Assembly: GCA_008632985.1 (NCBI GenBank)
Contig: QPGO01000035.1
Coordinates: 235,899 to 299,898 of the forward strand
Origin: Psammoneis japonica
Taxonomy: Eukaryota
Length of the DNA: 64,000 bases
Direction of reading: 5' to 3'
The notes under the pieces: generated by a model
The model's database searches: none
What the model was told of the DNA's origin: nothing
The model's input: only the letters and a program-made list of their open reading frames with translations
Shown: positions 1-64,000 of the stretch, one piece after another
Position numbering within the stretch: the stretch's first letter is position 1
Layout: every line of letters begins with the position of its first letter
Position numbers and translations under genes: made by a program

Positions 1-3000
1 CACGATTAGCTTGCGCCACTGCCCGTTCAGCTCTTCCCTTCTCGTTGCACGTCTTTTCATGTTCGGCAGCACAGAAAAAAAAATCCCCCTGAGGTTGCTT
101 GGCAAGTTTTGGCTGTTGAGTCCAACCCGTCATGGACGTTCTGTCTTGTTCAGACCTTTGCAGGAAACTCATGGCAGGTTTGTTGAGGACCTTTTTGGCA
201 TGCTGGCACCCTCAAGAGTTTTGGGCTTGGCTTTGACCTGCGGGCAACTCTGTCACCACATTTCATGATACAGTGACCTTGCTGTGCGTTTGATTGGAGC
301 AGCAAGCTGCCTTTTCCCACAAGAACACTCTGGCAATGACAAAGGCTCAGCACAATGTGAAGATGTCTGCAGAACATGGAAGCTCCAGTCATCACATTGT
401 TCATGCACAAGTCTGCCTTGGATGTTTTTCAATGCATCCTTTCAAGGGGACACTCTGGAGAATTGTCAGTGCCTGTCTTCAACACAGAAGAAAGTGCTCT
501 GTCTGGCACTTGGATGACAGAGTTTTGGGTGTGTCTTGGTGCATCTTGAGAGGATCATTTGAGGTCCAGGATTTAGTCATGTTTTTTGGTTCATCAGATG
601 ACCATGGACTCTCACATTCTTTGACTCAGTCAAGGCACTTGCAGATTTGCTGAATTTCAAGCAACAATTTGCATCATTCAATGATTGTTGCATCATTGAT
701 CTTAAGACTGAAAGTCACTTCAGTGGCGCCAAGGCTTGGGAAGTTGTGGCAGCCTCTGTCAAAAGGAAATTTGAAGACATGCATGATGCGCACTCACCAA
801 TCCAGGATGAGCAGGGTGCAGACAAGTTTGTTGTGGTTTGGGATTTGCTGAAGAGAGCCATGAAGTTGTGAAGAGAATGTTTGTTGCATGATTCAAAAAC
901 CACCCTTCTGTCAACTGTGCACAGTTCTCCAGAAGATTGCAAGCACAAGTCCTGCAAGCATTCGAGCTTGGTTGGCAGCATTGAGAAAATGGCAAACTCC
1001 AGCCATGTGGCATTGATCAATAAAATCAAGTCTCATGTGTTCACTTCAGAGTGCCAGACAAAGTGAGCCTGTCATGGAGGCATCTCCAGCAAATGCTGGC
1101 TGCAAGCTCCCTTCCTCCACCTTCTTGCCTCACAAGCAGTCAGCAGAAACATCCTCTTTTTGCACACATTTCTGTGTGCAAGAAGCAGATGTTGCACATT
1201 TGGTGGGCCCTCTTGGCACATTCAATGAGCCAAAGGTCTGTGTCACATCTGGCTCATCTTGGATGTGGAGCACAGCTGTGCATCAAGTTGGGGCTGCAGC
1301 CTTGGTTTGTTGGTTCCCAGCAAGACTTTGGAAGAAAAAAAAAGGAACCGCGTCATCAGAGACACATCTCTGTCAATCTGAAGGGGGGGGGGGGGGCAAC
1401 TCTCTCAGCCATCAGTGCTTGGCTGAGTTTCACCTTGTTTTTGGCTCTGAGTGATGGTGCCTGTTTGATTGCTGATCTCCCTCACAACACTTTGGCCTCT
1501 TTCCCTGCCACCCTGCAGGTCTCTGTCTGACCATTGCTCCAGTTGAGGTTGTGCACTGACATTTTGCACTCTCTTGACACCACTTCCCAGCTCTGGAGGC
1601 ATCGCTTTCCCTGCCAAAAGCTGAAAAGCCCTGCTGTTTGTAAAGTGCCTTTGTCTTGCACGTGGGTCAAGGTGGCTTGACAGCTCAGCTTGGCGGAGTT
1701 GGGCACCCCTTGCATCCTCCCAACTCCTTCCTCAACCCTGCTGCTCCCCCACTTTTTGGTGCTCACCATCCCCAACCTGAGCACATGGCACCCTGTTGGG
1801 ACAGCTGGCATGAGCACCCATTTCCGTGGCCTTTTCCACCACTGTGGAATGTGCCTGAGTGGACTCCCTCCATCCGTTTTGCTTCAAAGAGCATCGGCAG
1901 CAAGAAACTTGGCCACTTGGGAACAAAGTCAAGCTCCAGATCTTCCACCTGGCTGGCAGGGCTTGAAGAGGCTGGTTGGAAGAGTGGAGAGAGCAAGAGC
2001 TCTGCCATGAGCAGTGCCATGTGCAGCTCCACTGTGAGTCTGTCCAATGGTGTGCTGAAGAGCTGACCAAAAGTCTGGAGTCACTGGTTGCGCCAATGTG
2101 TGGCACCACCAGAACAAACACATTCTCTGACTCAGGAGCAGGATGGTGGCTGAAGGCACCAAATCTGGTCTTGTCAGCAAAGAGAACTCCAGCCAAATTG
2201 CCCAAATGCATGAAGCACTTCCCCAAGACAGTTGGCAAGCACAGCTGTGGTGTCAATTTTTTCATGATTGGTCTCTTTGTTGGGGCAGATGATGTCAAGC
2301 CCGTGTGCTTTGGTTTTTTGTCTCTGTCTCCCAGGACCTGCCAGATCCTGACAAGCCAACTGCAGAACACTCTGGCCAATCATCAGCGCCAAGTCACAAA
2401 CAATGATGCAAACAAGTGCCCCAGAGTGGAGTTCTTTGCCAGAGTGACCAATCTCAGCTGCTTGTTGCATGCCACAGAGAACACATGGGCACTCTCTTTT
2501 GCACAGCTGTTCTGTGCACTCTGAATGGGTGTTGGAAAAAGATGATTGACAGACCATTTGGAAAAAAGCAGTGTGAACTTCACAGCACAGCATGGGGCTC
2601 TGCTGAAGATGCACAACATCAGCAACTTTGCTTCTTGGGCAGCCAACCTCAGACAGGCTGCTCTGACATTGGCAACAGGGTCCAGTTCTTTGAAATGACA
2701 TGCTCTGTTTGTCATGAATGAGCAAAGCACAAAGATGGTGTTTCTGTTGTGCCAAAAATGCAAGGGAGCAAACTTTGCAGGTGACACAAAAGCCAGCAAG
2801 TCCATCTAAGATGGCATTTCTCCTCAATCAAGTGCAGCTTCCAACAAAGGACTGGGCCAAAAAAAGATTTTCGAAGAGTTGGAGGAGCACATGGAACATC
2901 TTCAGAAGGCAGAAAGCTTGGGGCTTGCCTTCTCTGACATGTCCAGCCAGGCATGACTCTCAAGCAGGTGCCACAGCACCAAGCAGCCAGACAGAGGCCA

Positions 3001-5500
3001 GCCACAAATGGTTTGAAAAAGATCCCAGAACAATCACTTGAAAGAGGCACACAAAGCACTCAGTGCTCAAATGGCTGACTGCCTTCACTTTGTTGGCACA
3101 GATGGCAGACATGGCAGAGTCCATGTTTGAGATCAAGGAAGTGAGCAGCTCCATGAAGAGTGCAATGCTGAAAAGGCCAGCACCTGAAAACACAATTAAC
3201 ATGACCCCTTGTTCTGGTGGAACCTGTTGAGGAGGCGGAGATCAAGCTCCAAAGGCAATGTTGACAAGTGCACGGAACTGGCAGCTGTGCTCACTTGAGA
3301 GAACATCAGGAGGCCATGGGGAAAGAACCCCAACAGCATGCCATGCTGCCTCATGATCCTTGCACATGCAAAACATTTTTGAAAACAAGTGACACCCACT
3401 TGAGAGCATGGGACCATGGGAAGAACCCTCACAACAGTGGAAAGGATGTTGGCTCCTGATCAGTGGACTTGGCAAGAGTGGCAGTGAGACAAAAAAAGGC
3501 CAATGGCACCTGCACCACCCACTCAAGATGAAGAGGGACAATGGGGGCAACCCCATTGGCACCAACAAAATGACTGTCTTTTGATCCAAGACCATGACCA
3601 AGAACAGCCACAGCAGGAGAAGCAGCCACTGCCAGAGCTGCCAGAGAGACAGGTGCAGAGGAGGTGAGATGACCCTTGGATCCAACTCAATGTGCACAAA
3701 TGACAGACAACATGAAAAAGGTGGCAGCAGCAGCAGCAGCAGTGGTGGCAGAGCCAAGCTCTTTCTGCTGCCTCTCCTCTGCAGCTTGTGAAGTTGATGC
3801 TGCTGGCACCTCCACTCTCAGATGATGGCAACTTTGGGCAATGCATTTTGAAGGATGAGGGGCAAGAACAACCCACAAAAGTGCACAGCAAAAGGTTGCT
3901 AAAAAACATGAGTGGTGTGCACAACAAACAGCGAAACAAATGTTGCTGAAAAAGTGAGCAAATCAAGTGCTGGTTGACCAAACATGTTTGGCAGATGTGT
4001 GCACAAACACACGCACCACCAGCGTGTGAGGGCACCATTGACAATGACTGGGGCAGTTGACGTGTGGCAATTGTCAGACTTGTGCTGAGCACCGCAGTTG
4101 TTTGCACATGCACGAAACAACATGTTTGTGTGTGGTGTGTGGTGTCTGTGCATTGGCGCACAATTGCAAGCCCACAACAGAAGAAAAAAGGAGAAAGGGA
4201 GGATGATGGAGCAGAAAATCACCCTTGTTCAAGTTGCAATCATGTGCAAAATGCAACAAAATGACAGCAAAGACTGTCGTCATTGTCAAAGTGGGATGTT
4301 CAACAAGTCAATCAGGCAAAATGCAAATGAAAGTGGCTGAGCTGAGCACAAAGCAACGGATGGCTCTGCTGCTGGAAAGCTGAGGGTGCTGAGAACAGGG
4401 GAAATGAACAATCAAACAAAAAGGGGGCAATGCTGTGACAGTGGAGGTTCATGTGGAGGACATTGCCACCACCATGCAGTTGCCCACAATTTTGTGCTCT
4501 GCACAGAAATTGCGTGCAGCAATTTGTTTGGCCCTGGGCACTGGTCTGCACAGATTGCCAGATGGACAGCAGAGTGCATGCTAAGCCAGGCTGTGAGCAA
4601 TGTGAAAGTGTTGATGGGACAGGCAGGTCTGTGTGCACCAGACCACACAGACCTGGACTGGGCAACACAGGTTGCCCAAACTCAGCACACAAAATCCTGT
4701 GTGAGCCACTCACGGGGCTCTCATGGATTCTCACCCCCCAATGTGAAGCAGAGAATGTGAGCAACAATGAGAGAAAGACAACAAGTTTGTGCATTTGACT
4801 GTGGCACAGTGCACAAACTTTGACATGGTTGGCACATTGGCAGCACTCATTGTCGTCAGTGACTGCATGGCATGCTGTGTGTGAAACTCATCAATGAAAA
4901 CAGTGGGCAAAAAGATGATGTCAGCTGCCAGCCAATGGACTCTCTGCCTGCTGCAGCCGCCAGTTGGGGTGAACAAAACAGAGCTGACAAGAGCAAGATC
5001 TGACCAGGTTGTCCAGGGGGCGCTGATTGAGGCAAGCCTTTGCACCAGCGCCAAACAATTGTTGCAGCATGGCCTGACCACACCCATTTGCTGGGGGGGA
5101 AAGCCTCCCCTGGTGTGAGCACAGGTGTCATTTTTAAATGACAAACATTGGATTTGCAGAAATCATGTTGTTTGCCATGCACTGAGTTGGGTGAGAGCAC
5201 CCAGCGGGTTTTGCACGTGCCCCAGGAAGTTTGCCCCTGATGAGTCACATTGGCTGTCCACAGTCACAGCCAGCTTTGATTTGAGAGGTCCCTTTGGTGA
5301 ACCCTCGAAGACATGAAATGTGGTGTGTGTGCAATCTGTGCATTTTCACAGTGATTTTGTGATGACGAACAAAGCTCACAGCTCGCATCTCTTTTTTTTT
5401 TTGCACGTCGCTGGAAACAAGCAGCGGTTGTTCACTGGCGCCCCCGTGCACACGGCGAATCACAGACTTGCCACACCCCAGATGTCACATGCTGTGCTCT
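1..5500. repeat. Heavily decayed TpA- and CpG-depleted repeat/TE block, family not identifiable
   Basis: About a dozen TA dinucleotides in 5.5 kb (by eye), few CG and a strong TG/CA excess. Only short Tyr-free, Cys/His-rich ORFs occur, in all frames. Confidence 0.75.
2070..2320 (-). pseudogene. Decayed fragment resembling LCIB/theta-carbonic anhydrase family
   Basis: Translation HLGNLAGVLFADKTRFGAFSHHPAPESENVFVLVVPHIG resembles the LCIB-family motif LGGLxGxPFxGxTGFxAFSHH...LILxAPHxG. An adjacent frame has ICPNKETN (cf. SxCxDEIN). Confidence 0.5.
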
Positions 5501-5509
5501 AGGGCCCTG
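5500..5509. promoter_or_regulatory. TAGGGCCCT(G) palindrome variant at repeat/gene boundary
   Basis: Near copy of TAGGGCCCTA (9362, 11392) with the final TA read as TG; ~450 bp upstream of ATG 5955. Confidence 0.3.
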
Positions 5510-5954
5510 CTCTGGAGTGGCTCCACGACTGGCCAGCTGGCAGAGAGCAGATCAGCAGCTGTGTACAGTGCTGCTGCAGCTGCTGCTCTCGAGCAGCCAG
5601 AGTAGAAGGCCCTGCCGTACGGCAACTGAAAAAAATCAAAACATCATTACAGTGCGACTGTGTTTTCGGAATTTTTTGTCCGATTTCATCATATTATCAA
5701 AACCACAATCAATTCCACGTCATTCTCTAAAACACGTTATTTAGCCCTCTACTGTACGTAGTTAGTTGCCTCCCATGTTTTTCTTGAAGTTCACTTAAGC
5801 CTCATCGACGTTGCAACGAAAAACACGTCACGTTTATTTCGCAACACGACACGCAACACGCAACATGCGTCGCATCATGAAGTGCATCTTTCCGCTCACA
5901 TAACTCCAACCGACGAAGATATCCATCCTCTGCAGTTGTTTCGCGCCTATAACC

Positions 5955-7127
5955 ATGCCAGTCTCCACAAAGTCGTCGCCTTCAGTCATCTCTGTCAATG
6001 AGAATGTTGACCCTGGAACCTGCCAAGGCTGCGGGGTCCGCACACACAAGGCAAAAAACTCAAAGCCGGTCACCAATGCTCACGTCTACCAAGGAATCTG
6101 TATCAAATGCCGTCCGGACGAAGTTCCTCAGAACGTACTCGATGCACTTGACGCCTATTATACCAGGTTAAACCAGCCTGCTGCGAACGCAGACACAGAA
6201 AGTCTGAACTCGCATGCCGCCAACAAATGCAACTTTTCGCGCACTACGGTCATTACGAGTGACAACGAGATTCGCCACCCTGGAACCTGCCTGGACTGCG
6301 GTATCCGCACCCACAAGATCAAAGCGTTCAGCACAAAGCCCATCACCAATGCTCTCGCCTATAAAGGAGTTTGCATCGCATGCAACCCAGACCGCGTCCC
6401 ACAGAGCGTACGTGATGCATTCGAAGCCCGTGAAAACAAGGAAAAGAAGAAGGCAGTCGCCAACAAATCCGTGGCATCCAATCTTAAGAAGCCGATCGAA
6501 ATTGAAGATCCTGCCAGTACGGAACCCGCCAAGGGTGTAAGTTTGACTGACGATGTCAGTGATATTTCTACTGAGCTGGAAACTTCCATTGAAAACTCCG
6601 TCGAGGAGAATAGCCTTGTTTCCGAGACTACCTTCGACTCTTCCTTCGGTGCTACCGCCGCATACTGCGACGAAGCTGATCCGGTTTATGATTCCACCAA
6701 AGGCCGTCGTCGTTCGACCTCCAAGTATCTTGCTGGTGCTGCTGTGGCATCGGCTGCTGCGGCTGCTGCTCTCTTTTTCTCTCTGACGGAGCGGCGAGCA
6801 AGGGCTGGTCACTACGCAAATCTCAGACACGTGTTGCGTAAGCAATGCTCGACGTTCAGAATATGGTGTCATTTTACGGAAACGGATGCTTACTATAAGT
6901 CATTATTTTCATTTCAACTCATTCTGTTCTACTTACATATTCGTAGGAACGCGGTGCAGCTAACTACTTCAAGTAGTGATGTCCATCATGCTTTCAGTAC
7001 GACTAGACCTTCCGCCAAACTCCGCAACACTCTCCTCTCTCTACTTTTTTCTGTCAACGATCCGCACACAATAAGAAACGAATTGGTCGGTATCCACCAA
7101 TCTTTAATCCCCAAAAAGGCAAGTTGA
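5955..7127 (+). CDS. Hypothetical protein with two Cys-rich (CxxC...CxxC) Zn-binding repeats and a hydrophobic Ala-rich segment; true C-terminus may be near 6790
   Basis: Two copies of PGTCxxCGxRTHK..KPxTNAxxYxGxCIxCxPDxVPQ, then an acidic linker and YLAGAAVASAAAAAALFF. Composition is normal. Sequence after ~6790 looks like read-through of a UTR. Confidence 0.7.
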   Translation: MPVSTKSSPSVISVNENVDPGTCQGCGVRTHKAKNSKPVTNAHVYQGICIKCRPDEVPQNVLDALDAYYTRLNQPAANADTESLNSHAANKCNFSRTTVITSDNEIRHPGTCLDCGIRTHKIKAFSTKPITNALAYKGVCIACNPDRVPQSVRDAFEARENKEKKKAVANKSVASNLKKPIEIEDPASTEPAKGVSLTDDVSDISTELETSIENSVEENSLVSETTFDSSFGATAAYCDEADPVYDSTKGRRRSTSKYLAGAAVASAAAAAALFFSLTERRARAGHYANLRHVLRKQCSTFRIWCHFTETDAYYKSLFSFQLILFYLHIRRNAVQLTTSSSDVHHAFSTTRPSAKLRNTLLSLLFSVNDPHTIRNELVGIHQSLIPKKAS

Positions 7128-7277
7128 CCTTGTTCCTTGTTCTTCAATTACCAACACTTTGTGCGGATGGTACACCGTGTCACCTGCCAGGCTACCTTGT
7201 GGGGGTGGCGATCAAGAATCATTACTTCTCGTCGTTTCCGAGGCCAATGCAGTGTAAGACCTTCTTAGAAATTTATG

Positions 7278-9281
7278 TTATCCTAATGCAACACTTCTTT
7301 CAACTTCCCACACTTTTGCAATAGAATGAAACTCTCCTGCTTCCCCAAAACCGTCAATCTTTGCATCCACCGATGCCTTGTAGAATTGACGGTCAAACGA
7401 TGACCCCACCTTTGCCACGTCAACAGTTGTACCGGATATGCTACATGGCACTTGTGATTCTTCCAAATCATCAAGCAATGTTTCGTATTCCACATTCCAC
7501 AAGGGGTATTCCAAATTGAGTCCAGAATCTTGAAACGTCTTGTCTCGCCAGGCTTTGATGTGATCTAGATGCAAATCCCCAAAGACCAGCGAGGTAATCG
7601 TACTGTCCGTTCGTGGCAAGTTGGCCTGGATCACGTCCAAACCCTTTCGAATTCGACTCAGGTAGGTTTCGCCACTTCCTCGACGGAGTGGGACTCCAAG
7701 CAACGTAATGTCCAAATGTTGGGCCTGTCGCACAACGTCGTCAATGGGCACATCTTGATGTGCGATATTTCTCGATGTCGCATCAAAGGTTGTCAAGAGA
7801 ACTAGACCAAAAGGTGACTTTTTTCGGTAGGCTTGTACCAAGGCACGTATCGTCAAAAAGGAATCTTTGCCTCCACTATGAAACAATACCTTCACATTAC
7901 TGTTTAACGACAAGGAAAAGAGATCAGTGTCACTTGATTGTTGATACAGAATGGCGGGCTGTTGGATTTTCATGGCCTTGTCTCCAACGCTCTCGTGACT
8001 AAAGGGACAATGGCGGCATCCAGAACCACAACAGAAACCACGCTTCTTATGCGCGAGTTCCGTAAAGACCTTGTAACCTGTTTCTGGATCATCATAAGTC
8101 GCCTCCCCCTCAAGACAGGCTTGTTTGTGCAATTCTGCAAATCCCCCATCCGTTACAATATCTTCGACATCGCCAACACCGAGGCTAGTTTGATATAATG
8201 TGGAAGTGTCACGCACAGAAGAGGCAGTTTGCTCATTGGTCTTGATGTCTACAAGCTGAAAGCCTTCGGACGGCGGTAGTATGTTCAGCAATTCGATTGC
8301 TTTGATGACTTGTGGGTTATCATGATAGGCGCATTGCGCCAAAACGGCAACACCTTGCAGCAGAGAGGGCCCAGGTTGAGCAATGTATGAGTTTCCATCA
8401 CAGGCAAAGATTCTGGTCGTTGCTGAATTTTCTAGGAGAGGAGCAAACTTGTCCGCGTGCGCTATTGTGTCTTTTACGTTTCGTTTCAGATTAAAGCCAC
8501 AGCAGCCAACCACGATTACATCTGGCTTGGCATCATAAACTTCTTTCCACTTTATCTCTTTGGATTTGACACTTTGCCTTTTCAACTCTTTATTTGACTT
8601 GGCCGTTTCCACGCAAGCAAAATCCATCATTTGATATGTCCAGTGACCCGAATCAAAGGGTGGATCCAGCCATTCGAGTATAAAGAGTTTTGGAGGCGAC
8701 GTCAGAGAGCTTCCTCGACTTTTGAGAATCGTACTTTGTAAGCGCTCTAGTTCGCTCCACCACTTTTCTCGAAACTCAATTCCTCGTTCCGCCACACCGC
8801 ATGTTTGAGCGACTGTCACGAACGAATCGGCAACTTCTTTCAGATTGGTTGGATGCAGAGAAACAATTGTGATATCTTGATCATTGCATTGAATGATTTT
8901 CTTCACGTCTGCTGGTGTGGGAGCACAAACAGCACACAAATCTTGCGTAAAGATAACATTCGGCCTGGCCAAGTCGAACTGATCCTTGAGCAACGGATAA
9001 AAGGAGGGAATATCCTTCTCAGCAATACTGCAAGATTCAGGCAACGACGCGGACGATATTGCTTGATGGATTTCCCCTTGAGAGTCCACAGTCAAGCCGT
9101 TTTCTGTCAAGATACAAACGCTTGACATGGATTTTAGCTGCTGACATTCGTGTGTCACGCCGACAATGTTGTCCTCAAGTCCTAAAGCTACACAAATGGC
9201 TGTTGCGGATGGCAACAAACACGCGATCCGGAGATCTTTTGACGGTTCCGCTTGCATCTCTGGCATCGCTCCTTGCGGCAC
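7278..9281 (-). CDS. Three-domain fusion: BtuF/Fe-B12 periplasmic-binding-like + DUF5522-like Cys motif + Dph6-like PP-loop ATP pyrophosphatase
   Basis: Intact 667-aa ORF. N-terminal motifs IACLLPSATAI..LG..VGVTHEC, TQDLCAVCA, LEWLDPPF.SGHW and GCCGF. Middle motif YDDPETGYKVFT..HKKRGFCCGSGCRHCPF. C-terminal motifs SGGKDS, FGDLHLDHI, PLW and GEAGEFHS. Confidence 0.85.
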   Translation of the reverse strand: MPQGAMPEMQAEPSKDLRIACLLPSATAICVALGLEDNIVGVTHECQQLKSMSSVCILTENGLTVDSQGEIHQAISSASLPESCSIAEKDIPSFYPLLKDQFDLARPNVIFTQDLCAVCAPTPADVKKIIQCNDQDITIVSLHPTNLKEVADSFVTVAQTCGVAERGIEFREKWWSELERLQSTILKSRGSSLTSPPKLFILEWLDPPFDSGHWTYQMMDFACVETAKSNKELKRQSVKSKEIKWKEVYDAKPDVIVVGCCGFNLKRNVKDTIAHADKFAPLLENSATTRIFACDGNSYIAQPGPSLLQGVAVLAQCAYHDNPQVIKAIELLNILPPSEGFQLVDIKTNEQTASSVRDTSTLYQTSLGVGDVEDIVTDGGFAELHKQACLEGEATYDDPETGYKVFTELAHKKRGFCCGSGCRHCPFSHESVGDKAMKIQQPAILYQQSSDTDLFSLSLNSNVKVLFHSGGKDSFLTIRALVQAYRKKSPFGLVLLTTFDATSRNIAHQDVPIDDVVRQAQHLDITLLGVPLRRGSGETYLSRIRKGLDVIQANLPRTDSTITSLVFGDLHLDHIKAWRDKTFQDSGLNLEYPLWNVEYETLLDDLEESQVPCSISGTTVDVAKVGSSFDRQFYKASVDAKIDGFGEAGEFHSIAKVWEVERSVALG

Positions 9282-9361
9282 CTGTCTATTTTGACTGCAA
9301 TTGTACGTAACTTGAAACTCTTCGCCTGTGGGGAGACCAGCCAGCTATTTGCCGGTACAAC

Positions 9362-9371
9362 TAGGGCCCTA
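9362..9371. promoter_or_regulatory. Perfect palindrome TAGGGCCCTA, candidate promoter element
   Basis: About 80 bp upstream of the minus-strand ATG at 9281; recurs at 11392. Confidence 0.35.
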
Positions 9372-9609
9372 TGTGAAGTGTGTTGCGAGTTGCGACGGCT
9401 GCGCCATCTGCCATTCGCCATCGTCATCGTTTTCGTGAAAACCCGCCCACCAGCGCGAGCAGGGGGGAGGCACAGACCACTGCCATCTTGTTACTGCTGT
9501 GTGTGCTCTCTGCTCTCTAGCCAGTGGAGAGAGCTGCACTGCACTGCATTACATTGGGCATTGGTCTTCTCGCCTGTCGCTCCGATCTGTGCCGAAGCTT
9601 CTCTATTTC

Positions 9610-10430
9610 TACAGTGTCTCAGTTGCCCAGCATGTGTCGTGGCATTGACGAGATCAACAGCGCAAAAGGCATGACAGATTTGTCGCTGGAAACACGAAGG
9701 CTTGCAACCATCCTGACAGCCTCAGCAGAGGCAGGAGGTGCCGCCAGACTCTGAGCTTCCTTCAGATGTGCTGGGTGCCTCTCTGCTAAAACTCCTTTTG
9801 TGGGAGTTTCTTCCTTGGGGCCCCATGCAGGTTGCAGAGCAAAATCTCTGCGCACCACACTTGGCTTTGATCACCGCGCCTGTTCGGCCACTGTTCATTG
9901 CAGAGAAACTTTGAAGTGTGCATCTGCGCCATGATGAGGCACTGCTGCTTGGTGTGGCTTTTTGGTGTGGCAGCCGTGTGGGCACTGCTTTGAAGGCAAC
10001 CCTCAAGTTGGACTCTTTTTTTGTGTGTGCTGGAGCTGGAATGGAGACACATGCCTCCATCAATCTCTCCACCTTTTCAAGGTGAAAGATCATCACATGG
10101 TGAGATGATTGAGGATGGCGGTGGTTGCACAAGAACATTGTTGCCCAGAGACAAAATCCATCAACTCTTGTGTCAACACTCACACAAACATTGAGGTGCT
10201 GGGCCCCACTCCACAGGTGACATTTTGCACTTGCTTGAACCCCCCCAGGGCGCAGTCAGGTTGACCAAGTTTGGAGCATCTCTGGTTTTGCTTCCAACAA
10301 AGTCTGGAGACAGTTGATCACCATGTTCATGAGATGACTTTTTCACAGCTTGGTGCAGTCACAATGTCTGTGGACGTCTGCACCGGTGATGGCTCGACAC
10401 AAGCTCGACATCAAACCGCAGGCTCAGATG
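9610..10430. repeat. Short decayed TpA-depleted repeat fragment
   Basis: Almost no TA and TG/CA-rich, between normal-composition intergenic DNA. Confidence 0.6.
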
Positions 10431-10669
10431 CACTACCGGTGCGCCCCCATGTAGTGATCAAACACTTGATCGGCACGCGAAAGACACGCGCGACTCGTGG
10501 CAAACACGCGACCACGACACGAATCCGAACCAAACCGCCACCAAAAGCGTTCCCGTTGCGGTTTTGGCATTGCCTGCCATTTTTTCAACCTTTGCTTCCA
10601 TTGCATGACGCACAATAATTTGACACACTCCCTCGAAACGAACATACTCGTAACTCCGACACTTGTGCC

Positions 10670-11104
10670 ATGATTTATCGATTTATCTGGAGGCTTGTGG
10701 CTGTTGCGTTGACGATGCCGATCCTGCTGTCGACGAGGGTATTTGCAAAGAGAGCTTCTTCAACACCGTGGATTGGTAGCAACACTCGAGGTGGAGCATC
10801 ATCAAGCATCACCAATCAAGTCACCAAGGAGACTTGGCTTCAGAAAAGCTTTGATTTGAATTTTTCTCGTCGTCGCAAACGCCGCATTGCTTGGATCCAG
10901 CAGCGAGTGGACAATTTCTATGAGGAGATTGGCACATATCGAGAAGCAGCAGCAACAACAACAAGTTCTGGCGTTCGTCAAAAGAGACATGGCATGAATT
11001 ACACAACCGGATCCTCTTCTACGACGACAAGAGGACGTCGAGGTTTTCGACTAGAGAATGATCGCACTGTGTTTTGTGCTTCGGAGAAACGTCGGAAATT
11101 TTAA
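10670..11104 (+). CDS. Small hypothetical protein with signal-peptide-like N-terminus
   Basis: 144-aa ORF in normal-composition DNA with hydrophobic N-terminus (IWRLVAVALTMPILLS..VFA). No family recognised. Confidence 0.4.
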   Translation: MIYRFIWRLVAVALTMPILLSTRVFAKRASSTPWIGSNTRGGASSSITNQVTKETWLQKSFDLNFSRRRKRRIAWIQQRVDNFYEEIGTYREAAATTTSSGVRQKRHGMNYTTGSSSTTTRGRRGFRLENDRTVFCASEKRRKF

Positions 11105-11391
11105 AACATCATAGCATGCAAGTTGGAAAATACTCGCATCCCCTTGAGAACTATGACTCAAACATTGCCTAAAGAAGGGAGTGCAGTCATATCTCTATAG
11201 CGTTTAGTAAAGCCTAAAATTACACGAATAAGTTGCACATTGTCTCTTCACAGTCAAAACGCAACACCGACCATTTTGTCGCGTAATATGCACATTTGAA
11301 CACGAAAGATTTTCCTCCATCCTTTTACGCACAAAACTCTCGCTTTGACTTGGACGAGAGACAAACAGCGAGAAGTTCAAACCCAAGAGAG

Positions 11392-11401
11392 TAGGGCCCT
11401 A
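11392..11401. promoter_or_regulatory. Perfect palindrome TAGGGCCCTA, candidate promoter element
   Basis: About 215 bp upstream of ATG 11616. Confidence 0.35.
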
Positions 11402-11615
11402 GGCTCGCCAAATAGATGACTCATAAAATTTCGTTTTGGTTTGCGGATTGCGGAGATCCATCAAGTCTATCTAGAACATTATTTTTTAATTAAGATCTGA
11501 ATAAAAATTATGATGACGAGATCTTGGATCTTTCGGGGTGTGTCGTTATGCGAGTTTCAAGTTGCAAGTTGCTCGCAATCGTATCTATCTTCTCCTTCCA
11601 TTGGAACTGTCAACC

Positions 11616-12401
11616 ATGACACTCTCGGTTTTAATTGCAATCTTCATTTCAGTTGCTCCCTCCATTGCGTTCACTCAACCCGTAACTCTAAATGCTGGAG
11701 AAAGTTGTGACTCTCAAGAACGCAAACGCACCACTGATACACAGTTGGGTTCGTCCAAGGGACCTTTGGATCAGCTAAAGAACTTGTTGGATTCGGCATC
11801 GGCATCCGTTACGGACTACTTGACAATGCAGCCGAAACGAGAGACGCCCCAAGGATTTCGGCGAGTCCCGACGCAGTTCATTGCCGCGTTGGGCGACCCT
11901 GATGCCTCTTCTGGGACCGGCGCTGAGAATTGGGGCTTGTGGAGAATCGATCCTGGACCACGAGGTGTGTTTCTAGCTGATTATGGTCCATTGCTGGAAT
12001 CACGCAATGGCAAGGCGCCTTCTGGCTGGACATTTGACAAGAAGGAATGGTGGCTAGAGGAATATGGCCGAATTATGGAGCCACCAGACTTCCCAATTCC
12101 AGCCGGCAGATACTTGGTTACAGGTGGGCGAAAGGTCACCACGGTCTTGACAGTGGATGCACCCAACAATAATGGGAAACAGCGCTGGGCATTGGACGGT
12201 AATGCCAAACTTTTTGATGTAACTCACTTGCCCTGTCGATCGGCACGGTACTGGCCTAAGGACAATCAAGATGGATCGCCTGCCACTGCCAAACTGTCGG
12301 ATTTTCCTGTGACGCCAGGAGCTGAAATGCCAAATGTAGCCGGATGCAACAAACAAGACTATGCTGTGCTCTTCATCATTGGTGTAGAGAACGATAAGTA
12401 G
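11616..12401 (+). CDS. Conserved hypothetical protein, probably plastid-targeted
   Basis: MTLSVLIAIFISVAPSIA-FTQP is a signal peptide with an ASAFAP-like cleavage site, followed by a transit-like region. The C-terminal domain is globular and Trp/Pro/Gly-rich (TQFIAALGDP..WGLWRIDPGPRGV..YLVTGGR..DVTHLPCRSARY). Confidence 0.8.
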   Translation: MTLSVLIAIFISVAPSIAFTQPVTLNAGESCDSQERKRTTDTQLGSSKGPLDQLKNLLDSASASVTDYLTMQPKRETPQGFRRVPTQFIAALGDPDASSGTGAENWGLWRIDPGPRGVFLADYGPLLESRNGKAPSGWTFDKKEWWLEEYGRIMEPPDFPIPAGRYLVTGGRKVTTVLTVDAPNNNGKQRWALDGNAKLFDVTHLPCRSARYWPKDNQDGSPATAKLSDFPVTPGAEMPNVAGCNKQDYAVLFIIGVENDK

Positions 12402-15400
12402 TAACTTTTCGTAACAACTGGAACATGAACATAAATTTCTTGCAGGAAGCCGGAGTCTTCCAAAAAGACAGTGTGTCTCGTCACCGTTATGCAGGCCTGT
12501 CTATGACACCTTGTGGCACCGAAAGGATTTGCTATCTGCTACGAGTGATGCCGACTATGTGCTGACTTGTGAATTTGAATAATAACCCCCTTGCCACTTG
12601 CTTTGTAGCATGCAAAAGGGCAAAAGAGCAATGAATTGTGAGAGTTTCATGCAAGTGATCTCGCGCACAGCTCACATTGCAGCCGGGTGCCACGTCTCAC
12701 ACTCATCGAGCCAGAGTGCCAAACAAGCCCACAGCTGGAGAGTCATGAAAAGAAGAAGAAGAAAAAGAATGCAGCAACAGGCATCTGGAGCCAGGCCTGG
12801 GCATGAGCAATGGCAAAAAAAGCCAGTGGCTGTGCAAGAGCTTGGAGGAAAGACACAAAATGCAATGGCCAACCTGTCATCAGCATGCCAGACCCAGCAA
12901 CTGCACTTGGACATTGCGTTTAGATCCACGTGACTGGCTGCACAGTGGTTTGCAGGCTTGCTGGCAGCTGCTCATTGCTGTGCCCAATCCCAAAGGAGTC
13001 ACCTGCTGGCAACTTAGCACCCCCCCCTGTCTCAGATGCATGTGGGTTGTTGCCCTGCAGCTGTGCCTCACTGTTTGCTTCTGTTTCACAATGTGAGGAC
13101 AGAAGTTCAGATGTTCATGATTTTGCCAACATCTGAAGTTTGAGAGATCTGGGTTGAGCACTTTGTCCTGCATGACAACACATGACTGAACCATGTGTTT
13201 CCACTTGAACCGTGTTGTGCAAAACAAGGTCCACACAAACGTGGAAGTTTGCACACATTCCATGCCTCAGGGGAGCCATTTCCTTAGAGGATCCTGCTCA
13301 GGGGTGAACAACAACTGGCAGCTGGTGGTTGCTGCAGCCAGGCAACAATTCACAATGAGCACAGCTGCGTTGGATCCTTTGGGAACAGAGTGCTGTGTTG
13401 CATCAAATGGAGTGCTCAGCCTTGGCGGCAACCCAGTTGACATGGGCAGCTTCAGTTGGCTCCCAGCACCCAAAGAGGACTGCCAAGAAAATTGCATGCA
13501 CTGTCTTCATGACATGGCAAGTTGGCCCAGATGCCATGACATTTCCAACTGCACCAATGAAGACCCTGATGTGTTGAGTGTGCCAAATTCATGTGAGAGC
13601 TGCAAGGCAGCAGGCAGCAATGACATGGCTCTTGCAGCAGCCAAAGGCATCCTGCAGCACCTGGTTGCATTGTTGCCAAATAAAGGCCTGTGTGCAGCCA
13701 CTGTGAGGATGACAGATCTGAGCTGCAGATGGAGCTTCCTGCTGGCTTGGCCAAGTGCATGGAATGCTGTGCAGGTGCACTGTCAACAGCTGAGCCAAAG
13801 CAAAGTTCCTTCTTGAGCACATGTTTGACCACGGCTCCATGGGCCCCTCTGCATTTCTGACTGACTTTCTTGCTCACAGAACAAGTGTGTTTCATCAACA
13901 GTGTGTTGCATCAATGGAATGACCCTGAGTTGACAAAGGATGGCCAGTTGGGTGTTGCAAATGACAGCAATGATTTGCTGCCAGAGAAGAGACAGTGGAG
14001 CAGATGGCCTGCATCTGCCCACTTGGACTGTGTGGCAGCCAACCAGAACAAAACAAAAATGATGACAAAAAGGCAAAGAAGCAGGTGAGTGGGTTGGAGC
14101 AATTGCTGGTGGAGAGGAGGGGGTCACAGGGTGTTCTTGTGATGTGCATGTTGCCAACAAGCCAGACCCATTGGGTTTTGCAAATGACAAGGAACAATGG
14201 GGCACACTGCTGAGAGGATTCCTTGCCAGGCATGCCATTCCTGGGATGGCTCACCTTGCCAACTGGGAGAGCTTGGGCATTGAAAAAGAAGGGGGATGCC
14301 CCAGACTGTCAGAGGCAGAGATCTCATTTCACAATGCTCCCTCACCTCATCAATGTGCTCAGCATCAATTGCGCATCTCTTCATGGGACCTGCACAGTCT
14401 GCATCAATGCTTGCTGTCATGCAACTTGATGGTTGGCCAACAAGAGTGTTCTTGTTTGGTCCACTGCAATGTGGCAAGCAACAAAGAACATGATGGGACA
14501 CACCAGTGCTGTGCACATGGTGGAGACAGGAGCCCCAACGGACCACAGTTGGCACTGGGGAGAGCAGATGCAGACATTGTTGCATGTTTGCTGCACTTGG
14601 GAGAGATCATGAAAACTTTTGTGACCCGCTCCCAAACAACCCAGACCTTTTCATTTGCATCTGTTTGTCAGCTGCTTGGGAGCAGCTTCAGTCATTGACT
14701 GGACCACAGCATGTGTGCAACTCAGTTGTGTGGAGTCCAAGTGGAGAGCCAGGTTGACACTGGTGGATGAGAAAAACTTGACATTTATCTGCTCCACATT
14801 TGCCTGGACCATGGAGGACAACAAAATCAGAAACAACAACAATGGCACAAAGTTGATTGTGTGGAGCCTTGATGAAGTGCACAAGCAGTTCAAAACAGCT
14901 TCAGAGCTGTCACAACTTGGAATGCAGCTGCAGCCACCTCCCTCATCTGCTGCCCCTTTGGGCTGCTCCTGCAGCAGCTCCCTCTCTGAATCAATCCATC
15001 AACCATCAGTTTGTTGGCCCTCCAAACAACCATTGTGGCACCAGTGCTGCCCCCCCCCCCCCACTGTGACATCCAAAGCTCCTGCATCAGCAGCGGTCCT
15101 CAGTGTCAGCTCAACAGCCTTCCCAGTGTGGCCGCTGCTGTGCTTTCTCTGTCTAAACCTCCTGTGTCTGTCAACCCAACCAACACAACTCCAGCACCGT
15201 CTGCCACTCCCTCAATTTCCTCTGAGGGCATCGGGCATCATTGCTCTTTGTTTGTTGCAACATTGCCACTGTTTTTGCTGCTTCAGCCACAATTCTTGTT
15301 TCTTGCAAGCAGGGTTGGGATGCTGCTTGTGTGATTTTCATGCAACGGGAGGCATGAAGACAACTGCAGCACAGCTGTGGTTGGGATCTCTGAGCCCCTG

Positions 15401-18400
15401 GGATCTCATCACATGTTGCACTTTGCTTCAACAGCTCCCTGCACACACAAGCACTCACAGAGACTTTTGTCTTGAGCTGAGCCCACAAGACATGGCAAAA
15501 CTGACTCATTTCAAGTTGGAGTGAAGTCAATCTTGCCTCAGTGTGGAGAGAAATGAAGAGCAGGGACAACTTCTGCATTGGGGCAGTTTCATCAACAGCT
15601 CCCAGCAAATTTGACTCTGCCCAAAGCTTTTTGTGACAGCTTCTGTGCAAGCTGGCTGGCGCTGCTGGCAGCTCCTGACAAGCATGGTGCACCAAACACA
15701 AGAGCTCAACACTGAGACAGCTTTGCGTGAGCTGACAAGTGCTTGGAGAGAGAGAGAGCCATGTGATGATGACTCTTTTAAAAGAGCTGGCACTGGCGCT
15801 GCCCAAGATCCAAGAGAGGAGCTTTGCCTGAGCCCTGTCCAAACAGGGTCACACTTCATGCACTTTGCCTCTCAAGCACCACCTGAAAAGCTTGTGTGCC
15901 AATGCTGTTTTCAGGACAAATCAAGACTCTTGAGTGACATGCACATTGGCTGCCTGCTGCAGATTTCACTGGATGTCTGATCCAGGAAGGTTGGGCAGGC
16001 AAAACAGCACAAGCCAAAAAGATCCTTTGCTGGCACAAGCGCTGCTCTGCCATTTGACCAGGAGGGACCTTTGCTTCTCACACAGCTGCACTGGCTGACC
16101 ACATCATCTGGCTGGCACACATGCCACAAACTGCACTGCTTTCTGTCAACTTTTCTCACATGTGTGCTTTCTCACAAACCCGCGCAGCCACAGACAGCAC
16201 ACCACCTCCCAGCTTCACAAAACAATCAACCCATCACAAAGTGCATCACAGCACACCACCAGAAGAACAGGCTTGTCTTGCACAAGGCAAGCACACAATG
16301 CACACTGCAGGTGTCATGAGACTCAGCAAAGAAGATGGAGAAAATTTTTTGTGGATTTGTTGACCAAAGTTTTGTCCGGTCACCAGCCAGCCCTGATGAG
16401 ATTTGCACTTCATGTTCAACCTGCATGAGTCAGATGCTTCCTGAGGCTTGTTGTCCAGCACATGCACCCCTCAGGCTGCTGTGGTTGTTGGCATGGTTGT
16501 TTTCTTTTCTGGGTTTTTGTCTTTTGCTCTTCTAATTTGGAAGATGCTCCAGCAATGAGAAGAGCCAGCTTGATGCCTTGCGCTGTCTCTTGGGAGGCAA
16601 TCAAGCTCTGGCAGGGCCTGGCTCTGTCAAGTTGCCATGTCAAGGGATTCTGTTTCTTTTTTGTTTTCTCTGGATGAATTTCAGCCCCAGTTGCCATGTG
16701 ATGTGGGCCTGTGGAAATGTTCTGAGTGTGAGCTTTCTTGCAGTTCACACATTGGGTCATGAACACAGCATTTGCCTTCATGACATCAAAATCCATGACC
16801 AAATTTGCAGCTCAATTTTGCCTCTTCATGCTTGCAATTTTTGAAAATCCACCTGTGCTGTGCTGCTCCATGGACATTTAAAGCATGCCCTGGCCAGAGT
16901 CCAGCCAGAGCCATGCAAGAGATGTTGCACCCTTGTGCTCTCCTCCTTGACTTGGGCAGTGTGTGGATGGACCAGAAATCAGGACAGTGGGTTCAACAGC
17001 TGCAAGCATGGGGCACTTGAAGAATGCCACCCTGTGGCCACAACTGTCACAAATCTGCCACATGCAAGGACCACTCCCAAAAAGTCACTGCTTGCACCTT
17101 GTGCTGCATTTTGCTTTTGGGGCCAGCTTGCATGGCAAACAGAGAATGCAAGAACAGTGCTGGCTTCCCAAGATTCTTGAATTGCATCTTGTCTGGTGGT
17201 GCCAGGGTGTGGTTCACCAGATCTTCCTCATCATCCACTTTGGTTCCACCAAAATGATTTGAAAATGTTGGCAAAGTCCAACCCAAGCTTCTCAGCTGGA
17301 ATGCTTTTCCAGGTTCCTTCAACAAGGTCACAAGGATGAGCAACAGAAGGTTGAATCTTCTGGTGGGCAAGATGTCATTTGAAGTCAGGCTTGAAAGCCC
17401 CATGCCATTGTCGCACTGTGCATGTCACCAGCAGCTGGGTCTTTGTCTCAGGGTGGCTTGAAGATGAACACTCATTCGCAGCCATCATGACATTGGGAAT
17501 GTGGTCTCCCACATTGACAGATTGGCTGTTCTTCAACATTGGCTGGCTGTGCTGCAATGATGTGAGGCTGCAATTTGCTGTCAGGGCAGTCATCTGGGTT
17601 GCTTGCTCAGTCCATTGGGTGTGCATTTCTTGGACCACATGTGGGCCTCAATGAGGATTTTCTTCTTTTGCATCACAGTGTGAGATGAGCCCCAATTCAG
17701 CAGCACAACTTGCTGCACTGTCATGACTTGACCATCACATTCTGTTGCATCCGAGCAACAGCTCACCATCTTGGCTGCTTCCAGAACATTCAGTTTTCCA
17801 TGAGAATTGAGCAGATTGTCACTGCCAAAAGCACTGGACAAAATGATTTCAAAATGCAAGGAAACACCCACCAGTGACACATTCCTTGCCATCACAAAAT
17901 TCCATCGGCATCAGGCCCTGGGTGTGTTGAGCCAATCATTTTTTTTTTGCATTGTTCAGAACGCAATGAATGATGACAACAAATCACAGTCAGAGCAGCT
18001 CTGTGCTTGTGGCACCAAAACAACATGTGGATTTCTGCATGAGTCAGCCCCCCGCCCAGTTTTGCACAGTGCTGCTCACACTTTGATTGCTTTGTCACAG
18101 CTTTGATGCCATGTTGAAACTGCCCAATCCACTGATCTTGGAGCACCAGCTGCTGTTGACATTGACTGTCTCACTCCTTCAATGAAGCCAAACTGTTCTT
18201 TTAGAGAGAACAAATGTGTCAGGGCATGTCAAGTTTGAAGAAGAGAGCCATGGTGGATGCCAGAGACAAGAAAGAGGCACCACCACATGCACGTCATTGC
18301 ATTGTTGGTGAAAGCAAGAACAACAAATCTTCTGCCATTGAAATGCTGGGTGCCCTTCCACCAGATGCAAGTGTCACCATGATTGTGGAAAAGCTGCCCC

Positions 18401-19484
18401 ACAAGAAAAGCAGCATGGAAAAATTGTTGACTGCACTCTGGATCTTCTCGGGCTTCAAATGAAGAGCATGCAACAAGCTCAAAGGCACTGACATGCTCAA
18501 AAATCTTGTGCATGCATTGACATGATGAAGTTGTGAGACATCAAATCAGAAGCATGCAAACTCATTGCTCAGTTTTTGCACAATGGCAGTGGTCAACTCA
18601 AAAGGAAATTCAACATGGCTGATGCTCCTGACATCCTTCTTGTGCACGCCACAAAGCATGAAGCAGTTTCATGAGCAGTGCAAAATTCAGCAAATTGGTG
18701 GCTCTGCTCTTGTGCATGGGCAGATTTCTTTCAACTGCTGTTCCCTGGGAGATGCCATGCTTCCAACCTGACCATGGCAGCAATGGAGAAATCAGGGGCA
18801 AGGCTTGTTGGATTCACACTGGCACAATTTTCCAGAGTGCACACAAAGGACAGCAACACTGCAACTTGATCAAGGGCCACATTTCAAAGTTGGCCATTAG
18901 ACCACATTGCAAAGCCATGGGCACACCAAATGTCCCCATTGGCAAAAAGTGTTCCCAGTCAGAAACAAAATGAAGTGGCTCATTGCAGCCCTGCCAAAAC
19001 CTCTCCAGAGCCCAACCACTTTCATCCCAAAACATTTGCACTGAGGAATTGAGCTCTGTGGCACACCTTGTGGTGCCAACGCTGGCAGATGCTTTTGGAT
19101 GCAGATTTTTGTGAGCATTGGCTGGATGACAATGGTTCCTCTTCCACTCTGCTGGCTTCCTGGTGTGCAGGTCACTCCTTTTTTCCCTTTTTTTTCAGCA
19201 CATCTGTCTGGTCTTCACCACACTGAAAAATCACAATGCCACCTCTGAAAGGCAGTGCAAGCTCTTCTTGATTTGGCCACATCAAAAATGACCCAATCAG
19301 CACAGCGGTCCTTTGCAGATGTGTTTCATTTTTCATGCCCTGCAGTGGCTCATTGTTGTCATGCAGCGCCACACTTTTTCTGCCCCATTGTCTTCAAAGC
19401 AAATGCCTGTGGCTCTTGCCACTCTCAACTCCTGCCACAGCTCTTTCAGTTTGCCACCATCCTGAATGACGGCCTCCAGAATCC

Positions 19485-19755
19485 TGTCAACATCAGGGTG
19501 TGAGGTGGTTTTTAGAAGGACAGACAGACAATGTTGCAGCCCAAGATGCACTGGTGATCATTGATGATGTGGTGATTCTGCATTTGCAACTCTTGATGAG
19601 TTGTGCAGGTTGTGTGCTCACTTTTTAGCTTCTCTGCACCTGGTCAACACAAGAACAGAGACAAAAGCATTGGAAATGTGTTTGCAAGCCATGTGGTGAG
19701 TTGAGGATTGGCAAGACTGAGCACACACCAGTTGGTGAGCCATGAAATCCCAACA
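19485..19755 (+). repeat. 5' LTR of copia derivative
   Basis: Direct repeat of 20989-21271; TGT...ACA ends. Confidence 0.88.
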
Positions 19756-20988
19756 CAGAAACCAAAAAGTCACAGCATGACACTCAAAGAAGTGGTGTCA
19801 TTCAAAGGCAAAGAAACAGTCTTTGGAGGGCCTTGCTGTGAGACAGCTGCAAAGGTCTGCTGAAGAAGGGTGCAGCAAGGTTTTTGTGTCAGGCTGGGAT
19901 GGCATGGGCAATCAAGGATGCAACTGACTTTTTAGCCTGTGGTGTGTGTGACACCATTGCCAAGTTGGGTCGACAGGCAGACAGATGGTCACACAGAAAC
20001 TGTGAGAAAGACGAGTGAGCATGTCAGAAGAATGTTTGAGCCAGAGATGCAGGCACTGGCATCTCTGAAGCAGGAGAACAAACCAGAAAAGCCAGAGCAT
20101 CTGTTGGGTGAGACCATGTCAGAGAAGGACAAGGCCATCTGGGGAAAAAATGTGACCCCTGAATGGAGCAGGAGGATGTCATCTGCAAGATGCAGAAGGC
20201 AAAGGTGTTTGGCACAATTGTGGTGCAGTGCACAAAGGCCATCCATCACAAGGTTGAAGAGTTGACAAAGTTTTCAAAGGTTGTGAAGGAGTGGGATGTG
20301 GCATCACTGTTGGACATTCTCAAGTCAACCCACTGGCTCAATGCAAATGGGAGAAGAATCTGCTTGCATGATCAGGCTGTCCAGGCTTGGGAAGCAGTTG
20401 GCGCTCACTCATCAAGATGAGGAAAAGGTGCTTCAGAATCACTGCAGTTGACTCATGAGCATTGTTGAGATGGTTTGAGGGTCCTGCAGCAGAGTTGTCA
20501 CAGAAGAAATCACCAAGAGAGAAAATGGGTTTGGCAAAGATGCTGATTTCACATGACACCCTGAAGAAAGGAGCAAGTCATCAGCGGCACTGCTGATGGA
20601 AGGCACAAAGGAACACTGGCGCGTCTTGAAAGATCTGCATTGGCAGTTTGCACTGGGGATTGACAATCACCCCAAGTTGGCTGAGGAGGCATTGCAGGTG
20701 TTGGACAGCCATGGGGTCAACAAAAAGCCTGAGGGCACAAGTTTGTGCAAAGCAAAAAGAAGCAGCTCAAGTGCTGGAAATGTGACAAGGTTGGGCATGT
20801 GAGGAAAGATTGCACCCCCTCACTCAATGGCAAAGATGTTGATTTGTCAGTGGACATGAACAAAGTGAGCCATGGGAATTGGCAGAACAGTTGATGTGGC
20901 ATTGGATGGCATGGTCTCCAACTGTCATCCTCCTTGGATTGGTGCACACAAGGCCAATCAATTTGCAGCTTGGCTGCATGAAGAAGTG

Positions 20989-21271
20989 TGTTGGAACATC
21001 AGGGTGTGAGGTGTTTTTTAGAAGGACAAACAGACAATGTTGCAGTTTATGACACACTGGTGATTGTTGATGATGTGGTGATTCCACGTTTGCAACTCTT
21101 GATGAGGTGCAGGTCGTGTGCTCACTTTTTAGTTTCTGCAACACCTGGTTGATGCGAGAACCGAGAACAGCAGCGAGAGCACATCAGAAAAATGTGTTTG
21201 CAAGCCACACAGCAAATCAGGGATTGGTGAGACTGAACATGCACTGGTTGACAAGCCACAAAGTCCCAACA
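20989..21271 (+). repeat. 3' LTR of copia derivative
   Basis: TGTTGG...CCAACA termini; preceded by a PPT-like tract and followed by the TSD. Confidence 0.88.
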
Positions 21272-21997
21272 AATCCAGATCATTCACTGTGCGACGGTCT
21301 CAAGTCTCAAGACCCTGCCAAATCAGCGTGGAGACAACGCTGTTGCTCTTGCCACACCTGAGGCAGATGGGCGACCCAAGTTGTTGTTGCCTTGTTGCTG
21401 GTGCCCAAGGAGAGCAACTGACCTTTTTTGTCAAGAACAATCCAACCCAAGAAATGTTGCAACTGTGAGCTCACCAGCGCTGGCTCGCCCACCTGTGCCT
21501 CAGCTTGCAGCGAGCCAACTGCCCCAGGCCCAAAGGGAGGTGATGCGCTTTTCTTTTTGTCTTGTCTGAAGCATCACCAATGTGCCCTGCTTTGTGCTCT
21601 GTGTCATCAGCTGCCAAGCTGAATCATTTGTCCTCTGTTGGCAGCAGCAATGGAATCTTCAAAGGTGTGCATGCAACAAAGGAACTTCGAAAATTTGATG
21701 GTGGCACGCGCGGATTGCGATAACCAAAATCTGGCTCGCACTCACGGACAGACAGTCTGCCTTCCTCCGAAATAAAATCAAGGCCGGCGGATCTGCCTAC
21801 GAAAGATCGTACCATCATTCACGTAGAACGGATCTTTCCTGCATGTCAATTCTGCACACATACGTACGTAGTACTTCTACGCGTACTCGCTCGTGGGCCG
21901 CCGCAAAGGATTCTCCAAACATCTCAAAAGAAGGCGCGATCAAAACAGAGTCAAGAACATCAGCATCCTGAGATGATCAACAACCGAGAAGACAAGC

Positions 21998-23182
21998 ATG
22001 TCAATTATTCCAACAATGGCTACAAATTATCGTCGAAACTTTCTATTGCAGCTGATCTATCTGCTTCTGATTTGCAGGTTTTCCGGCGGGCTTAACATCA
22101 ACATCGGGAAACCTACTTCGTTCCGCAAGCCGCGCTCTATTTCTAGTCTTAATTCCATCTCCGATGCTCCTGAGCTACAAACACTAGAAAGCAAGTTGCT
22201 CATTCCCAAGAGTGCGAAGAAAAAAACAACCCTTGAGCCTGTTCGCACAGAAACCGGCCTCCGTTACATGAGGAACGACTGGTGGAGGAATATGCTAAAT
22301 CTCCCGCGTTCTTACGTGCTGTACCGCATTTGGCAGCATCTTCTCTTCAATGTTGCCCTAAGTATAGTTGTTACCTTTGCTCACAAACAATGGCCCAAAA
22401 TGTCCGTCCCCATGCTGGGCCACAACTTGCTGGGGGGGTTCTTGGGTTTGTTGTTGGTCTTTCGACAAAACACGGCTTACTCAAGGTTCTGGGATGCTCG
22501 TTCAGTTTGGTCCACGGTTGCCGCTTCTACACGCATGATGGCTGTAGACCTTGTGGCCCATTTCCGTCCGAGCGCACCCAAGAGCAGCTCTAAACTTATG
22601 ACGTACGTCGCGGCCTTTCCAGATGCCCTCGCGTATTCTTGCTTGGGTGGGGCGTATCCTCTTGCTGATAATGTGAAAAAGTTGGTCACACCTCGAGCTG
22701 GCAAGACCAAACTTGCCCCCGCGTTGGTGTTGTGCACCATGATGCAGGAAGTGATTCATGAAATCTCTGAAGAGATGGGTAAAATGGAAGATATTGAGAG
22801 TTTGCACTTGTACGATTTGTCTCACCAGGTCTGCACCCTTGCGTCGTGTCTCAAGTCATGTGAAAAGATCCTGTACACACCTGTGCCGTGGAGCTATTCA
22901 AGACATGCTTCGCGCTTCCTGACAATTTACTCTGCAACTCTTCCACTTGCTGTGGTGGATACTTTGGGTTGGTTGACAGTTCCTGTTATAGCTATTCTTT
23001 GTTGGTGCCTTTTCGGGATTGAGGAGATTGGGCACCTTATCGAACAGCCCTTTGTAGGGTCGAGCAAGTCCAAGCGCGCCAAAATGACTGCGCCCTATGA
23101 TATCGGTCTACCGGTGTTTGTTCTTTCCAACCAGGCGAGGCTTGAGGTGGAGGATATTGCAGCTCTCGAGCCGGCGCACTAG
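21998..23182 (+). CDS. Bestrophin-like (UPF0187/VCCN/BST-type) anion channel with N-terminal targeting peptide
   Basis: Motifs LLLVFRQNTAYSRFWDARSVW, EKILYTPVPWSYSRHASRFL and FGIEEIGHLIEQPF. Hydrophobic signal plus Ser/Arg-rich transit-like region. Confidence 0.92.
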   Translation: MSIIPTMATNYRRNFLLQLIYLLLICRFSGGLNINIGKPTSFRKPRSISSLNSISDAPELQTLESKLLIPKSAKKKTTLEPVRTETGLRYMRNDWWRNMLNLPRSYVLYRIWQHLLFNVALSIVVTFAHKQWPKMSVPMLGHNLLGGFLGLLLVFRQNTAYSRFWDARSVWSTVAASTRMMAVDLVAHFRPSAPKSSSKLMTYVAAFPDALAYSCLGGAYPLADNVKKLVTPRAGKTKLAPALVLCTMMQEVIHEISEEMGKMEDIESLHLYDLSHQVCTLASCLKSCEKILYTPVPWSYSRHASRFLTIYSATLPLAVVDTLGWLTVPVIAILCWCLFGIEEIGHLIEQPFVGSSKSKRAKMTAPYDIGLPVFVLSNQARLEVEDIAALEPAH

Positions 23183-23729
23183 AGAAACTCGGCGGGGCGC
23201 AGGACCAGCAAGCATTGGGTATCACGTCTGGGTAGAACTTGAGAGCTTGTCGACGCATACGATAAAATCAACGCGGGGGTCAAAAACCTTCTGCTGGCTT
23301 TTAATTTGATTTTCCAAGAAGTAATTCCATAAGCCACGTTACGATAGTCCTCAGCAGAGAAATCTTTGCTACAGTCGCTAGGAGAAGTGTCATGGAACGT
23401 CATGCTAGGACAGAGGCGCTGCCTTTCAATTTCAAAAGAGTTGCAAATCTCTTGATCCTGTGACATGATGGCTGCCGAACTTTTCGAAATAGGTTGGACT
23501 GCCATGTGCCACAGAAACCACAACCATAGAATTGAACGGCAACTGGAGAAACTGACAAACTACCGGACATGCATCCTTGCCTGGTGATTGGCGTGCGTCT
23601 CTGCCTGGGCTGAATGAAGGACTTCTGATGGTGACGTCACATCGTGATGGTGCCTTTGGAGATGAGCGTAACATCACATGCTCCCCAAACACAGTTCATG
23701 CCAACAGAAGCCCTCTGTTTGTAGTGACT

Positions 23730-26365
23730 GATGTTGCTCTCAACAGGAACACATTGTCATCAACTCTGAGCCATTGGAGCAGTGCGACATTCAACTCAGA
23801 TGCAAAAATGTGTTGCAACGAAATTTTCACAATCACAGGCACAGGCAGCTCTGCAAGATGCAACTCAATTTTGGTGTTTTGCTTGCAGACAAGAGCTCCC
23901 TGTCACAATGATGACATGAAAACCAACAACAACACTGCAGGAACCAGATGTGGGGTGGCACCACACCAAATTTGATCCATTTGAAAGACAGCTTCTGTCC
24001 CTGCGATTTTGGCAATTAAAAATGTGATGCAAAACTGACAAGAGTGCAACAAGCCACCATGTTCACCACAACTTTGCAGCAACAAATGGCGTTTGCACTT
24101 GCTGTCAGACCATTGGCTCAAAGGACACGTTGTGTTGCATGGTGGTGGACAAGGAAGAGAGCAGCCAAGGCATTGCCTGCACACACCCCCCAGGCAAATC
24201 AAAGTGCCAGAGCTCTGGCTGATTTTGTCATCATTGGATGCAAAGGCGGGCATCACATGTGGTGACTTGCAGATGCAACAAAATGGCCAAGGAAGCTCAA
24301 GAGCAAACAACAAGTTGTGCTGCTGGCAAACAAACAGCTGGAAGGAGACGCTTGTTGAGAAAAGCTTTTTGCACAAAGAAAGTCAAATGTTGCTGAGTGA
24401 ATCACCCAACAATTGCACTGGAAAATGGTGCCAAACACCACCAAAGTTGTGCAGAAATGGGTGTGCATGAAATGCAGTGCATGACAAAAAAAAACATCAG
24501 AAGCCACAGCCCAGCAGTGCAAAAGCCCCCACCTGGGTCTGGACCTGGAGCATGTCTCCATGACACTTGGGTTTGGTTGCAGCCCTTCTTTTGCAACCAG
24601 GGCCACAATGGCAGAACTTTGACCAATCTCAACAGTGCAGTTCTGGGGGCATTGCTCATCATGTGAGACCAGCAGAATTTGCTCAAAAGGGCAGTGTCAG
24701 CATGGCTGTGCCAGCCATGGCAGCACCCACTGAGCAATCCCTGGGGGAGCAAAGATGCCGTGTCTGTGCAAACATGTGGCATGCATGCATCTCTGAACAG
24801 CTGCAGTTTGCAGTTTGAACAATCTTGTCTAAAATTTACATTGGTGAACAAAGCACATGTGCCAATCAGTGCATTTGGGATTTTCAGTTAAATTCAGCAA
24901 GTGCTGGACAGACTCAATGTTTTTGGTGCCACAAAATTGAGATGTCACAAGCCCCCAAAATGTGCTGGAGAACAGAATGTTTTGGACAGCTGCTGTCCAG
25001 CAACCAACCATGCTCCATCATGAGTCTGCATCTGTCTGTCCATTGTGTGTTGTGCACTTTGAGTGGCTCTGGGCTGGAGACTGTTCACACACAGACTCTC
25101 AAGGAATTCAGACAAAGGGTGCATTGCCAGTGCCAGCACAGTGGTGCCACCGTCCCACTCACATCGTGAAACCCACAAACCCAAAAACTGTGGAGAATCT
25201 GTCTGCATTCCCCCCCTGCCCTGCCCTTGTCTGGACCAGAGACAGACATCTCTTTCTTTTGTTGTGACTCTGGACAGAACTGTGCAAGCCCAGACTGTCA
25301 AAGTCATTGACACAGCCAGCTTCTTGACATTGCCCTTGCCCCCTGGAGCTTGTGCAAAGCTGCTGCACTGTTGCACAAAACTGAGAGCTGGGTCCTCTGT
25401 GTCCTCAGAGTGACTTTTGGAGTTCTCTCCATGGGGAATCACATGATCGAAATAGACCTCCCTCCATCCTCATCTCATGCCTCGTCAAGACAGTGGGCTC
25501 AACTTTCAAAACAAAGGCTGCCCTCACCCAATGGCCATCAATCCTCATCAACTCCAAATCATCCAAAGAAACACCTTCCTTCAGCTCAAATCCATCAAAA
25601 TCCTTCAGCTCAACTGCCTCCCAAAAGCGAGCAGCACTGCTGGCCTCCTTTTTTCCACACATCATCCTCACTTGTGAGGTTCATTGTCAGGGGGGGTGTG
25701 GGGCCATGGCAAAGCTGGAGAAAAGTGTCCACATGCCTTGATTCATTCCCAGGCTGTGTGACATGAGCATCTGGACAGGCTTCAAACAAAATGTCTTGAA
25801 AATCCAAGTTGCCCCTCCCGTGCCCCAGCACTTTTTCCGCTTTTGTTTGTGTGGAGTCAACCACAATGGCGTGGGTTGGAGGTGGCCATGTGGGAGATTT
25901 TTAGTGCACTCCCTCTGGAACCTTCTTGAACATGCTGTCGTTGATGGCGTTCCTGTCAAGATTGGTTGCAGTGGCATGGGCTGCTGCGCTGCTGGCGGAA
26001 GTTGCTTTTTTTGTTTTCTTTGGCCTGGCCAGCAGCGTTGCTTGCCAGACCTGAGGCATCCACACATGCTTGTTCACTGCTTTGCCCTTGAATTGCTCAA
26101 AAGCATGAAAGAATCTCACCCCACACTGGATGATCCTCAAATGAATCTGATGAGAAACCCTGCAATGCCCACACGGGTGGTGTTGCCAAGGAGCCCTGGT
26201 TTGCTGGTGATGCGAACATCCAAACGAAGCCCAAGTGTCCTTCTCTCTAAGACTGACAAATGTGACAATGTGTGCCATTGGAAAACTTCAAACATTTTGT
26301 CGTTGCTCTCTGCAAGCATGGTTGTGATGACAATGAGACACAGCCGTCCAGCGAAGCGTTCAATT
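23730..26365. repeat. Decayed TpA-depleted block, probably Helitron-derived
   Basis: TA nearly absent; contains PIF1-helicase remnants (see next feature). Confidence 0.7.
25230..25990 (-). pseudogene. PIF1-like (Helitron Rep/Hel-type) helicase C-terminal remnant
   Basis: Frameshifted pieces TATNLDRNAIN, LQLCHG.P, IDGHWV, CNSAAALHKLQG (motif V, TxHKxQG) and WACTVLSRVTT (motif VI, YVxLSRV with Y->C). Confidence 0.65.
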
Positions 26366-26663
26366 CGTAGCTACTTCTAGCTGAGGAGGGCCCTTCGCAC
26401 TCGAGCCTCTTGGCGCTGTGGGCACGGAACACACACCTGCACGAACGCACGAACGCACGCACGCACACGATAACGACCTTTTAGCATGCGTCGGTGTGAA
26501 TTATATTCTTTCATTATATTGTGAGGTGTTTCAAAAAGTTGTTGAGGTTGACGGCTGTGGATGTCGGCTTGCGTCATTTTTTATTGATCCTTCGTGCTGA
26601 GAGGAAGAGAGAATCAAACTAAAATCTTGGTCCGTTTTGAGTGAAGTTGGTCTTGCTTTCAGA

Positions 26664-28352
26664 ATGGAAACAAATTCTCTGTTGGAAGCACAACAGCATG
26701 GTGACACATACTACGAGGCTCTGAATGGCCAAACCGAGAACAATTCGGTGCATCGCAAGGAACCTGATGACCACCCTTTACATAAGGATGGCTGGTGTTC
26801 CAGACTAGATTGGGATGCCGTTCACTTTGGCATCCGAATGGCAGTTTGCATGGCTATCTCTTCTCTCTTTATCCTGGTGCCCGCGCCGTGCGTACACAAA
26901 ACGCCCAGAAATTGTTTTTTGTTGACATGAAACGAAAATCTCACACATTATCTGCGTTTTCTTTATCATTCATATTCACAGTGGTGTTGATAGGCAGGGC
27001 ATGTGGGTTGTGATTACTGTCCTTTTTGTTTGTTGGTTTCCCAGTCTGGATGCTGCCTCGGTCGTCGAAAAGAGTATTCAACGACTCTATGGGACAGCGA
27101 TTGGAGCCGTGGTGGGATTACTCTGTGGCTTTCTTTCATTGACAGTACTCGGCACTGAGGAAAGCAAGGCATTGTTGATGGGACCCCAGGCTACCTTTCT
27201 GTTTTGTTGTATCGCGACGTACACATTTGTGATATGTTGGGCAGCGGTGCAGTTCAAAGTGAAGGGAGGCACAAAGATTATTGCCAAGTACAATTATGCG
27301 TGCATATTGTGCTTGTTGACGTTCTACATTTGCCTACTTCCCTTTTACTGTGTGGAAGAAAAGAAATGGTTGCGTGCAATGTATCGAGTCATCAACGTCA
27401 TTATTGGCTGCATCATTGGGGCGGGTCTTTCCATTTCAATTTTGCCACGGTCCACAGTACGAATATTGCGAAGAAAAATTGAAAAACAAATTTTGCTGGC
27501 CGGTGAGGCCTCACAAGCGGTTTTGCACTATGCTGCCGATAGCTTTAGCGAAAGTGCCTTGGCAGATGACACACCGGAGTCATCACACGACGGACCTTCG
27601 ATACGAGAGAATCTGTCGGCATCACGGCGACTCTGGAGAAGTTCAGAAGAGGCTGTCGAAATTGGGTGCGACGTAACTCTAGAAAAGTACGAAACAGCAA
27701 TCAAAGAGTGGAGGAACATCAAGGGACAGCTCGGCAAACTCCAATTCGATCCCTTCAACATTGGTCTTCCAGACGATTTGATCTCCGCTTTTCGTACAGA
27801 GACGTCAAACACAATGACGAGAGCTTTACGAATCCAAAACACGGTTATTCTGATGGACGGGATAATCCGAAATGATCCAAAACATGATTTTAGCGAGACA
27901 CACATCAATTTGTTTGCCGACGTGGGAACTCTCATTCGTCAGATGTTGACTTTGCCTCTAAATGCTGAAACTGATATTGCAGCCGATGAATTGAAGTCTA
28001 ACCTTTCTCAAATCCGAGGTTTCATAATCGACCTGTCAGCGGTAGTCGCTTCGTCTTCGCAGGAGATGCCGAGCAGCCAAGTTGGGAGGCTCGGATTTGA
28101 TATTATAGGTTCCAGGCTTGACTTGGTAGAAATGGACCAGCCCGAATGCACAAAAGCGATAGTTTTCAGCAAGACGACAAGGGAGGTTTGGGCGTGCCAA
28201 AGCATGTCCACGGTAGCCGTGTTTGTGCCCTGCTATTCCTGCAACTTGTTGAGCACATGGCTCTTCGATCCGTTCGACTTTACGAGAGCTACAAGAAGTG
28301 CGAAGACATCATCCATGCTGCGGAGAGACGAAGCAAAAGGCAGAATCTCTGA
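26664..28352 (+). CDS. ALMT/aromatic acid exporter (FUSC-like) family membrane transporter; exons 26664-26887 and 26982-28352 with an apparent 1-nt deletion at ~28144
   Basis: FGIRMAVC; an in-frame GT..AG intron at 26888-26981; GMWVVITVLFV, KSIQRLYGTAIGAVVG and YRVINVIIGCIIG..SILP. The protein-like C-terminus (LLFLQLVEHMALRSVRLY) lies in another frame from 28146. Confidence 0.82.
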
Positions 28353-28471
28353 TTGCATGCACCCTTTTTCTATCATTTACTGAACGTCCCAAGTACCCGA
28401 GCTAAGATACACATAGCGTTGCACTGTAAGTGCAACAGCGAATCAGTAATACTTCGGACAACTGAGGATGC

Positions 28472-30052
28472 TCAACACCAACTGGAGAAACCACGACGTG
28501 GATTCATGACAATATCAAGCCCCGCGATCTCATGGCAAAAGTGAACCCAAGGAAATTCATTGCGCTCTCCAAAATCCATTCCTTCCCATCCAAACTTGAT
28601 AATGCCTGTGCACCAGAAGGAAATTCCCTTCTTGGTGAACTCGTCCACGCAGAGTTTGGAACAGTATCGTTTCACAGCATTGACAGTACATCGAGAAAGC
28701 GACTCGTTTACATTTGCTGGACTCCCGGTGGAAGCATCGGTGTCATCAAACCAGTGGGTTGGATCAAAGAAGAGGTTGTCATCAGCCTCGCGGACCGTGT
28801 CGCAGAGTTCGTTCAAGATCTCGGACATGCGGGCTTCTCCAGCTTTACCCAGATTATTCATTGAACGAAAAAAATTCAGAACCATGGAACGGTACTGAGA
28901 AAGATAGGTGGCCTGTCGGTAACTGTCCAGCTTGGAATAGTCAGGAGAATGGCGTGGGTCAATGAACTCTTCTGGGATATAGTAGTCATCGTCTTTGTCC
29001 TGGTCCTCAAAGATGTACGTCGGATGCAGCGGGATACTTTGTTCTAGCTCCTGAACTTTAGATTTCCACAAATGCGGCTGCCTAGAGGCATGGTTGAGAT
29101 ACTTGCTCACGAGGCCTACGTTACGCAAGTCCTTGCCCGATTCCAACCAATCAAGCGACAAAGCCACGGCTCTTTCGGCAATCGAATCCCCATCGGGAAC
29201 AAGGCTAGCCGGTTCAATGTCAGGATTGGGCTCCAGTCCGAGGCGAGTGTACAAAAATTGAGCGCTGTAGGACATGATGACCCAGCCCAAAGCCTTCTGA
29301 ACAGGCTTGGGTGGATTTGACGGGCCCAGCTTCCGCAGCCATTGTGCGTAGCATTCGTTCTTGTTCTTGACTGCACAATATCGAGGAGTCAATCCCGCAG
29401 CATTTGTGGTAGTGACGGCCTCTGGAAAGGCTTTGTACAGTTGATAGAAAGCATCGATGTTACCTGCGCCGTGATGCGCAGCATTGTGCAGAGGCAGACA
29501 CCCATTACAGCTCGCCATTGACGCAGCCTTGGGAGTCTTTTCGATAAGAAACAAACGCTTCTCGTCTGAACATTCGTCCTTGAACGAAAGAAAAGTGTAA
29601 TGTAAAGGCGCATTTCCACAAGAATCTGTGGCAATGGCAGCTTCGGGATGAGCATCATAGATGAGTTTGAAACTTTTCAAGCTAACTCGCTTGTTCATCA
29701 CCGCAAGATGCAATGGAGTCAGACGGTTTCCAACGTCTGATGGCAATGCCGCATCGTTGAAAAAAACCTCCTCGTCATGCGCGACAAAGCTGGTGGTTTT
29801 ACGCGCCAATGACGGATCCGTCCGTATAATCATTTCGATTCCAGGATTCGGATCACAGCCACTATTATTCCGTTCTCGACGAAGCAAACTCTGAAGCACC
29901 GTATCGCCGCAGGCGTCGATCGTCTCGTGCATGAGTTTCGGCCGTTTGCGGCACAGTTTCTCCATTCCATCCCAGTTTTCCTCGTCACAGAGATCCCTCA
30001 AGACTGTCTTGCTCATTTTTTCTATTGATAGATTGAAGATGTTGTTATGCAA
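28472..30052 (-). CDS. Ankyrin-repeat protein with F-box-like segment
   Basis: Ankyrin motifs GDTVLQ, TPLHLAV, GNAPLHY, GCLPLHNAA and GLTP. LDWL..KDLRNVGLVSKYL...RQPHLWK resembles the end of an F-box. Start may be 30016. Confidence 0.85.
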   Translation of the reverse strand: MHNNIFNLSIEKMSKTVLRDLCDEENWDGMEKLCRKRPKLMHETIDACGDTVLQSLLRRERNNSGCDPNPGIEMIIRTDPSLARKTTSFVAHDEEVFFNDAALPSDVGNRLTPLHLAVMNKRVSLKSFKLIYDAHPEAAIATDSCGNAPLHYTFLSFKDECSDEKRLFLIEKTPKAASMASCNGCLPLHNAAHHGAGNIDAFYQLYKAFPEAVTTTNAAGLTPRYCAVKNKNECYAQWLRKLGPSNPPKPVQKALGWVIMSYSAQFLYTRLGLEPNPDIEPASLVPDGDSIAERAVALSLDWLESGKDLRNVGLVSKYLNHASRQPHLWKSKVQELEQSIPLHPTYIFEDQDKDDDYYIPEEFIDPRHSPDYSKLDSYRQATYLSQYRSMVLNFFRSMNNLGKAGEARMSEILNELCDTVREADDNLFFDPTHWFDDTDASTGSPANVNESLSRCTVNAVKRYCSKLCVDEFTKKGISFWCTGIIKFGWEGMDFGERNEFPWVHFCHEIAGLDIVMNPRRGFSSWC

Positions 30053-30643
30053 GCGATGCTTTTACCGACGCCCGAGCTTCAAGAACAATGACGAGGTGCG
30101 TGATAATGTGATGCTGATATATAGATACTCCTACTCTAGAGATGCGGATCGAAAATCTTTTCCACCGATACGTTGTCGATTTTAGGCTTTCGGACTGTCT
30201 TGGAATCCCGAGCGCGAGCACGCGCGCGCATTTTTCTCGCGCGATGGCAAACCCTTGCTTGAAACGTGAAACGAGCAGCGCTCTTCTCTCTCCTCCAGAG
30301 TGAGAAGAAACAAGAAGTGGGGTTTCTAGGTTTTTCTCGATGCAAGCGGTAGGGATTTCTAAGAAGACGAAGTTTGTCGTGTACTAATTCTATTCTCGTT
30401 TATCATAGCGCTGTTACAAGAAAAAGCCAAGCATCGGTGATAAGGAGGGATTATGATTCCATTCGTCCGCAAGTCTCGCTCTCGACAGCGAATCATTTCA
30501 TCCACCACACGCCTGGGCCTGAAAGGATGTAGCGCGATCAGTTCAAGCTCGCTCCTTGCCCTTTTAACCGGGGCAATTCGTCTGAAACCGTGCACGAGCG
30601 CGTACCAGACACCGAAAGCATGTTTCTCTGTGTTTTTTCCGCA

Positions 30644-31614
30644 TCATGTGTAAATTACCAGAAAGAACAAAATCAACACAGTCAATGACAACATCAGTAT
30701 AGTCCCGAGTTGACACTTGTCCTTGGTCTTTAACATCTTGGCAAGCTTGCCCATGACGAGTCCGAGCTTCTCTTCGGCATCTGCCAAATCATCATCCATC
30801 TCGTCTAGCATTTTGTTTTGTTGTCCAATTTCCGTATGAATGTCACCCGCCATGATTCCCACCCTCGTGACTGCCTCATCCAATTCATCCAAGGTCTCAT
30901 CTTGTTGTTGCATCAAGAGCGATGCCTTGGCGTGCGAGTCGGCAATGAAATATGCCTCCTCGTCTTGCTGTTTCGAAGCGTCTTCGTTTTGTTGTTGTTG
31001 CATTCGTCTGGCAATTTTGGCACGCTCGTCCTGGAGAAACTTGGACTTTACCTTTTCCGAATTCATTTCATCACGAACCGCCGCCAAGCGGTCCTTGCTG
31101 GTGGCTACGAGCGACTTGCGGTCTTGGAGTTCGGAAACAGAAATGTGCGAAAACTTGGAAGGATCGCTCGAAACCACCTGAACGGTTGTTTGAACGTCTC
31201 TCAGTGTGCTCTCCGCGTTCTTAATGTGGCGTTTCAACTGTTTCTTGCAATCCTTGATTTCGTGTGTATTTACAGCCGTGTCCTAAGAGAGGAAAAAGGA
31301 GAAGTAAGAATTGAGGACGTCAGCGGGGCACATAACTGCGACGTATGCTTCAAAAGTATTTCTGAATGCTGAATTTTCCTTACCGTTTGATTCACTAATC
31401 GAAGATAATGCGTCAAGGACTCATCTACCAATTCTAACTTTCGATACAAGTCGTCACGAAAGACATAAAAAGGATCGTCGTGATCGTCGGGAGCGGTCGT
31501 GAGTGGTTCTGACAGGTGCTTGGGAAAGCCATTGCCTTGCTGTTGCTGCGCGGTGCCGTTGCCTTCTGGAGCACTGCCGCCATTACTCGATTCATCCAAC
31601 TGTGTGTATTGCAT
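30644..31614 (-). CDS. STX6: Syntaxin-6/SYP61/Tlg1-like Qc-SNARE; exons 31614-31384 and 31282-30644
   Basis: N-terminal DPFYVFRDDL; in-frame intron GTAAGG..CTTAG (31383-31283); SNARE heptads QQDETLDEL..IHTEIGQQNKMLDEM; C-terminal TM anchor. Confidence 0.9.
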
Positions 31615-32040
31615 AATGCTTTGACTTGCAGTAAGTAGCTTGCGGTTTGTCCTGGATGCAAGTCTGTGTTGCGACGCTGTTGTTGGTTCTGTTGCTGCCT
31701 CTGATTTTTTGCTCGTGACCGTTGGGGCTTGAAGCTCCCACCGTGGCTACGTAAATTTGTACGCAAACCTGATACGGCAAATTTTTCGCTGGGCTTCGCA
31801 GTGAGCGAACCCCTCTTTTTAAGGCGATTTTTGCGCCGCAAATTATTCCACGATAGCGAGCAAACGCCATGCTACAGTCGCTAGAGATTAAGGCTATCTT
31901 CGATTGTTTGTATCATCGACTGCGAAGATTGATCTTTCCATCTCTAGAGACTGACTGTGAAGCGCAGCTTGAAATAGCATGTGGATACATACACTGGTTT
32001 TTACACGTACCGCAAAAACATGCATGCACGTAAATGCAAC

Positions 32041-35000
32041 TTAACTCGCCGAATTTCGCATGCTAGTGGTGGACTGGAAGGTCTCTGGAAAAAGACCATC
32101 AAATCCATTTTCTGGAGGAAACACAAAGTAAGTGTCCATTTCTCCTCGGCCCTTGATGTCCATCTTTTTTCGAAACTTGACATTGATCTCGGGACATTGT
32201 CCCTTGAGCAAATCTGCTGTTTCGGTAGTGCACTGAACTCGGTCGGGTTCCGAAGAGCTCTCCATTCGAGATGCCGTATTGACGGTTGTACCAAAGAGCG
32301 TATACTTTGGATGCTGGGCACTGCCAATCACCGTGGCTACGACGGGTCCTGTTGCCAGGCCAAACCGCACCTGAACGGTGCCAAGTTCAGGCTTTGACGG
32401 ACAAATGGGTGTCTTGCTTGCTACGACAATCGCTTCCAATGCAAAGCAAGCGGCACGAGGAGCATGATCGTCAATCGCTTTTGGAAGACCCGACACTCCC
32501 AAGAATGCATCACCAATGACGTCAAGCTTCTTCACGCCGTACTTTTCGGCTAACGAGTCAAACTTTGTAAAGAGGCGTTTGATCAAATCTCCAACTTCTT
32601 CGGCCGAAAGCTTGGAGCTTGTTGCCGTAAAGCCTACAATGTCGGAAAACAAAACGGTGCAATTCTCAAACTTCTCGGGTGGGACGGTTTCACCCCTGGA
32701 CAAGGCATCCTGCACGTGTGGAGGAAGAATGGAATCAAACACGGACGCCCTCGAGACTAGCTGCTGGGTGAGGCTCGCGGGGGATACCGCCTTGGAAAGC
32801 CGATCGACGATTTCATCCATGGACGGACGTCGCAAAGGATTCTTGTTCCAACACTCGATACATAAATCCTTGAGTATTTGGGGAGCACTTGGAGGAAGGT
32901 TTGGTCGCACGGGCGGCACGATTGTCAAATCGGAAACCAAGCTGACAATCTCGGGGACAGTTAGCTTTTGACCGTCTCTTTCGCCATAGTACTCGACCTT
33001 GTTCTCCTCGCCTTCTCGTAGCTCAAAGGTGTCACTCGTAAGCTCGGATGCTGTTGAATCCGTGATTTCAGTAAGAGAAGACTTGGAATGCCGACGAACC
33101 AGGAAAGGCTTGGCACGAGCAACAATCTCGAAACTGCGCCGTGTGAGAAGGAAAAAAAAATGTCCATGTAGTCTGCAACAAGCATGTTTGTACAAAGACC
33201 TATTGGTACTTACAGAAGCATTCCGTAGGAATAGACGTCAGACATCAATGTGGCTTTTTCCCCATTAAGAATCTCGGGCGCCATCCACAGCATTTCCCCT
33301 TGACTATGACTGCCACCAATCACCCTTGCCTCTAGTGCGTAGTTCGTTATGCTTGCATTATAAGACGAGTCCACTAGAACGTTGCTCGCCTTGAGAGCTT
33401 CGTGGAGAAGCGGTCCAAGAGGCTCGGGCGTTTTGTGAAGGTACCTCAGTCCCTTGGCAATCTGTAGCGCCCACTGCATTTCAACCGCGTCACCGGAACC
33501 AGATGCAACACCAGAGGGGTTTGCCAGAACTGTCGCTAAATCACCATTCTCCATAAACTCAAAGACCACGTAGATTTGCTTTCTTGTCACCAGAGCTCCG
33601 AGTGTCTGAACAATGTGAGGGTGGCGGAGTTTGACAAGCACTCCCACATCTTCTTGTAATTGCCGATAAGTCAATTTTCCCGTATCAGACTGCATGAAAA
33701 AAGTCGAAGAATGCCCATGGTTGCTACCCGAATCCATTCGACTGTATGTGTGTTGCGACGCTTTCACCGCTACCGGAGTGCCGTGTAGGTTAGCCTTGAT
33801 GATCACTCCAAATGCGCCTTCTCCAATGACTTCATCTGTCATTTGAATATCTTGAGGCTTGATTTGCCACTGCATCTTTGACTTTTTCCGCTCTCGCTTC
33901 TTGACGAAATAACCGTGATGCCAATAGCAAGGCCTACAAAAGCACAAACTCCCAGGACAATCCCCACAATGGCCCCGGTACTCAAGCTACCATCCGACGT
34001 GTCGTCCTTTGGATTGTATACGTTGAGCGATTTTTGGTAAATGGTCAACAACGACGAGGTTGTATCGTCTCGGTTGTCATAGGCATTGGTGATATCCCGC
34101 CAAGCAGCCTCAATTTCATTTGCAACTAGCATGCGATCTTCATGCGTCTTGAATTCCCCTTGACTCTCCAGCAAATGCTGGAAGATGCTTACGTTCATGG
34201 TGGACAAGAAGGCGTCCGCTTCTGGAAAACGAACATCGAGCACCGTGTTTGGTGAGCTCAGTTCTTCTTGAATAGTCTGCTGATACTCCCTCGCACCGTC
34301 CTCGGGGTATCCTCGGTCAACCCATTTCTGAATGTCGAAATGAGACTTTCGGTAGGGGTCGGTTCCCGTGAAGAGAGGGCCTTCTGCAAAAGGGATTACG
34401 TCTTCGGTCGATTCCTTGGTGCCGCAGACGAAACCAAAAAACTCAGCCATATCATCTCTTCGGTCCTTGCTGACTCCCCCGGAGACTCCCACGGCCCACC
34501 CCCCGGCGGCCGCATACGGAGCGAGGTTGACCCTACCGATGTCCTCGTACGTTTTACCATGAGGACAGATTTCCTCATTACACTGAACCAGCTTGCCGGT
34601 TTCCCGGTCTAGCACATGAGTGGATCCAGGAGTATGAGCGATTCCCAGTTTGCCGCGAATCTGAGTCCCCTCCAACAAATGACGTGCCCAGACGTCTCCC
34701 CAATGATATGTCATGGCGCATGTGCCGGCATTCATCATGTCAATGTTGAGCCCACTGCATGATCACTCGTCAGCTCTGAAAAAATGAAAGGAACGAACAG
34801 AGACGCCGTCACGTCAGTACTTCTATTTGGCTCACGCAAAAGATAGGACTCCATTGTAGCAAACAACACTTACCATCATCCGGCCCATACTTGACTTGAT
34901 TCTCTAAATGCTTCAATGTTCCGCCATGGCCTCTTGCATGAGTGGATTGAAATTCCTAGGATCAAAGAGAGCGCCCTTGGTTGTACCGCCAGCTTGGGTA

Positions 35001-35845
35001 ATGGAAGAATGAATCAACACGTTGAAGAAGTTAAAGTCCAAGCACGTGGGTTTCCGTCCAACGCATGATCCAACAAGGGTCACATTGGTTCCATTGGCAA
35101 GAGGAACCACTTTTCCGTTGAAAAACTTGGCAACTTCTGTGTATTCATCCCACGTACGGGGCACTTGCACTTGGAACTGTTCAAACAAGTCCTTGCGATA
35201 ATAGAGCGTGTGAACATCACCATCACACGGCAACAAACGGACGGTTTTGTCATAGACAGCCTGAACGTCACGATTAAACGGGTACACGTCGGTCCAATTG
35301 ACGTTTTCATTGTTTCGCACAAAGTCCGTCAAATCGGCAAGTCCGTTCCGTTCCACCAGCGAACCGGTAATGAATGGAAGAAAACAATACCCATCAAACA
35401 CCTTGGCCTTGACATCGGCGAGAATTTCCGTGTTGAGATTGGACAAGTCACCCAAGCGTTCGACACGCACTTGTACACCAGTCTGTTCCTGGAAGGCTTG
35501 GGCTCGTTGAGAAAAGCGATTGGGAATAAAGTTGAGGTAGTGATCTTCGCCTCCGACAGCAAGCATTGTTATGGTTCTCGTTTCGGGAGCTTCAGTTTCA
35601 TTGCATTTACATGCATTCTGCAGGTTGCGCTTTTAAGATTTAAAAGGTAGCGTTGTTTAGCACGACACGCCTTCATCACGAAAAAGATGCACGACATGGC
35701 AACACGGCACACATACCGTGGTCTTTTGCGTTTGCGCCTCCTCCTCTTCCTCAGCTTGAATATGATGCGCAGCTCGGAGAGAGCCCGACATTGTTCTGGT
35801 CACAAAAGAAGGTTGAAGCAACAGAGAAGTTTAGGTTCCAATCAT
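32041..35845 (-). CDS. Receptor-type class III nucleotide (guanylate-like) cyclase: extracellular solute-binding domain + TM + pseudokinase + cyclase; multi-exon, with several apparent 1-nt deletions
   Basis: Solute-binding motifs LPCDGDVHTLYYRKDLF..VPRTWDEY and HWGD; TM AIVGIVLGVCAFVGLAIGI; kinase-like GEGAFG/VAVK/WMAPE/SDVYSYG; cyclase TVLFSDIVGFT, IGDA and FGTTVNTASRMES. Introns at 33213-33134, ~34873-34776 and ~35716-35618. Start uncertain (35791 or 35845). Confidence 0.88.
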
Positions 35846-36099
35846 TGGTTTGTTTGACCAACATGGAACATGGCCAAAAGATCGCAGAAGTCAAACTGTC
35901 GCGTCGGCGCAGAAAGGTGAAGTCCAAAACAAGGGATTATTCCAAAATTTCAAGATCGCGCCAATTGTTAGTTCTCATAATTAAAAAATTCGCAAGGACA
36001 AGTGAAAAATGGATGGTCGAAACGAAATTCCTGCCCTAATTCCATGGACGTCCATGCCACAGTTTTCAGCGGGAAAACGAGCCGCGGCGTGGAGGGAAG

Positions 36100-37250
36100 A
36101 TTGGTGTGCACGGCCTTTGTTTTGCTCTCCATCTTGCGGTTTGAGTCACGCCCTTGTGGCTGTGCTGCTGTGAAGCAGCCTGCCTGGCTGAGGAGTGCCA
36201 GAGCAGAGCCTTCTCTTGGCGCTTGCAAGACAGCATCTCACACCAAGCTCAGCGCCCTTTTCTTTGGATTGCACACGACTGGGCTGGAAGCTGTGGGGAC
36301 AAGAGCAGTGCACAAAGCTGGCAGTGGCAAAATTTCCTCTTGACAGCAGCTCAGCTCTTTTCCTTCCTTCTGCCAAGAGGTGCTTCTTGTCTTGGCCGCT
36401 TTTGTCCCCCCGCCGCAAAGAGAGCGAGAAGACACTTTGAAGGAGGCACTTGCATTGGCTGCAGCATTGAGCCACTTGTCAACAGTGGTTGTTGGCATGG
36501 TGTGTGTGACACAATGTGTGCTGTGCAGCGCCGATGATGGCTTGCTCGAAAGACGACAAAGTGCGCTCATTTTTGCAAACCTTGTGTCTGCAGATGACAT
36601 GTGCACAGAGGCAAGTGCTGCAGCTGGAGTCTGCAGTGTGCCCACTGCAGGCTGAGATGTTGGCTCATGTGGCCTTTGTCATTTTTTGGAAGGTGGGGTG
36701 ACGCCCCTTGTCAGCTTTTCAGCTGTGCACGGCAAAGAACCACTGGTGTGCTTGCAAGCGCACAATTTTTCGCTGCACAGCATCTTTGGTTCTCTGGGTG
36801 AGAAAAAGATGACTCAACAAAGGAGTGAGAGCTGGTGCAATGTGGTGCTCGTTCTTGATTTGTTGGAACATCTGGGTTGCGGGAAATGCGAGGAAGAACC
36901 CGGGTGCCCCACCTTTCAGTTTTCTCTCACTTTTTGGAGTGAATTGCTTTTTGTTTGTTGCAGGGCATCACACTGGCACCTGCTGCGTCGTGAGTTTGAA
37001 GCCTGTGTCAATGGCTTCTTGGCAACTTGGCAACCCAAGAGCAGCATGGGAAGCCCAACAGAATTTCTTTTTGGTGTCTTGGCTGTTTTTTTTTTGCAGA
37101 CTGCAAGAGCCGTGTGGTTCAGCAAAGTCAAATTTGAGTTGCTGTTTTGTCTGCTTGGCATGTTTGCCAAAGGGGCCAGACCTCCACCCTCGAAGCTGGA
37201 TGGCGGGGAAAGCAAAAAGACAACGAAAATTTGTTCATGTGCTCCCAATT
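36100..37250. repeat. TpA-depleted decayed repeat fragment
   Basis: TA essentially absent between 36040 and 37249. Confidence 0.6.
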
Positions 37251-37634
37251 AGATCGTGCGCCCAACCACTGTGTGCTTCCAACACGAACGCAACGCTTGC
37301 GTTGGGTCTTGCTTTTTGGCTGCGGGTCGTGCGCGAAATGTCCAAGCAGACCACCGCGGATGCACGGCGCTTCAGTATATCATCTTGGCATCTCACAAAA
37401 CTCAACGCATGGGAAAATTGAAAATAAATGCACCCAGTCGTGCCAAGCAAGTTTGGTCATAAGAACGTGAAATCCACTCCACATTTCAAAAAGTTTCCAC
37501 TCACAATTCACAAAGGTGCAAGATTGGTAAGTCGATTACGAGTAACAGAGTCGCATCCCCCACCTCCTTTGCTCGACTCACAGCTGTCAATTGCATCTCA
37601 TTGTGCATGTAAACTTGTCCCACAGTCCATCACA

Positions 37635-38570
37635 ATGAAGTTTTCAATCATTATTCCTCATCTCATGGCGTTGGCTTTGGCCACCATGACCACTGAAGCC
37701 ATTGACACTGAATCTCTTTATGGCAAGACATCCCCTGACGCGAAAACCGCCGAGACGGTTGGCGAGACGCGCAATCTATCTCGTGGTCGTCAAGGATACT
37801 ACGAAGGTAAAGGTTACGAAGGCAAGGGATACGAGTACGCCAAAGGAAAGGGGTATGAGAGTGCCAAAGGGAAGGGACACAGCAGATCAAAGAGCAAAGG
37901 TAAAGGTGGCCAAAATAAAGGCAAAGGCCGAGGTCGAGGTCGACATGGTTCTAGCAAAGGCGTTGGCTACAAAGTCTTTGAGGTGCCGTTCTTCCAAAAG
38001 TTAGCAAATGTGGCAATCCCACCTTTTGGCATTGACGATGAGGCAGACTTGGTGCTTGCGGGATCGAGATTCTTATGGGCTGACGACATTTTTGATACTC
38101 GCCACCCTTTCGATCCGATCGGTAGGGTCAGGGGCGAGTGTGTGAGGTTGATTGATGCCGATTGGGATAGGAACGCAACCAATACCACGTTCGATGCATC
38201 CACCGCACTGTGCAGATTTGTGTACACTTTTGAGGAGGATTGTGGTATTGTCGCTGTTGGAGAGATTCAAGACCTCGTGGGTGGTCTCCTTGCGGTGACG
38301 GGAGGCACGGGAGCATGTACTGATGCCTCTGGAAATCTCGATTTCCTGATCAACGATAATGAGCTGTCGGGCGATGACTTGTTCATTGACGCACACGATT
38401 ATGCTGGTCTTGCCCAGTTTGCCGTCGCTCATTTAGATTATGACAGCAAGGCGTGCAAGTGTGTCCAAGGACCTCCTACTCCTACGCCTCGTCCCTCCAG
38501 TGTCCAAGTGCCAACGGTCACACCTACAGAAATGCCTACAGCGATTCCACCGCTTCCACCGGCTCCATAA
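37635..38570 (+). CDS. Secreted protein: signal peptide, RXL site, Lys/Gly/Tyr-rich repeats, dirigent/allene-oxide-cyclase-like beta domain, Pro/Thr tail
   Basis: MKFSIIIPHLMALALATMTTEA; RNL; YEGKG/AKGKG repeats; IGRVRGECVR and LAVTGGTG...ASG; PTPTPRP..PTEMPT. Confidence 0.8.
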   Translation: MKFSIIIPHLMALALATMTTEAIDTESLYGKTSPDAKTAETVGETRNLSRGRQGYYEGKGYEGKGYEYAKGKGYESAKGKGHSRSKSKGKGGQNKGKGRGRGRHGSSKGVGYKVFEVPFFQKLANVAIPPFGIDDEADLVLAGSRFLWADDIFDTRHPFDPIGRVRGECVRLIDADWDRNATNTTFDASTALCRFVYTFEEDCGIVAVGEIQDLVGGLLAVTGGTGACTDASGNLDFLINDNELSGDDLFIDAHDYAGLAQFAVAHLDYDSKACKCVQGPPTPTPRPSSVQVPTVTPTEMPTAIPPLPPAP

Positions 38571-38656
38571 TAATTCATAAAATAGGATTGAACAGACCAT
38601 TGGACATCATTCTCTTCTACTCCTATTCTACTGGTACACTTTATCAAGACCAATAT

Positions 38657-39365
38657 CTACAATGAGAATACGCTGGGTTCTCTCTTCTCTCCAACACTCT
38701 CCATGGTCGAGACGAGAGAATGGACCCTGCAAAAAAAGAAGAGAGGCCTATAATGCCCGTGTTGTGGGCACTTGATACCGGCTTGAAAACCATGGATCCA
38801 ACGGAGGGTAGTTTTCTGCATTGGCGGTATCACCAAGGCATGATATAATAGATTAACACTCGAGTCCAAGCGTCATGAATAGCCTCGTCCAGAATGGGTC
38901 GCCACGAGTTGTTTTTTGCCTTTGGTGCATCGGGTAAAATTCTGTACAATCGATAACGAATGCTACCTTCTATCTTGCCATCAACATTGCAGCTCATTTT
39001 GATTGACAAAACAACCAATCGCCAAAACCTGGAGATCCCGGAGACTCTCTAGTCGGACTATAGAAAATCGCTGTGCAGTAATTGCGGTACTTTGGATCCT
39101 CCGTGTTGCACTCAACACGACAGTATTTGGAGCGATTCTCTAGGACTGCATCAATCACAACATGATCTCTCTCGAAATCCTGGATGAAAGCAAGTGAGTG
39201 AGAGCCCCTTTTGCACAAGTTTTCAGGGTTTTCCTCTTGAATGCACTCTAACTTCGACCTCAAGGATCGTTTAGAACCAAGATGATTCACAGCAAAAGAT
39301 GTTGCCACGCATGATTGTTCGTGACAGCAGTCGTTGTGGGCGTGGTTCGTGCACGAGAAACCCAA
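38657..39365 (-). pseudogene. Possible frameshifted coding remnant of unknown function
   Basis: Three overlapping minus-strand ORFs with protein-like composition in normal-TA DNA, immediately left of the CACTG insertion. No family recognised. Confidence 0.25.
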
Positions 39366-39473
39366 AGCATTGTCGTTTCAGTGAGGAATGACAAGCGGAG
39401 CACGACACAGACGGCGGCCACAACGTTGCTGCAAAGCAAGGTGTTCATTGTGTTGTGTCATGGTCTATCTCTC

Positions 39474-39496
39474 CACTGCAGATGAGATTCTCTTTA
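39474..39496 (+). repeat. Left TIR of CACTG element
   Basis: Inverted match to 59380-59402 with 3 mismatches. Confidence 0.82.
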
Positions 39497-41489
39497 CTAC
39501 GAAATACCTAACAATTGTCATAATCAAAAGTTGCAAATTTCTTTTACAATTTTTCAGTCAACCTCAACAAAAGTTCTACAAAATTTGCGAGCTTCGCTCT
39601 CGTACACATGTACGTACGGCTAGTACTCTGACGTCATGTGATGGCGGCAAGAATCATCAAAACTGATTCCATCAAACCAAAACGAGCAATGATCGTCTCA
39701 TTGCGACGAGGAAATGGAAGCAGCAATGCTGTAGACTACACAATATACAATGCAGAATGACCCTGCGGATCAAAGGGCTTCTGCCCGTATTGCCATTAGG
39801 GCACACAGAGAGCTCGGAATGACACGTGCGCGGCTTCCCGACCCATCTTATGTGGTGCATGCCCAGGGCATCCAGTTTGGTTCCGCGAAGCTGGACTGCA
39901 GCAATTCTTCAATGGTGACGACATCACTGTATCAATGCGATTTATTGAGGCGAGTAGGAGGTACAGACCAATTTGCATTTGCTGATTTTGTCAACCAGGT
40001 GCTGTCTTCAATCGAGGTGAACCCAATTGCCGGTTTGGACGACCCACCGAATTGTGATGTGGGACAATCTCAACTCGCATCTCACTCCACTCGTAACCCA
40101 AACAGTGGAGGGTCGCAACACTCCAGGACATCACTTTCAAATGGCCCAGAGACCACCCCACTAGCCCAAGGATGGTCCTGTGGAGCATGCCATTTGCCAG
40201 ATCCCCTCACGGACCGGCTTTTTTCCCATCAACAGCCTCCACGATCTGGAGCAACAAATGATCTACACGGTTGCCGCCCAAGAGTTGCACGGCATTGCCA
40301 ACACCTTCCACAACTGTGGCCACATTTGGAACTGGTGTGACAGAACAAGAAAAAATAGATGGAGGCCAACTCCACAATGCTTTTTGCCACTCGGTGGAAT
40401 GTCAGTCCAACATCGACTGGTGTTGACAGCTTGTGCTGCTGCCGGCATCGTGAGAGGTGCCAACAAATGGATGCTCTTTTTCAGTCAAGTCTGCCATGCA
40501 GCCCATTGCTCTGTTGGATGCAGCAGCAAATCCTGCAACGCCAAGTCTCAAGTCCTTCCGCGGCGACATCATGGTGGCTCCTGCTCTCGTCGCCACCTTG
40601 ACTGGCATCCATCATGCCATTCCCAATGTTGTCTCCAATGACACCTTGCAGCATTTCAAGCTGCCTCTGTGGTGCAGCCCCAGCAGCCTGAGTCTCAAAA
40701 TCATTTGGACGCTTTTCAAGGCAGGCATCCTTCATGATTTTGGTTCTCTGGGTGCAGAAAAACAGAAATCACAGCATCAGCAGAGCCACAATGAAAAGAA
40801 CATGCAAACAACACCGCCTTCAATGGACTTGCCTTGTGCATTGTGCAGCTTGCATCGCATGGGCAGCAACAAATGGCACAAGAACACACCCGTCCAGTCT
40901 GCGTTCCAGCTGCGTTTGCGTGCCGCCGCCGTTGCACCCGACATTTTGAGATTGTGGATCTCGGCGACAGCATGCTCCTCTGTCAGTCCTTGGAAGTTAG
41001 CCTTTGCAGGCCTCTCCACAAATGCCACCAATGGCTTGCGTTTGTTTTCTATCTTCATCACACTGCTTCCTTTCAGTGCGGTGAAGCCGATGTCGTCTTC
41101 AACACGACGACTCAACACGACCCTGCATGCAGCTCAACCGACGTCTGCTCTGGTGGCGGTTGAGTGGATGCTGCAGATTCATCCCCGGCATGATTGGGGA
41201 TGCCTCTCGTGCCTGCATTGACAATGGAAATGTTTGTTGGGAGCTGTGACATTGTTTGTCAAGAGTGTGGACAAGACGAGCAACGCCATCGTCAACCTTG
41301 ACTGCGGATAAATTCTGGTGTTTTTCTTGGTCTGCCAGTCGTCAGAATCAAGTGCACTGAGAAGTCCGCAGGTTCTACGTGATGCCAAAACCGCACCACT
41401 TTAGTTGAACTTTTGTTGAGGTTGACTGAAAAATTGTAAAAGAAATTTGCTGCTTTTAATTGTGACAATTGTTGGGCATTTCGCAGTGT

Positions 41490-41740
41490 TTGTGCTCTGA
41501 ACATTTTAATCAGAGCAAAGCTTTGTTTAAATCATCACGTCACAATGCGGCACATTCAGAGCAAAGTGCAGTTGATCAAGGCCAAAACGCCTGCGCAGAG
41601 CACAATCAGAGCAAATTTGGTTGTTCGGAGCTCAAGAAATTTGTTCAGAGCATTGCACTCAGAGCATGATTTTGCAAATTAGAGCACTGAGCTAACATTC
41701 AGAGCATTGCTGTGATCATGAGCCAACATTCAGAGCGTTG
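41490..41740. repeat. Cluster of short CAGAGCA/TGCTCTG repeats
   Basis: Many (T/A)CAGAGCA copies; the same motif also occurs at 42280-42460 and 59120-59370. Confidence 0.6.
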
Positions 41741-44700
41741 CTGCGATTGTTTCCATTTGAGGCTGGATCGATGTTTAGCACTGTTTTTTTAAACAGCTCG
41801 TGATGATTTTCGAATTTCCCCGTGCTTCGCCCGTGTCATTTTGCGAAGCCTCTGAGCACCCCCAAACACATGTGAGTGTGTCCAGCCCCCATCAGGGCTG
41901 TTGGACCTTCATGTGGACTGCACATGTCAACCTTCAAATGCCAATTGTCGCACTTGCCTCGGTTGTTGTATGCGAGAAACCGCCATTTTCCGCCAAAAAT
42001 CGGACTGTTGCAGTGGACAAGCCACAACTTTCCAGGAAATGCCGACAATTGGCGTTTGACCGGCTGTGGACATGTCTGCAGTCGTCAAGCCACACATCGC
42101 GCATGGTCGCAATCGTCATGTGTGCATTCTGTGTTGTCTTACAAACAGACAAAGTTCGAGCTGTCGCTGATTTTGTTTTTGGCGAATGCGCGCATCATTG
42201 GTGCATCAAATCCGGGTTGTTTTTAAACATTTGCGAGCTCCAAATGAAATCGACCGCTAAACATCGATCCATCCTTAATCAGAGCATGACTCTGAACATG
42301 TTTTGAAAGCGCCCCACCATTTCCATTTAATTGCAGCACAACCGCTCACACTCTGAATGACGTTGGGATGCCCATTTGAACAGAGCACAACTCTTGACAA
42401 AGTTGTCGATGCTCCGAACAACCTCTTTTGGATGACAACAAGCCACGCAGTGCTCTGAATGACTTTCATTTAAGAAGCTGTGCTTCAATTAACTGTGGTT
42501 GACAAACACATCCGCCAAACTCCGACATCCTGTCGTTGCGGCGATGTGCTGCGTCACTGCGACAATTTGTTCTCATCGTTGCGTGTCCTCGTCCGTCGGC
42601 ACTGTCGTTTGTCAGATGCCGCTGACATGGCCTTTTGATGACACTCCTGACACAATGCAAACATGCAATTGCAAGAACCATTCAATGCATTCATGCAAAC
42701 CCACACCACCTTTCTTTTTCCCACCTTGCAAATGCTTGATCCAAAAACAATGTCACACTTGTTGCCGCAGCACTTTGTTGGGAAGAGTGGGTTTGTTTTG
42801 AAGCATGCTTGAGTGAAACATTTTCCATCATCTTGGTGGACCAAGGCATGGATCAAGTGAGCCTCCTCACACTTGCACTGTGAACACAGACAAAGAAGTG
42901 CAATTGGTTGGCGTGCGTGGACCAGACAAATCAACAACAAGGCATCAACAACATTCGTTCTCTACCTGGGAATTGCAATCAGTTGCTTCATTGGCTCCAG
43001 CAATGACGTGTGTTGTGCTTTTATGGTGACGTTTCTTCGTTGCCTCATTTTGTGACAAACAAAAAAAGTGAGAAGTGCGTTTCCAACATTTTGCGCACAA
43101 TCCATGTGTGTTTTCTTCATGCACTCTTGCCGTTTTTGTTTGCAATTGATCCAATGGCACAGACGGATTGTCCGGTTGAGTCTGTCAAAATGTGCCGGCA
43201 TGACGCCAATTGAAGGCCGTGAGATCAATTTCTCAATTTCAAACCGGAGCAACGACAATGCTCTCACCTTTTTATTTGCGCCATTGACAATCATTGCATT
43301 TGCCTTTCTCATGACAAACAACGAATGTTTGAGATGTGCCCAATCAATTGCACAATTGGTCACAAGACAACATGTGATCTTGCCATCTTCGGTGGCACCA
43401 TCCTCCACGTTTCAGTCACTGGGTGTGGTTGAGTCTGGTTTCCAGCAACACAATGACGCCAAGTTAGAGCAACAACCCACATCGGCAACTGGAGCACCAA
43501 CAATGCTCTCACCTTAAAATTCGCGCCTGTGGCAACTGCCTTGTCCGCCTCAGCACAAACGATGACAGCTGCGTGAGATGCAATCATGTGCAACAATCCT
43601 CACAACTGCGTGTTTGCTCACCCTTTCTTTTTGTGCTCGCTCCATCATTGTTTCAGGCATTGGTGATGGTTGAGTCTGGCAAGCAGCAACACAATGACGA
43701 CAATTGATCAAAGCAACAATCTACATCGACAACTGCTGAAACACCAACAAGGTCCTCACCTTTTGTTTTTCACCAGTGGACGCAATCTCATTTGCCTTTG
43801 CATGAAGAACCGCATCGTGAGCAGTGTGCAACCAACAGCCCTTGTGCATTCGCAGAACAACAATGTGTGCTCACCGCGTCAGTCTTCCTTTTCTCTTGCT
43901 CCGTTGTGCAACAAGGGAGCGCAGACAACCGGGCCTGACAAGCAACACAAGCCGTCAAAGCTGAAGTTGGTTGGAGCCATCATGCACTGCACAGCAAACA
44001 GAGCACAACAAATGTCATTTGGTCACCTGTGGTGCCACTTCTGCAAACTCCTGGGTGGCATCCTCATCATGTCCCCAAGGATTGTTGTCGTCCCAACCAC
44101 AGTTGTGCGTTCCTGCAAAATCATCACGGGGAGGAGTGAGCTCTGCCTCCTTCTCTTGCTCAGTGCAGTGCCCCCTTGCCCCAAGTTGGGGTGTGCCATT
44201 CAGCGCACTGTCCGTGGTGAGTGTTGACATCAGAGTTTCGGGCTCATGTTGCTGGTCAATCACAATCTCTTCGTTTGCCAATTCGGGGGAACTGGCGACT
44301 GTCATGCTTCCACGAATGGACTGCAGCAAATCTCCCTTGGACAGGGGAACTCCCATTTGTTCTGACAAAATGCTGGCTGTTTTTGTCAGGTCCACCAGGG
44401 ACGCAATGTCGACTTCTTGGCTTGATGTTCCCTCAGCAACTTGTTTTGATGTGTCGGTGATCTCTGCCTGTTGTCAAACACCGGCAATGAAAACGCAGTC
44501 GCAAACCAAACAAGTTTGTGACACCACAAGGAATTGCAATGTAAAGAGATTTACTCACCGCAATTTGTTTCATCGTCACTGCGTAAAACTTTGCTTTCAC
44601 ATTTGTTGCAACGGCAACGGCGTCACAAGTTTCACCTCCCTTTTCCTTGTTGGTTTTGTGCCTTGTAGTTGCCACACACCAGCCCGTTTTTCGCAGCATG

Positions 44701-45960
44701 AACTCCACAAACGTTCCAATTATTTGACACTTTGCTTGGCGTGCCACAACTGTGAACCCACCTCTGTCATCACGACACACTTTCCGAGGTTTGCTGGAGT
44801 CGTTGTTGGTGGGCGCCAACAGTGTCATGTCATTTGCGGCGAACCATTTGTCAATGGCAGCAGCAAGCCATCCTCTGTTTTGATGAAATGCGTGGAAGAC
44901 TTGACAAACGAGCTGCTGGTTCTTGGCTGTGTTGTCCATGCAGGCCAAAATGTTCTTGAAGTCTTGTGTGGTGACAGGCATTGCATTTGTCGATGGCATC
45001 ACCACCTTCTCAAGCATGGCAATCTTCCTGCAACCCTCCATGCATTGAGTCATGACAAATGATCGAAGTGATGACCAGATTTCGGCCACCTCTTGCAGCA
45101 TCTTTTTGCCACTGGGCGGCTCCGTCTCTGCCACCCCAACTGCTGGTCGCGCCTTTCGGTGCTGCCACAAAAGAGCAGCCTCACCATCATTGGCGGCGCT
45201 GGCCCCCGTTGTTGGATGGAGAAAGTTTCTTGGACACTCCAAGGTGCGCGTGGGTGATGGCAATTCATCGCCTGCATCCATTCCAGCAACATCACACCGT
45301 TGGTCAGTTCACAATTAGATTCCAAATGCACGCTTCAATTTCAACAGCACTTGCCTGTGTTTCTCGCTGCTGAAGTGTCTCTCCTTGACAAGGTGAGGTT
45401 TCCCGATGTTGCAGTGCCTGTCCTCGACGTGGTTGACAGACCATTGGTTGCGACCGACGCCTGTGTTGGTTGAAATGAATTGATCATCGTGTGTTTCAGA
45501 CTTCATCTTTTTTTGTGGATTGTGCGGGGTGCCGGACAAGAATCTGTTTGACACAACTCCAGAAATCACGGTTGCATGTTCTCATTGCACGCAATTTGAG
45601 TTACATCAGGTTTTATTCTTGTCCTCATGTGTTGATTTTTTCAATGATGTGCCAATGTTCTGACAAAGTTTTCTCATCATGTTGAGCCATTGTGTTGAGA
45701 AAATTGTTCTTTCCGTCAGTTTGCACCCCAAACAAAAATTGGATTCTCATCACTTGACTTTTAAAAGTGAGGTTTTCTTTGAGTGACATTTGTGGGTTCT
45801 CATCCGTCAGGTTTTGAAAGTGCTTGTTTTCACATGCGTGGTTCCATGCATGCATTGCAAAAACACGATTGCCTTGGGGCGGGTGGGATGACACGAGCGT
45901 GCGCATGCACTCCCTCTCCACATGTGCACAGTGGTGACCCATGCGTGCAGTGTTGCTTCA

Positions 45961-46055
45961 GATTGAGAGCACTTCTGGTGCTCCACCTCATTTTTCACAA
46001 ATGTCCCTTGGATTGAGAGCACTTCCGCTGCTCCACCTCATTGTCCACATGTCCT
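45961..46055 (+). repeat. ~50-bp tandem duplication
   Basis: GATTGAGAGCACTTC....TGCTCCACCTCATT occurs at 45961 and 46011. Confidence 0.75.
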
Positions 46056-46830
46056 CCAAGGCGCACCCCAGTTTTGCCAAACAACGCCAATGACAGAACA
46101 GCCATCAGTCATTTCTGTCGTTCCCGTTGCTTCCACGATGCCATGGATGACATGGCAAACAATTGGGGGTGCAAACTTGTTGTCATCAGCGAGCGTGGCT
46201 CAAAACGCAACGTCGACGAGTTGTTGCATTCTTCCATGGACCCAGGCCATCAGAAACAATTGGAAGAGCCAACCCATCATCACTTTGATGGGAAATTGCT
46301 GCTCTACAAAGTGTTGCCCAATGGCTCTGATGCCAATCTGTTTGCAATTAACTCGGTGACGGGGGGCCACAACGACGGATGTTTGATTGCCTGCGGAAGT
46401 CATGTTGCCGGAGATTGTGGACCGATCCACTGTTGGACCACCAGCACGTTCAGTTCAGAACATGGTCCCAGCACAGTGATGAGCCCGGACGATGCATTCA
46501 ACTCATTCACACGCAATCACACCATTGCGCTTCCACATCACACACCAGGAACTCTCAGCTCGGCGAGTCTCTGTGAGCATGAAAAGGACTGTCTTGATTG
46601 CACTCATCTCCGTTGTTTGACGCAGGCTGCAAAGAAGGTGCCAACCACTGCTTTGTTTTTGGAACTTGTGCTGGCAAACAATGGCGCCACGCTCAGTGAC
46701 GACTTTTTAGATTCTCTGGGTGTGTTGGCCAAACACCATTCTTTTAAGATCATCATGGACGAAATGATGATGGGTGGACGGAGCGGAAACATGTTGTCAT
46801 TCCTGGACAAACCCCAGCATTTTTTTTGAT
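46041..46830 (+). pseudogene. Class-III PLP aminotransferase-like cargo remnant
   Basis: ALFLELVLANNG....DDFLDSLGVLAKHHSFKIIMDEMMMGGRSG matches the class III pattern AxxxEPv...G...fl..l..l...h...I.DEv.TG.GRtG. Confidence 0.6.
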
Positions 46831-47359
46831 GCTGTTGCTTGTGTTGCTCTCGGACGCACATTTCTCATTTGACCATCACAGGTCCGTCTTGTGGGGGGTG
46901 TCAAAATGTCGTGCTTTGATGCGTCTCGAGGATTGATCGTCACATGATGCACTCAGCCATCAAGGTTGTGCAAAATTGAAAATTCACACATTGAAGCACG
47001 ATGTTTTGACATCCCCCGTGAGACAACCTGTGATGGTCAGACAAGAAATGTGCATGATCGGCTCACTGGAGGGACCCCAAAGACACCTTCATTTGCACTC
47101 AACAATCGATTTTGACCAAATGCACACTTTTTGCCGCACCCGAGTGTTGCCTGGTGAATCCGTGGATGCGGTGTTAATGTGCAACCGCACACAGATGAGG
47201 AAATGCGTGGCATGTGCAAATTGCTGCGTCATTTTGCGGAACAGCCTGTTGGCACCGCTTTCCAAACTGGGTGGTCATTGATGAATGTCCTTGGTGGCAA
47301 GCCTTCCTCAGAACCGCAGACGTGCAAACTGTTGCATGAAGCAGAAAAGGCAGGTCTCG

Positions 47360-48283
47360 TCAGCAAAACTTTGGTGACTCGCAAACACCTTCATGCATGG
47401 AAGTCGTTGCCGCCTGCCATTTTTCCCACCAAGAAGAATCAATTGACACTGTCGTTGGCCCAGCTTTTTTGTTTACGTTTGCCCAACCTTGTTTGGACAG
47501 CTTTTGGCAATCGGAAAAAAATGCTTCCTCCACGGCCTCTTTTGGGTCTTCCAGGAGTGCGTCCATTTCAAATGCGTCGTTTCCACAACACCAGTTCAAC
47601 CACTGAATGTCATTGGCAGGAAGAGCATGTTCATGATTAGAGTCAAAGATCCAGCCACTGTGCAAAGCGACGCAATGATTGTTTGTCAACCCACAAAGAA
47701 CAATGTCATTGGCTGTGTGGTTGGTCATGTCAAAGAAACCCTCCCTGCCTGCTGCCCACTTCTGACGCCTCTCGCACCGGCACCACTTTCTTGGTGTCAT
47801 CAGTGGAGGAAACAACTTGTGCTTTTCACCTGACAACATGCCTGCAGCGAACTCCAAACATTTGTTGTTCGTGTTCTCTGACTTGCAAGAATCATCCAGG
47901 TGTCTCACAATGTGTTGCTCCATTCTCTCATCTCCAATGTAACTCAGGACACCAGCCAGGCTCGAAAAAACGCACGTGTCTCTCCCCCCTTGTTGACATT
48001 TGACTGTGGGTCCAGAGTTGGGAAATTCCAGCTCGCTTTTATCCAAAATGTCACCCTCTGGCAGGCTGCACCATTTTTTTTTCCCTGGTTGCAAATCACA
48101 CATGGCCTTGCAAACTTCCGGACATCGCTTCTGAAAATTGGCTCTTGCCCACCCCACAGCAAAACACAATGGTTTCTTGTTGCTGCCAACCCCCATGAAA
48201 TGAGGTTTTCCCTCACCCCCTTCAAAATCATCATGCGCTGCCAGCCCCTTTCTTGCTCGTTCCAGCTCTGTCAGCCACCTCAC
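47360..48283 (-). pseudogene. Papain-fold cysteine-protease-like cargo remnant
   Basis: QQGGRDTCVFSSLA (Q..C helix) ... NNHCVAL.SGWIFDSN (H..D) arrangement. Confidence 0.5.
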
Positions 48284-49760
48284 TTTATGAACCTGACCTT
48301 CGTTTATCCTGTGTTTTGCTCTGGACGCGTTCCAGCCCTAGGTGGGAGCTCGTAGTGCTGACGTGTGACAACAACAATTTTTGTCATCCGTCGCATGTTT
48401 CGCACGTAGATTTCTGCGTGTGACATTTAAAAAAAATTGTCCAGACTCGCTGTTTTGCGAAGCCCCAGATGTTTTGTGCAGCAAATTTATAGAAACAACA
48501 ATGTGCCAGTTGCATTCTTCAATGTCTGAAGAATGTAACTGGCCAAGTAAAAAATGATGTGCTTCAATCATGTGCGAGTTTGTGCGTTCGCAAAATTGCC
48601 TCATTTTCTGTTGGCGATCATTGACATTTTAATTGCCGTGTGATTTTGCTGCGGAGCTCGCACGTAGAAGTCTGCGGGCCCAATGTCACACGGATTCCCA
48701 CCTGCGTCTGGAATGCGTCTCTGTTGCAAATTTGCCGCCTTTGTCTGCTGTTTAGATTTGCTCTTGTGTTTGGCACCTTTTCAGCCTTCTCAATGGCGTG
48801 TCAAACAAGGTTCATCGTTGCACCTCCGCACCTGTCGTTTTCCTCTCCAAAATGATCTTCGGCAAGTGTTCTGCCGTGCTTGCCATCTTCGAACCATCCA
48901 AATAAAACTTGTCCTTGGTGATCTACAGCATCACCTGGAACAGGATCCGTCCGTGAGGCCCGATCGATCCATTCGAAGTGACGCATCCTTCCAAAGTTTC
49001 TGGCATCCTCATAGAACGTCCTGGCGCTGTGATGCATGTCTTGATGTTGCTTCTCACAATCAGACAAAACCATTCGTTGTGATGTGAGGAGACCTTGATC
49101 TTCAGGTACCAAGTCCAACTCTTCCACCTCCAAATTGCCATCATCTCCCTTTTTTGGCTTTCCTGTTTTCTTGACGCTCTTCCTTTGACGTTGGTGGGCA
49201 AGCACCTCCTTTGCCAGCACTGTGAAATGACATTGTCGAAGCAACCGATTGATTTTGTGCCAATGCAGTTTTTCCGCTTCTTTGCACCAAACGGCAATGT
49301 GGTGCAAAGCTGGCTGAAAGAATGCTTTCTTGTCCAACACAACATTGCATTTTTCTGGGTCCCTTGAGGCAGATCTGTCATTCTGCACCGCACCAACCAG
49401 TTTTTCATGCACGGCACTTTTGCTTTGCGCAATGCAACTGTCGCACTTGCCCGGAACACACATCACATGATTGCAGTGATGGCTTGTTAGCACTGAAAAC
49501 AAAGCAGCAGCCGGTGACAGCCTCTCACGGTCATTGTGGCTGCAATCAATCTGCATCACCAAGTCACAGGTTTTGCACCTCAACAATGTCTTCAAGACAC
49601 ATTTGCCAGAGGGTCCATCCTCTCCCAATGGCATTTGCGACTCCATGTCATCATCCGAATCACTCCGACTCCTCTGGCGGCACTTGTGATTGAGAACGCA
49701 CTTCCGGTTGTCAGCTCCATTCTCCAACACTGGCTGGAACTTGCCGCGTGCACATTTTTC

Positions 49761-51179
49761 TCATTGATCCATTTCCGAAGTTCTTGATCGATGCGTCGCT
49801 CTATCCCATGTTTCATCATTTACCAACTCATCCATTTTACACACAAAATGGATGCTTGCTGCAAACAAAGCCGTGGTCTCGAATTGTGACAGCACCGTGT
49901 TGTGCTCATTGTTGTCACCCACGCACTCCACGCACTCTCTGCAGGACTCACAGATTAACTTTCCCACGTCAAACCATTGACGCCCATCAAGGTGCTTTTT
50001 CCAGGACAGTGCAAAAGAATCCAATGTTGCCACCCCTGCTCTCACTGCTGACGATTTGCAGATCACGTCTTTCTCTTGTTCCACCCACTTGCGGCACGGC
50101 TCTGCTGGCAGCTTTTGGCTCTTCCAGAAATGAGACCTGTCTCGCCAAGACTTTACATTGTGTTGGAAAGCATCATCTGTGTGCGAGATGGGCAAGGCAA
50201 TCTTTTCCGAAGGTGTGGTCACTCTGCGTTTCACCATCAGTGCACGAATGCATTCTCCGTCCTCTTTGACCAAGTTCTCCCAATTCCAATGATGCCTCAC
50301 TTCCTTCCAAGAAGGTTCCTTGTTCATTTCATCTGTCACATCCTCAAAACCCAATGTTTCACAGCAATGCTCTTCTAGGTTCACTTGACAATGCAGCATT
50401 GTGTCCCAAGTGCCAACAACTGTGCAGCCGATTGATTGAGCCACGCCGATGAGGAATGGGCACATCCCACAATTGCGAACCTTGCCCTGTTGTTTGATTA
50501 GAACACAGTCAACAATTGTGACTGGCACCGATCGAATGCATCAACACAACAACACAGCCACAAGATCTTGTGCGAGAGTTGCTTCTTCGCCATTCATGGA
50601 AACTGCTGCCAAAACGTGAGTGTGCTTGTTTTGCAACAAGTCCTCAATGTCGCCTTTGTCATCGGCATCAAATTCCTGAAGAAGAAAGTCGCGAATGGAC
50701 CGCCTTGCAGTGTTGATGTCATCTTCATGCTCAGATGACAAACCCTTCTGGTTGTGATGCAACACGACGCACCTCTCCCCCTCCTGATTTTGCCATTGCC
50801 CTGAATCAGCCAACCCAATCAGCGATTGAGTTTCTAGACTGGGGTTGACAAGGTCACACAAGTCTGTAAAATGACAGAGGTTGTCCCGCTCTCTCTTTGC
50901 CACATCCTCATTGATGCGATCGACAAAATTCCGGAGCCTTGCAGGAATGTTGTCAATGTTGCCACCATGGGATTTTGAGGACAATGGGGAAGAAGCCCGT
51001 GCTTTCTCTTCCTGCTCTGCCTGTGATGACAGATTGTCCTCTCTCTCTGTTTGTGAGGCAGCAACAGCCGCATTTGCAAGAGTTTCCATTCTGGAGTCTC
51101 CCGACATTTGATTGAAAAGCCTTGCTTCAGGACGTTTGCTGCTGGTGGCACAATGTTTCATTGACAACGCCGACGACAA
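49761..51179 (-). pseudogene. Cargo ORF remnant with GNAT acetyltransferase-like motifs
   Basis: VRNCGMCPFLIGVAQ (R..G.g..L acetyl-CoA motif) and HCCETLGFE (YY..LGF with Y->C). Split by a TGA at 50541. Confidence 0.4.
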
Positions 51180-51269
51180 AATGTGCTTCCACCTGTTGAT
51201 GACACCACACCGCTAACCTGCACCCTTGCATGGCGCAACTGCACAACACAACGAGGGTGTCCCAGCAAG

Positions 51270-54200
51270 TCCCCCAGGACACCACCGTAAAATGTTGGGC
51301 ATGAGCACAGTCGGCAAACAGATTTTCCACTGTCCTGGAGGATCATTTGGTCGCATGCGACAACACACAAGCGGTCGATTGTTCACACATTCCATGAGGA
51401 AACGATCAGGGTGAGCAATGCGCATCTGGTTCAATTGTTGGTCCTCAAACTGGTGCTCTTGAATCCGTTGTAATGTCATTGGATTTTGCATCTCCTGCAT
51501 CGCAGGGCAATTCAAAAAGGAATCGAACAGCTCCGGCTCATCAACAAAGAAAGAGAAGAAGTGTGAGTGGCCTTCATTTTCAATGTTGCGACAACACTTG
51601 AATCGGCATGCGCCGAGCTCCAAGTCCTCATCGCGGAATCCTCGACTTCGGATGGTTCCTCACTCGGCACCAACTTCGAATCGAGCAGAGCAAAATCAAC
51701 AACAGCTCCTTTTCCCGGAGCCAAGCTCTTCCCTTCAGAGGGAGGATCCACACGAGGCAAACGAGAAAAACAATCAGCCAAGACATTCAAGCGGCCTTCG
51801 ACACAATGGAATTGAGGGGCAAAGTCTTCCAGAAAGAGGCACCAACGGAGCACACGTTGTGAATTTAAGGTGCGAAAGGTGAGGTTCTTGTGGTCGGTGA
51901 ACACATGCAAGTCACCGCCAAGGAGCATCGTTCGGAATTCGCGGAAGCACATGACAATGGCCAAGAGTTCTTTTTCAATCGTCGAGCAGTTTTGTTGTGC
52001 CGTGTTCAGCTTTCGAGACCAGCATGCAATGGGTTTTCCGTCTTGTACAATCACTGCGCCCATTTGGCAATCACTGGCATCGGCACAGACATGGAAGGGT
52101 TTGTCATGATTCGGATGCGCCATCAACGTCTCGGCCGCCAGTGCTGCTTTCATCTCTTCAAACGCCGCCTGACAATCTGCTGTCCACGTCCATGAGCCTT
52201 TGCCTGTGAGATCTGTCAAGGGCCCCAACAAGTGAGAACGCCGAGGCCACATGTTACGACAGCATGTCACAGCACCAAGAAATGAACGAAGCTGCTTGAC
52301 ATTTTCCGGAGGTTGCATTCGCAGAACAGCTTCCACTTTCTTCTTCCACGGACGAATTCCAGTCGGAGCCAGCCAATGCCCAAGGAAATCCGTTTCCTGC
52401 ACACACCACTCACATTTCAAAGGGTTCACTTTAAATCCAGCTTCTTCCAAACGTTGCAGGAGTTTGTCGAGACGAGCAAGGTGAATGTCACAATTGTCAT
52501 CAAATTGAGCGAGATCATCAACACACGCGTCAACGTCCAAGTCATGCACAGTTTTCTCAATCAAGCATTGCGCAACATCCGGAGCCGGCTTCAAACCCAT
52601 TGCCAGATGGCAGCATCGATGCTTTCCAAAGGGTGTCACGATTGTCGTCAGATCTTTGGAATCATCGTCCAGTTCAAATGTGCAGCACATCATTGAGAGA
52701 TCCAACTTTGTAAGAAATTTGCACCCGGCTCTCTTTTGCAACACATCTTGGATGATCGGTGAGGGACAAACCTTGCGCTTGAGGGCTTTGTTGAGTCCCC
52801 GAAAATCGCTGAGCCACCGCACTCGACCATCTTTCTTCGGCCGAACAAAGGCACCTGCAGCCCATTCCGAAGTTCCGGCTTCTTCAAGAACGCCAAGAGC
52901 CACTGAGTGATCCAATTCTCGCTCAAAAGTCTCGAGATCATTGTGCGGCACTGCATGCGCTCGAGAATGGTGCGGAACGGTGTTGGGATCAACATCAAGG
53001 TGAACTTTTTCGCCAGCATGCTTGCCAAGGGTGCCATCAAAAAGAGCAGTGTGTTTTTCCAACACGAGACGCAATTTCTCTTGCTGTTCGGCAGCAAGAT
53101 GCTTCTGAGCTGTAGCTGCTTCAGAAGGGGGCGTCTCCTCACACTTTGCATCGAGGATGCAGCCATCCCACACGTCATCATCATCAGCCAGCTCATCAGT
53201 CAAATCATCGAGCCATTGCTGGGTGCCAGTCCGCTGATTCCTCGGCTTCATCGCAATGCTTGAACCGAGCCACTTGACAATTCCGTGTTCGAAATCCAAT
53301 GTGACACCCGCTCTCGCCAAGAAATCCTGTCCAAGGATCACATCACATTGGCAGGGTGAGTCAAACACATGCGCATGCGTGCCGTCAACATGTTTGGTCT
53401 TGTCGAATTCAGGGAGCACCAAGTCCTGCAGTCGAACACAACGAGTTGATTCGAATTCTCCTGCCATTGTCCTGAACTTCGCATGAATCGGTCCTGTCTC
53501 TTCCAATGCTGGAACCGCTCCAACCGGCAACACCCGAGCATGAATCATTGAATGGGTTCCACCGGAATCAAGCAATGCCCGCATCACGCGCTTGCTTTCC
53601 TTGTCTTGAATGAATCGTGCCGCAAACAAGGCTGCAGGGACCACATTCAATGGCTCAATTGGTTTTGTTTTTGGAGTTGGTGCAGCGCACTCAAGTCCCA
53701 CATCGTCTTCGTCATTCACAGCATGATTTCCGAAATCGTCATCATCAAATAAATCAGCAGCACACACATGACAATCATCAATGCAATCAGTGCAATCATC
53801 AAACTCATGAGAATCAGGAGCGACACACTCAGACGACAGCTCTTCAAGCTCATTGGGTCAGTGTCGACCGCGTCCCGAGAAGCGACCACCAGGTCGAAAA
53901 CTTCCCGTTCCACCTCGACACTCTCAAGGCCCTCCTGTCGAATCAAGATGATGGCTTTCAGCAGACCAATCATTGGGAGGAGCCGTTCTGGCCGGATTGC
54001 CGCAACCGCCGCCATCTGCATTGGCTCGGGTGTCGTTTTGACATTGCATGCAAGAGCCACCATCATCATGATGCTCGCCGCCATTGCCGCCAGAGTCATG
54101 GTTTCCGCGACCACCGTAGTTTCCTCGGCCACCACCACGACCTTGACAGCCACGGCCTTGCCAACCACGACCTTGCGCTCCGCCATGACCACGACCTCCG

Positions 54201-55300
54201 CCTCGACCGCCACCTCGACCGCCACGGCCACCACATCCGTGACCTCCGTGATCAGTTCTTGGATGGCAGTTGTCAGAGTCGGGATTCATGACGCAATCTT
54301 TCCACTTGTGATTGTGAGTGTGCAAAGGACATTGAGATTCTGGGTCAATGCGATTGCCTTTCTTCTTGGTGGAGCCGCCACCTTTCGACTGTCCGTCTTT
54401 GCGCTTCTTTGAAGTCTTCTTGTTCCTGTCTGCAAATGATTTCTCCATGTTCACACACGTGACAATTTCCGCTGATGTGTCATTTCCAATCGTGCGTCCT
54501 GCTCTTGCATGCATCTCGCGCCACGACAAAGGGAAGCCATCGAAGATCATCTTCTTCTTCTGGTTCTGAGTGACAACTGAATCATTTCCCGGCAACTTGT
54601 TTGTGCATCGCACTGAGGTCTCCATTCGATCCGCATGTGCCTGTGCTTCAACATCATGTGGCTTTTTAAGAGAGAGCAAGCATTCAATCATCGTGCCACG
54701 CACTTCAGTTTCTCACAATGTGACAAATAAAAACGAGCCAATTCTTGGTCAAAACGAGCCACCGTCTTCTGCGCATTCGGAATCGCCATGGTGAGATTGG
54801 ACCATTTGTCTTCAGCGGCATCTGTCAACACTTCCTCGAAATTGTCAAACAGTTCTTCGCCTGTGGCAAATTCAAGTTTTGCAGCCAGTTTACGAAAACG
54901 ATCTTCCACGAACAACAACGCTTCAATGCCATTGGTTCCGTCAAAACAAGGGCACTTCTTCGTGCGCGTGCTACCATCATCACACGATTGAGTCAATTTT
55001 ACAAGTTCCAAATCCGAATGAGCAAATTTCACAGCATGCAAAATGCGCGATTCTTTGAGGCTCTCGCGATCACTCATCAGGCCAAGTTGGTCCTCCAAGA
55101 AACTGCTTCAAGTGCTCTACCTTCGACTCGAGTTGTGCAACCCAAATCGCTGAATCCTGTTCGCATTGTTTTCTTGTCTCCTTTTGCCGTTTTTGACGTG
55201 TTCCAGCCGCACGTGACCCAAATCGTGCACAAAAACGACATTTGCGCGATTTTTGCGCGGTCTCTGACTTGCGAACGGTTTTTCACCACCAAAAGTATAG
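51270..55300 (-). mobile_element. Ty3/gypsy LTR retrotransposon, 3'-truncated at the start of the integrase, nested in the CACTG element
   Basis: gag ~55077-53924 (frameshifted; CPLHTHNHKWKDC knuckle, RGG tract). pol 53767-51213 has protease LLDSGG, RT (PKKDG..R..DFRGLN, LDL, CVDD, FLGH) and RNase H (DASD, EKELLAI, TDHKNL, NVLADCFSR), in the order PR-RT-RH. LTR not delimited. Confidence 0.92.
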
Positions 55301-55319
55301 ATTTATTCAAATTCTAATG

Positions 55320-55358
55320 TTTTGCAACACTAACAAGACTCGTGTGAGTGTTGCAAAA
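55320..55358. repeat. Hairpin/inverted repeat upstream of Gypsy gag
   Basis: TTTTGCAACACTAACA-agactcg-TGTGAGTGTTGCAAAA: 16-bp stem with one mismatch. Confidence 0.7.
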
Positions 55359-56003
55359 TCATTGTTATTGTGCCATCAATGTTTTTCATTGCGATGAACG
55401 AATCGTAACACAACGGATGATTTTCGGCGAAATTATTGCCGTTATTTGGATGTTAACTAAATATATCTTTCTACGATGATTTTTAGTATATTTGCTACTT
55501 ACAAAGAAATTTACGTATAAAGAGTACAGACGTACAATCAGTATTGAGTCTACTGAGGAAGTTTATGATACATGTGCCATGAGGAATTTGATACCCCACA
55601 AAAAACTATTTAATTCTTAATAATTATTCATACTCTAGACGCCTATAAAAGCCAATCCGTTTAAGTATTTTATATGAAAATAGTACATACACTAATATGT
55701 GCATACCTTATATTCAAAATCGATTGTCATTTTGTGTGTCACCTGGGACTGGAACACGTCTTTTGTTCCAAAGCCCAATTCGCTGCCTTCGCTCTCAACA
55801 TTCTTTTCTCTTGTTTTGCAAGCCCATTGGTTGTGTCGTTGTTTCTCATTCAGCTCTTTACAATCGACTGTAATTACAGTGCAAGCTCAAGCTGAAACTG
55901 ATGTCAAAACAAAGAAGTGAGTGGACCGAAGAGAGGGGAGCCCAAGCATTGGCGAACGCTGGCGAGCCTCTCTCAAACGGCTGCGTCAATCTAACATCCA
56001 AAA

Positions 56004-59000
56004 TTAACACTGTGTGTCAGAAGCGTGCGAGTGAGTTGCTGCAATCAGGTCAAGAGCCAAGAAATGGTTGACTGTTGGTGAATGTGACGCAAAGCGATGG
56101 TTTGCCAGTCGACATGTTGCTGCGTTTGATGCCAGCCTCTGGCCGCACTGTTTGCACACCACCTTCTCCAGTGTCGTCACCCTCCCAATGCAGAATGGCC
56201 GGTCCATCATTGTCGTGGGATTCCGTGACTCCCAACATTCCAAGGGACACAGATTTCACAAAGTTGGCCTTTTTTTTCTTTTTCTTGCAACCTGCAGAGG
56301 CATCATTGACATCACCATCATCTGCATCATCAGTGGGCAATTTCATCAACCACCTGTCCATCTCGACCATTGCATCCAAATGTGTCAAAACAGTTTCGTG
56401 AAGGTCAGCAACAACGTGCTCCGATGACATGACTCAGCCAAGACATGCTTGTGTTGCGGAAGCAAATCGAAGCACCATCCTTGACACACATGCACAGTCC
56501 GAGTGATTGTCCAGCAACCGTGGTTGATGGAGCGCAGGCAGCGTGACCACAAATTTTACTGTCCTTGCCCAAAAGAAGCAATTCTCACTCACCCAGGGAC
56601 CGGTGCCCCACTTGCTGGTGGAAAACGGATGAGCCGCAAAACATTTGGTTGACCGGAGAGACTGAATGGCCCGCAAGCGCATGTTGGCTTGCTTGCCAAA
56701 GGTTGCCTGGAGTTCAAAACAAGACAAAAATTTGGAGATCATTTCGACATCACTTTTAACATTGCCAAGACCAATGGTGTGCACTGGTGCACAATGACAA
56801 CGTGAAAGTGCTTTTGGATTCGTCCAAGGTGCTGGAAATGTTGGACAAGGCAGGTTGCGTTTTGCAGCAATGCAAACCAGGTCAATCATGCGTTGGATGA
56901 CGGCGCAACTACGAAGATGCGCCGTGAGGTCAGCTTTGGTCCAAAAGCACTTGTTGCTTGGGGTGCCCGGTGGATGCGTTCTCATGTTGTGATGAGCAAA
57001 CTCAATTGCTTCCTGCAACCAGGGAACAGTGAGTTTGACAGCGGACAACCACTGTCTTGGTGCAGTTGGGGCAGCCCCACAGTGGCGTTTGTGACTGCAA
57101 CGGGAAGCATTGGTTGATGCGGTTGGATCTGTTGCCGAGTCTTCAGTGGATTCCATGTCATGCACCGATGGGTTGAACACCGTAACTTCCCTTCCAGCGG
57201 GCGGTTGTGGCGCCCCTTCACGTTGGTCACATGAACAAGGATGGTCGGCGGGAGCAGGAAAATGAAAACCAGTGTCAAACACATTCCAAGATGCACATGC
57301 CTTTTGTGGACACATGGAAACAGGAGGGACGTTGCTTGCACCACCGCCGTCCAATGGTGTTTCTGGTTCCCGTGAACTGTCGGCAACATCCGAAGGATCC
57401 TCGGATGTGCCAAAATGGTTGCTCACATGTGCTTTGCGGCACAGCTTACAATGAGGCAAGTGATTGACAGAACAAGTTCCATCTGCAGAACAGGCATGTT
57501 CCCAAAACATTGAATGGGTGCCATTGTGGTCGCCAACGCGAAACATGCAGGAACATTCAGGCTGATCCACACAAACACTCAATTTACCGGCTTTAACACG
57601 CATGAGCTTCTGAAGGCCACCATGGCAAAACCAATGGCATTCTTGAGACAACGACTGCAGTTCACGTTCGAAAATTGTCTTGACGACTTCATGGTTTTCT
57701 CCCTTGGACGACATTGCCATAAAGCAGGTGTGGCGTCCACCGGAAGAATTGGGAGGAGGGCAGCAGGTGTGCGTGTTAAGCCACACTTGATTGCGTGACT
57801 GCTTCGTGCCGTTGGGATCAAAATCATCACACCATTCTTGCACCCACAGACACAACACAAAACTGTCACCATCATCTTTAAGTTCCATGAACAAGGAATG
57901 TGCTGCAGGTGTGCGCGACATGGCAGGTTTGGAATCTTGAACAAAGACATCTGCATCAAAAAAGAACTTGTCAAATTGCGTGGCTTGAGCCAACTCATTG
58001 GCAAGCACGTCTTTAAAGGAGACACAGGAATGAGTGCCATCGTTGGTTTTCCTGGGAACAGGATGAGGCAGATTTGGCACGATGGCACGTTTGCTGGACA
58101 AGTGCAACGTCAAAATCTTTCACAGAGGCAGGGACACGAGTCCGATGAAAAATGGACAAGTCTGGATCACGGCTGTTGGCGGCTTGCAGCATGCATTCTG
58201 CCAACAATGCTTGTTGTTTCTCGGTGAGTTGTGACAGCAGGCTTGCCATCACAAGGGAAAAATTGGCCTCTTCTTTGGCAACCTCAGTGACAGGCAATTC
58301 AAAAGCATCAGCTGTCAATTTCTGGAGTCCTTGTCTGGGATGCGAGTGCTCATGCCAAAAAAAGTCTGGGCTTTTGGAGTCCGCATCAAAACATTGGCGA
58401 AGATCGTCAATGCTCAAAAGAGGACGTGAGCCAGCATGATTGACGTCGTAAATCCAATCTTCGTGGTTGTCAGGTTCCTTGCTCTCTGACACAGTGGAGG
58501 CAACATCATCATTGTTGCACCAACCGCCTTCGTCGTGTGTTGGATCTGCCGGCTCATGGAAAGCATTGACAGACGTTGGTGCGGCATTCAAAGCTTCAAA
58601 GGCCACCACATGAGTTGCAGTTTTGGCATGCCCAACGCAGGTTTTCCAATCCTTTAAAATTGGAAGATGAGAACCAGCGCTGCTTGTGTTTCTGGCATTC
58701 CAGCAGCATTCGCACACAAAAAACGACTCAACAAAACACTCGGGGTTGAGACAATTTCCAGTCAAGAGGAAATCACCCATGTTTTCGATGCAGCGTGAGT
58801 TGTCACATGGAGTCAATGGAACTGTCGAGAAACATTGTTTGCAACATGTGGAGATTGCAGTGGAGGCCATGGCTGCGCCGCAAAGATGCAAATGCAATGA
58901 GCCGCAGGGACGGATGCATTGTGATGCGCGGCCGCCGCTGATTGCGATGACGATGCACTGCGTTCTGAAGAGCAGCAAAGATGCTCGCCACACACATGCG

Positions 59001-59008
59001 CGCCGCAT
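56004..59008 (-). pseudogene. EnSpm/CMC (Plavaka-like) transposase, frameshifted and TpA-mutated
   Basis: LWVQEWCDDFDPNGTKQSRNQVW, ELQSL, CVDQPE and APVHTIGLG resemble CMC transposase motifs (D.F.P...S.W, D.P.R, D.MH...LG). Cys-rich N-terminus. Confidence 0.65.
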
Positions 59009-59379
59009 GTGTGCATGTCATCGGCACATTGTGCATGTGCAACACATGTGTGCGAGCATTGGCCAATCTTGCATTGTGGGCTTGCACATGTTGATTGTTG
59101 GTTTGACGCAAAAAAAAGGTGTGCTCTGAAAATGAAAGAGGTGGCATGGGCTACAGTTGTTTGAAGCAAATGCCCTGAAAAATGGCACATGATCAGAGGC
59201 GTCCTCTGAATGCGGTTGAACAGAGCGAGAATTTGTGCTTTGCTCCGATTGTGTCTTGCAAACAGAGCATGTCATTCTGACTGTGGCTCAAACAGAGCAA
59301 CGCCACGACTAAGTTTTTCGCTTCTTTAAACAAAGCATTTTACTCTGTTTATTTTTATTCGGAGCAAAAACAGCTTGTT

Positions 59380-59402
59380 TAGAGAGATTCTCATTTGCAG
59401 TG
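59380..59402 (-). repeat. Right TIR of CACTG element
   Basis: Ends ...CATTTGCAGTG followed by TC. Confidence 0.82.
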
Positions 59403-59726
59403 TCTCTCTCACCTCTCCGGCTCCAGCCAGGCTCCATGCGCGTCATCGCGCGTCTGTACCTAAATTCTTCGCAAGGCTTCGGCATGAACGAACACCTCCT
59501 TGTCGCATTGCTTTTACCATACTAGCATACAGTACGCGGGAAAACGAGCCGCGGCGCGTGGAAGATTCGTCGTCTCTCGTCTCCGCTGTCTCCGCTGTCG
59601 CGACGACGCTGGCACTCAACAACCAGAGAAAAAGCCAAAGCATACACACATAAGTTGGTTGTTTCCAAGTCCAAACAACGGTAAACGCAGACAGAGAACC
59701 TTATCGCATTGTATCATAACATCATC

Positions 59727-61051
59727 ATGTCTCATCAACGCCGCGGTGGCAGTGGTGGTAACTTTACAGCCGTCCCCACCACAATGTCTGCTGAAACTAC
59801 CGACGACACCAGCAAAGACAACGACGACTCTCCTCCGTTTCGTGAAGCCATTGGTCCGGTAGAGAGTTACAAGTTAGATCAAGCTGATGACGACGTCATG
59901 CCAAAATCAGCCTCATCCCTGTCGGTCGAAGAACGCTACGAGCACGAACGACACGCGGCGAAACTGGCGCATTGGAAAGAGCACCCCTACAGTGTCGGGT
60001 TGGTGGAGCCCACGTGGAAGGATGAAGTCGAGCATTCGTCGTGTTGGGCCTATCAAGTGGAAGCGTCCGATCCGTCTTGTTGTAATTACGTATCTGGATT
60101 GGTGTGTTCTCGCTTTGGTCGAGTGGGAAACATGGTGGTTTTGAGACAATCGACGGAATGGGTCGAACAAGTCGATCAAGACGAAGAGGCCGAGGGAGGG
60201 GAAAAAGTACGACGCTTTACTCGCCCAAAGTACAATTGCATTGTCGGTCCCTTTTGGCCCATGCTCATGTTTGTGACTGTAAGTGTCTATTTCTTCTTGT
60301 TTCTGGTCTCGTATGCAGAGCTTTGTTTTTCCATAGTTTTCTTATTCGTGCTGCTGCCACTCCTGTACACACGTTGTTCTTACTCAATTGTTTTCTTATT
60401 CGTCACATTCACAGTATCCGCTCATTTTGGGCGTGTCCGCCTTGACCCTCTTCAAGGCTATTCCGGGACATTCCATACTCTTGGTTGCACCGTGGGCGTG
60501 CTGTACCGTGGGTCTGATTTATTCCTTGGCCTTGACGGCGTGTCGGGATCCCGGGATCTTACCAAAGCACAAGAGCCCGCCACCACAAGATGAGAATTCC
60601 TGGCGATGGTCCGATCAAGGTCAAAGCTACAAACCGAGGGGTGCCTATTATGATACGGATTGTGCCGTGATTGTTCAAGGATTTGATCATACGTGAGTGT
60701 CAGTATCGTTTATGTCTCTGTCTCTGTTGCTGCTTTAGGAGAATACGAAAAACAAATTTCATTGTGTTGTTGTTGTTGATTGGTCTTGTTTGCCTGTATC
60801 CATCTATAGTTGTCCATGGACAGGCACAGCAATTGGCGGAAGGAACATGGGTTCCTTTTCATTCTTTGTTACACTTGTCTTTGTATGTCTGGTTTTTGAC
60901 ATTTTGCTCTTGACTGGCGCTATTTAGTTGTCCATGGACCGGTACAGCCATTGGTTTTAAGAATTTGACATCCTTTCGGTGGTTTCTCGCCTTGCTGGGA
61001 GTGACTTTTATGTTTGATATGAGTTTGCTCATGGTGCATAGTGTGAGTTGA
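59727..61051 (+). CDS. DHHC-family palmitoyltransferase-like protein (DHTC variant); exons 59727-60278, 60415-60692, then 60810-60927 or alternatively 60928-61051
   Basis: CIVGPFWP, TAC.DPGILP and ..FDH|TCPWTGTAIG..N. GT-AG introns keep the frame; there are two homologous terminal exons. Confidence 0.88.
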
Positions 61052-61419
61052 CGCAGACAAGGGGACGAGCACTGACGATCCACGGTAGACTACCCGTAAG
61101 ACTTTAACTAGGCGGATAGACGATGGAATTACGTTTTTACTCATAGTTTCTTTTTGTAACCATCCTTAGTTCTTGGGAGGGGTTGATGGGAGGCTATCCC
61201 TGAATATGCAGAAAAGGTTCTTTGTGCTTTTACCATTTTTTGGGGTGACGTGCAGACTGCACTAAGATCACCAGTAGAAATCTAGAAGACTTTAGTAAAA
61301 AATCTACTTGATTTTTTCATAAAATGGCCAAAATCTACTCCCTCATTAACCTGTTGGTCGTATCTCAGGAAGCCCAGGCTCCTCCAACAACTCCCAAGGC
61401 AACACAAACTCCAACACTT

Positions 61420-61874
61420 CCAAGGATGGCAACCGCGGAGATCTTTTGTCCAAAGGATTTTGGGACAAAAGGACAGACACCATCATGGATGTTCGCATTC
61501 CGGACACGGATGCGAAGTCACACCTGTCCAAGACACTGGAAGAAGTTCTGGAACAACACGAACGAGAGAAAAAGCACAAGTGCCTCAAGCCCTGCCTTGA
61601 GCAACGCCGCCACTTCACTCCCTTCGTCGCATCATGCGATGGACTGTTTGGCAAGGAAGCCAAAGCAGTGCTGCACAGAATCTCTGCAAAACCAGCTGAG
61701 AAATGGCAAAAGCCATTTTCAGAGGCATGCGGCTGTGTTGACACGAGAATGAGCATCACTTTGGCACGGGCAACTCACCGTTGCCTCAGGGGATCACGCA
61801 CCCCTTCGTCCCAGATCAGCTCAAGACATCCTCAATGGGAGGATGGAGCTGGTCCATCCCTTTGCAAACACTGA
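61420..61874 (+). mobile_element. 3' fragment of an RLE-type (CRE-like) non-LTR retrotransposon
   Basis: RGDLLSKGFW...DVRIPDTDAKSH...HEREKKHKC...RHFTPFVAS.DG..GKEA...ARATHRCLRGSR is a restriction-like endonuclease C-terminus with Y->H/C changes. Confidence 0.8.
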
Positions 61875-62149
61875 GTGACCCCACTTGGGCCAGGCCACTC
61901 ATGTGGAACGATTGCCAACCTGCTGCTCACAGAGACCACCACCGATGCCATGCCCGAGAAGACAACAAAAACCTGGCAACATGCTGACAACGGTGCCAGA
62001 ATCGATTCGGATCTCACCCGCACAGTTTCCTCTTTTGTGGGTGCAAGCACTTGCTGGCACCCACCATGTTTTTGAGTTTTTTGGTGCCACTGCTTGCTTG
62101 TGATGCTGCCACCATGCGAGTGCTGGATGCGGAGAAGAGGGTGATGAGC

Positions 62150-63800
62150 GGATTCGAGGATGACAGATGACAAGTTCAAAGCACAACCAACGTTCGGACC
62201 CAAGCTAGAGTGGAGATTGTGAAATGCCCCACCAATTGATCTGGGCATGCATCGACGTGCCGCTGCCTGGTCTTAGATGTGAAACTGCAACAACTTCCAG
62301 CCAGGGTCAGGGCAAGGGATCGACCGAGTGGGCTGCGCACTCGCAAACACCGATGGAGGTGGTGGGGTGGCCCGGGTTCTGTGGCCTCATGGCGGCCGAA
62401 GGGGGGCATCCCCGGAACAAAATGACAGCAGACATGAACTTGAGCCAATGACTCAACGACTGGGCCCGAAGGTTCCGCCGTGTTTTGGAGGAGGGGCGTG
62501 CGACACAGCGCCTTGGCTCCTTGCTTGAGGAGTTTGCTTTTGAGGAATGTGGATTGGTGCCTGGTGTCAAGTTCCAGGAGCGGTCGAATGAGCTCATCGT
62601 GGTGGCACCAGACCTTGTTGCGATGTTGCGGAACGATGAGGCACTCGGTGTTGGAGACAGCAGCAAGTGCCGGTCTCCGGAGCCAGGGAAGAGAGTCCGA
62701 GTTCGCAGGGGCACACTGAAGATGGTCTGCTCACTGTTGAGATTTCCTTTTGAAACCAAGCCTTGCTGGAAACTTCAGTTCCTGAATCGTCCTGGTGCAC
62801 TGGACAACATTGCTTGTCAGTGGGAGATCCCAGACAATTTTGACGTGGAGAAAATGAATGACCACATTTCCCTTCCATCAAATTGGAGTGCAGAAAAGCA
62901 GAAGATTTTCCACGTTGTCCACCAACTTTGTGGTCAAATGTGTGCTGACAAATGTTGATGCGGAATCTTGCATGTGTGCGAATGCTTTTTCTTCTGCAAG
63001 CAGACAACAGAAGGTCATTTTGTGATCTCTCCAGCTTTGAGTCGCACAGCAACATCGCCTTCGGTCCCACAATGCATCAAGAGCATGGTGGGGTTTGATG
63101 ACCATGAATTAGGACGTGGAGTCATCCATCCAAAATCTGCTTCGAAAGCCGCTAAGAAACTGAAGAAGCCCCACGGGCTGCCCCGTCCCCCTCCTGCTTC
63201 CCAGGGCACTCCTGGTGGATCTGCTGCTTCTGGAAGGCAGGGCCAGCAAGGCACCCATGGCAGTGCACCCCCAAAGGGGGAGAACTTGGCAGCCAGCCTT
63301 TGCCTTTCGGACCATGCGCTCTTCGATGCCACCAACAACGTTCCACTGATGACGACCTCAAAATGTCCGTCCGTCCTCATGAAAATGCAGCGGAGCTCAC
63401 GAAAGCATCACGTCGAGGATGAAATGGCTCACGAAGCAGAAGTTTGCGCCGCCCTTGCAGACTGTGAAGCCGCACAGGAAGCCATCGTTGCCTTTCACGG
63501 CCACAGCTCCCACCTTGGAGTGGCCATGACCTGTCTCGGATGGGAAATGGACGACCTGGATGACATCGGACTCGAAAATGTGTCGGAAGCGTTTCAAGTA
63601 CTCCGCGGTTCGCGCGGTTGGCTTGTTGAGCGACGCCCGGTGTCCTGCACAACGACCTGGAACTTCACAACATTGTCCAGAGTCGGGACGACCCCGACCG
63701 GGCCAAAATCATCGATTTCGGTAGGGCGGTCTTCACTTCGAACCAGCGCCTCCTAGCGGAGCAAGTGGAACGGGTCAAGATTCTCTTGGGGGTCCAGTAA
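62150..63800 (+). pseudogene. Decayed PD-(D/E)xK-like + protein-kinase gene (Crinkler/fungal-kinase-like architecture)
   Basis: VAPD...PFETKP, QLCGQM..DKC*CGIL..CE (QLYGQM..RYGIL..YE), EAEVCAAL and VLHNDLELHNI..KIIDFGRA. Internal stop and frameshifts; terminal stop at 63798-63800. Confidence 0.6.
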
Positions 63801-64000
63801 GAAATTAGCTGCGCTATACTGAGCTCAGAAGTTTGGTAGTAAAGAACAAGTCAGCCAAAATAAGCCTACAATTTTGTAGATTGGCCCTCTGGCGTTGTCA
63901 CCCCAAATTACTTGAATTTCAGGAACCGCAGACGAATGTGACGGTTGTCTTGGTCGGTGCTAGGGCCTATGCATTACAATCCCGCCTCGATTGCCTTGGC

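Follow-up and report, generated by a model that had tools for sequence, protein, structure and literature searches.

Regional loss of TpA from probable mobile-element relics in a diatom genome, and the flanking context of the sites that survive

To date, conversion of TpA to TpG or CpA as a genome defence is known from a single 2026 preprint, on an alga distant from the diatoms (Mettrop et al., 2026; bioRxiv 10.64898/2026.01.13.699255). As set out in the main text of that preprint, integrated viral DNA of Bigelowiella natans undergoes TpA hypermutation, and mutation-accumulation lines allowed an A:T-to-G:C hypermutation confined to TpA to be measured. In coding sequences poor in TpA, reverse transcriptase and DDE domains were reported there to be over-represented. 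A term search of the same main text showed that the words 'context', 'flanking' and 'trinucleotide' are not used in it. No report of TpA-erasing hypermutation in a diatom was found in the literature, the B. natans preprint being the closest precedent. Here we describe a window, a stretch of 64,000 nucleotides from the diatom Psammoneis japonica (contig QPGO01000035.1), which is nuclear DNA of pennate, Bacillariaceae-like character. Its TpA signature is saturated, and this extends the defence beyond the one alga in which it was known. The surviving sites also provide a sequence rule for the agent, the first of its kind, set by the 3' neighbour of the target and the base after it, which can be used on candidate deaminases.

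TpA-depleted blocks and their content

An HMM on TpA, applied to the whole window, delimited nine TpA-depleted blocks that occupy 40,695 of the 64,000 bp and hold 148 TAs. The limits of these regions are sharp and genes of normal TA content adjoin them. Across the nine blocks the observed/expected ratio (O/E) of TA is 0.014-0.09, compared with about 0.5 in genic segments, and that of CpA/TpG is raised to 1.4-2.0. The loss is dinucleotide-specific, TpA alone being depleted with the addition of CpG in the older blocks. ApT stands at 0.82-0.91 in the blocks versus 0.92 in TA-normal segments, ApA/TpT at 1.20-1.28 versus 1.18 and G+C at 0.49-0.50 versus 0.475.

Three of the blocks are CpG-poor and regarded as old (CG O/E 0.12-0.20). 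These are block 1 (6-5498; 11 TAs, TA O/E 0.032, CG O/E 0.16, CA/TG O/E 1.8), 12611-21716 (17 TAs, TA O/E 0.029, CG O/E 0.12) and 23570-26365 (nine TAs, TA O/E 0.05, CG O/E 0.20). The six young blocks retain CpG. They comprise a small block at 9615-10606 (three TAs, O/E 0.053, CG O/E 0.55), one at 36040-37372 in which CpG is partly kept (one TA, O/E 0.014; 159 TG versus 110 CA), 39972-48285 (49 TAs, O/E 0.09, CG O/E 0.63), 48555-55283 (34 TAs, O/E 0.08, CG O/E 0.82), 55713-59288 (19 TAs, O/E 0.083, CG O/E 0.66) and 61363-63718 (five TAs, O/E 0.041, CG O/E 0.65). With TA at 0.08 and CG at 0.68 in the young blocks, and 0.03 and 0.14 respectively in the old, TA has been lost faster than CpG.

Much of this region is multi-copy, with 6,105 contigs of sequencing run X1 matching 39600-59500 at a likeness of at least 80%, the block at 39972-48285 among the matched sequence; transitions dominate the differences among these copies. 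Two TA-normal islands interrupt the depleted DNA, one at 48286-48548 (TA O/E 0.45), whose bin exceeds all others in summed contig depth (84,776), and an AT-rich one at 55296-55711 (G+C 0.305, TA O/E 0.98), whose bins have summed depths of 15,243 and 5,462. The position of both islands in bins of very high depth suggests that high copy number alone may not trigger the process.

The block at 48555-55283 contains, on the reverse strand at 51234-53731, a relic identified by Pfam and tblastn as a truncated Ty3/gypsy pol. RVT_1, RT_RNaseH and RT_RNaseH_2 are matched at E values of 1e-12 to 1e-28 and Asp_protease_2 weakly, and tblastn with 120 homologs spans the same interval and ends early in the integrase. 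The predicted order of protease, RT, RNase H and then integrase is that of Ty3/gypsy elements; a search for an LTR pair among the repeats of the window found none. The relic has a 751-aa ORF without any Tyr. At 19 conserved Tyr columns it has 15 Cys (TGY), three His (CAY), one Phe and no Tyr, while it retains 80% of 400 conserved non-Tyr columns (77-92% in 49 intact homologs). These replacements give the direction of the change, from TpA to TpG or CpA. On the sense strand only TG appears to have been gained (+28.6 per kb, with CA at -2.5); the TA O/E of five metagenomic pol relatives is 0.45-0.71. A second mobile-element protein relic, belonging to an unannotated family of proteins about 900 aa long, lies on the reverse strand at 56036-58861 and has 10 Cys, four His, two Phe, one Ile, one Arg and no Tyr at Tyr-majority columns. 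It is probably a non-retro element; a lead from the Atlas to Plavaka/Transposase_21 was not confirmed by Pfam. A gene of LCIB type (theta/beta carbonic anhydrase-like) has left a degenerate remnant in block 1, on the reverse strand at 1735-2379 (PF18599, E 1.7e-6, 27.9 bits; E 0.005-0.08 against PDB LCIB chains). This was the only Pfam match that the block's 28 ORFs of 90 aa or longer gave, and no recognisable transposon domain was found among them.

Context of surviving TAs and conversion of copies

The sequence-only reading from which this work started had noted about a dozen TAs in the first block, nearly all of them in TAA/TTA, and had held that survivors elsewhere look similar. The 11 that it listed inside 6-5498 are all present, and 10 of them are TAA/TTA, the exception being gaTAc at 269; a further TA lies at the boundary, at about 5500. 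The share expected in this block is 0.52 under a first-order Markov model, 0.45 from CA/TG contexts and 0.44 from base composition, so that the excess in block 1 alone has a p value of 0.012 to 0.002 across the three expectations. The similarity of the other blocks was borne out, with 117 of the 148 survivors window-wide in TAA/TTA (79%; expected 47-53%; p 5e-11 to 4e-18), compared with 361 of 865 TAs (42%) in the TA-normal, genic segments. The NTAN comparison that the reading had proposed as a check, carried out within the window, likewise showed survivors that depart from background in the direction of TAA/TTA.

The rule is finer than 'TAA', which by itself gives no protection, since ATAA/TTAT is lost. 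Relative to genic density, survival is 0.54 for TTAA, 0.37 for CTAA/TTAG, 0.13 for GTAA/TTAC, 0.06 for ATAA/TTAT and 0 for ATAT, these rates being based on proxy ancestors (genic segments and the five pol relatives) rather than on true ancestral copies. An additive half-site model fits with two different baselines (likelihood ratio chi2 161-171, 3 df), and with either one gives h(T) 0.24-0.36, h(C) 1.0, h(G) 1.7 and h(A) 2.5-2.65. The fit is improved by the base at +2 (likelihood ratio 45.2, 3 df), and TAAA/TTTA accounts for 73 of the 148 survivors as against 253 of 1,656 TAs in the baseline, indicating that a second A protects. Two contexts depart from the additive model: CTAG has been lost beyond prediction (4 observed, 7.5-10.8 predicted), and CTAA/TTAG in the old blocks exceeds it (20 versus 10.6). 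xTAA has mostly given rise to xCAA, in which the A before A has been spared and the A of the opposite strand hit. This outcome was seen for ATAA and GTAA in all four block-and-baseline comparisons and in one pair of mutated and unmutated copies, and the loss of ATAA/TTAT is as the 3'-neighbour rule predicts. Flank-dependent loss of TpA is thus supported.

The outcomes at Tyr codons can be set against the same rule. Pooled, they are 50 Cys to 29 His, where the 3'-neighbour rule expects a Cys share of 0.60 (p 0.57). If the base lying two places to the 5' side of the target decided the outcome, a share of 0.40 would be expected, and this does not fit (p 4e-5). In the two relics of the window Cys lies above the 3'-neighbour rule (26:8, p 0.054 against 0.60). 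This excess, together with the gain of TG only in the gypsy pol, may point to an added strand bias, which is unexplained.

Repeated sequences show that the change occurs after duplication. Two direct repeat copies on the forward strand, at 19489-19755 and 20995-21271, agree at 77% of nucleotides and, when reduced to purine/pyrimidine code, at 93%. Among their 50-54 differences 46-48 are transitions, and 14-15 dinucleotides are CA in one copy and TG in the other, which shows conversion in place and independently in each copy. An 82-bp inverted repeat has one copy in a TA-normal segment (39495-39576, forward strand) and its partner inside a depleted block (41407-41488). Six of their eight differences are TA versus CA/TG, and in the five differences with context TA stands in the TA-normal-segment copy four times and in the depleted-block copy once. 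The copy at 39495-39576 is thus largely unconverted.

A putative agent and the rival explanations

We consider it probable that what remains in the TA-poor blocks is mobile-element relics, with at least one pseudogene fragment, hypermutated regionally at the DNA level from TpA to TpG/CpA. The process would consist of A:T to G:C transitions at TpA only in the diatom nuclear genome, acting in place on both strands and on each copy independently, and at a pace well above that of ordinary decay or CpG loss. The A of each strand in 5'-T[A]N-3' would be a separate target, most susceptible with T as its 3' neighbour, then with C, G and finally A, and less so again with a second 3' A. A TA would then survive only where it offers a poor substrate on both strands, which would leave TTAA, CTAA/TTAG and TAAA/TTTA, and ATAA/TTAT would be lost because the other strand is a good target. 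The earlier reading had ascribed the pattern to a sequence-specific enzyme disfavouring a 3' A rather than to a general GC bias; dependence on flanks and the exclusion of GC bias stand, and the enzyme is an interpretation that we share. The simplest candidate, we infer, would be a DNA adenine deaminase that turns A into hypoxanthine, which is read as G, and that is targeted to silenced chromatin, as proposed for B. natans. The agent expected of the B. natans type is ADAT2/TadA-like; the ORFs of the window that were scanned include no deaminase.

An alternative that we regard as unlikely keeps the same regional TpA process and places the chemistry on thymine, by modification or oxidation (e.g. 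a TET/JBP-type 5-hydroxymethyluracil pathway) and a subsequent mis-repair or mispairing to C. On that view the flanks would act so that T with a 5' T is spared and T with a 5' A preferred. As TA is self-complementary, NTAN survival, the products and the Tyr outcomes describe T as the target equally well, an A with a 3' A being at the same time a T with a 5' T when the opposite strand is read. Sequence by itself does not separate the two chemistries, and adenine, rather than its paired T, is the presumed substrate. In dinoflagellate DNA 5-hydroxymethyluracil occurs preferentially at TpA. Nothing in the present data, however, ties T modification to T-to-C mutation, and in the preprint's main text the B. 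natans authors prefer adenine deamination, as a hypothesis (bioRxiv 10.64898/2026.01.13.699255).

Residual TAs might instead be new, having arisen by ordinary mutation during or after a context-blind erasure, with the TAA/TTA bias reflecting common precursors. CAA/TTG and TCA/TGA are indeed abundant in the blocks, and some X1 copies have TA, mostly in TAA contexts, where the window has CA, an observation that fits either direction of change. We nevertheless find this explanation distinctly improbable. The contexts of CA/TG, the transition precursors, predict 47% TAA/TTA versus the 79% observed (p 2e-15), and ATAA is rare though easily made from ACAA/ATGA. TAA/TTA makes up 34 of 37 survivors in the older, CpG-poor blocks and 83 of 111 in the younger, CpG-retaining ones, a trend opposite to the one that random accumulation of new TAs would give, and the copies at 19489 and 20995 have TA in common at two TTTAG sites only.

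ADAR-like A-to-I editing of transposon RNA, with reverse transcription fixing A-to-G in new insertions, could account for the excess of TA-to-TG on the sense strand of the gypsy pol, and a 5' U/T preference is ADAR-like, as noted in the Discussion of the B. natans preprint (bioRxiv 10.64898/2026.01.13.699255). We hold it to be very improbable. Changes are not confined to a sense strand: TG and CA are about equal in seven of the nine blocks, the gypsy pol has Val-to-Ala as well as His outcomes, and other Tyr-poor pols have Cys and His at 24:21. The two resident copies at 19489 and 20995 were converted independently and in place, and the LCIB pseudogene fragment and the probably non-retro element are affected too. 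ADARs prefer a 3' G, unlike the order T > C > G > A found here.

Just as hard to credit is an artefact of assembly or base-calling in which a modified TpA is read as TG/CA, although modified bases can give systematic errors in signal-based sequencing. Stretches of 740-2,465 bp in the depleted blocks are matched by X1 contigs without a single difference, at a depth of 33-38, and the run contains 0.93 of the sampled 31-mers of block 1, X1 being perhaps the source data of the assembly and so not independent support. The genes adjoining the blocks are normal, and other public assemblies (NCBI, ENA, JGI) likewise contain gypsy pols that lack Tyr and have Cys/His at the Tyr columns. GC-biased gene conversion or selection against TpA/UpA is the least credible of all, since the loss of only TpA (with CpG in older blocks), with ApT and ApA/TpT essentially unchanged and G+C at 0.49-0.50 versus 0.475, excludes gene conversion or any general GC bias, and the destruction of every Tyr codon in two coding relics is not selection for function.

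Beyond this window, and more tentatively than the regional hypermutation itself, it is quite possible that a DNA base editor guided by chromatin operates in diatoms and clears TpA from mobile DNA that has been silenced, as a 'mirror-image RIP' with T[A]N as substrate, the 3' order T > C > G > A and A-tract protection. Given the TpA signature in a rhizarian alga and the Tyr-free gypsy relics of several public assemblies, such a system may be widespread in the SAR supergroup. The process would explain how diatom repeats may come to resemble long, ORF-rich DNA, free of Tyr and of TAA/TAG, that misleads gene finders and transposon annotation. If confirmed, it would be a natural A:T-to-G:C editor of double-stranded DNA, and a natural chromosomal enzyme of this kind would be of interest to base-editing technology.

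Comparison with known systems

The diatom process resembles that in B. natans, as presented in the preprint's main text, in several respects. There the changes are exclusively TpA to TpG/CpA; here Tyr has become Cys or His, and six of the eight copy-pair differences are at TA. There they are confined to regions of foreign origin; here to nine blocks with gypsy and second-element relics, genes being spared. In both, TpA stays low in the long run and CpA+TpG high. B. natans is a rhizarian alga and the present host a stramenopile diatom, and the targets are single-copy NCLDV and virophage insertions there, compared with multi-copy transposon relics and a pseudogene fragment here. The NCLDV region has an O/E of 0.45, whereas the diatom at 0.03 is near saturation; the rate was measured in B. 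natans, and the diatom process is known from its sequence signature.

CpA/TpG is also what CpG decay of methylated transposons produces, and the three older blocks bear its trace, but this decay cannot remove TpA and is slower here than TpA loss. ADAR/APOBEC-type editing of retroelements in animals is likewise a deaminase-like hypermutation with a nearest-neighbour preference (5' U/T for ADAR); the diatom process differs in affecting both DNA strands and resident copies and in its 3' preference. ADARs are not known from diatoms. With RIP of ascomycete fungi it appears to have in common that dinucleotide-specific transitions saturate repeats in place, copy by copy and within sharp limits, and destroy coding sequence. 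Fungal RIP itself, C-to-T at CpA with an excess of TpA, is not what the blocks display, TpA being at 0.03-0.09 with an excess of CpA/TpG and a G+C of 0.49-0.50. The direction is the opposite one: RIP takes CpA to TpA and leaves AT-rich DNA, its chemistry acting on C:G, whereas the diatom process takes TpA to CpA/TpG, hardly changes G+C and acts on A:T.

Depleted and ordinary segments of the window

A two-state HMM on TpA partitioned the window into nine depleted blocks (40,695 bp in total, with 148 TAs and a TA observed/expected ratio (O/E) of 0.014-0.09) and nine TA-normal segments (23,207 bp, 865 TAs, O/E about 0.5). CpA and TpG stand at an O/E of 1.4-2.0 in the depleted blocks, and TG about equals CA in seven of the nine. 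The blocks at 6-5498 (block 1), 12611-21716 and 23570-26365 are CpG-poor, with CpG O/E values of 0.12-0.20 in the three largest such blocks, block 1 included. CpG is retained (O/E 0.54-0.82) in the small block 9615-10606 and in the five later blocks at 36040-37372, 39972-48285, 48555-55283, 55713-59288 and 61363-63718. Young blocks have TA at 0.08 with CG at 0.68 and old blocks TA at 0.03 with CG at 0.14; loss of TpA outpaces CpG decay and, by a wide margin, general decay. Block 1 also carries a run of about 14 G at 1383-1396 and a (GCA)n microsatellite at 3721-3740.

The loss of TAA and TAG leaves TGA as the sole remaining stop in blocks that lack them. Long spurious ORFs are therefore abundant in each of the six frames (183 reach 90 aa or more), and these could mislead gene prediction. 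Pfam searches of these 183 ORFs matched only the Ty3/gypsy pol described below and one LCIB domain.

Ordinary genes are also present. The proteins closest to the 667 aa ORF at 7278-9281 (-), with 62-67% identity, come from Bacillariaceae, Cylindrotheca and other pennate diatoms. The gene is an intronless fusion of a periplasmic-binding-protein domain, DUF5522 and a diphthamide-synthase-like domain, and is kept across diatoms (324 matches, top identity 67%). Further ORFs encode a bestrophin, an ALMT/FUSC-type channel, an ankyrin/F-box protein and a kinase-guanylate cyclase receptor. At 32041-34738 (-) neighbouring ORFs carry a protein kinase domain and a guanylate/adenylate cyclase domain, and the pair is probably one receptor-type cyclase gene with an intron or frame change between them. 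The pennate-diatom best matches and the encoded gene set indicate that the window is nuclear DNA of a pennate diatom.

Relics and repeat copies in the blocks

The Ty3/gypsy pol ORF at 51512-53767 (-) carries RVT_1, RT_RNaseH and RT_RNaseH_2 domains (Pfam), with homology to 120 relatives spanning 51234-53731 and ending early in the integrase. Its 751 residues include no tyrosine. At the 19 conserved-Tyr columns defined from 49 homologs it has 15 Cys, 3 His and 1 Phe, and with a 50% threshold the 21 Tyr sites read 16 TGY, 4 CAY and 1 TTT. The same ORF retains 80% of 400 other conserved columns (77-92% in intact homologs), and intact homologs retain on average 90% of their own Tyr. Five pol relatives, all from a metagenome scan, have ordinary TpA (O/E 0.45-0.71); a scan of viral contigs returned no relatives. 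No LTR pair was detectable around the relic, even in purine/pyrimidine code. Contigs of one public sequencing run (X1) join 48692 straight to 55740, leaving out 7,047 bp and carrying 3-5 extra letters at the junction, which looks like the empty site of a gypsy-carrying insertion nested in another repeat.

A second relic, at 56036-58861 (-), belongs to an unannotated family whose proteins measure about 900 aa (best E 2.6e-164), one cluster of which has 204 members on contigs of up to 1 Mb in ENA assemblies. Its Tyr-majority columns hold 10 Cys, 4 His, 2 Phe, 1 Ile, 1 Arg and no Tyr. Pfam gave no domain at E values up to 1; Atlas features provide a lead, and only that, towards Plavaka/Transposase_21 transposases. 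In block 1 no transposon domain was found among 28 ORFs. A weak remnant of an LCIB-type carbonic anhydrase gene lies there at 1735-2379 (-) (PF18599, E 1.7e-6; PDB LCIB chains, E 0.005), which suggests that the mutator also struck a host-gene fragment or pseudogene.

Tyrosine loss of this kind was also found in public data. Three of the best 150 pol representatives from a 1.84-billion-protein library are Tyr-free or nearly so and one more came from a separate search. All four, from NCBI, ENA and JGI assemblies, have Cys or His at conserved Tyr columns (P0243, C7/H9; P0278, C5/H3; P0275, C3/H5; P0158, C9/H4), and the phenomenon is therefore wider than the window.

Since the changes are transitions, the window was recoded to purines and pyrimidines for self-comparison. 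Nucleotide self-BLAST found only four short repeats, and recoding returned the same pairs at higher identity. Beyond these and three self-inverted matches (the strongest at 46854-47055, 184 bits), the recoded search gave nothing more than a few bits above the shuffled maximum of 65.9. The direct repeat 19489-19755/20995-21271 rises from 77% to 93% identity once recoded; 46-48 of its 50-54 differences are transitions. Between its copies 14-15 dinucleotides are CA in one and TG in the other and four are CG against CA/TG, while the only TAs common to both are two TTTAG sites. Discordant CA/TG pairs are the expected product of an ancestral TA (or CG) resolved independently in two resident copies. 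The inverted repeat 39495-39576 (TA-normal segment)/41407-41488 (depleted block) has eight differences in 82 bp, six of them TA against CA/TG. Of the five differences whose context was listed, four have TA in the copy from the TA-normal segment, and in those four TA followed by C has become TG and TA followed by A has become CA. The state of conversion thus depends on a copy's location and not on its family alone.

X1 contigs that match 39600-59500 with a likeness of 80% or above number 6,105 (943 at 99% or more, 1,504 at 95-99%, 2,163 at 90-95% and 1,495 below 90%), and these blocks are therefore multi-copy. Transitions dominate the 1,563 variable places in X1 (A>G 277, G>A 287, C>T 302, T>C 262; transversion classes 42-70 each), and at 8 of 26 examined among the 40 listed the other copies have TA where the window has CA/TG. 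X1 contigs contain 0.93 of the sampled words of block 1; no RNA run was among those listed as containing block 1 sequence. Two TA-normal islands lie inside the depleted region, at 48286-48548 and 55296-55711, the latter with a G+C of 0.305. Their bins have the highest summed contig depth in X1 (84,776 and 15,243, respectively), and they may represent young insertions, stretches too short for targeting or organelle-like DNA.

Flanking bases of the surviving sites

It had been proposed from the sequence alone that nearly all TAs surviving in block 1 read TAA on one strand and that survivors elsewhere look similar. The eleven TAs listed for 6-5498 are all present and ten of them are TAA/TTA, as are 117 of the 148 survivors window-wide, against expected shares of 0.53 (Markov), 0.47 (CA/TG contexts) and 0.44 (composition; p 5e-11 to 4e-18). 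The share is 34/37 in CpG-poor blocks, 83/111 in the other depleted blocks and 361/865 in normal segments.

Survival of each NTAN context (TA with one flanking base each side), taken as its density relative to genic density, is 0.54 for TTAA, 0.37 for CTAA/TTAG, 0.13 for GTAA/TTAC, 0.08 for CTAC/GTAG, 0.06 for ATAA/TTAT, 0.05 for CTAG, 0.03 for ATAG/CTAT, 0.02 for GTAC, 0.01 for ATAC/GTAT and 0 for ATAT. The value for ATAA/TTAT means that a single TAA is insufficient to protect a site. A half-site model in which the flanks contribute independently gave, for the 5' base, h(T) 0.24-0.36, h(C) 1.0, h(G) 1.7 and h(A) 2.5-2.65, with LR chi2 values of 171 on a genic baseline and 161 on five unmutated gypsy relatives (3 df). 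It fits less well at CTAG (4 observed, 7.5-10.8 predicted) and, in old blocks, at CTAA/TTAG (20 observed, 10.6 predicted). After TA, A makes up 51% at the first position and 51% at the second; TAAA/TTTA accounts for 73 of the 148 survivors, compared with 253 of the 1,656 baseline sites, and the model improves when the next base outward is included (LR 45.2, 3 df, p 8e-10).

Because TA is self-complementary, survival alone is blind to which base decides the fate of a target A, its 3' neighbour or the base lying two positions away on its 5' side. Judged by the excess of products, most ATAA was converted to ACAA and most GTAA to GCAA (in four of four block-and-baseline comparisons), so that the A before T or C on the opposite strand was hit and not the A before A. 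CTAA products are mixed; the tetranucleotide analysis rests on proxy baselines and is noisy, with the shares of several cells meaningless and only xTAA consistent. At the four polarised positions of the inverted repeat 39495/41407 the outcomes follow the 3'-neighbour rule. For tyrosine codons (TAY) a Cys share of about 60% is expected under this rule and one of about 40% under the alternative. Outcomes were 26 Cys/8 His in the two window relics, which lean to Cys beyond the rule's prediction (p 0.054), and 24/21 in the four Tyr-poor public pols; the pooled 50 Cys/29 His (0.63) give p 0.57 against 0.60 and p 4e-5 against 0.40. These sequence comparisons favour the 3' neighbour as the deciding base. 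The xTAA products, the inverted pair and the Tyr outcomes thus bear out the suggestion that a 3' A is disfavoured; the full order is T > C > G > A, and a second A protects further.

An additional local strand bias is possible. Per kb, and against five relatives that differ in G+C, the sense strand of gypsy pol shows TA -37.6, TG +28.6 and CA -2.5. Strand asymmetry was also observed at 36040-37372 (TG 159, CA 110) and, as a plus-strand CA excess, at 51001-54500 over gypsy pol.

Nature of the process and comparison with known systems

The process is a regional, DNA-level, TpA-specific A:T-to-G:C change that affects both strands, works on every copy individually and obeys a nearest-neighbour rule. 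A sequence-specific enzyme had been invoked at the outset; its sequence preference is supported, and that the agent is an enzyme we infer. The simplest candidate would be a DNA adenine deaminase directed to silenced chromatin. Thymine-directed chemistry would leave identical sequence patterns. A base-calling artefact is disfavoured by X1 contigs of depth 33-38 that match depleted sequence without difference over 740-2,465 bp, X1 being a run that may lie behind the assembly itself, and by the pols without Tyr that other public assemblies contain. An origin through RNA editing and subsequent retrotransposition is disfavoured because both strands are affected, copies have diverged in place and non-retro sequence is affected. 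Selection is ruled out because every Tyr codon has been destroyed. GC-biased gene conversion, already disfavoured in the sequence-only reading, is excluded by the unchanged ApT (O/E 0.82-0.91 in depleted blocks, 0.92 in normal segments), ApA/TpT (1.20-1.28 and 1.18) and G+C (0.49-0.50 and 0.475).

No report of TpA depletion in diatom repeats was found in the full-text literature open without subscription. Among known systems fungal RIP is the closest analogue in logic, acting in the opposite direction. Mutation-accumulation lines of Bigelowiella natans are reported to show a mutation rate of about 6e-7 per site per generation in two integrated viral regions, with changes almost exclusively from TpA to TpG/CpA; the genome contains 124 TpA-poor, CpA+TpG-rich clusters, and an ADAT2-like deaminase has been proposed as the agent (bioRxiv 10.64898/2026.01.13.699255). 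The words 'diatom', 'stramenopile', 'context', 'flanking' and 'trinucleotide' are absent from the main text of that preprint, the supplements of which may list the mutated sites and their flanks. The signature is common to both systems; what sets the diatom apart is its lineage as a host, the targets, which are multi-copy transposon relics, and the near saturation of the change. This kind of genome defence has been described only very recently and the diatom instance is new; from its survivors a first substrate rule of the process can be read.

What the first reader, a model, noticed from the sequence alone, without database searches (positions are those of the whole stretch)
51512..53767. Repeat-targeted TpA->TpG/CpA hypermutation ('reverse RIP'): every Tyr erased from a Gypsy pol
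Seen in sequence: the 751-aa pol ORF is open and collinear, yet has no Tyr. Positions normally Tyr in Ty3/gypsy proteins read Cys (TAY->TGY) or His (TAY->CAY): ACVDD (YxDD; TGT at 52523-52525), SMMCCTF, GKHRCC, VTCCR, VCADASDCQ, IACWSRK, QNCSTIEKE and LGHW. Leu->Ser (CPSP for YPLP) and Thr->Ala (VCAD for VYTD, TA across codons) fit the same rule. CpG is largely retained here, so 5mC deamination does not explain it. The same signature appears in all repeat classes in the window (copia, CACTG, Helitron-like, CRE-like LINE) but not in neighbouring genes. Established knowledge: fungal RIP makes C->T changes and creates TpA, so this is the opposite direction. Inference: a genome-defence mutator acts on repeats or heterochromatin and converts A:T->G:C at TpA on either strand, for example by DNA adenine deamination or by miscoding of a modified T or A. 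This destroys catalytic tyrosines. I do not know of a description of such a system, but could not search the literature.
Basis: partly seen in the sequence, partly recalled or inferred. Interest (0 to 1): 0.95.

Follow-up and report, generated by a model that had tools for sequence, protein, structure and literature searches.

The report
TpA-erasing hypermutation of diatom transposons
In this diatom DNA nearly every TA step inside transposon insertions has been rewritten to TG or CA, which removes all tyrosines from their proteins; the same mutation signature was reported in 2026 for viral inserts in an unrelated alga.

Summary
The 751-aa Ty3/gypsy pol ORF (51512-53767, minus strand) has 0 Tyr. 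At 19 Tyr columns conserved in 39 homologs it reads Cys (TGY) 15 times, His (CAY) 3 times and Phe once, while other conserved residues are mostly kept. Ten segments totalling 38,350 of 64,000 bp hold 118 TA, against 912 TA in the other 25,650 bp, and TG and CA rise to match. Host genes lie in the normal segments. A second, unrelated multi-copy protein family (56036-58861, minus strand) shows the same loss: 0 of 15 conserved Tyr kept. The host is a Bacillariaceae diatom. Exact contigs from a public run cover depleted stretches, so a noisy long-read artefact is unlikely. New here is a context rule: ATAT, ATAC and GTAC are erased, while TTAA and CTAA/TTAG largely survive. A 2026 bioRxiv preprint shows TpA-to-TpG/CpA hypermutation of integrated viruses in Bigelowiella natans. 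I found no diatom report. The enzyme is unknown; DNA adenine deamination is the leading guess. Verdict: new member of a recently described kind, high interest.

The parts
51512..53767 (-). Ty3/gypsy pol ORF (protease-RT-RNase H), 751 aa, Tyr-free; the YxDD motif reads CVDD (TGT at 52523-52525)
51237..51632 (-). Remnant of the integrase N-terminal part in another frame. The pol is frameshifted near 51640 and ends near 51237, and no rve core was found.
   Evidence: tblastn of P0001, P0002 and P0004
53927..55107 (-). Two upstream ORFs in the position expected for gag, with no Pfam match; the assignment is inferred from position only
1..5550 (.). TA-depleted segment that has also lost CpG (12 TA; TA O/E 0.03, CG O/E 0.16); holds an LCIB-like remnant at 1735-2379(-)
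9651..10600 (.). Short TA-depleted segment (3 TA, O/E 0.06) between host genes
12651..21700 (.). TA-depleted and CpG-depleted segment (17 TA; TA O/E 0.03, CG O/E 0.11). It contains the paralog pair 19470-19775 / 20980-21290, which shows 14 TG<->CA two-base swaps.
23751..26350 (.). TA-depleted and CpG-depleted segment (7 TA; TA O/E 0.04, CG O/E 0.17)
36051..37350 (.). 1.3-kb insert of unknown kind between two host genes, holding a single TA (O/E 0.01, CG O/E 0.50)
40001..48250 (.). TA-depleted DNA with CpG kept (HMM segments 40001-41300 and 42501-48250). The stretch 41301-42500, which the HMM called normal, keeps mostly resistant contexts: 9 of its 19 TA are TTAA.
48951..55250 (.). TA-depleted segment with CpG kept (29 TA; TA O/E 0.07, CG O/E 0.80); contains the Gypsy element
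56051..59300 (.). TA-depleted segment (14 TA, O/E 0.07) that matches one element of the second family
56036..58861 (-). Coding region of a multi-copy protein family with no Pfam domain (561-aa ORF at 56437-58119, frameshift near 58110). None of its 15 conserved Tyr columns is kept: 9 Cys, 4 His, 1 Arg, 1 Phe.
   Evidence: weak RAG1/Transib-like fold hint at Z 4.2-4.4
61401..63700 (.). TA-depleted segment (5 TA, O/E 0.04, CG O/E 0.66)
55251..56050 (.). TA-normal island (55 TA, O/E 0.72) lying between the two mutated elements. It has very high summed read depth and is not mutated.

Best explanation
Transposon insertions in this Bacillariaceae diatom have undergone a DNA-level hypermutation, after insertion, that is specific to the dinucleotide TpA. 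One A:T pair of each TA becomes G:C, giving TG when the A of the strand being read changes and CA when the A of the opposite strand changes. The process works insertion by insertion and has sharp edges. It runs almost to completion long before ordinary decay or CpG loss catches up, and it leaves host genes untouched. It erases TAY (Tyr) codons and TAA/TAG stops, and so inactivates the elements. Flanking bases modulate it: R-TA-Y sites go first, while TTAA and CTAA/TTAG resist. It is the same kind of process as the TpA hypermutation seen live in Bigelowiella natans. The most likely chemistry is enzymatic deamination of adenine preceded by T, to hypoxanthine, which is then copied as G. The enzyme would be recruited to silenced or foreign DNA. 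What is shown: the signature, its confinement to insertions, its occurrence on both strands and its context dependence. What is inferred: that it happened in place, that it serves as a defence, and which enzyme does it.
For: - **Direction and specificity.** In the Gypsy pol, 18 of 19 conserved Tyr became Cys or His; in the second family, 13 of 15 did. Of the A>G changes at codon position 1, 19 of 26 follow a T.
- The O/E values of TA, CG, TG and CA sum to about 3.8-4.1 in all classes, so TA and CG were converted into TG and CA. ApT is not depleted.
- **Stop codons.** Depleted DNA has TAA 1.47, TAG 0.80 and TGA 23.6 per kb per strand. Normal DNA has 8.56, 7.70 and 18.87.
- **Confinement.** Segment edges resolve to within about 300 bp or less. 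Segment 56051-59300 coincides with one element's coding span, 56036-58861. Host genes with Pfam domains all lie in normal segments.
- **Both strands and independent events.** Cys and His both occur. Four other public Gypsy pols (P0037, P0259, P0291, P0294; 45-57% identical to each other and to this one) lack Tyr at the same columns but make different C/H choices; P0259 has 8 C and 9 H. One paralog pair shows 14 TG<->CA swaps in 265 aligned nt.
- **Not a family trait.** None of 31 related metagenomic Gypsy loci is TA-depleted (TA O/E 0.48-0.98).
- **Context.** Survival by tetranucleotide class is ATAT 0, ATAC 0.006, GTAC 0.027, CTAA 0.315 and TTAA 0.320; chi-square p = 1e-18.
- **Sequence reality.** Run X1 holds exact contigs over 51001-51326, 56554-57506 and 58293-59443, with 0 differences at word depth 34-39.
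- **Precedent and rate.** In B. natans mutation-accumulation lines, 230 of 231 mutations in two viral inserts were A>G or T>C, and all of these fell on TpA. From the preprint's numbers I estimate about 1e-5 per TpA per generation. That would remove 98% of TA in about 3.6e5 generations with negligible other change (my own estimate).
Against: - No ancestral or consensus DNA of these families was available. Direction rests on protein homologs and on dinucleotide budgets.
- X1 may be the data the window was assembled from, and its library type is not on record. It is therefore not independent proof.
- No de novo events could be seen and no genome is held, so no deaminase could be looked for.
- Among the 10 differences that one search lists inside the Gypsy (only 40 of 292 places were shown), 5 are CG versus TG/CA and only one place is a TG/CA swap. 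The TA changes may therefore be shared by many copies, either because they predate copy amplification or because context decides the outcome.
- The island at 55251-56050 has very high summed depth yet is not mutated. Copy number alone therefore does not set the target.
- My attempt to infer which strand is preferred from tetranucleotide gains gave mixed answers.
- The flanking preferences found here do not match what I recall of tRNA anticodon-loop or ADAR preferences.
Confidence: 0.7

Rival explanations
1. The mutated base is T, not A. A thymine modification placed on silenced repeats at TpA (for example 5-hydroxymethyluracil made by a TET/JBP-type hydroxylase) mispairs with G or is mis-repaired, giving T>C at TpA.
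For: TA is self-complementary, so sequence alone cannot tell A>G from T>C. In dinoflagellates 5hmU is made by TET/JBP homologs, is enriched in repeats and silences transposable elements (PMC11572971; listing abstract, passages).
Against: No evidence of 5hmU or JBP-type enzymes in diatoms was seen in any call. The passages read from PMC11572971 mention no TpA-to-CpA decay. The B. natans authors favour adenine deamination.
Confidence: 0.12
2. A-to-I editing of retrotransposon RNA at UpA, followed by reverse transcription and integration of already edited copies.
For: Sense-strand bias in this Gypsy (Cys 15, His 3) and in the two families together (24 to 7; binomial p = 0.003). Segment edges at element ends would follow naturally.
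Against: - His (antisense) products exist, and P0259 has 8 Cys to 9 His.
- The Cys bias tracks the preceding base: with G before the codon it is 5 Cys to 5 His, otherwise 19 to 2 (p = 0.02). That points to local sequence context and not to the transcript strand.
- About 97-99% of TA is lost, more than I would expect from one round of editing, and Tyr-free copies cannot retrotranspose by themselves to be edited again.
- Depleted segments without any RT domain exist.
- In B. natans the mutated DNA was integrated viral DNA, mutating in place.
- From recall, ADARs are confined to animals.
Confidence: 0.05
3. Sequencing or assembly artefact: a modified base at TpA in repeats is miscalled by a long-read basecaller.
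For: The platform of the assembly and the library type of run X1 are unknown.
Against: - X1 gives exact 326-1151-nt contigs at word depth 34-39 over depleted DNA, which noisy long reads would rarely produce.
- By inference, a strand-symmetric miscall would give conflicting TG and CA calls from the two strands and some CG. What is seen is clean, context-dependent TG or CA and no CG gain.
- Four other public proteins from other records show the same Tyr loss.
- The signature is seen in Illumina mutation-accumulation data in B. natans.
Confidence: 0.04
4. Selection or biased gene conversion: the elements avoid TA (for example to escape a UpA-cutting nuclease), or GC-biased conversion raises GC.
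For: UpA avoidance is known in some viruses (recalled; search listings only).
Against: The changes destroy catalytic residues such as the YxDD Tyr, so they cannot benefit the element. AT, AA and TT steps are not depleted and GC content barely changes. None of 31 related elements avoids TA.
Confidence: 0.02

Closest known systems
TpA hypermutation of integrated NCLDV and virophage DNA in Bigelowiella natans (Mettrop et al., bioRxiv 10.64898/2026.01.13.699255)
   Same: Nearly exclusive A:T>G:C transitions at TpA giving TpG or CpA. The process is local to foreign or mobile DNA while the rest of the genome is normal. The long-term trace is TpA depletion with CpA+TpG gain. That paper also finds RT and DDE domains enriched among TpA-poor CDS.
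   Different: The host here is a diatom (stramenopile), not a chlorarachniophyte (Rhizaria). The targets seen here are a Ty3/gypsy element and other repeat insertions, not giant-virus inserts. Depletion here is near saturation (TA O/E 0.01-0.08), against Rho 0.45 for their NCLDV region. The flanking-base rule (TTAA and CTAA resistant) is not mentioned in that text. Their evidence is de novo mutations; mine is only the end state.
Repeat-induced point mutation (RIP) of ascomycete fungi
   Same: Transition hypermutation confined to repeated or mobile DNA that inactivates transposons; dinucleotide-specific; leaves blocks of skewed composition beside normal genes.
   Different: RIP changes C:G to T:A (CpA to TpA) and creates TA and stop codons (recalled; fungal RIP papers appear in listings only). 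Here TA and the TAA/TAG stops are destroyed. Dependence on duplication, a premeiotic stage or a RID-type methyltransferase could not be tested.
APOBEC3 or ADAR editing footprints in retroelements of animals
   Same: Deaminase-type transitions concentrated in retroelements, with a nearest-neighbour preference.
   Different: Those act on cDNA or RNA before integration, mark one strand, and are far from saturating (recalled). Here both strands are hit, TA is required, and loss is about 97-99%.
CpG decay by 5-methylcytosine deamination in methylated diatom transposons
   Same: It also yields TG and CA from a self-complementary YR step. It operates in this window too: CG O/E is 0.11-0.17 in three segments, and copy-specific CG>TG/CA differences are seen. 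It also appears in related metagenomic Gypsy loci with CG O/E 0.02-0.2.
   Different: It cannot explain loss of TA or of Tyr codons. The Gypsy keeps CG O/E 0.80 although its TA is gone.
5-hydroxymethyluracil marking of repeats in dinoflagellates (PMC11572971)
   Same: A SAR-lineage system that chemically marks thymine in repeats and silences transposable elements.
   Different: It is an epigenetic mark and not a reported source of TpA>CpA substitutions. No diatom homolog was examined.

Membership tests
TpA-targeted A:T>G:C hypermutation (B. natans type) | Changes are almost only A>G / T>C transitions | tested here: met
   Tyr>Cys/His at 31 of 34 conserved Tyr columns in two families. The TA loss is matched by TG+CA gain. 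Direction is inferred from homologs, not from ancestral DNA.
TpA-targeted A:T>G:C hypermutation (B. natans type) | Changes fall on TpA, giving TpG or CpA according to strand | tested here: met
   118 TA in 38,350 bp against 912 in 25,650 bp. 19 of 26 position-1 A>G changes follow T. ApT is not depleted.
TpA-targeted A:T>G:C hypermutation (B. natans type) | Confined to foreign or mobile DNA, with the rest of the genome normal | tested here: met
   Depleted segments hold the Gypsy and a multi-copy family; host genes with Pfam domains lie in normal segments. This was tested on one 64-kb window only.
TpA-targeted A:T>G:C hypermutation (B. natans type) | Ongoing de novo mutation at a rate orders of magnitude above background | not testable with these tools
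   Needs mutation-accumulation lines or strain resequencing. Only contigs of one sample were available.
Fungal RIP | C:G>T:A transitions that create TpA | tested here: not met
   The direction is opposite: TA, TAA and TAG are removed.
Fungal RIP | Triggered by sequence duplication | tested here: inconclusive
   The mutated families have high summed depth, but the island at 55251-56050 with the highest summed depth is unmutated. The tool warns that summed depth is not a copy number.
RNA editing fixed by retrotransposition (ADAR-like) | A>G on the sense strand only | tested here: not met
   7 of 31 Tyr changes are His, which is an antisense product. P0259 has 8 Cys to 9 His.
RNA editing fixed by retrotransposition (ADAR-like) | Only retroelements are affected | tested here: inconclusive
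   The second family has no Pfam domain. The fold search gave no Foldseek match and only a weak RAG1/RAG-like hint: Z 4.2-4.4, rmsd 4.8-5.5, 161-168 residues aligned, from a model with pLDDT 57.
Ty3/gypsy LTR retrotransposon | pol with protease, RT and RNase H, followed by integrase | tested here: met
   RVT_1, RT_RNaseH and RT_RNaseH_2 are above cut-off; the protease hit is below cut-off. Only the N-terminal part of the integrase is present, out of frame.
Ty3/gypsy LTR retrotransposon | Catalytic YxDD box | tested here: not met
   It reads CVDD, where 37 of 39 homologs have Tyr. The copy is a dead member.
Ty3/gypsy LTR retrotransposon | Flanking long terminal repeats | tested here: not met
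   Self-BLAST of the window finds no repeat pair around the element. The element is truncated near 51237.

The most novel reading that the evidence does not exclude
Diatoms and chlorarachniophytes share, or evolved twice, a nuclear enzyme system that recognises newly inserted mobile DNA unit by unit and deaminates adenine in double-stranded genomic TpA. It prefers R-TA-Y and spares TTAA, and it acts until the insert can no longer encode Tyr or use TAA/TAG. That would be a natural in-place A:T>G:C DNA base editor serving as genome immunity across the SAR supergroup.
Probability: 0.4. Interest if true: 0.9.

Novelty: new member of a known kind. Interest (0 to 1): 0.72.

Why it matters
Until 2026 the repeat-directed point-mutation defences I know of (fungal RIP, APOBEC) changed C to T. 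A TpA-specific A:T>G:C process has so far been reported once, in a preprint on viral inserts in a rhizarian alga. Finding its saturated end state on retrotransposons and other repeats of a diatom has three consequences:
- **Wider reach.** The phenomenon extends to a second SAR lineage, one that is ecologically dominant, and from endogenous viruses to ordinary transposons.
- **A constraint on the enzyme.** The flanking-base rule (RTAY erased, TTAA and CTAA spared) is a concrete specificity that any candidate enzyme must reproduce.
- **Practical value for annotation.** Tyr-free, TGA-only ORFs that are open in many frames mark mutated elements, and HMM searches largely miss them.

If the enzyme is a DNA adenine deaminase, it would be a natural counterpart of engineered adenine base editors.

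Tried and rejected
**Genome and database access**
- The whole genome is not held, so there is no genome-wide spectrum and no deaminase search.
- The listing of cluster members for P0037 was not sent because the database was switched off. The origin of the Tyr-poor public homologs is unknown.

**Searches for the DNA of the Tyr-poor homologs**
- The metagenome scan with P0037 did not return P0037's own DNA (best match 63% identity). Its 31 related loci served only as a negative control.

**Read evidence**
- No RNA holder is listed. X2 has spliced contigs only over the gene at 59685-61000, and X3 laid nothing.
- Table 3 shows only 40 of 292 variant places, so no copy-to-copy spectrum could be built.

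**Repeats within the window**
- The window's self-comparison gave only 4 repeat pairs and no LTR pair.
- The pair 41380-41510 / 39475-39605 was too short to be informative.

**Classifying the other depleted blocks**
- Pfam at E<=0.5 found nothing credible.
- Structure prediction of the second family gave a poor model (pLDDT 57), no Foldseek match, and only Z 4.2-4.4 rows to RAG1/RAG-like chains.
- Searching CACTG, and inverted repeats around 55700-59500, gave chance-level results.
- Repeat search around the 36051-37350 insert showed no terminal structure.

**Strand and context**
- Inferring strand choice from tetranucleotide gains gave inconsistent signs. I report only survival by context and the codon-based Cys/His counts.

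**Earlier scan notes and literature**
- Earlier scan notes held nothing on this genome or sequence.
- Ten literature searches found the B. natans preprint and no diatom report. Subscription-only papers and the preprint's supplements (closed) were not seen.
Full report
**1. The observation**

The ORF at 51512-53767 on the minus strand is open for 751 codons. It contains no Tyr and only 7 TA dinucleotides in 2256 nt. Pfam identifies reverse transcriptase and the two RNase H models typical of Ty3/gypsy pol, plus a sub-threshold aspartyl protease hit. A search of 5.8 billion proteins returned 283 hits. The best 120 listed are 42-63% identical and mostly carry RT, RNase H and integrase domains. The two named ones come from the diatoms Pseudictyota dubia and Cylindrotheca closterium. 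Of these 120, 119 have 2.2-5.8% Tyr, and one (P0037) has 0.8%.

I aligned the window ORF with the 40 best hits and left P0037 out of the consensus, so 39 homologs were used. There are 19 columns in which at least 60% of homologs have Tyr. In those columns the window has Cys 15 times (TGT/TGC), His 3 times (CAT) and Phe once, and never Tyr. In all other conserved columns 317 of 396 residues are kept, including Trp 11 of 11 and Gly 26 of 27 (Fisher p = 3e-13).

Amino-acid changes that need A>G at the first codon position (Ile/Met>Val, Thr>Ala, Asn>Asp, Lys>Glu, Ser>Gly) follow a T in 19 of 26 cases in the two families studied. The background is about 32%.

**2. Extent in the window**

TA O/E falls to 0.00-0.11 in many 1-kb windows, while TG and CA rise to 1.5-2.3. 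A two-state HMM on TA counts gives ten depleted segments. Together they cover 38,350 bp and hold 118 TA. The other 25,650 bp hold 912 TA.

All eight ORFs with host-type Pfam domains lie in normal segments. They include a diphthamide-synthase-like protein, bestrophin, an ALMT/FUSC transporter, an ankyrin protein, a syntaxin, a guanylate cyclase, a kinase and a solute-binding protein. These ORFs have 83 Tyr in 3210 aa. Six ORFs in depleted DNA have 3 Tyr in 2292 aa.

TAA and TAG are almost gone from depleted DNA: 1.47 and 0.80 per kb per strand, against 8.56 and 7.70 in normal DNA. TGA rises from 18.87 to 23.61. This explains the many overlapping long ORFs in all frames.

Three segments (1-5550, 12651-21700, 23751-26350) have also lost CpG (O/E 0.11-0.17). 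The others keep CG O/E 0.50-0.80. The O/E values of TA, CG, TG and CA sum to roughly the same total in every class, as expected if TA and CG were converted into TG and CA. Segment edges are sharp. For example, 16 TA lie between 12337 and 12606, and then only two resistant TTAG sites follow up to 13015.

**3. Host and reality of the sequence**

The host gene at 7281-9344 on the minus strand is 64-67% identical to proteins of Bacillariaceae sp. and Cylindrotheca closterium. Its identity to other diatoms is lower. The window therefore comes from a Bacillariaceae diatom whose own proteins are not in the searched collection. No whole genome is held.

One public sample holds the stretch 51001-61000. 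Contigs of run X1 match the window exactly over 51001-51326, 56554-57506 and 58293-59443, at word depth 34-39. All three stretches lie in depleted DNA. X1 may be the data the assembly was made from, and its library type is not on record, so it is not independent confirmation. Still, exact contigs of up to 1151 nt are not what error-prone long reads would give.

By inference, a strand-symmetric miscall at modified TpA would also produce conflicting TG and CA calls, and some CG. That is not seen. A second run, X2, has contigs that skip 60279-60414 and 60693-60809 with GT..AG ends. It behaves like RNA of the neighbouring gene.

Summed word depth over the Gypsy is 1,783-3,129. That suggests tens of related copies, although the tool warns that summed depth is not a copy number.

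**4. Other affected sequences**

The 561-aa ORF at 56437-58119 on the minus strand belongs to a protein family with 17 database relatives. One of these is a cluster of 204 members. None has a Pfam domain. tblastn shows the family's coding span is 56036-58861 with one frameshift, so it fills the depleted segment 56051-59300. Its relatives have 1.9-4.3% Tyr and the window copy has none. At 15 conserved Tyr columns the window copy has 9 Cys, 4 His, 1 Arg and 1 Phe.

I could not classify this family. AlphaFold gave a poor model (pLDDT 57) and Foldseek found nothing. The wide structural search put five RAG1/RAG-like chains on top, but only at Z 4.2-4.4 (rmsd 4.8-5.5, 161-168 residues aligned). That is within the range of chance.

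The depleted block 1-5550 contains a short LCIB-type carbonic-anhydrase remnant.

**5. Independent events on both strands**

Two diverged copies inside the old block (19470-19775 and 20980-21290) differ by 14 two-base TG<->CA swaps in 265 aligned nt. They also show 4 CG-versus-TG/CA differences, 1 TA-versus-TG/CA difference, 14 other transitions and 5 transversions. Such swaps are what independent transitions at a self-complementary YR step (TA or CG) produce after duplication.

Four other public Gypsy pols are 45-57% identical to the window ORF and to each other, and they lack Tyr at the same columns. They make different choices:
- P0037: 9 Cys, 5 His, 3 Tyr.
- P0259: 8 Cys, 9 His.
- P0291: 3 Cys, 6 His.
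- P0294: 5 Cys, 3 His.

P0037 was 1 of the 120 hits listed. The other three were 3 of the 150 best representatives. Their origin could not be looked up.

In contrast, none of 31 related Gypsy loci fetched from metagenomes is TA-depleted (TA O/E 0.48-0.98), although several are CpG-depleted. The signature is therefore a property of certain hosts and not of the element family.

**6. Context rule**

Surviving TA sites in depleted DNA are not a random sample. Survival relative to normal DNA, by tetranucleotide class, is:

| Class | Survival |
|---|---|
| ATAT | 0 |
| ATAC/GTAT | 0.006 |
| GTAC | 0.027 |
| ATAG/CTAT | 0.033 |
| ATAA/TTAT | 0.057 |
| CTAC/GTAG | 0.067 |
| CTAG | 0.071 |
| GTAA/TTAC | 0.117 |
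| CTAA/TTAG | 0.315 |
| TTAA | 0.320 |

The chi-square p is 1e-18. TTAA makes up 22 of 118 survivors, against 46 of 912 TA in normal DNA (p = 1e-6). This understates the effect. The stretch 41301-42500, which the HMM called normal, has 9 TTAA among its 19 TA.

Cys exceeds His 24 to 7 in the two families (p = 0.003). The excess depends on the base before the codon: 5 Cys to 5 His after G, and 19 to 2 otherwise (p = 0.02). That points to local sequence and not to the transcribed strand. A budget analysis of tetranucleotide gains was inconsistent, and I draw nothing from it.

**7. Mechanism**

The data fit a DNA-level process that acts on inserted elements in place. It converts one A:T pair of each TpA to G:C on either strand, and it is far faster than background decay. 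The Gypsy has lost essentially all TA while keeping an open frame, 80% of conserved residues and CG O/E 0.80.

The closest precedent is a 2026 preprint, of which I read the abstract, Results, Discussion and searched passages. Its supplements are closed. In mutation-accumulation lines of Bigelowiella natans, 231 of 302 nuclear mutations fell in two integrated viral regions. Of these, 230 were A>G or T>C, and all of those were at TpA. TpA-poor CDS were enriched in RT and DDE domains. The authors propose an ADAT2-like adenine deaminase.

From their counts (211 mutations, 3,132 generations, 6,169 TpA) I estimate about 1.1e-5 per TpA per generation. At that rate 98% loss takes about 3.6e5 generations, during which background mutation is negligible (my own estimate). 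The state seen here is the expected end point of such a process.

From recall and not from any call: TadA and ADAT enzymes deaminate A34 of tRNA, which always follows U33, so a TpA preference is natural for a relative acting on DNA. A thymine-modification route cannot be excluded from sequence. Dinoflagellates mark repeats with 5hmU through TET/JBP homologs (PMC11572971, passages).

RNA editing followed by retrotransposition is disfavoured by four things: the antisense products, the degree of saturation, the depleted blocks that have no RT, and the in-place mutation seen in B. natans.

**8. Open points**

- Among the few copy-to-copy differences that the read tool displayed inside the Gypsy, CG-versus-TG/CA differences dominate, and only one place is a TG/CA swap. 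I cannot tell whether the TA changes arose separately in each copy with context-determined outcomes, or before the copies multiplied.
- The island at 55251-56050 lies between the two mutated elements and has the highest summed depth (7,524-19,046). It keeps 55 TA, many in the most sensitive contexts. Either it arrived later or it is exempt, so copy number alone does not set the target.

**9. Novelty**

Ten full-text searches found the B. natans preprint and no report for diatoms. The DNMT survey of diatoms discusses RID-like DNMT4 but no RIP-like mutation (PMC9998398, passages). The searched library lacks most subscription journals.

I rate this a new member of a kind described once. It adds a new host lineage, new targets (a retrotransposon and other repeats), near-saturation and a flanking-base rule.

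Noticed in passing
window 55251-56050: AT-rich island with normal TA content (55 TA; a dense run at 55296-55711) between the Gypsy 5' end and the second element. It has the highest summed read depth of the stretch (7,524-19,046) and contigs that skip about 300-320 nt inside it. A small hairpin lies at about 55321-55360. Its nature is unknown (LTR part, MITE or satellite).
   Followed up: partly
window 1735-2379 (-): A 45-residue match to the LCIB/LCIC beta-carbonic-anhydrase domain (E = 1.7e-6) inside a block that has lost both TA and CpG. It may be a decayed host-gene copy or a captured fragment, which would mean the process also hits non-transposon sequence embedded in such blocks.
   Followed up: no
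window 1-5550, 12651-21700, 23751-26350: These blocks have lost both TA and CpG (CG O/E 0.11-0.17), whereas blocks from 36051 onward lost TA but keep CG O/E 0.50-0.80. This suggests that TA loss is much faster than CpG decay and could be used to order insertions by age.
   Followed up: partly
window 56036-58861 (-): A multi-copy protein family of about 600-970 aa with no Pfam domain (one database cluster has 204 members). It has conserved His, Asp and CxxC positions, and its top structural rows are RAG1/RAG-like chains at a weak Z of 4.2-4.4. It may be an unclassified DNA transposase of diatoms.
   Followed up: partly
window 59685-61000: Contigs of run X2 skip 60279-60414 and 60693-60809 with GT..AG ends. 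These are two spliced introns of an expressed host gene that has no Pfam match.
   Followed up: no
window 36051-37350: A 1.3-kb insert between two host genes with a single TA and no ORF homology, terminal repeats or tandem repeats. It is an unidentified target of the same process.
   Followed up: partly
L009, L011, L012, L013, L017, L021, L031 (metagenome loci): Related Gypsy elements from metagenomes with strong CpG depletion (CG O/E 0.02-0.22) but normal TA. This shows CpG decay without TpA loss in other hosts.
   Followed up: no
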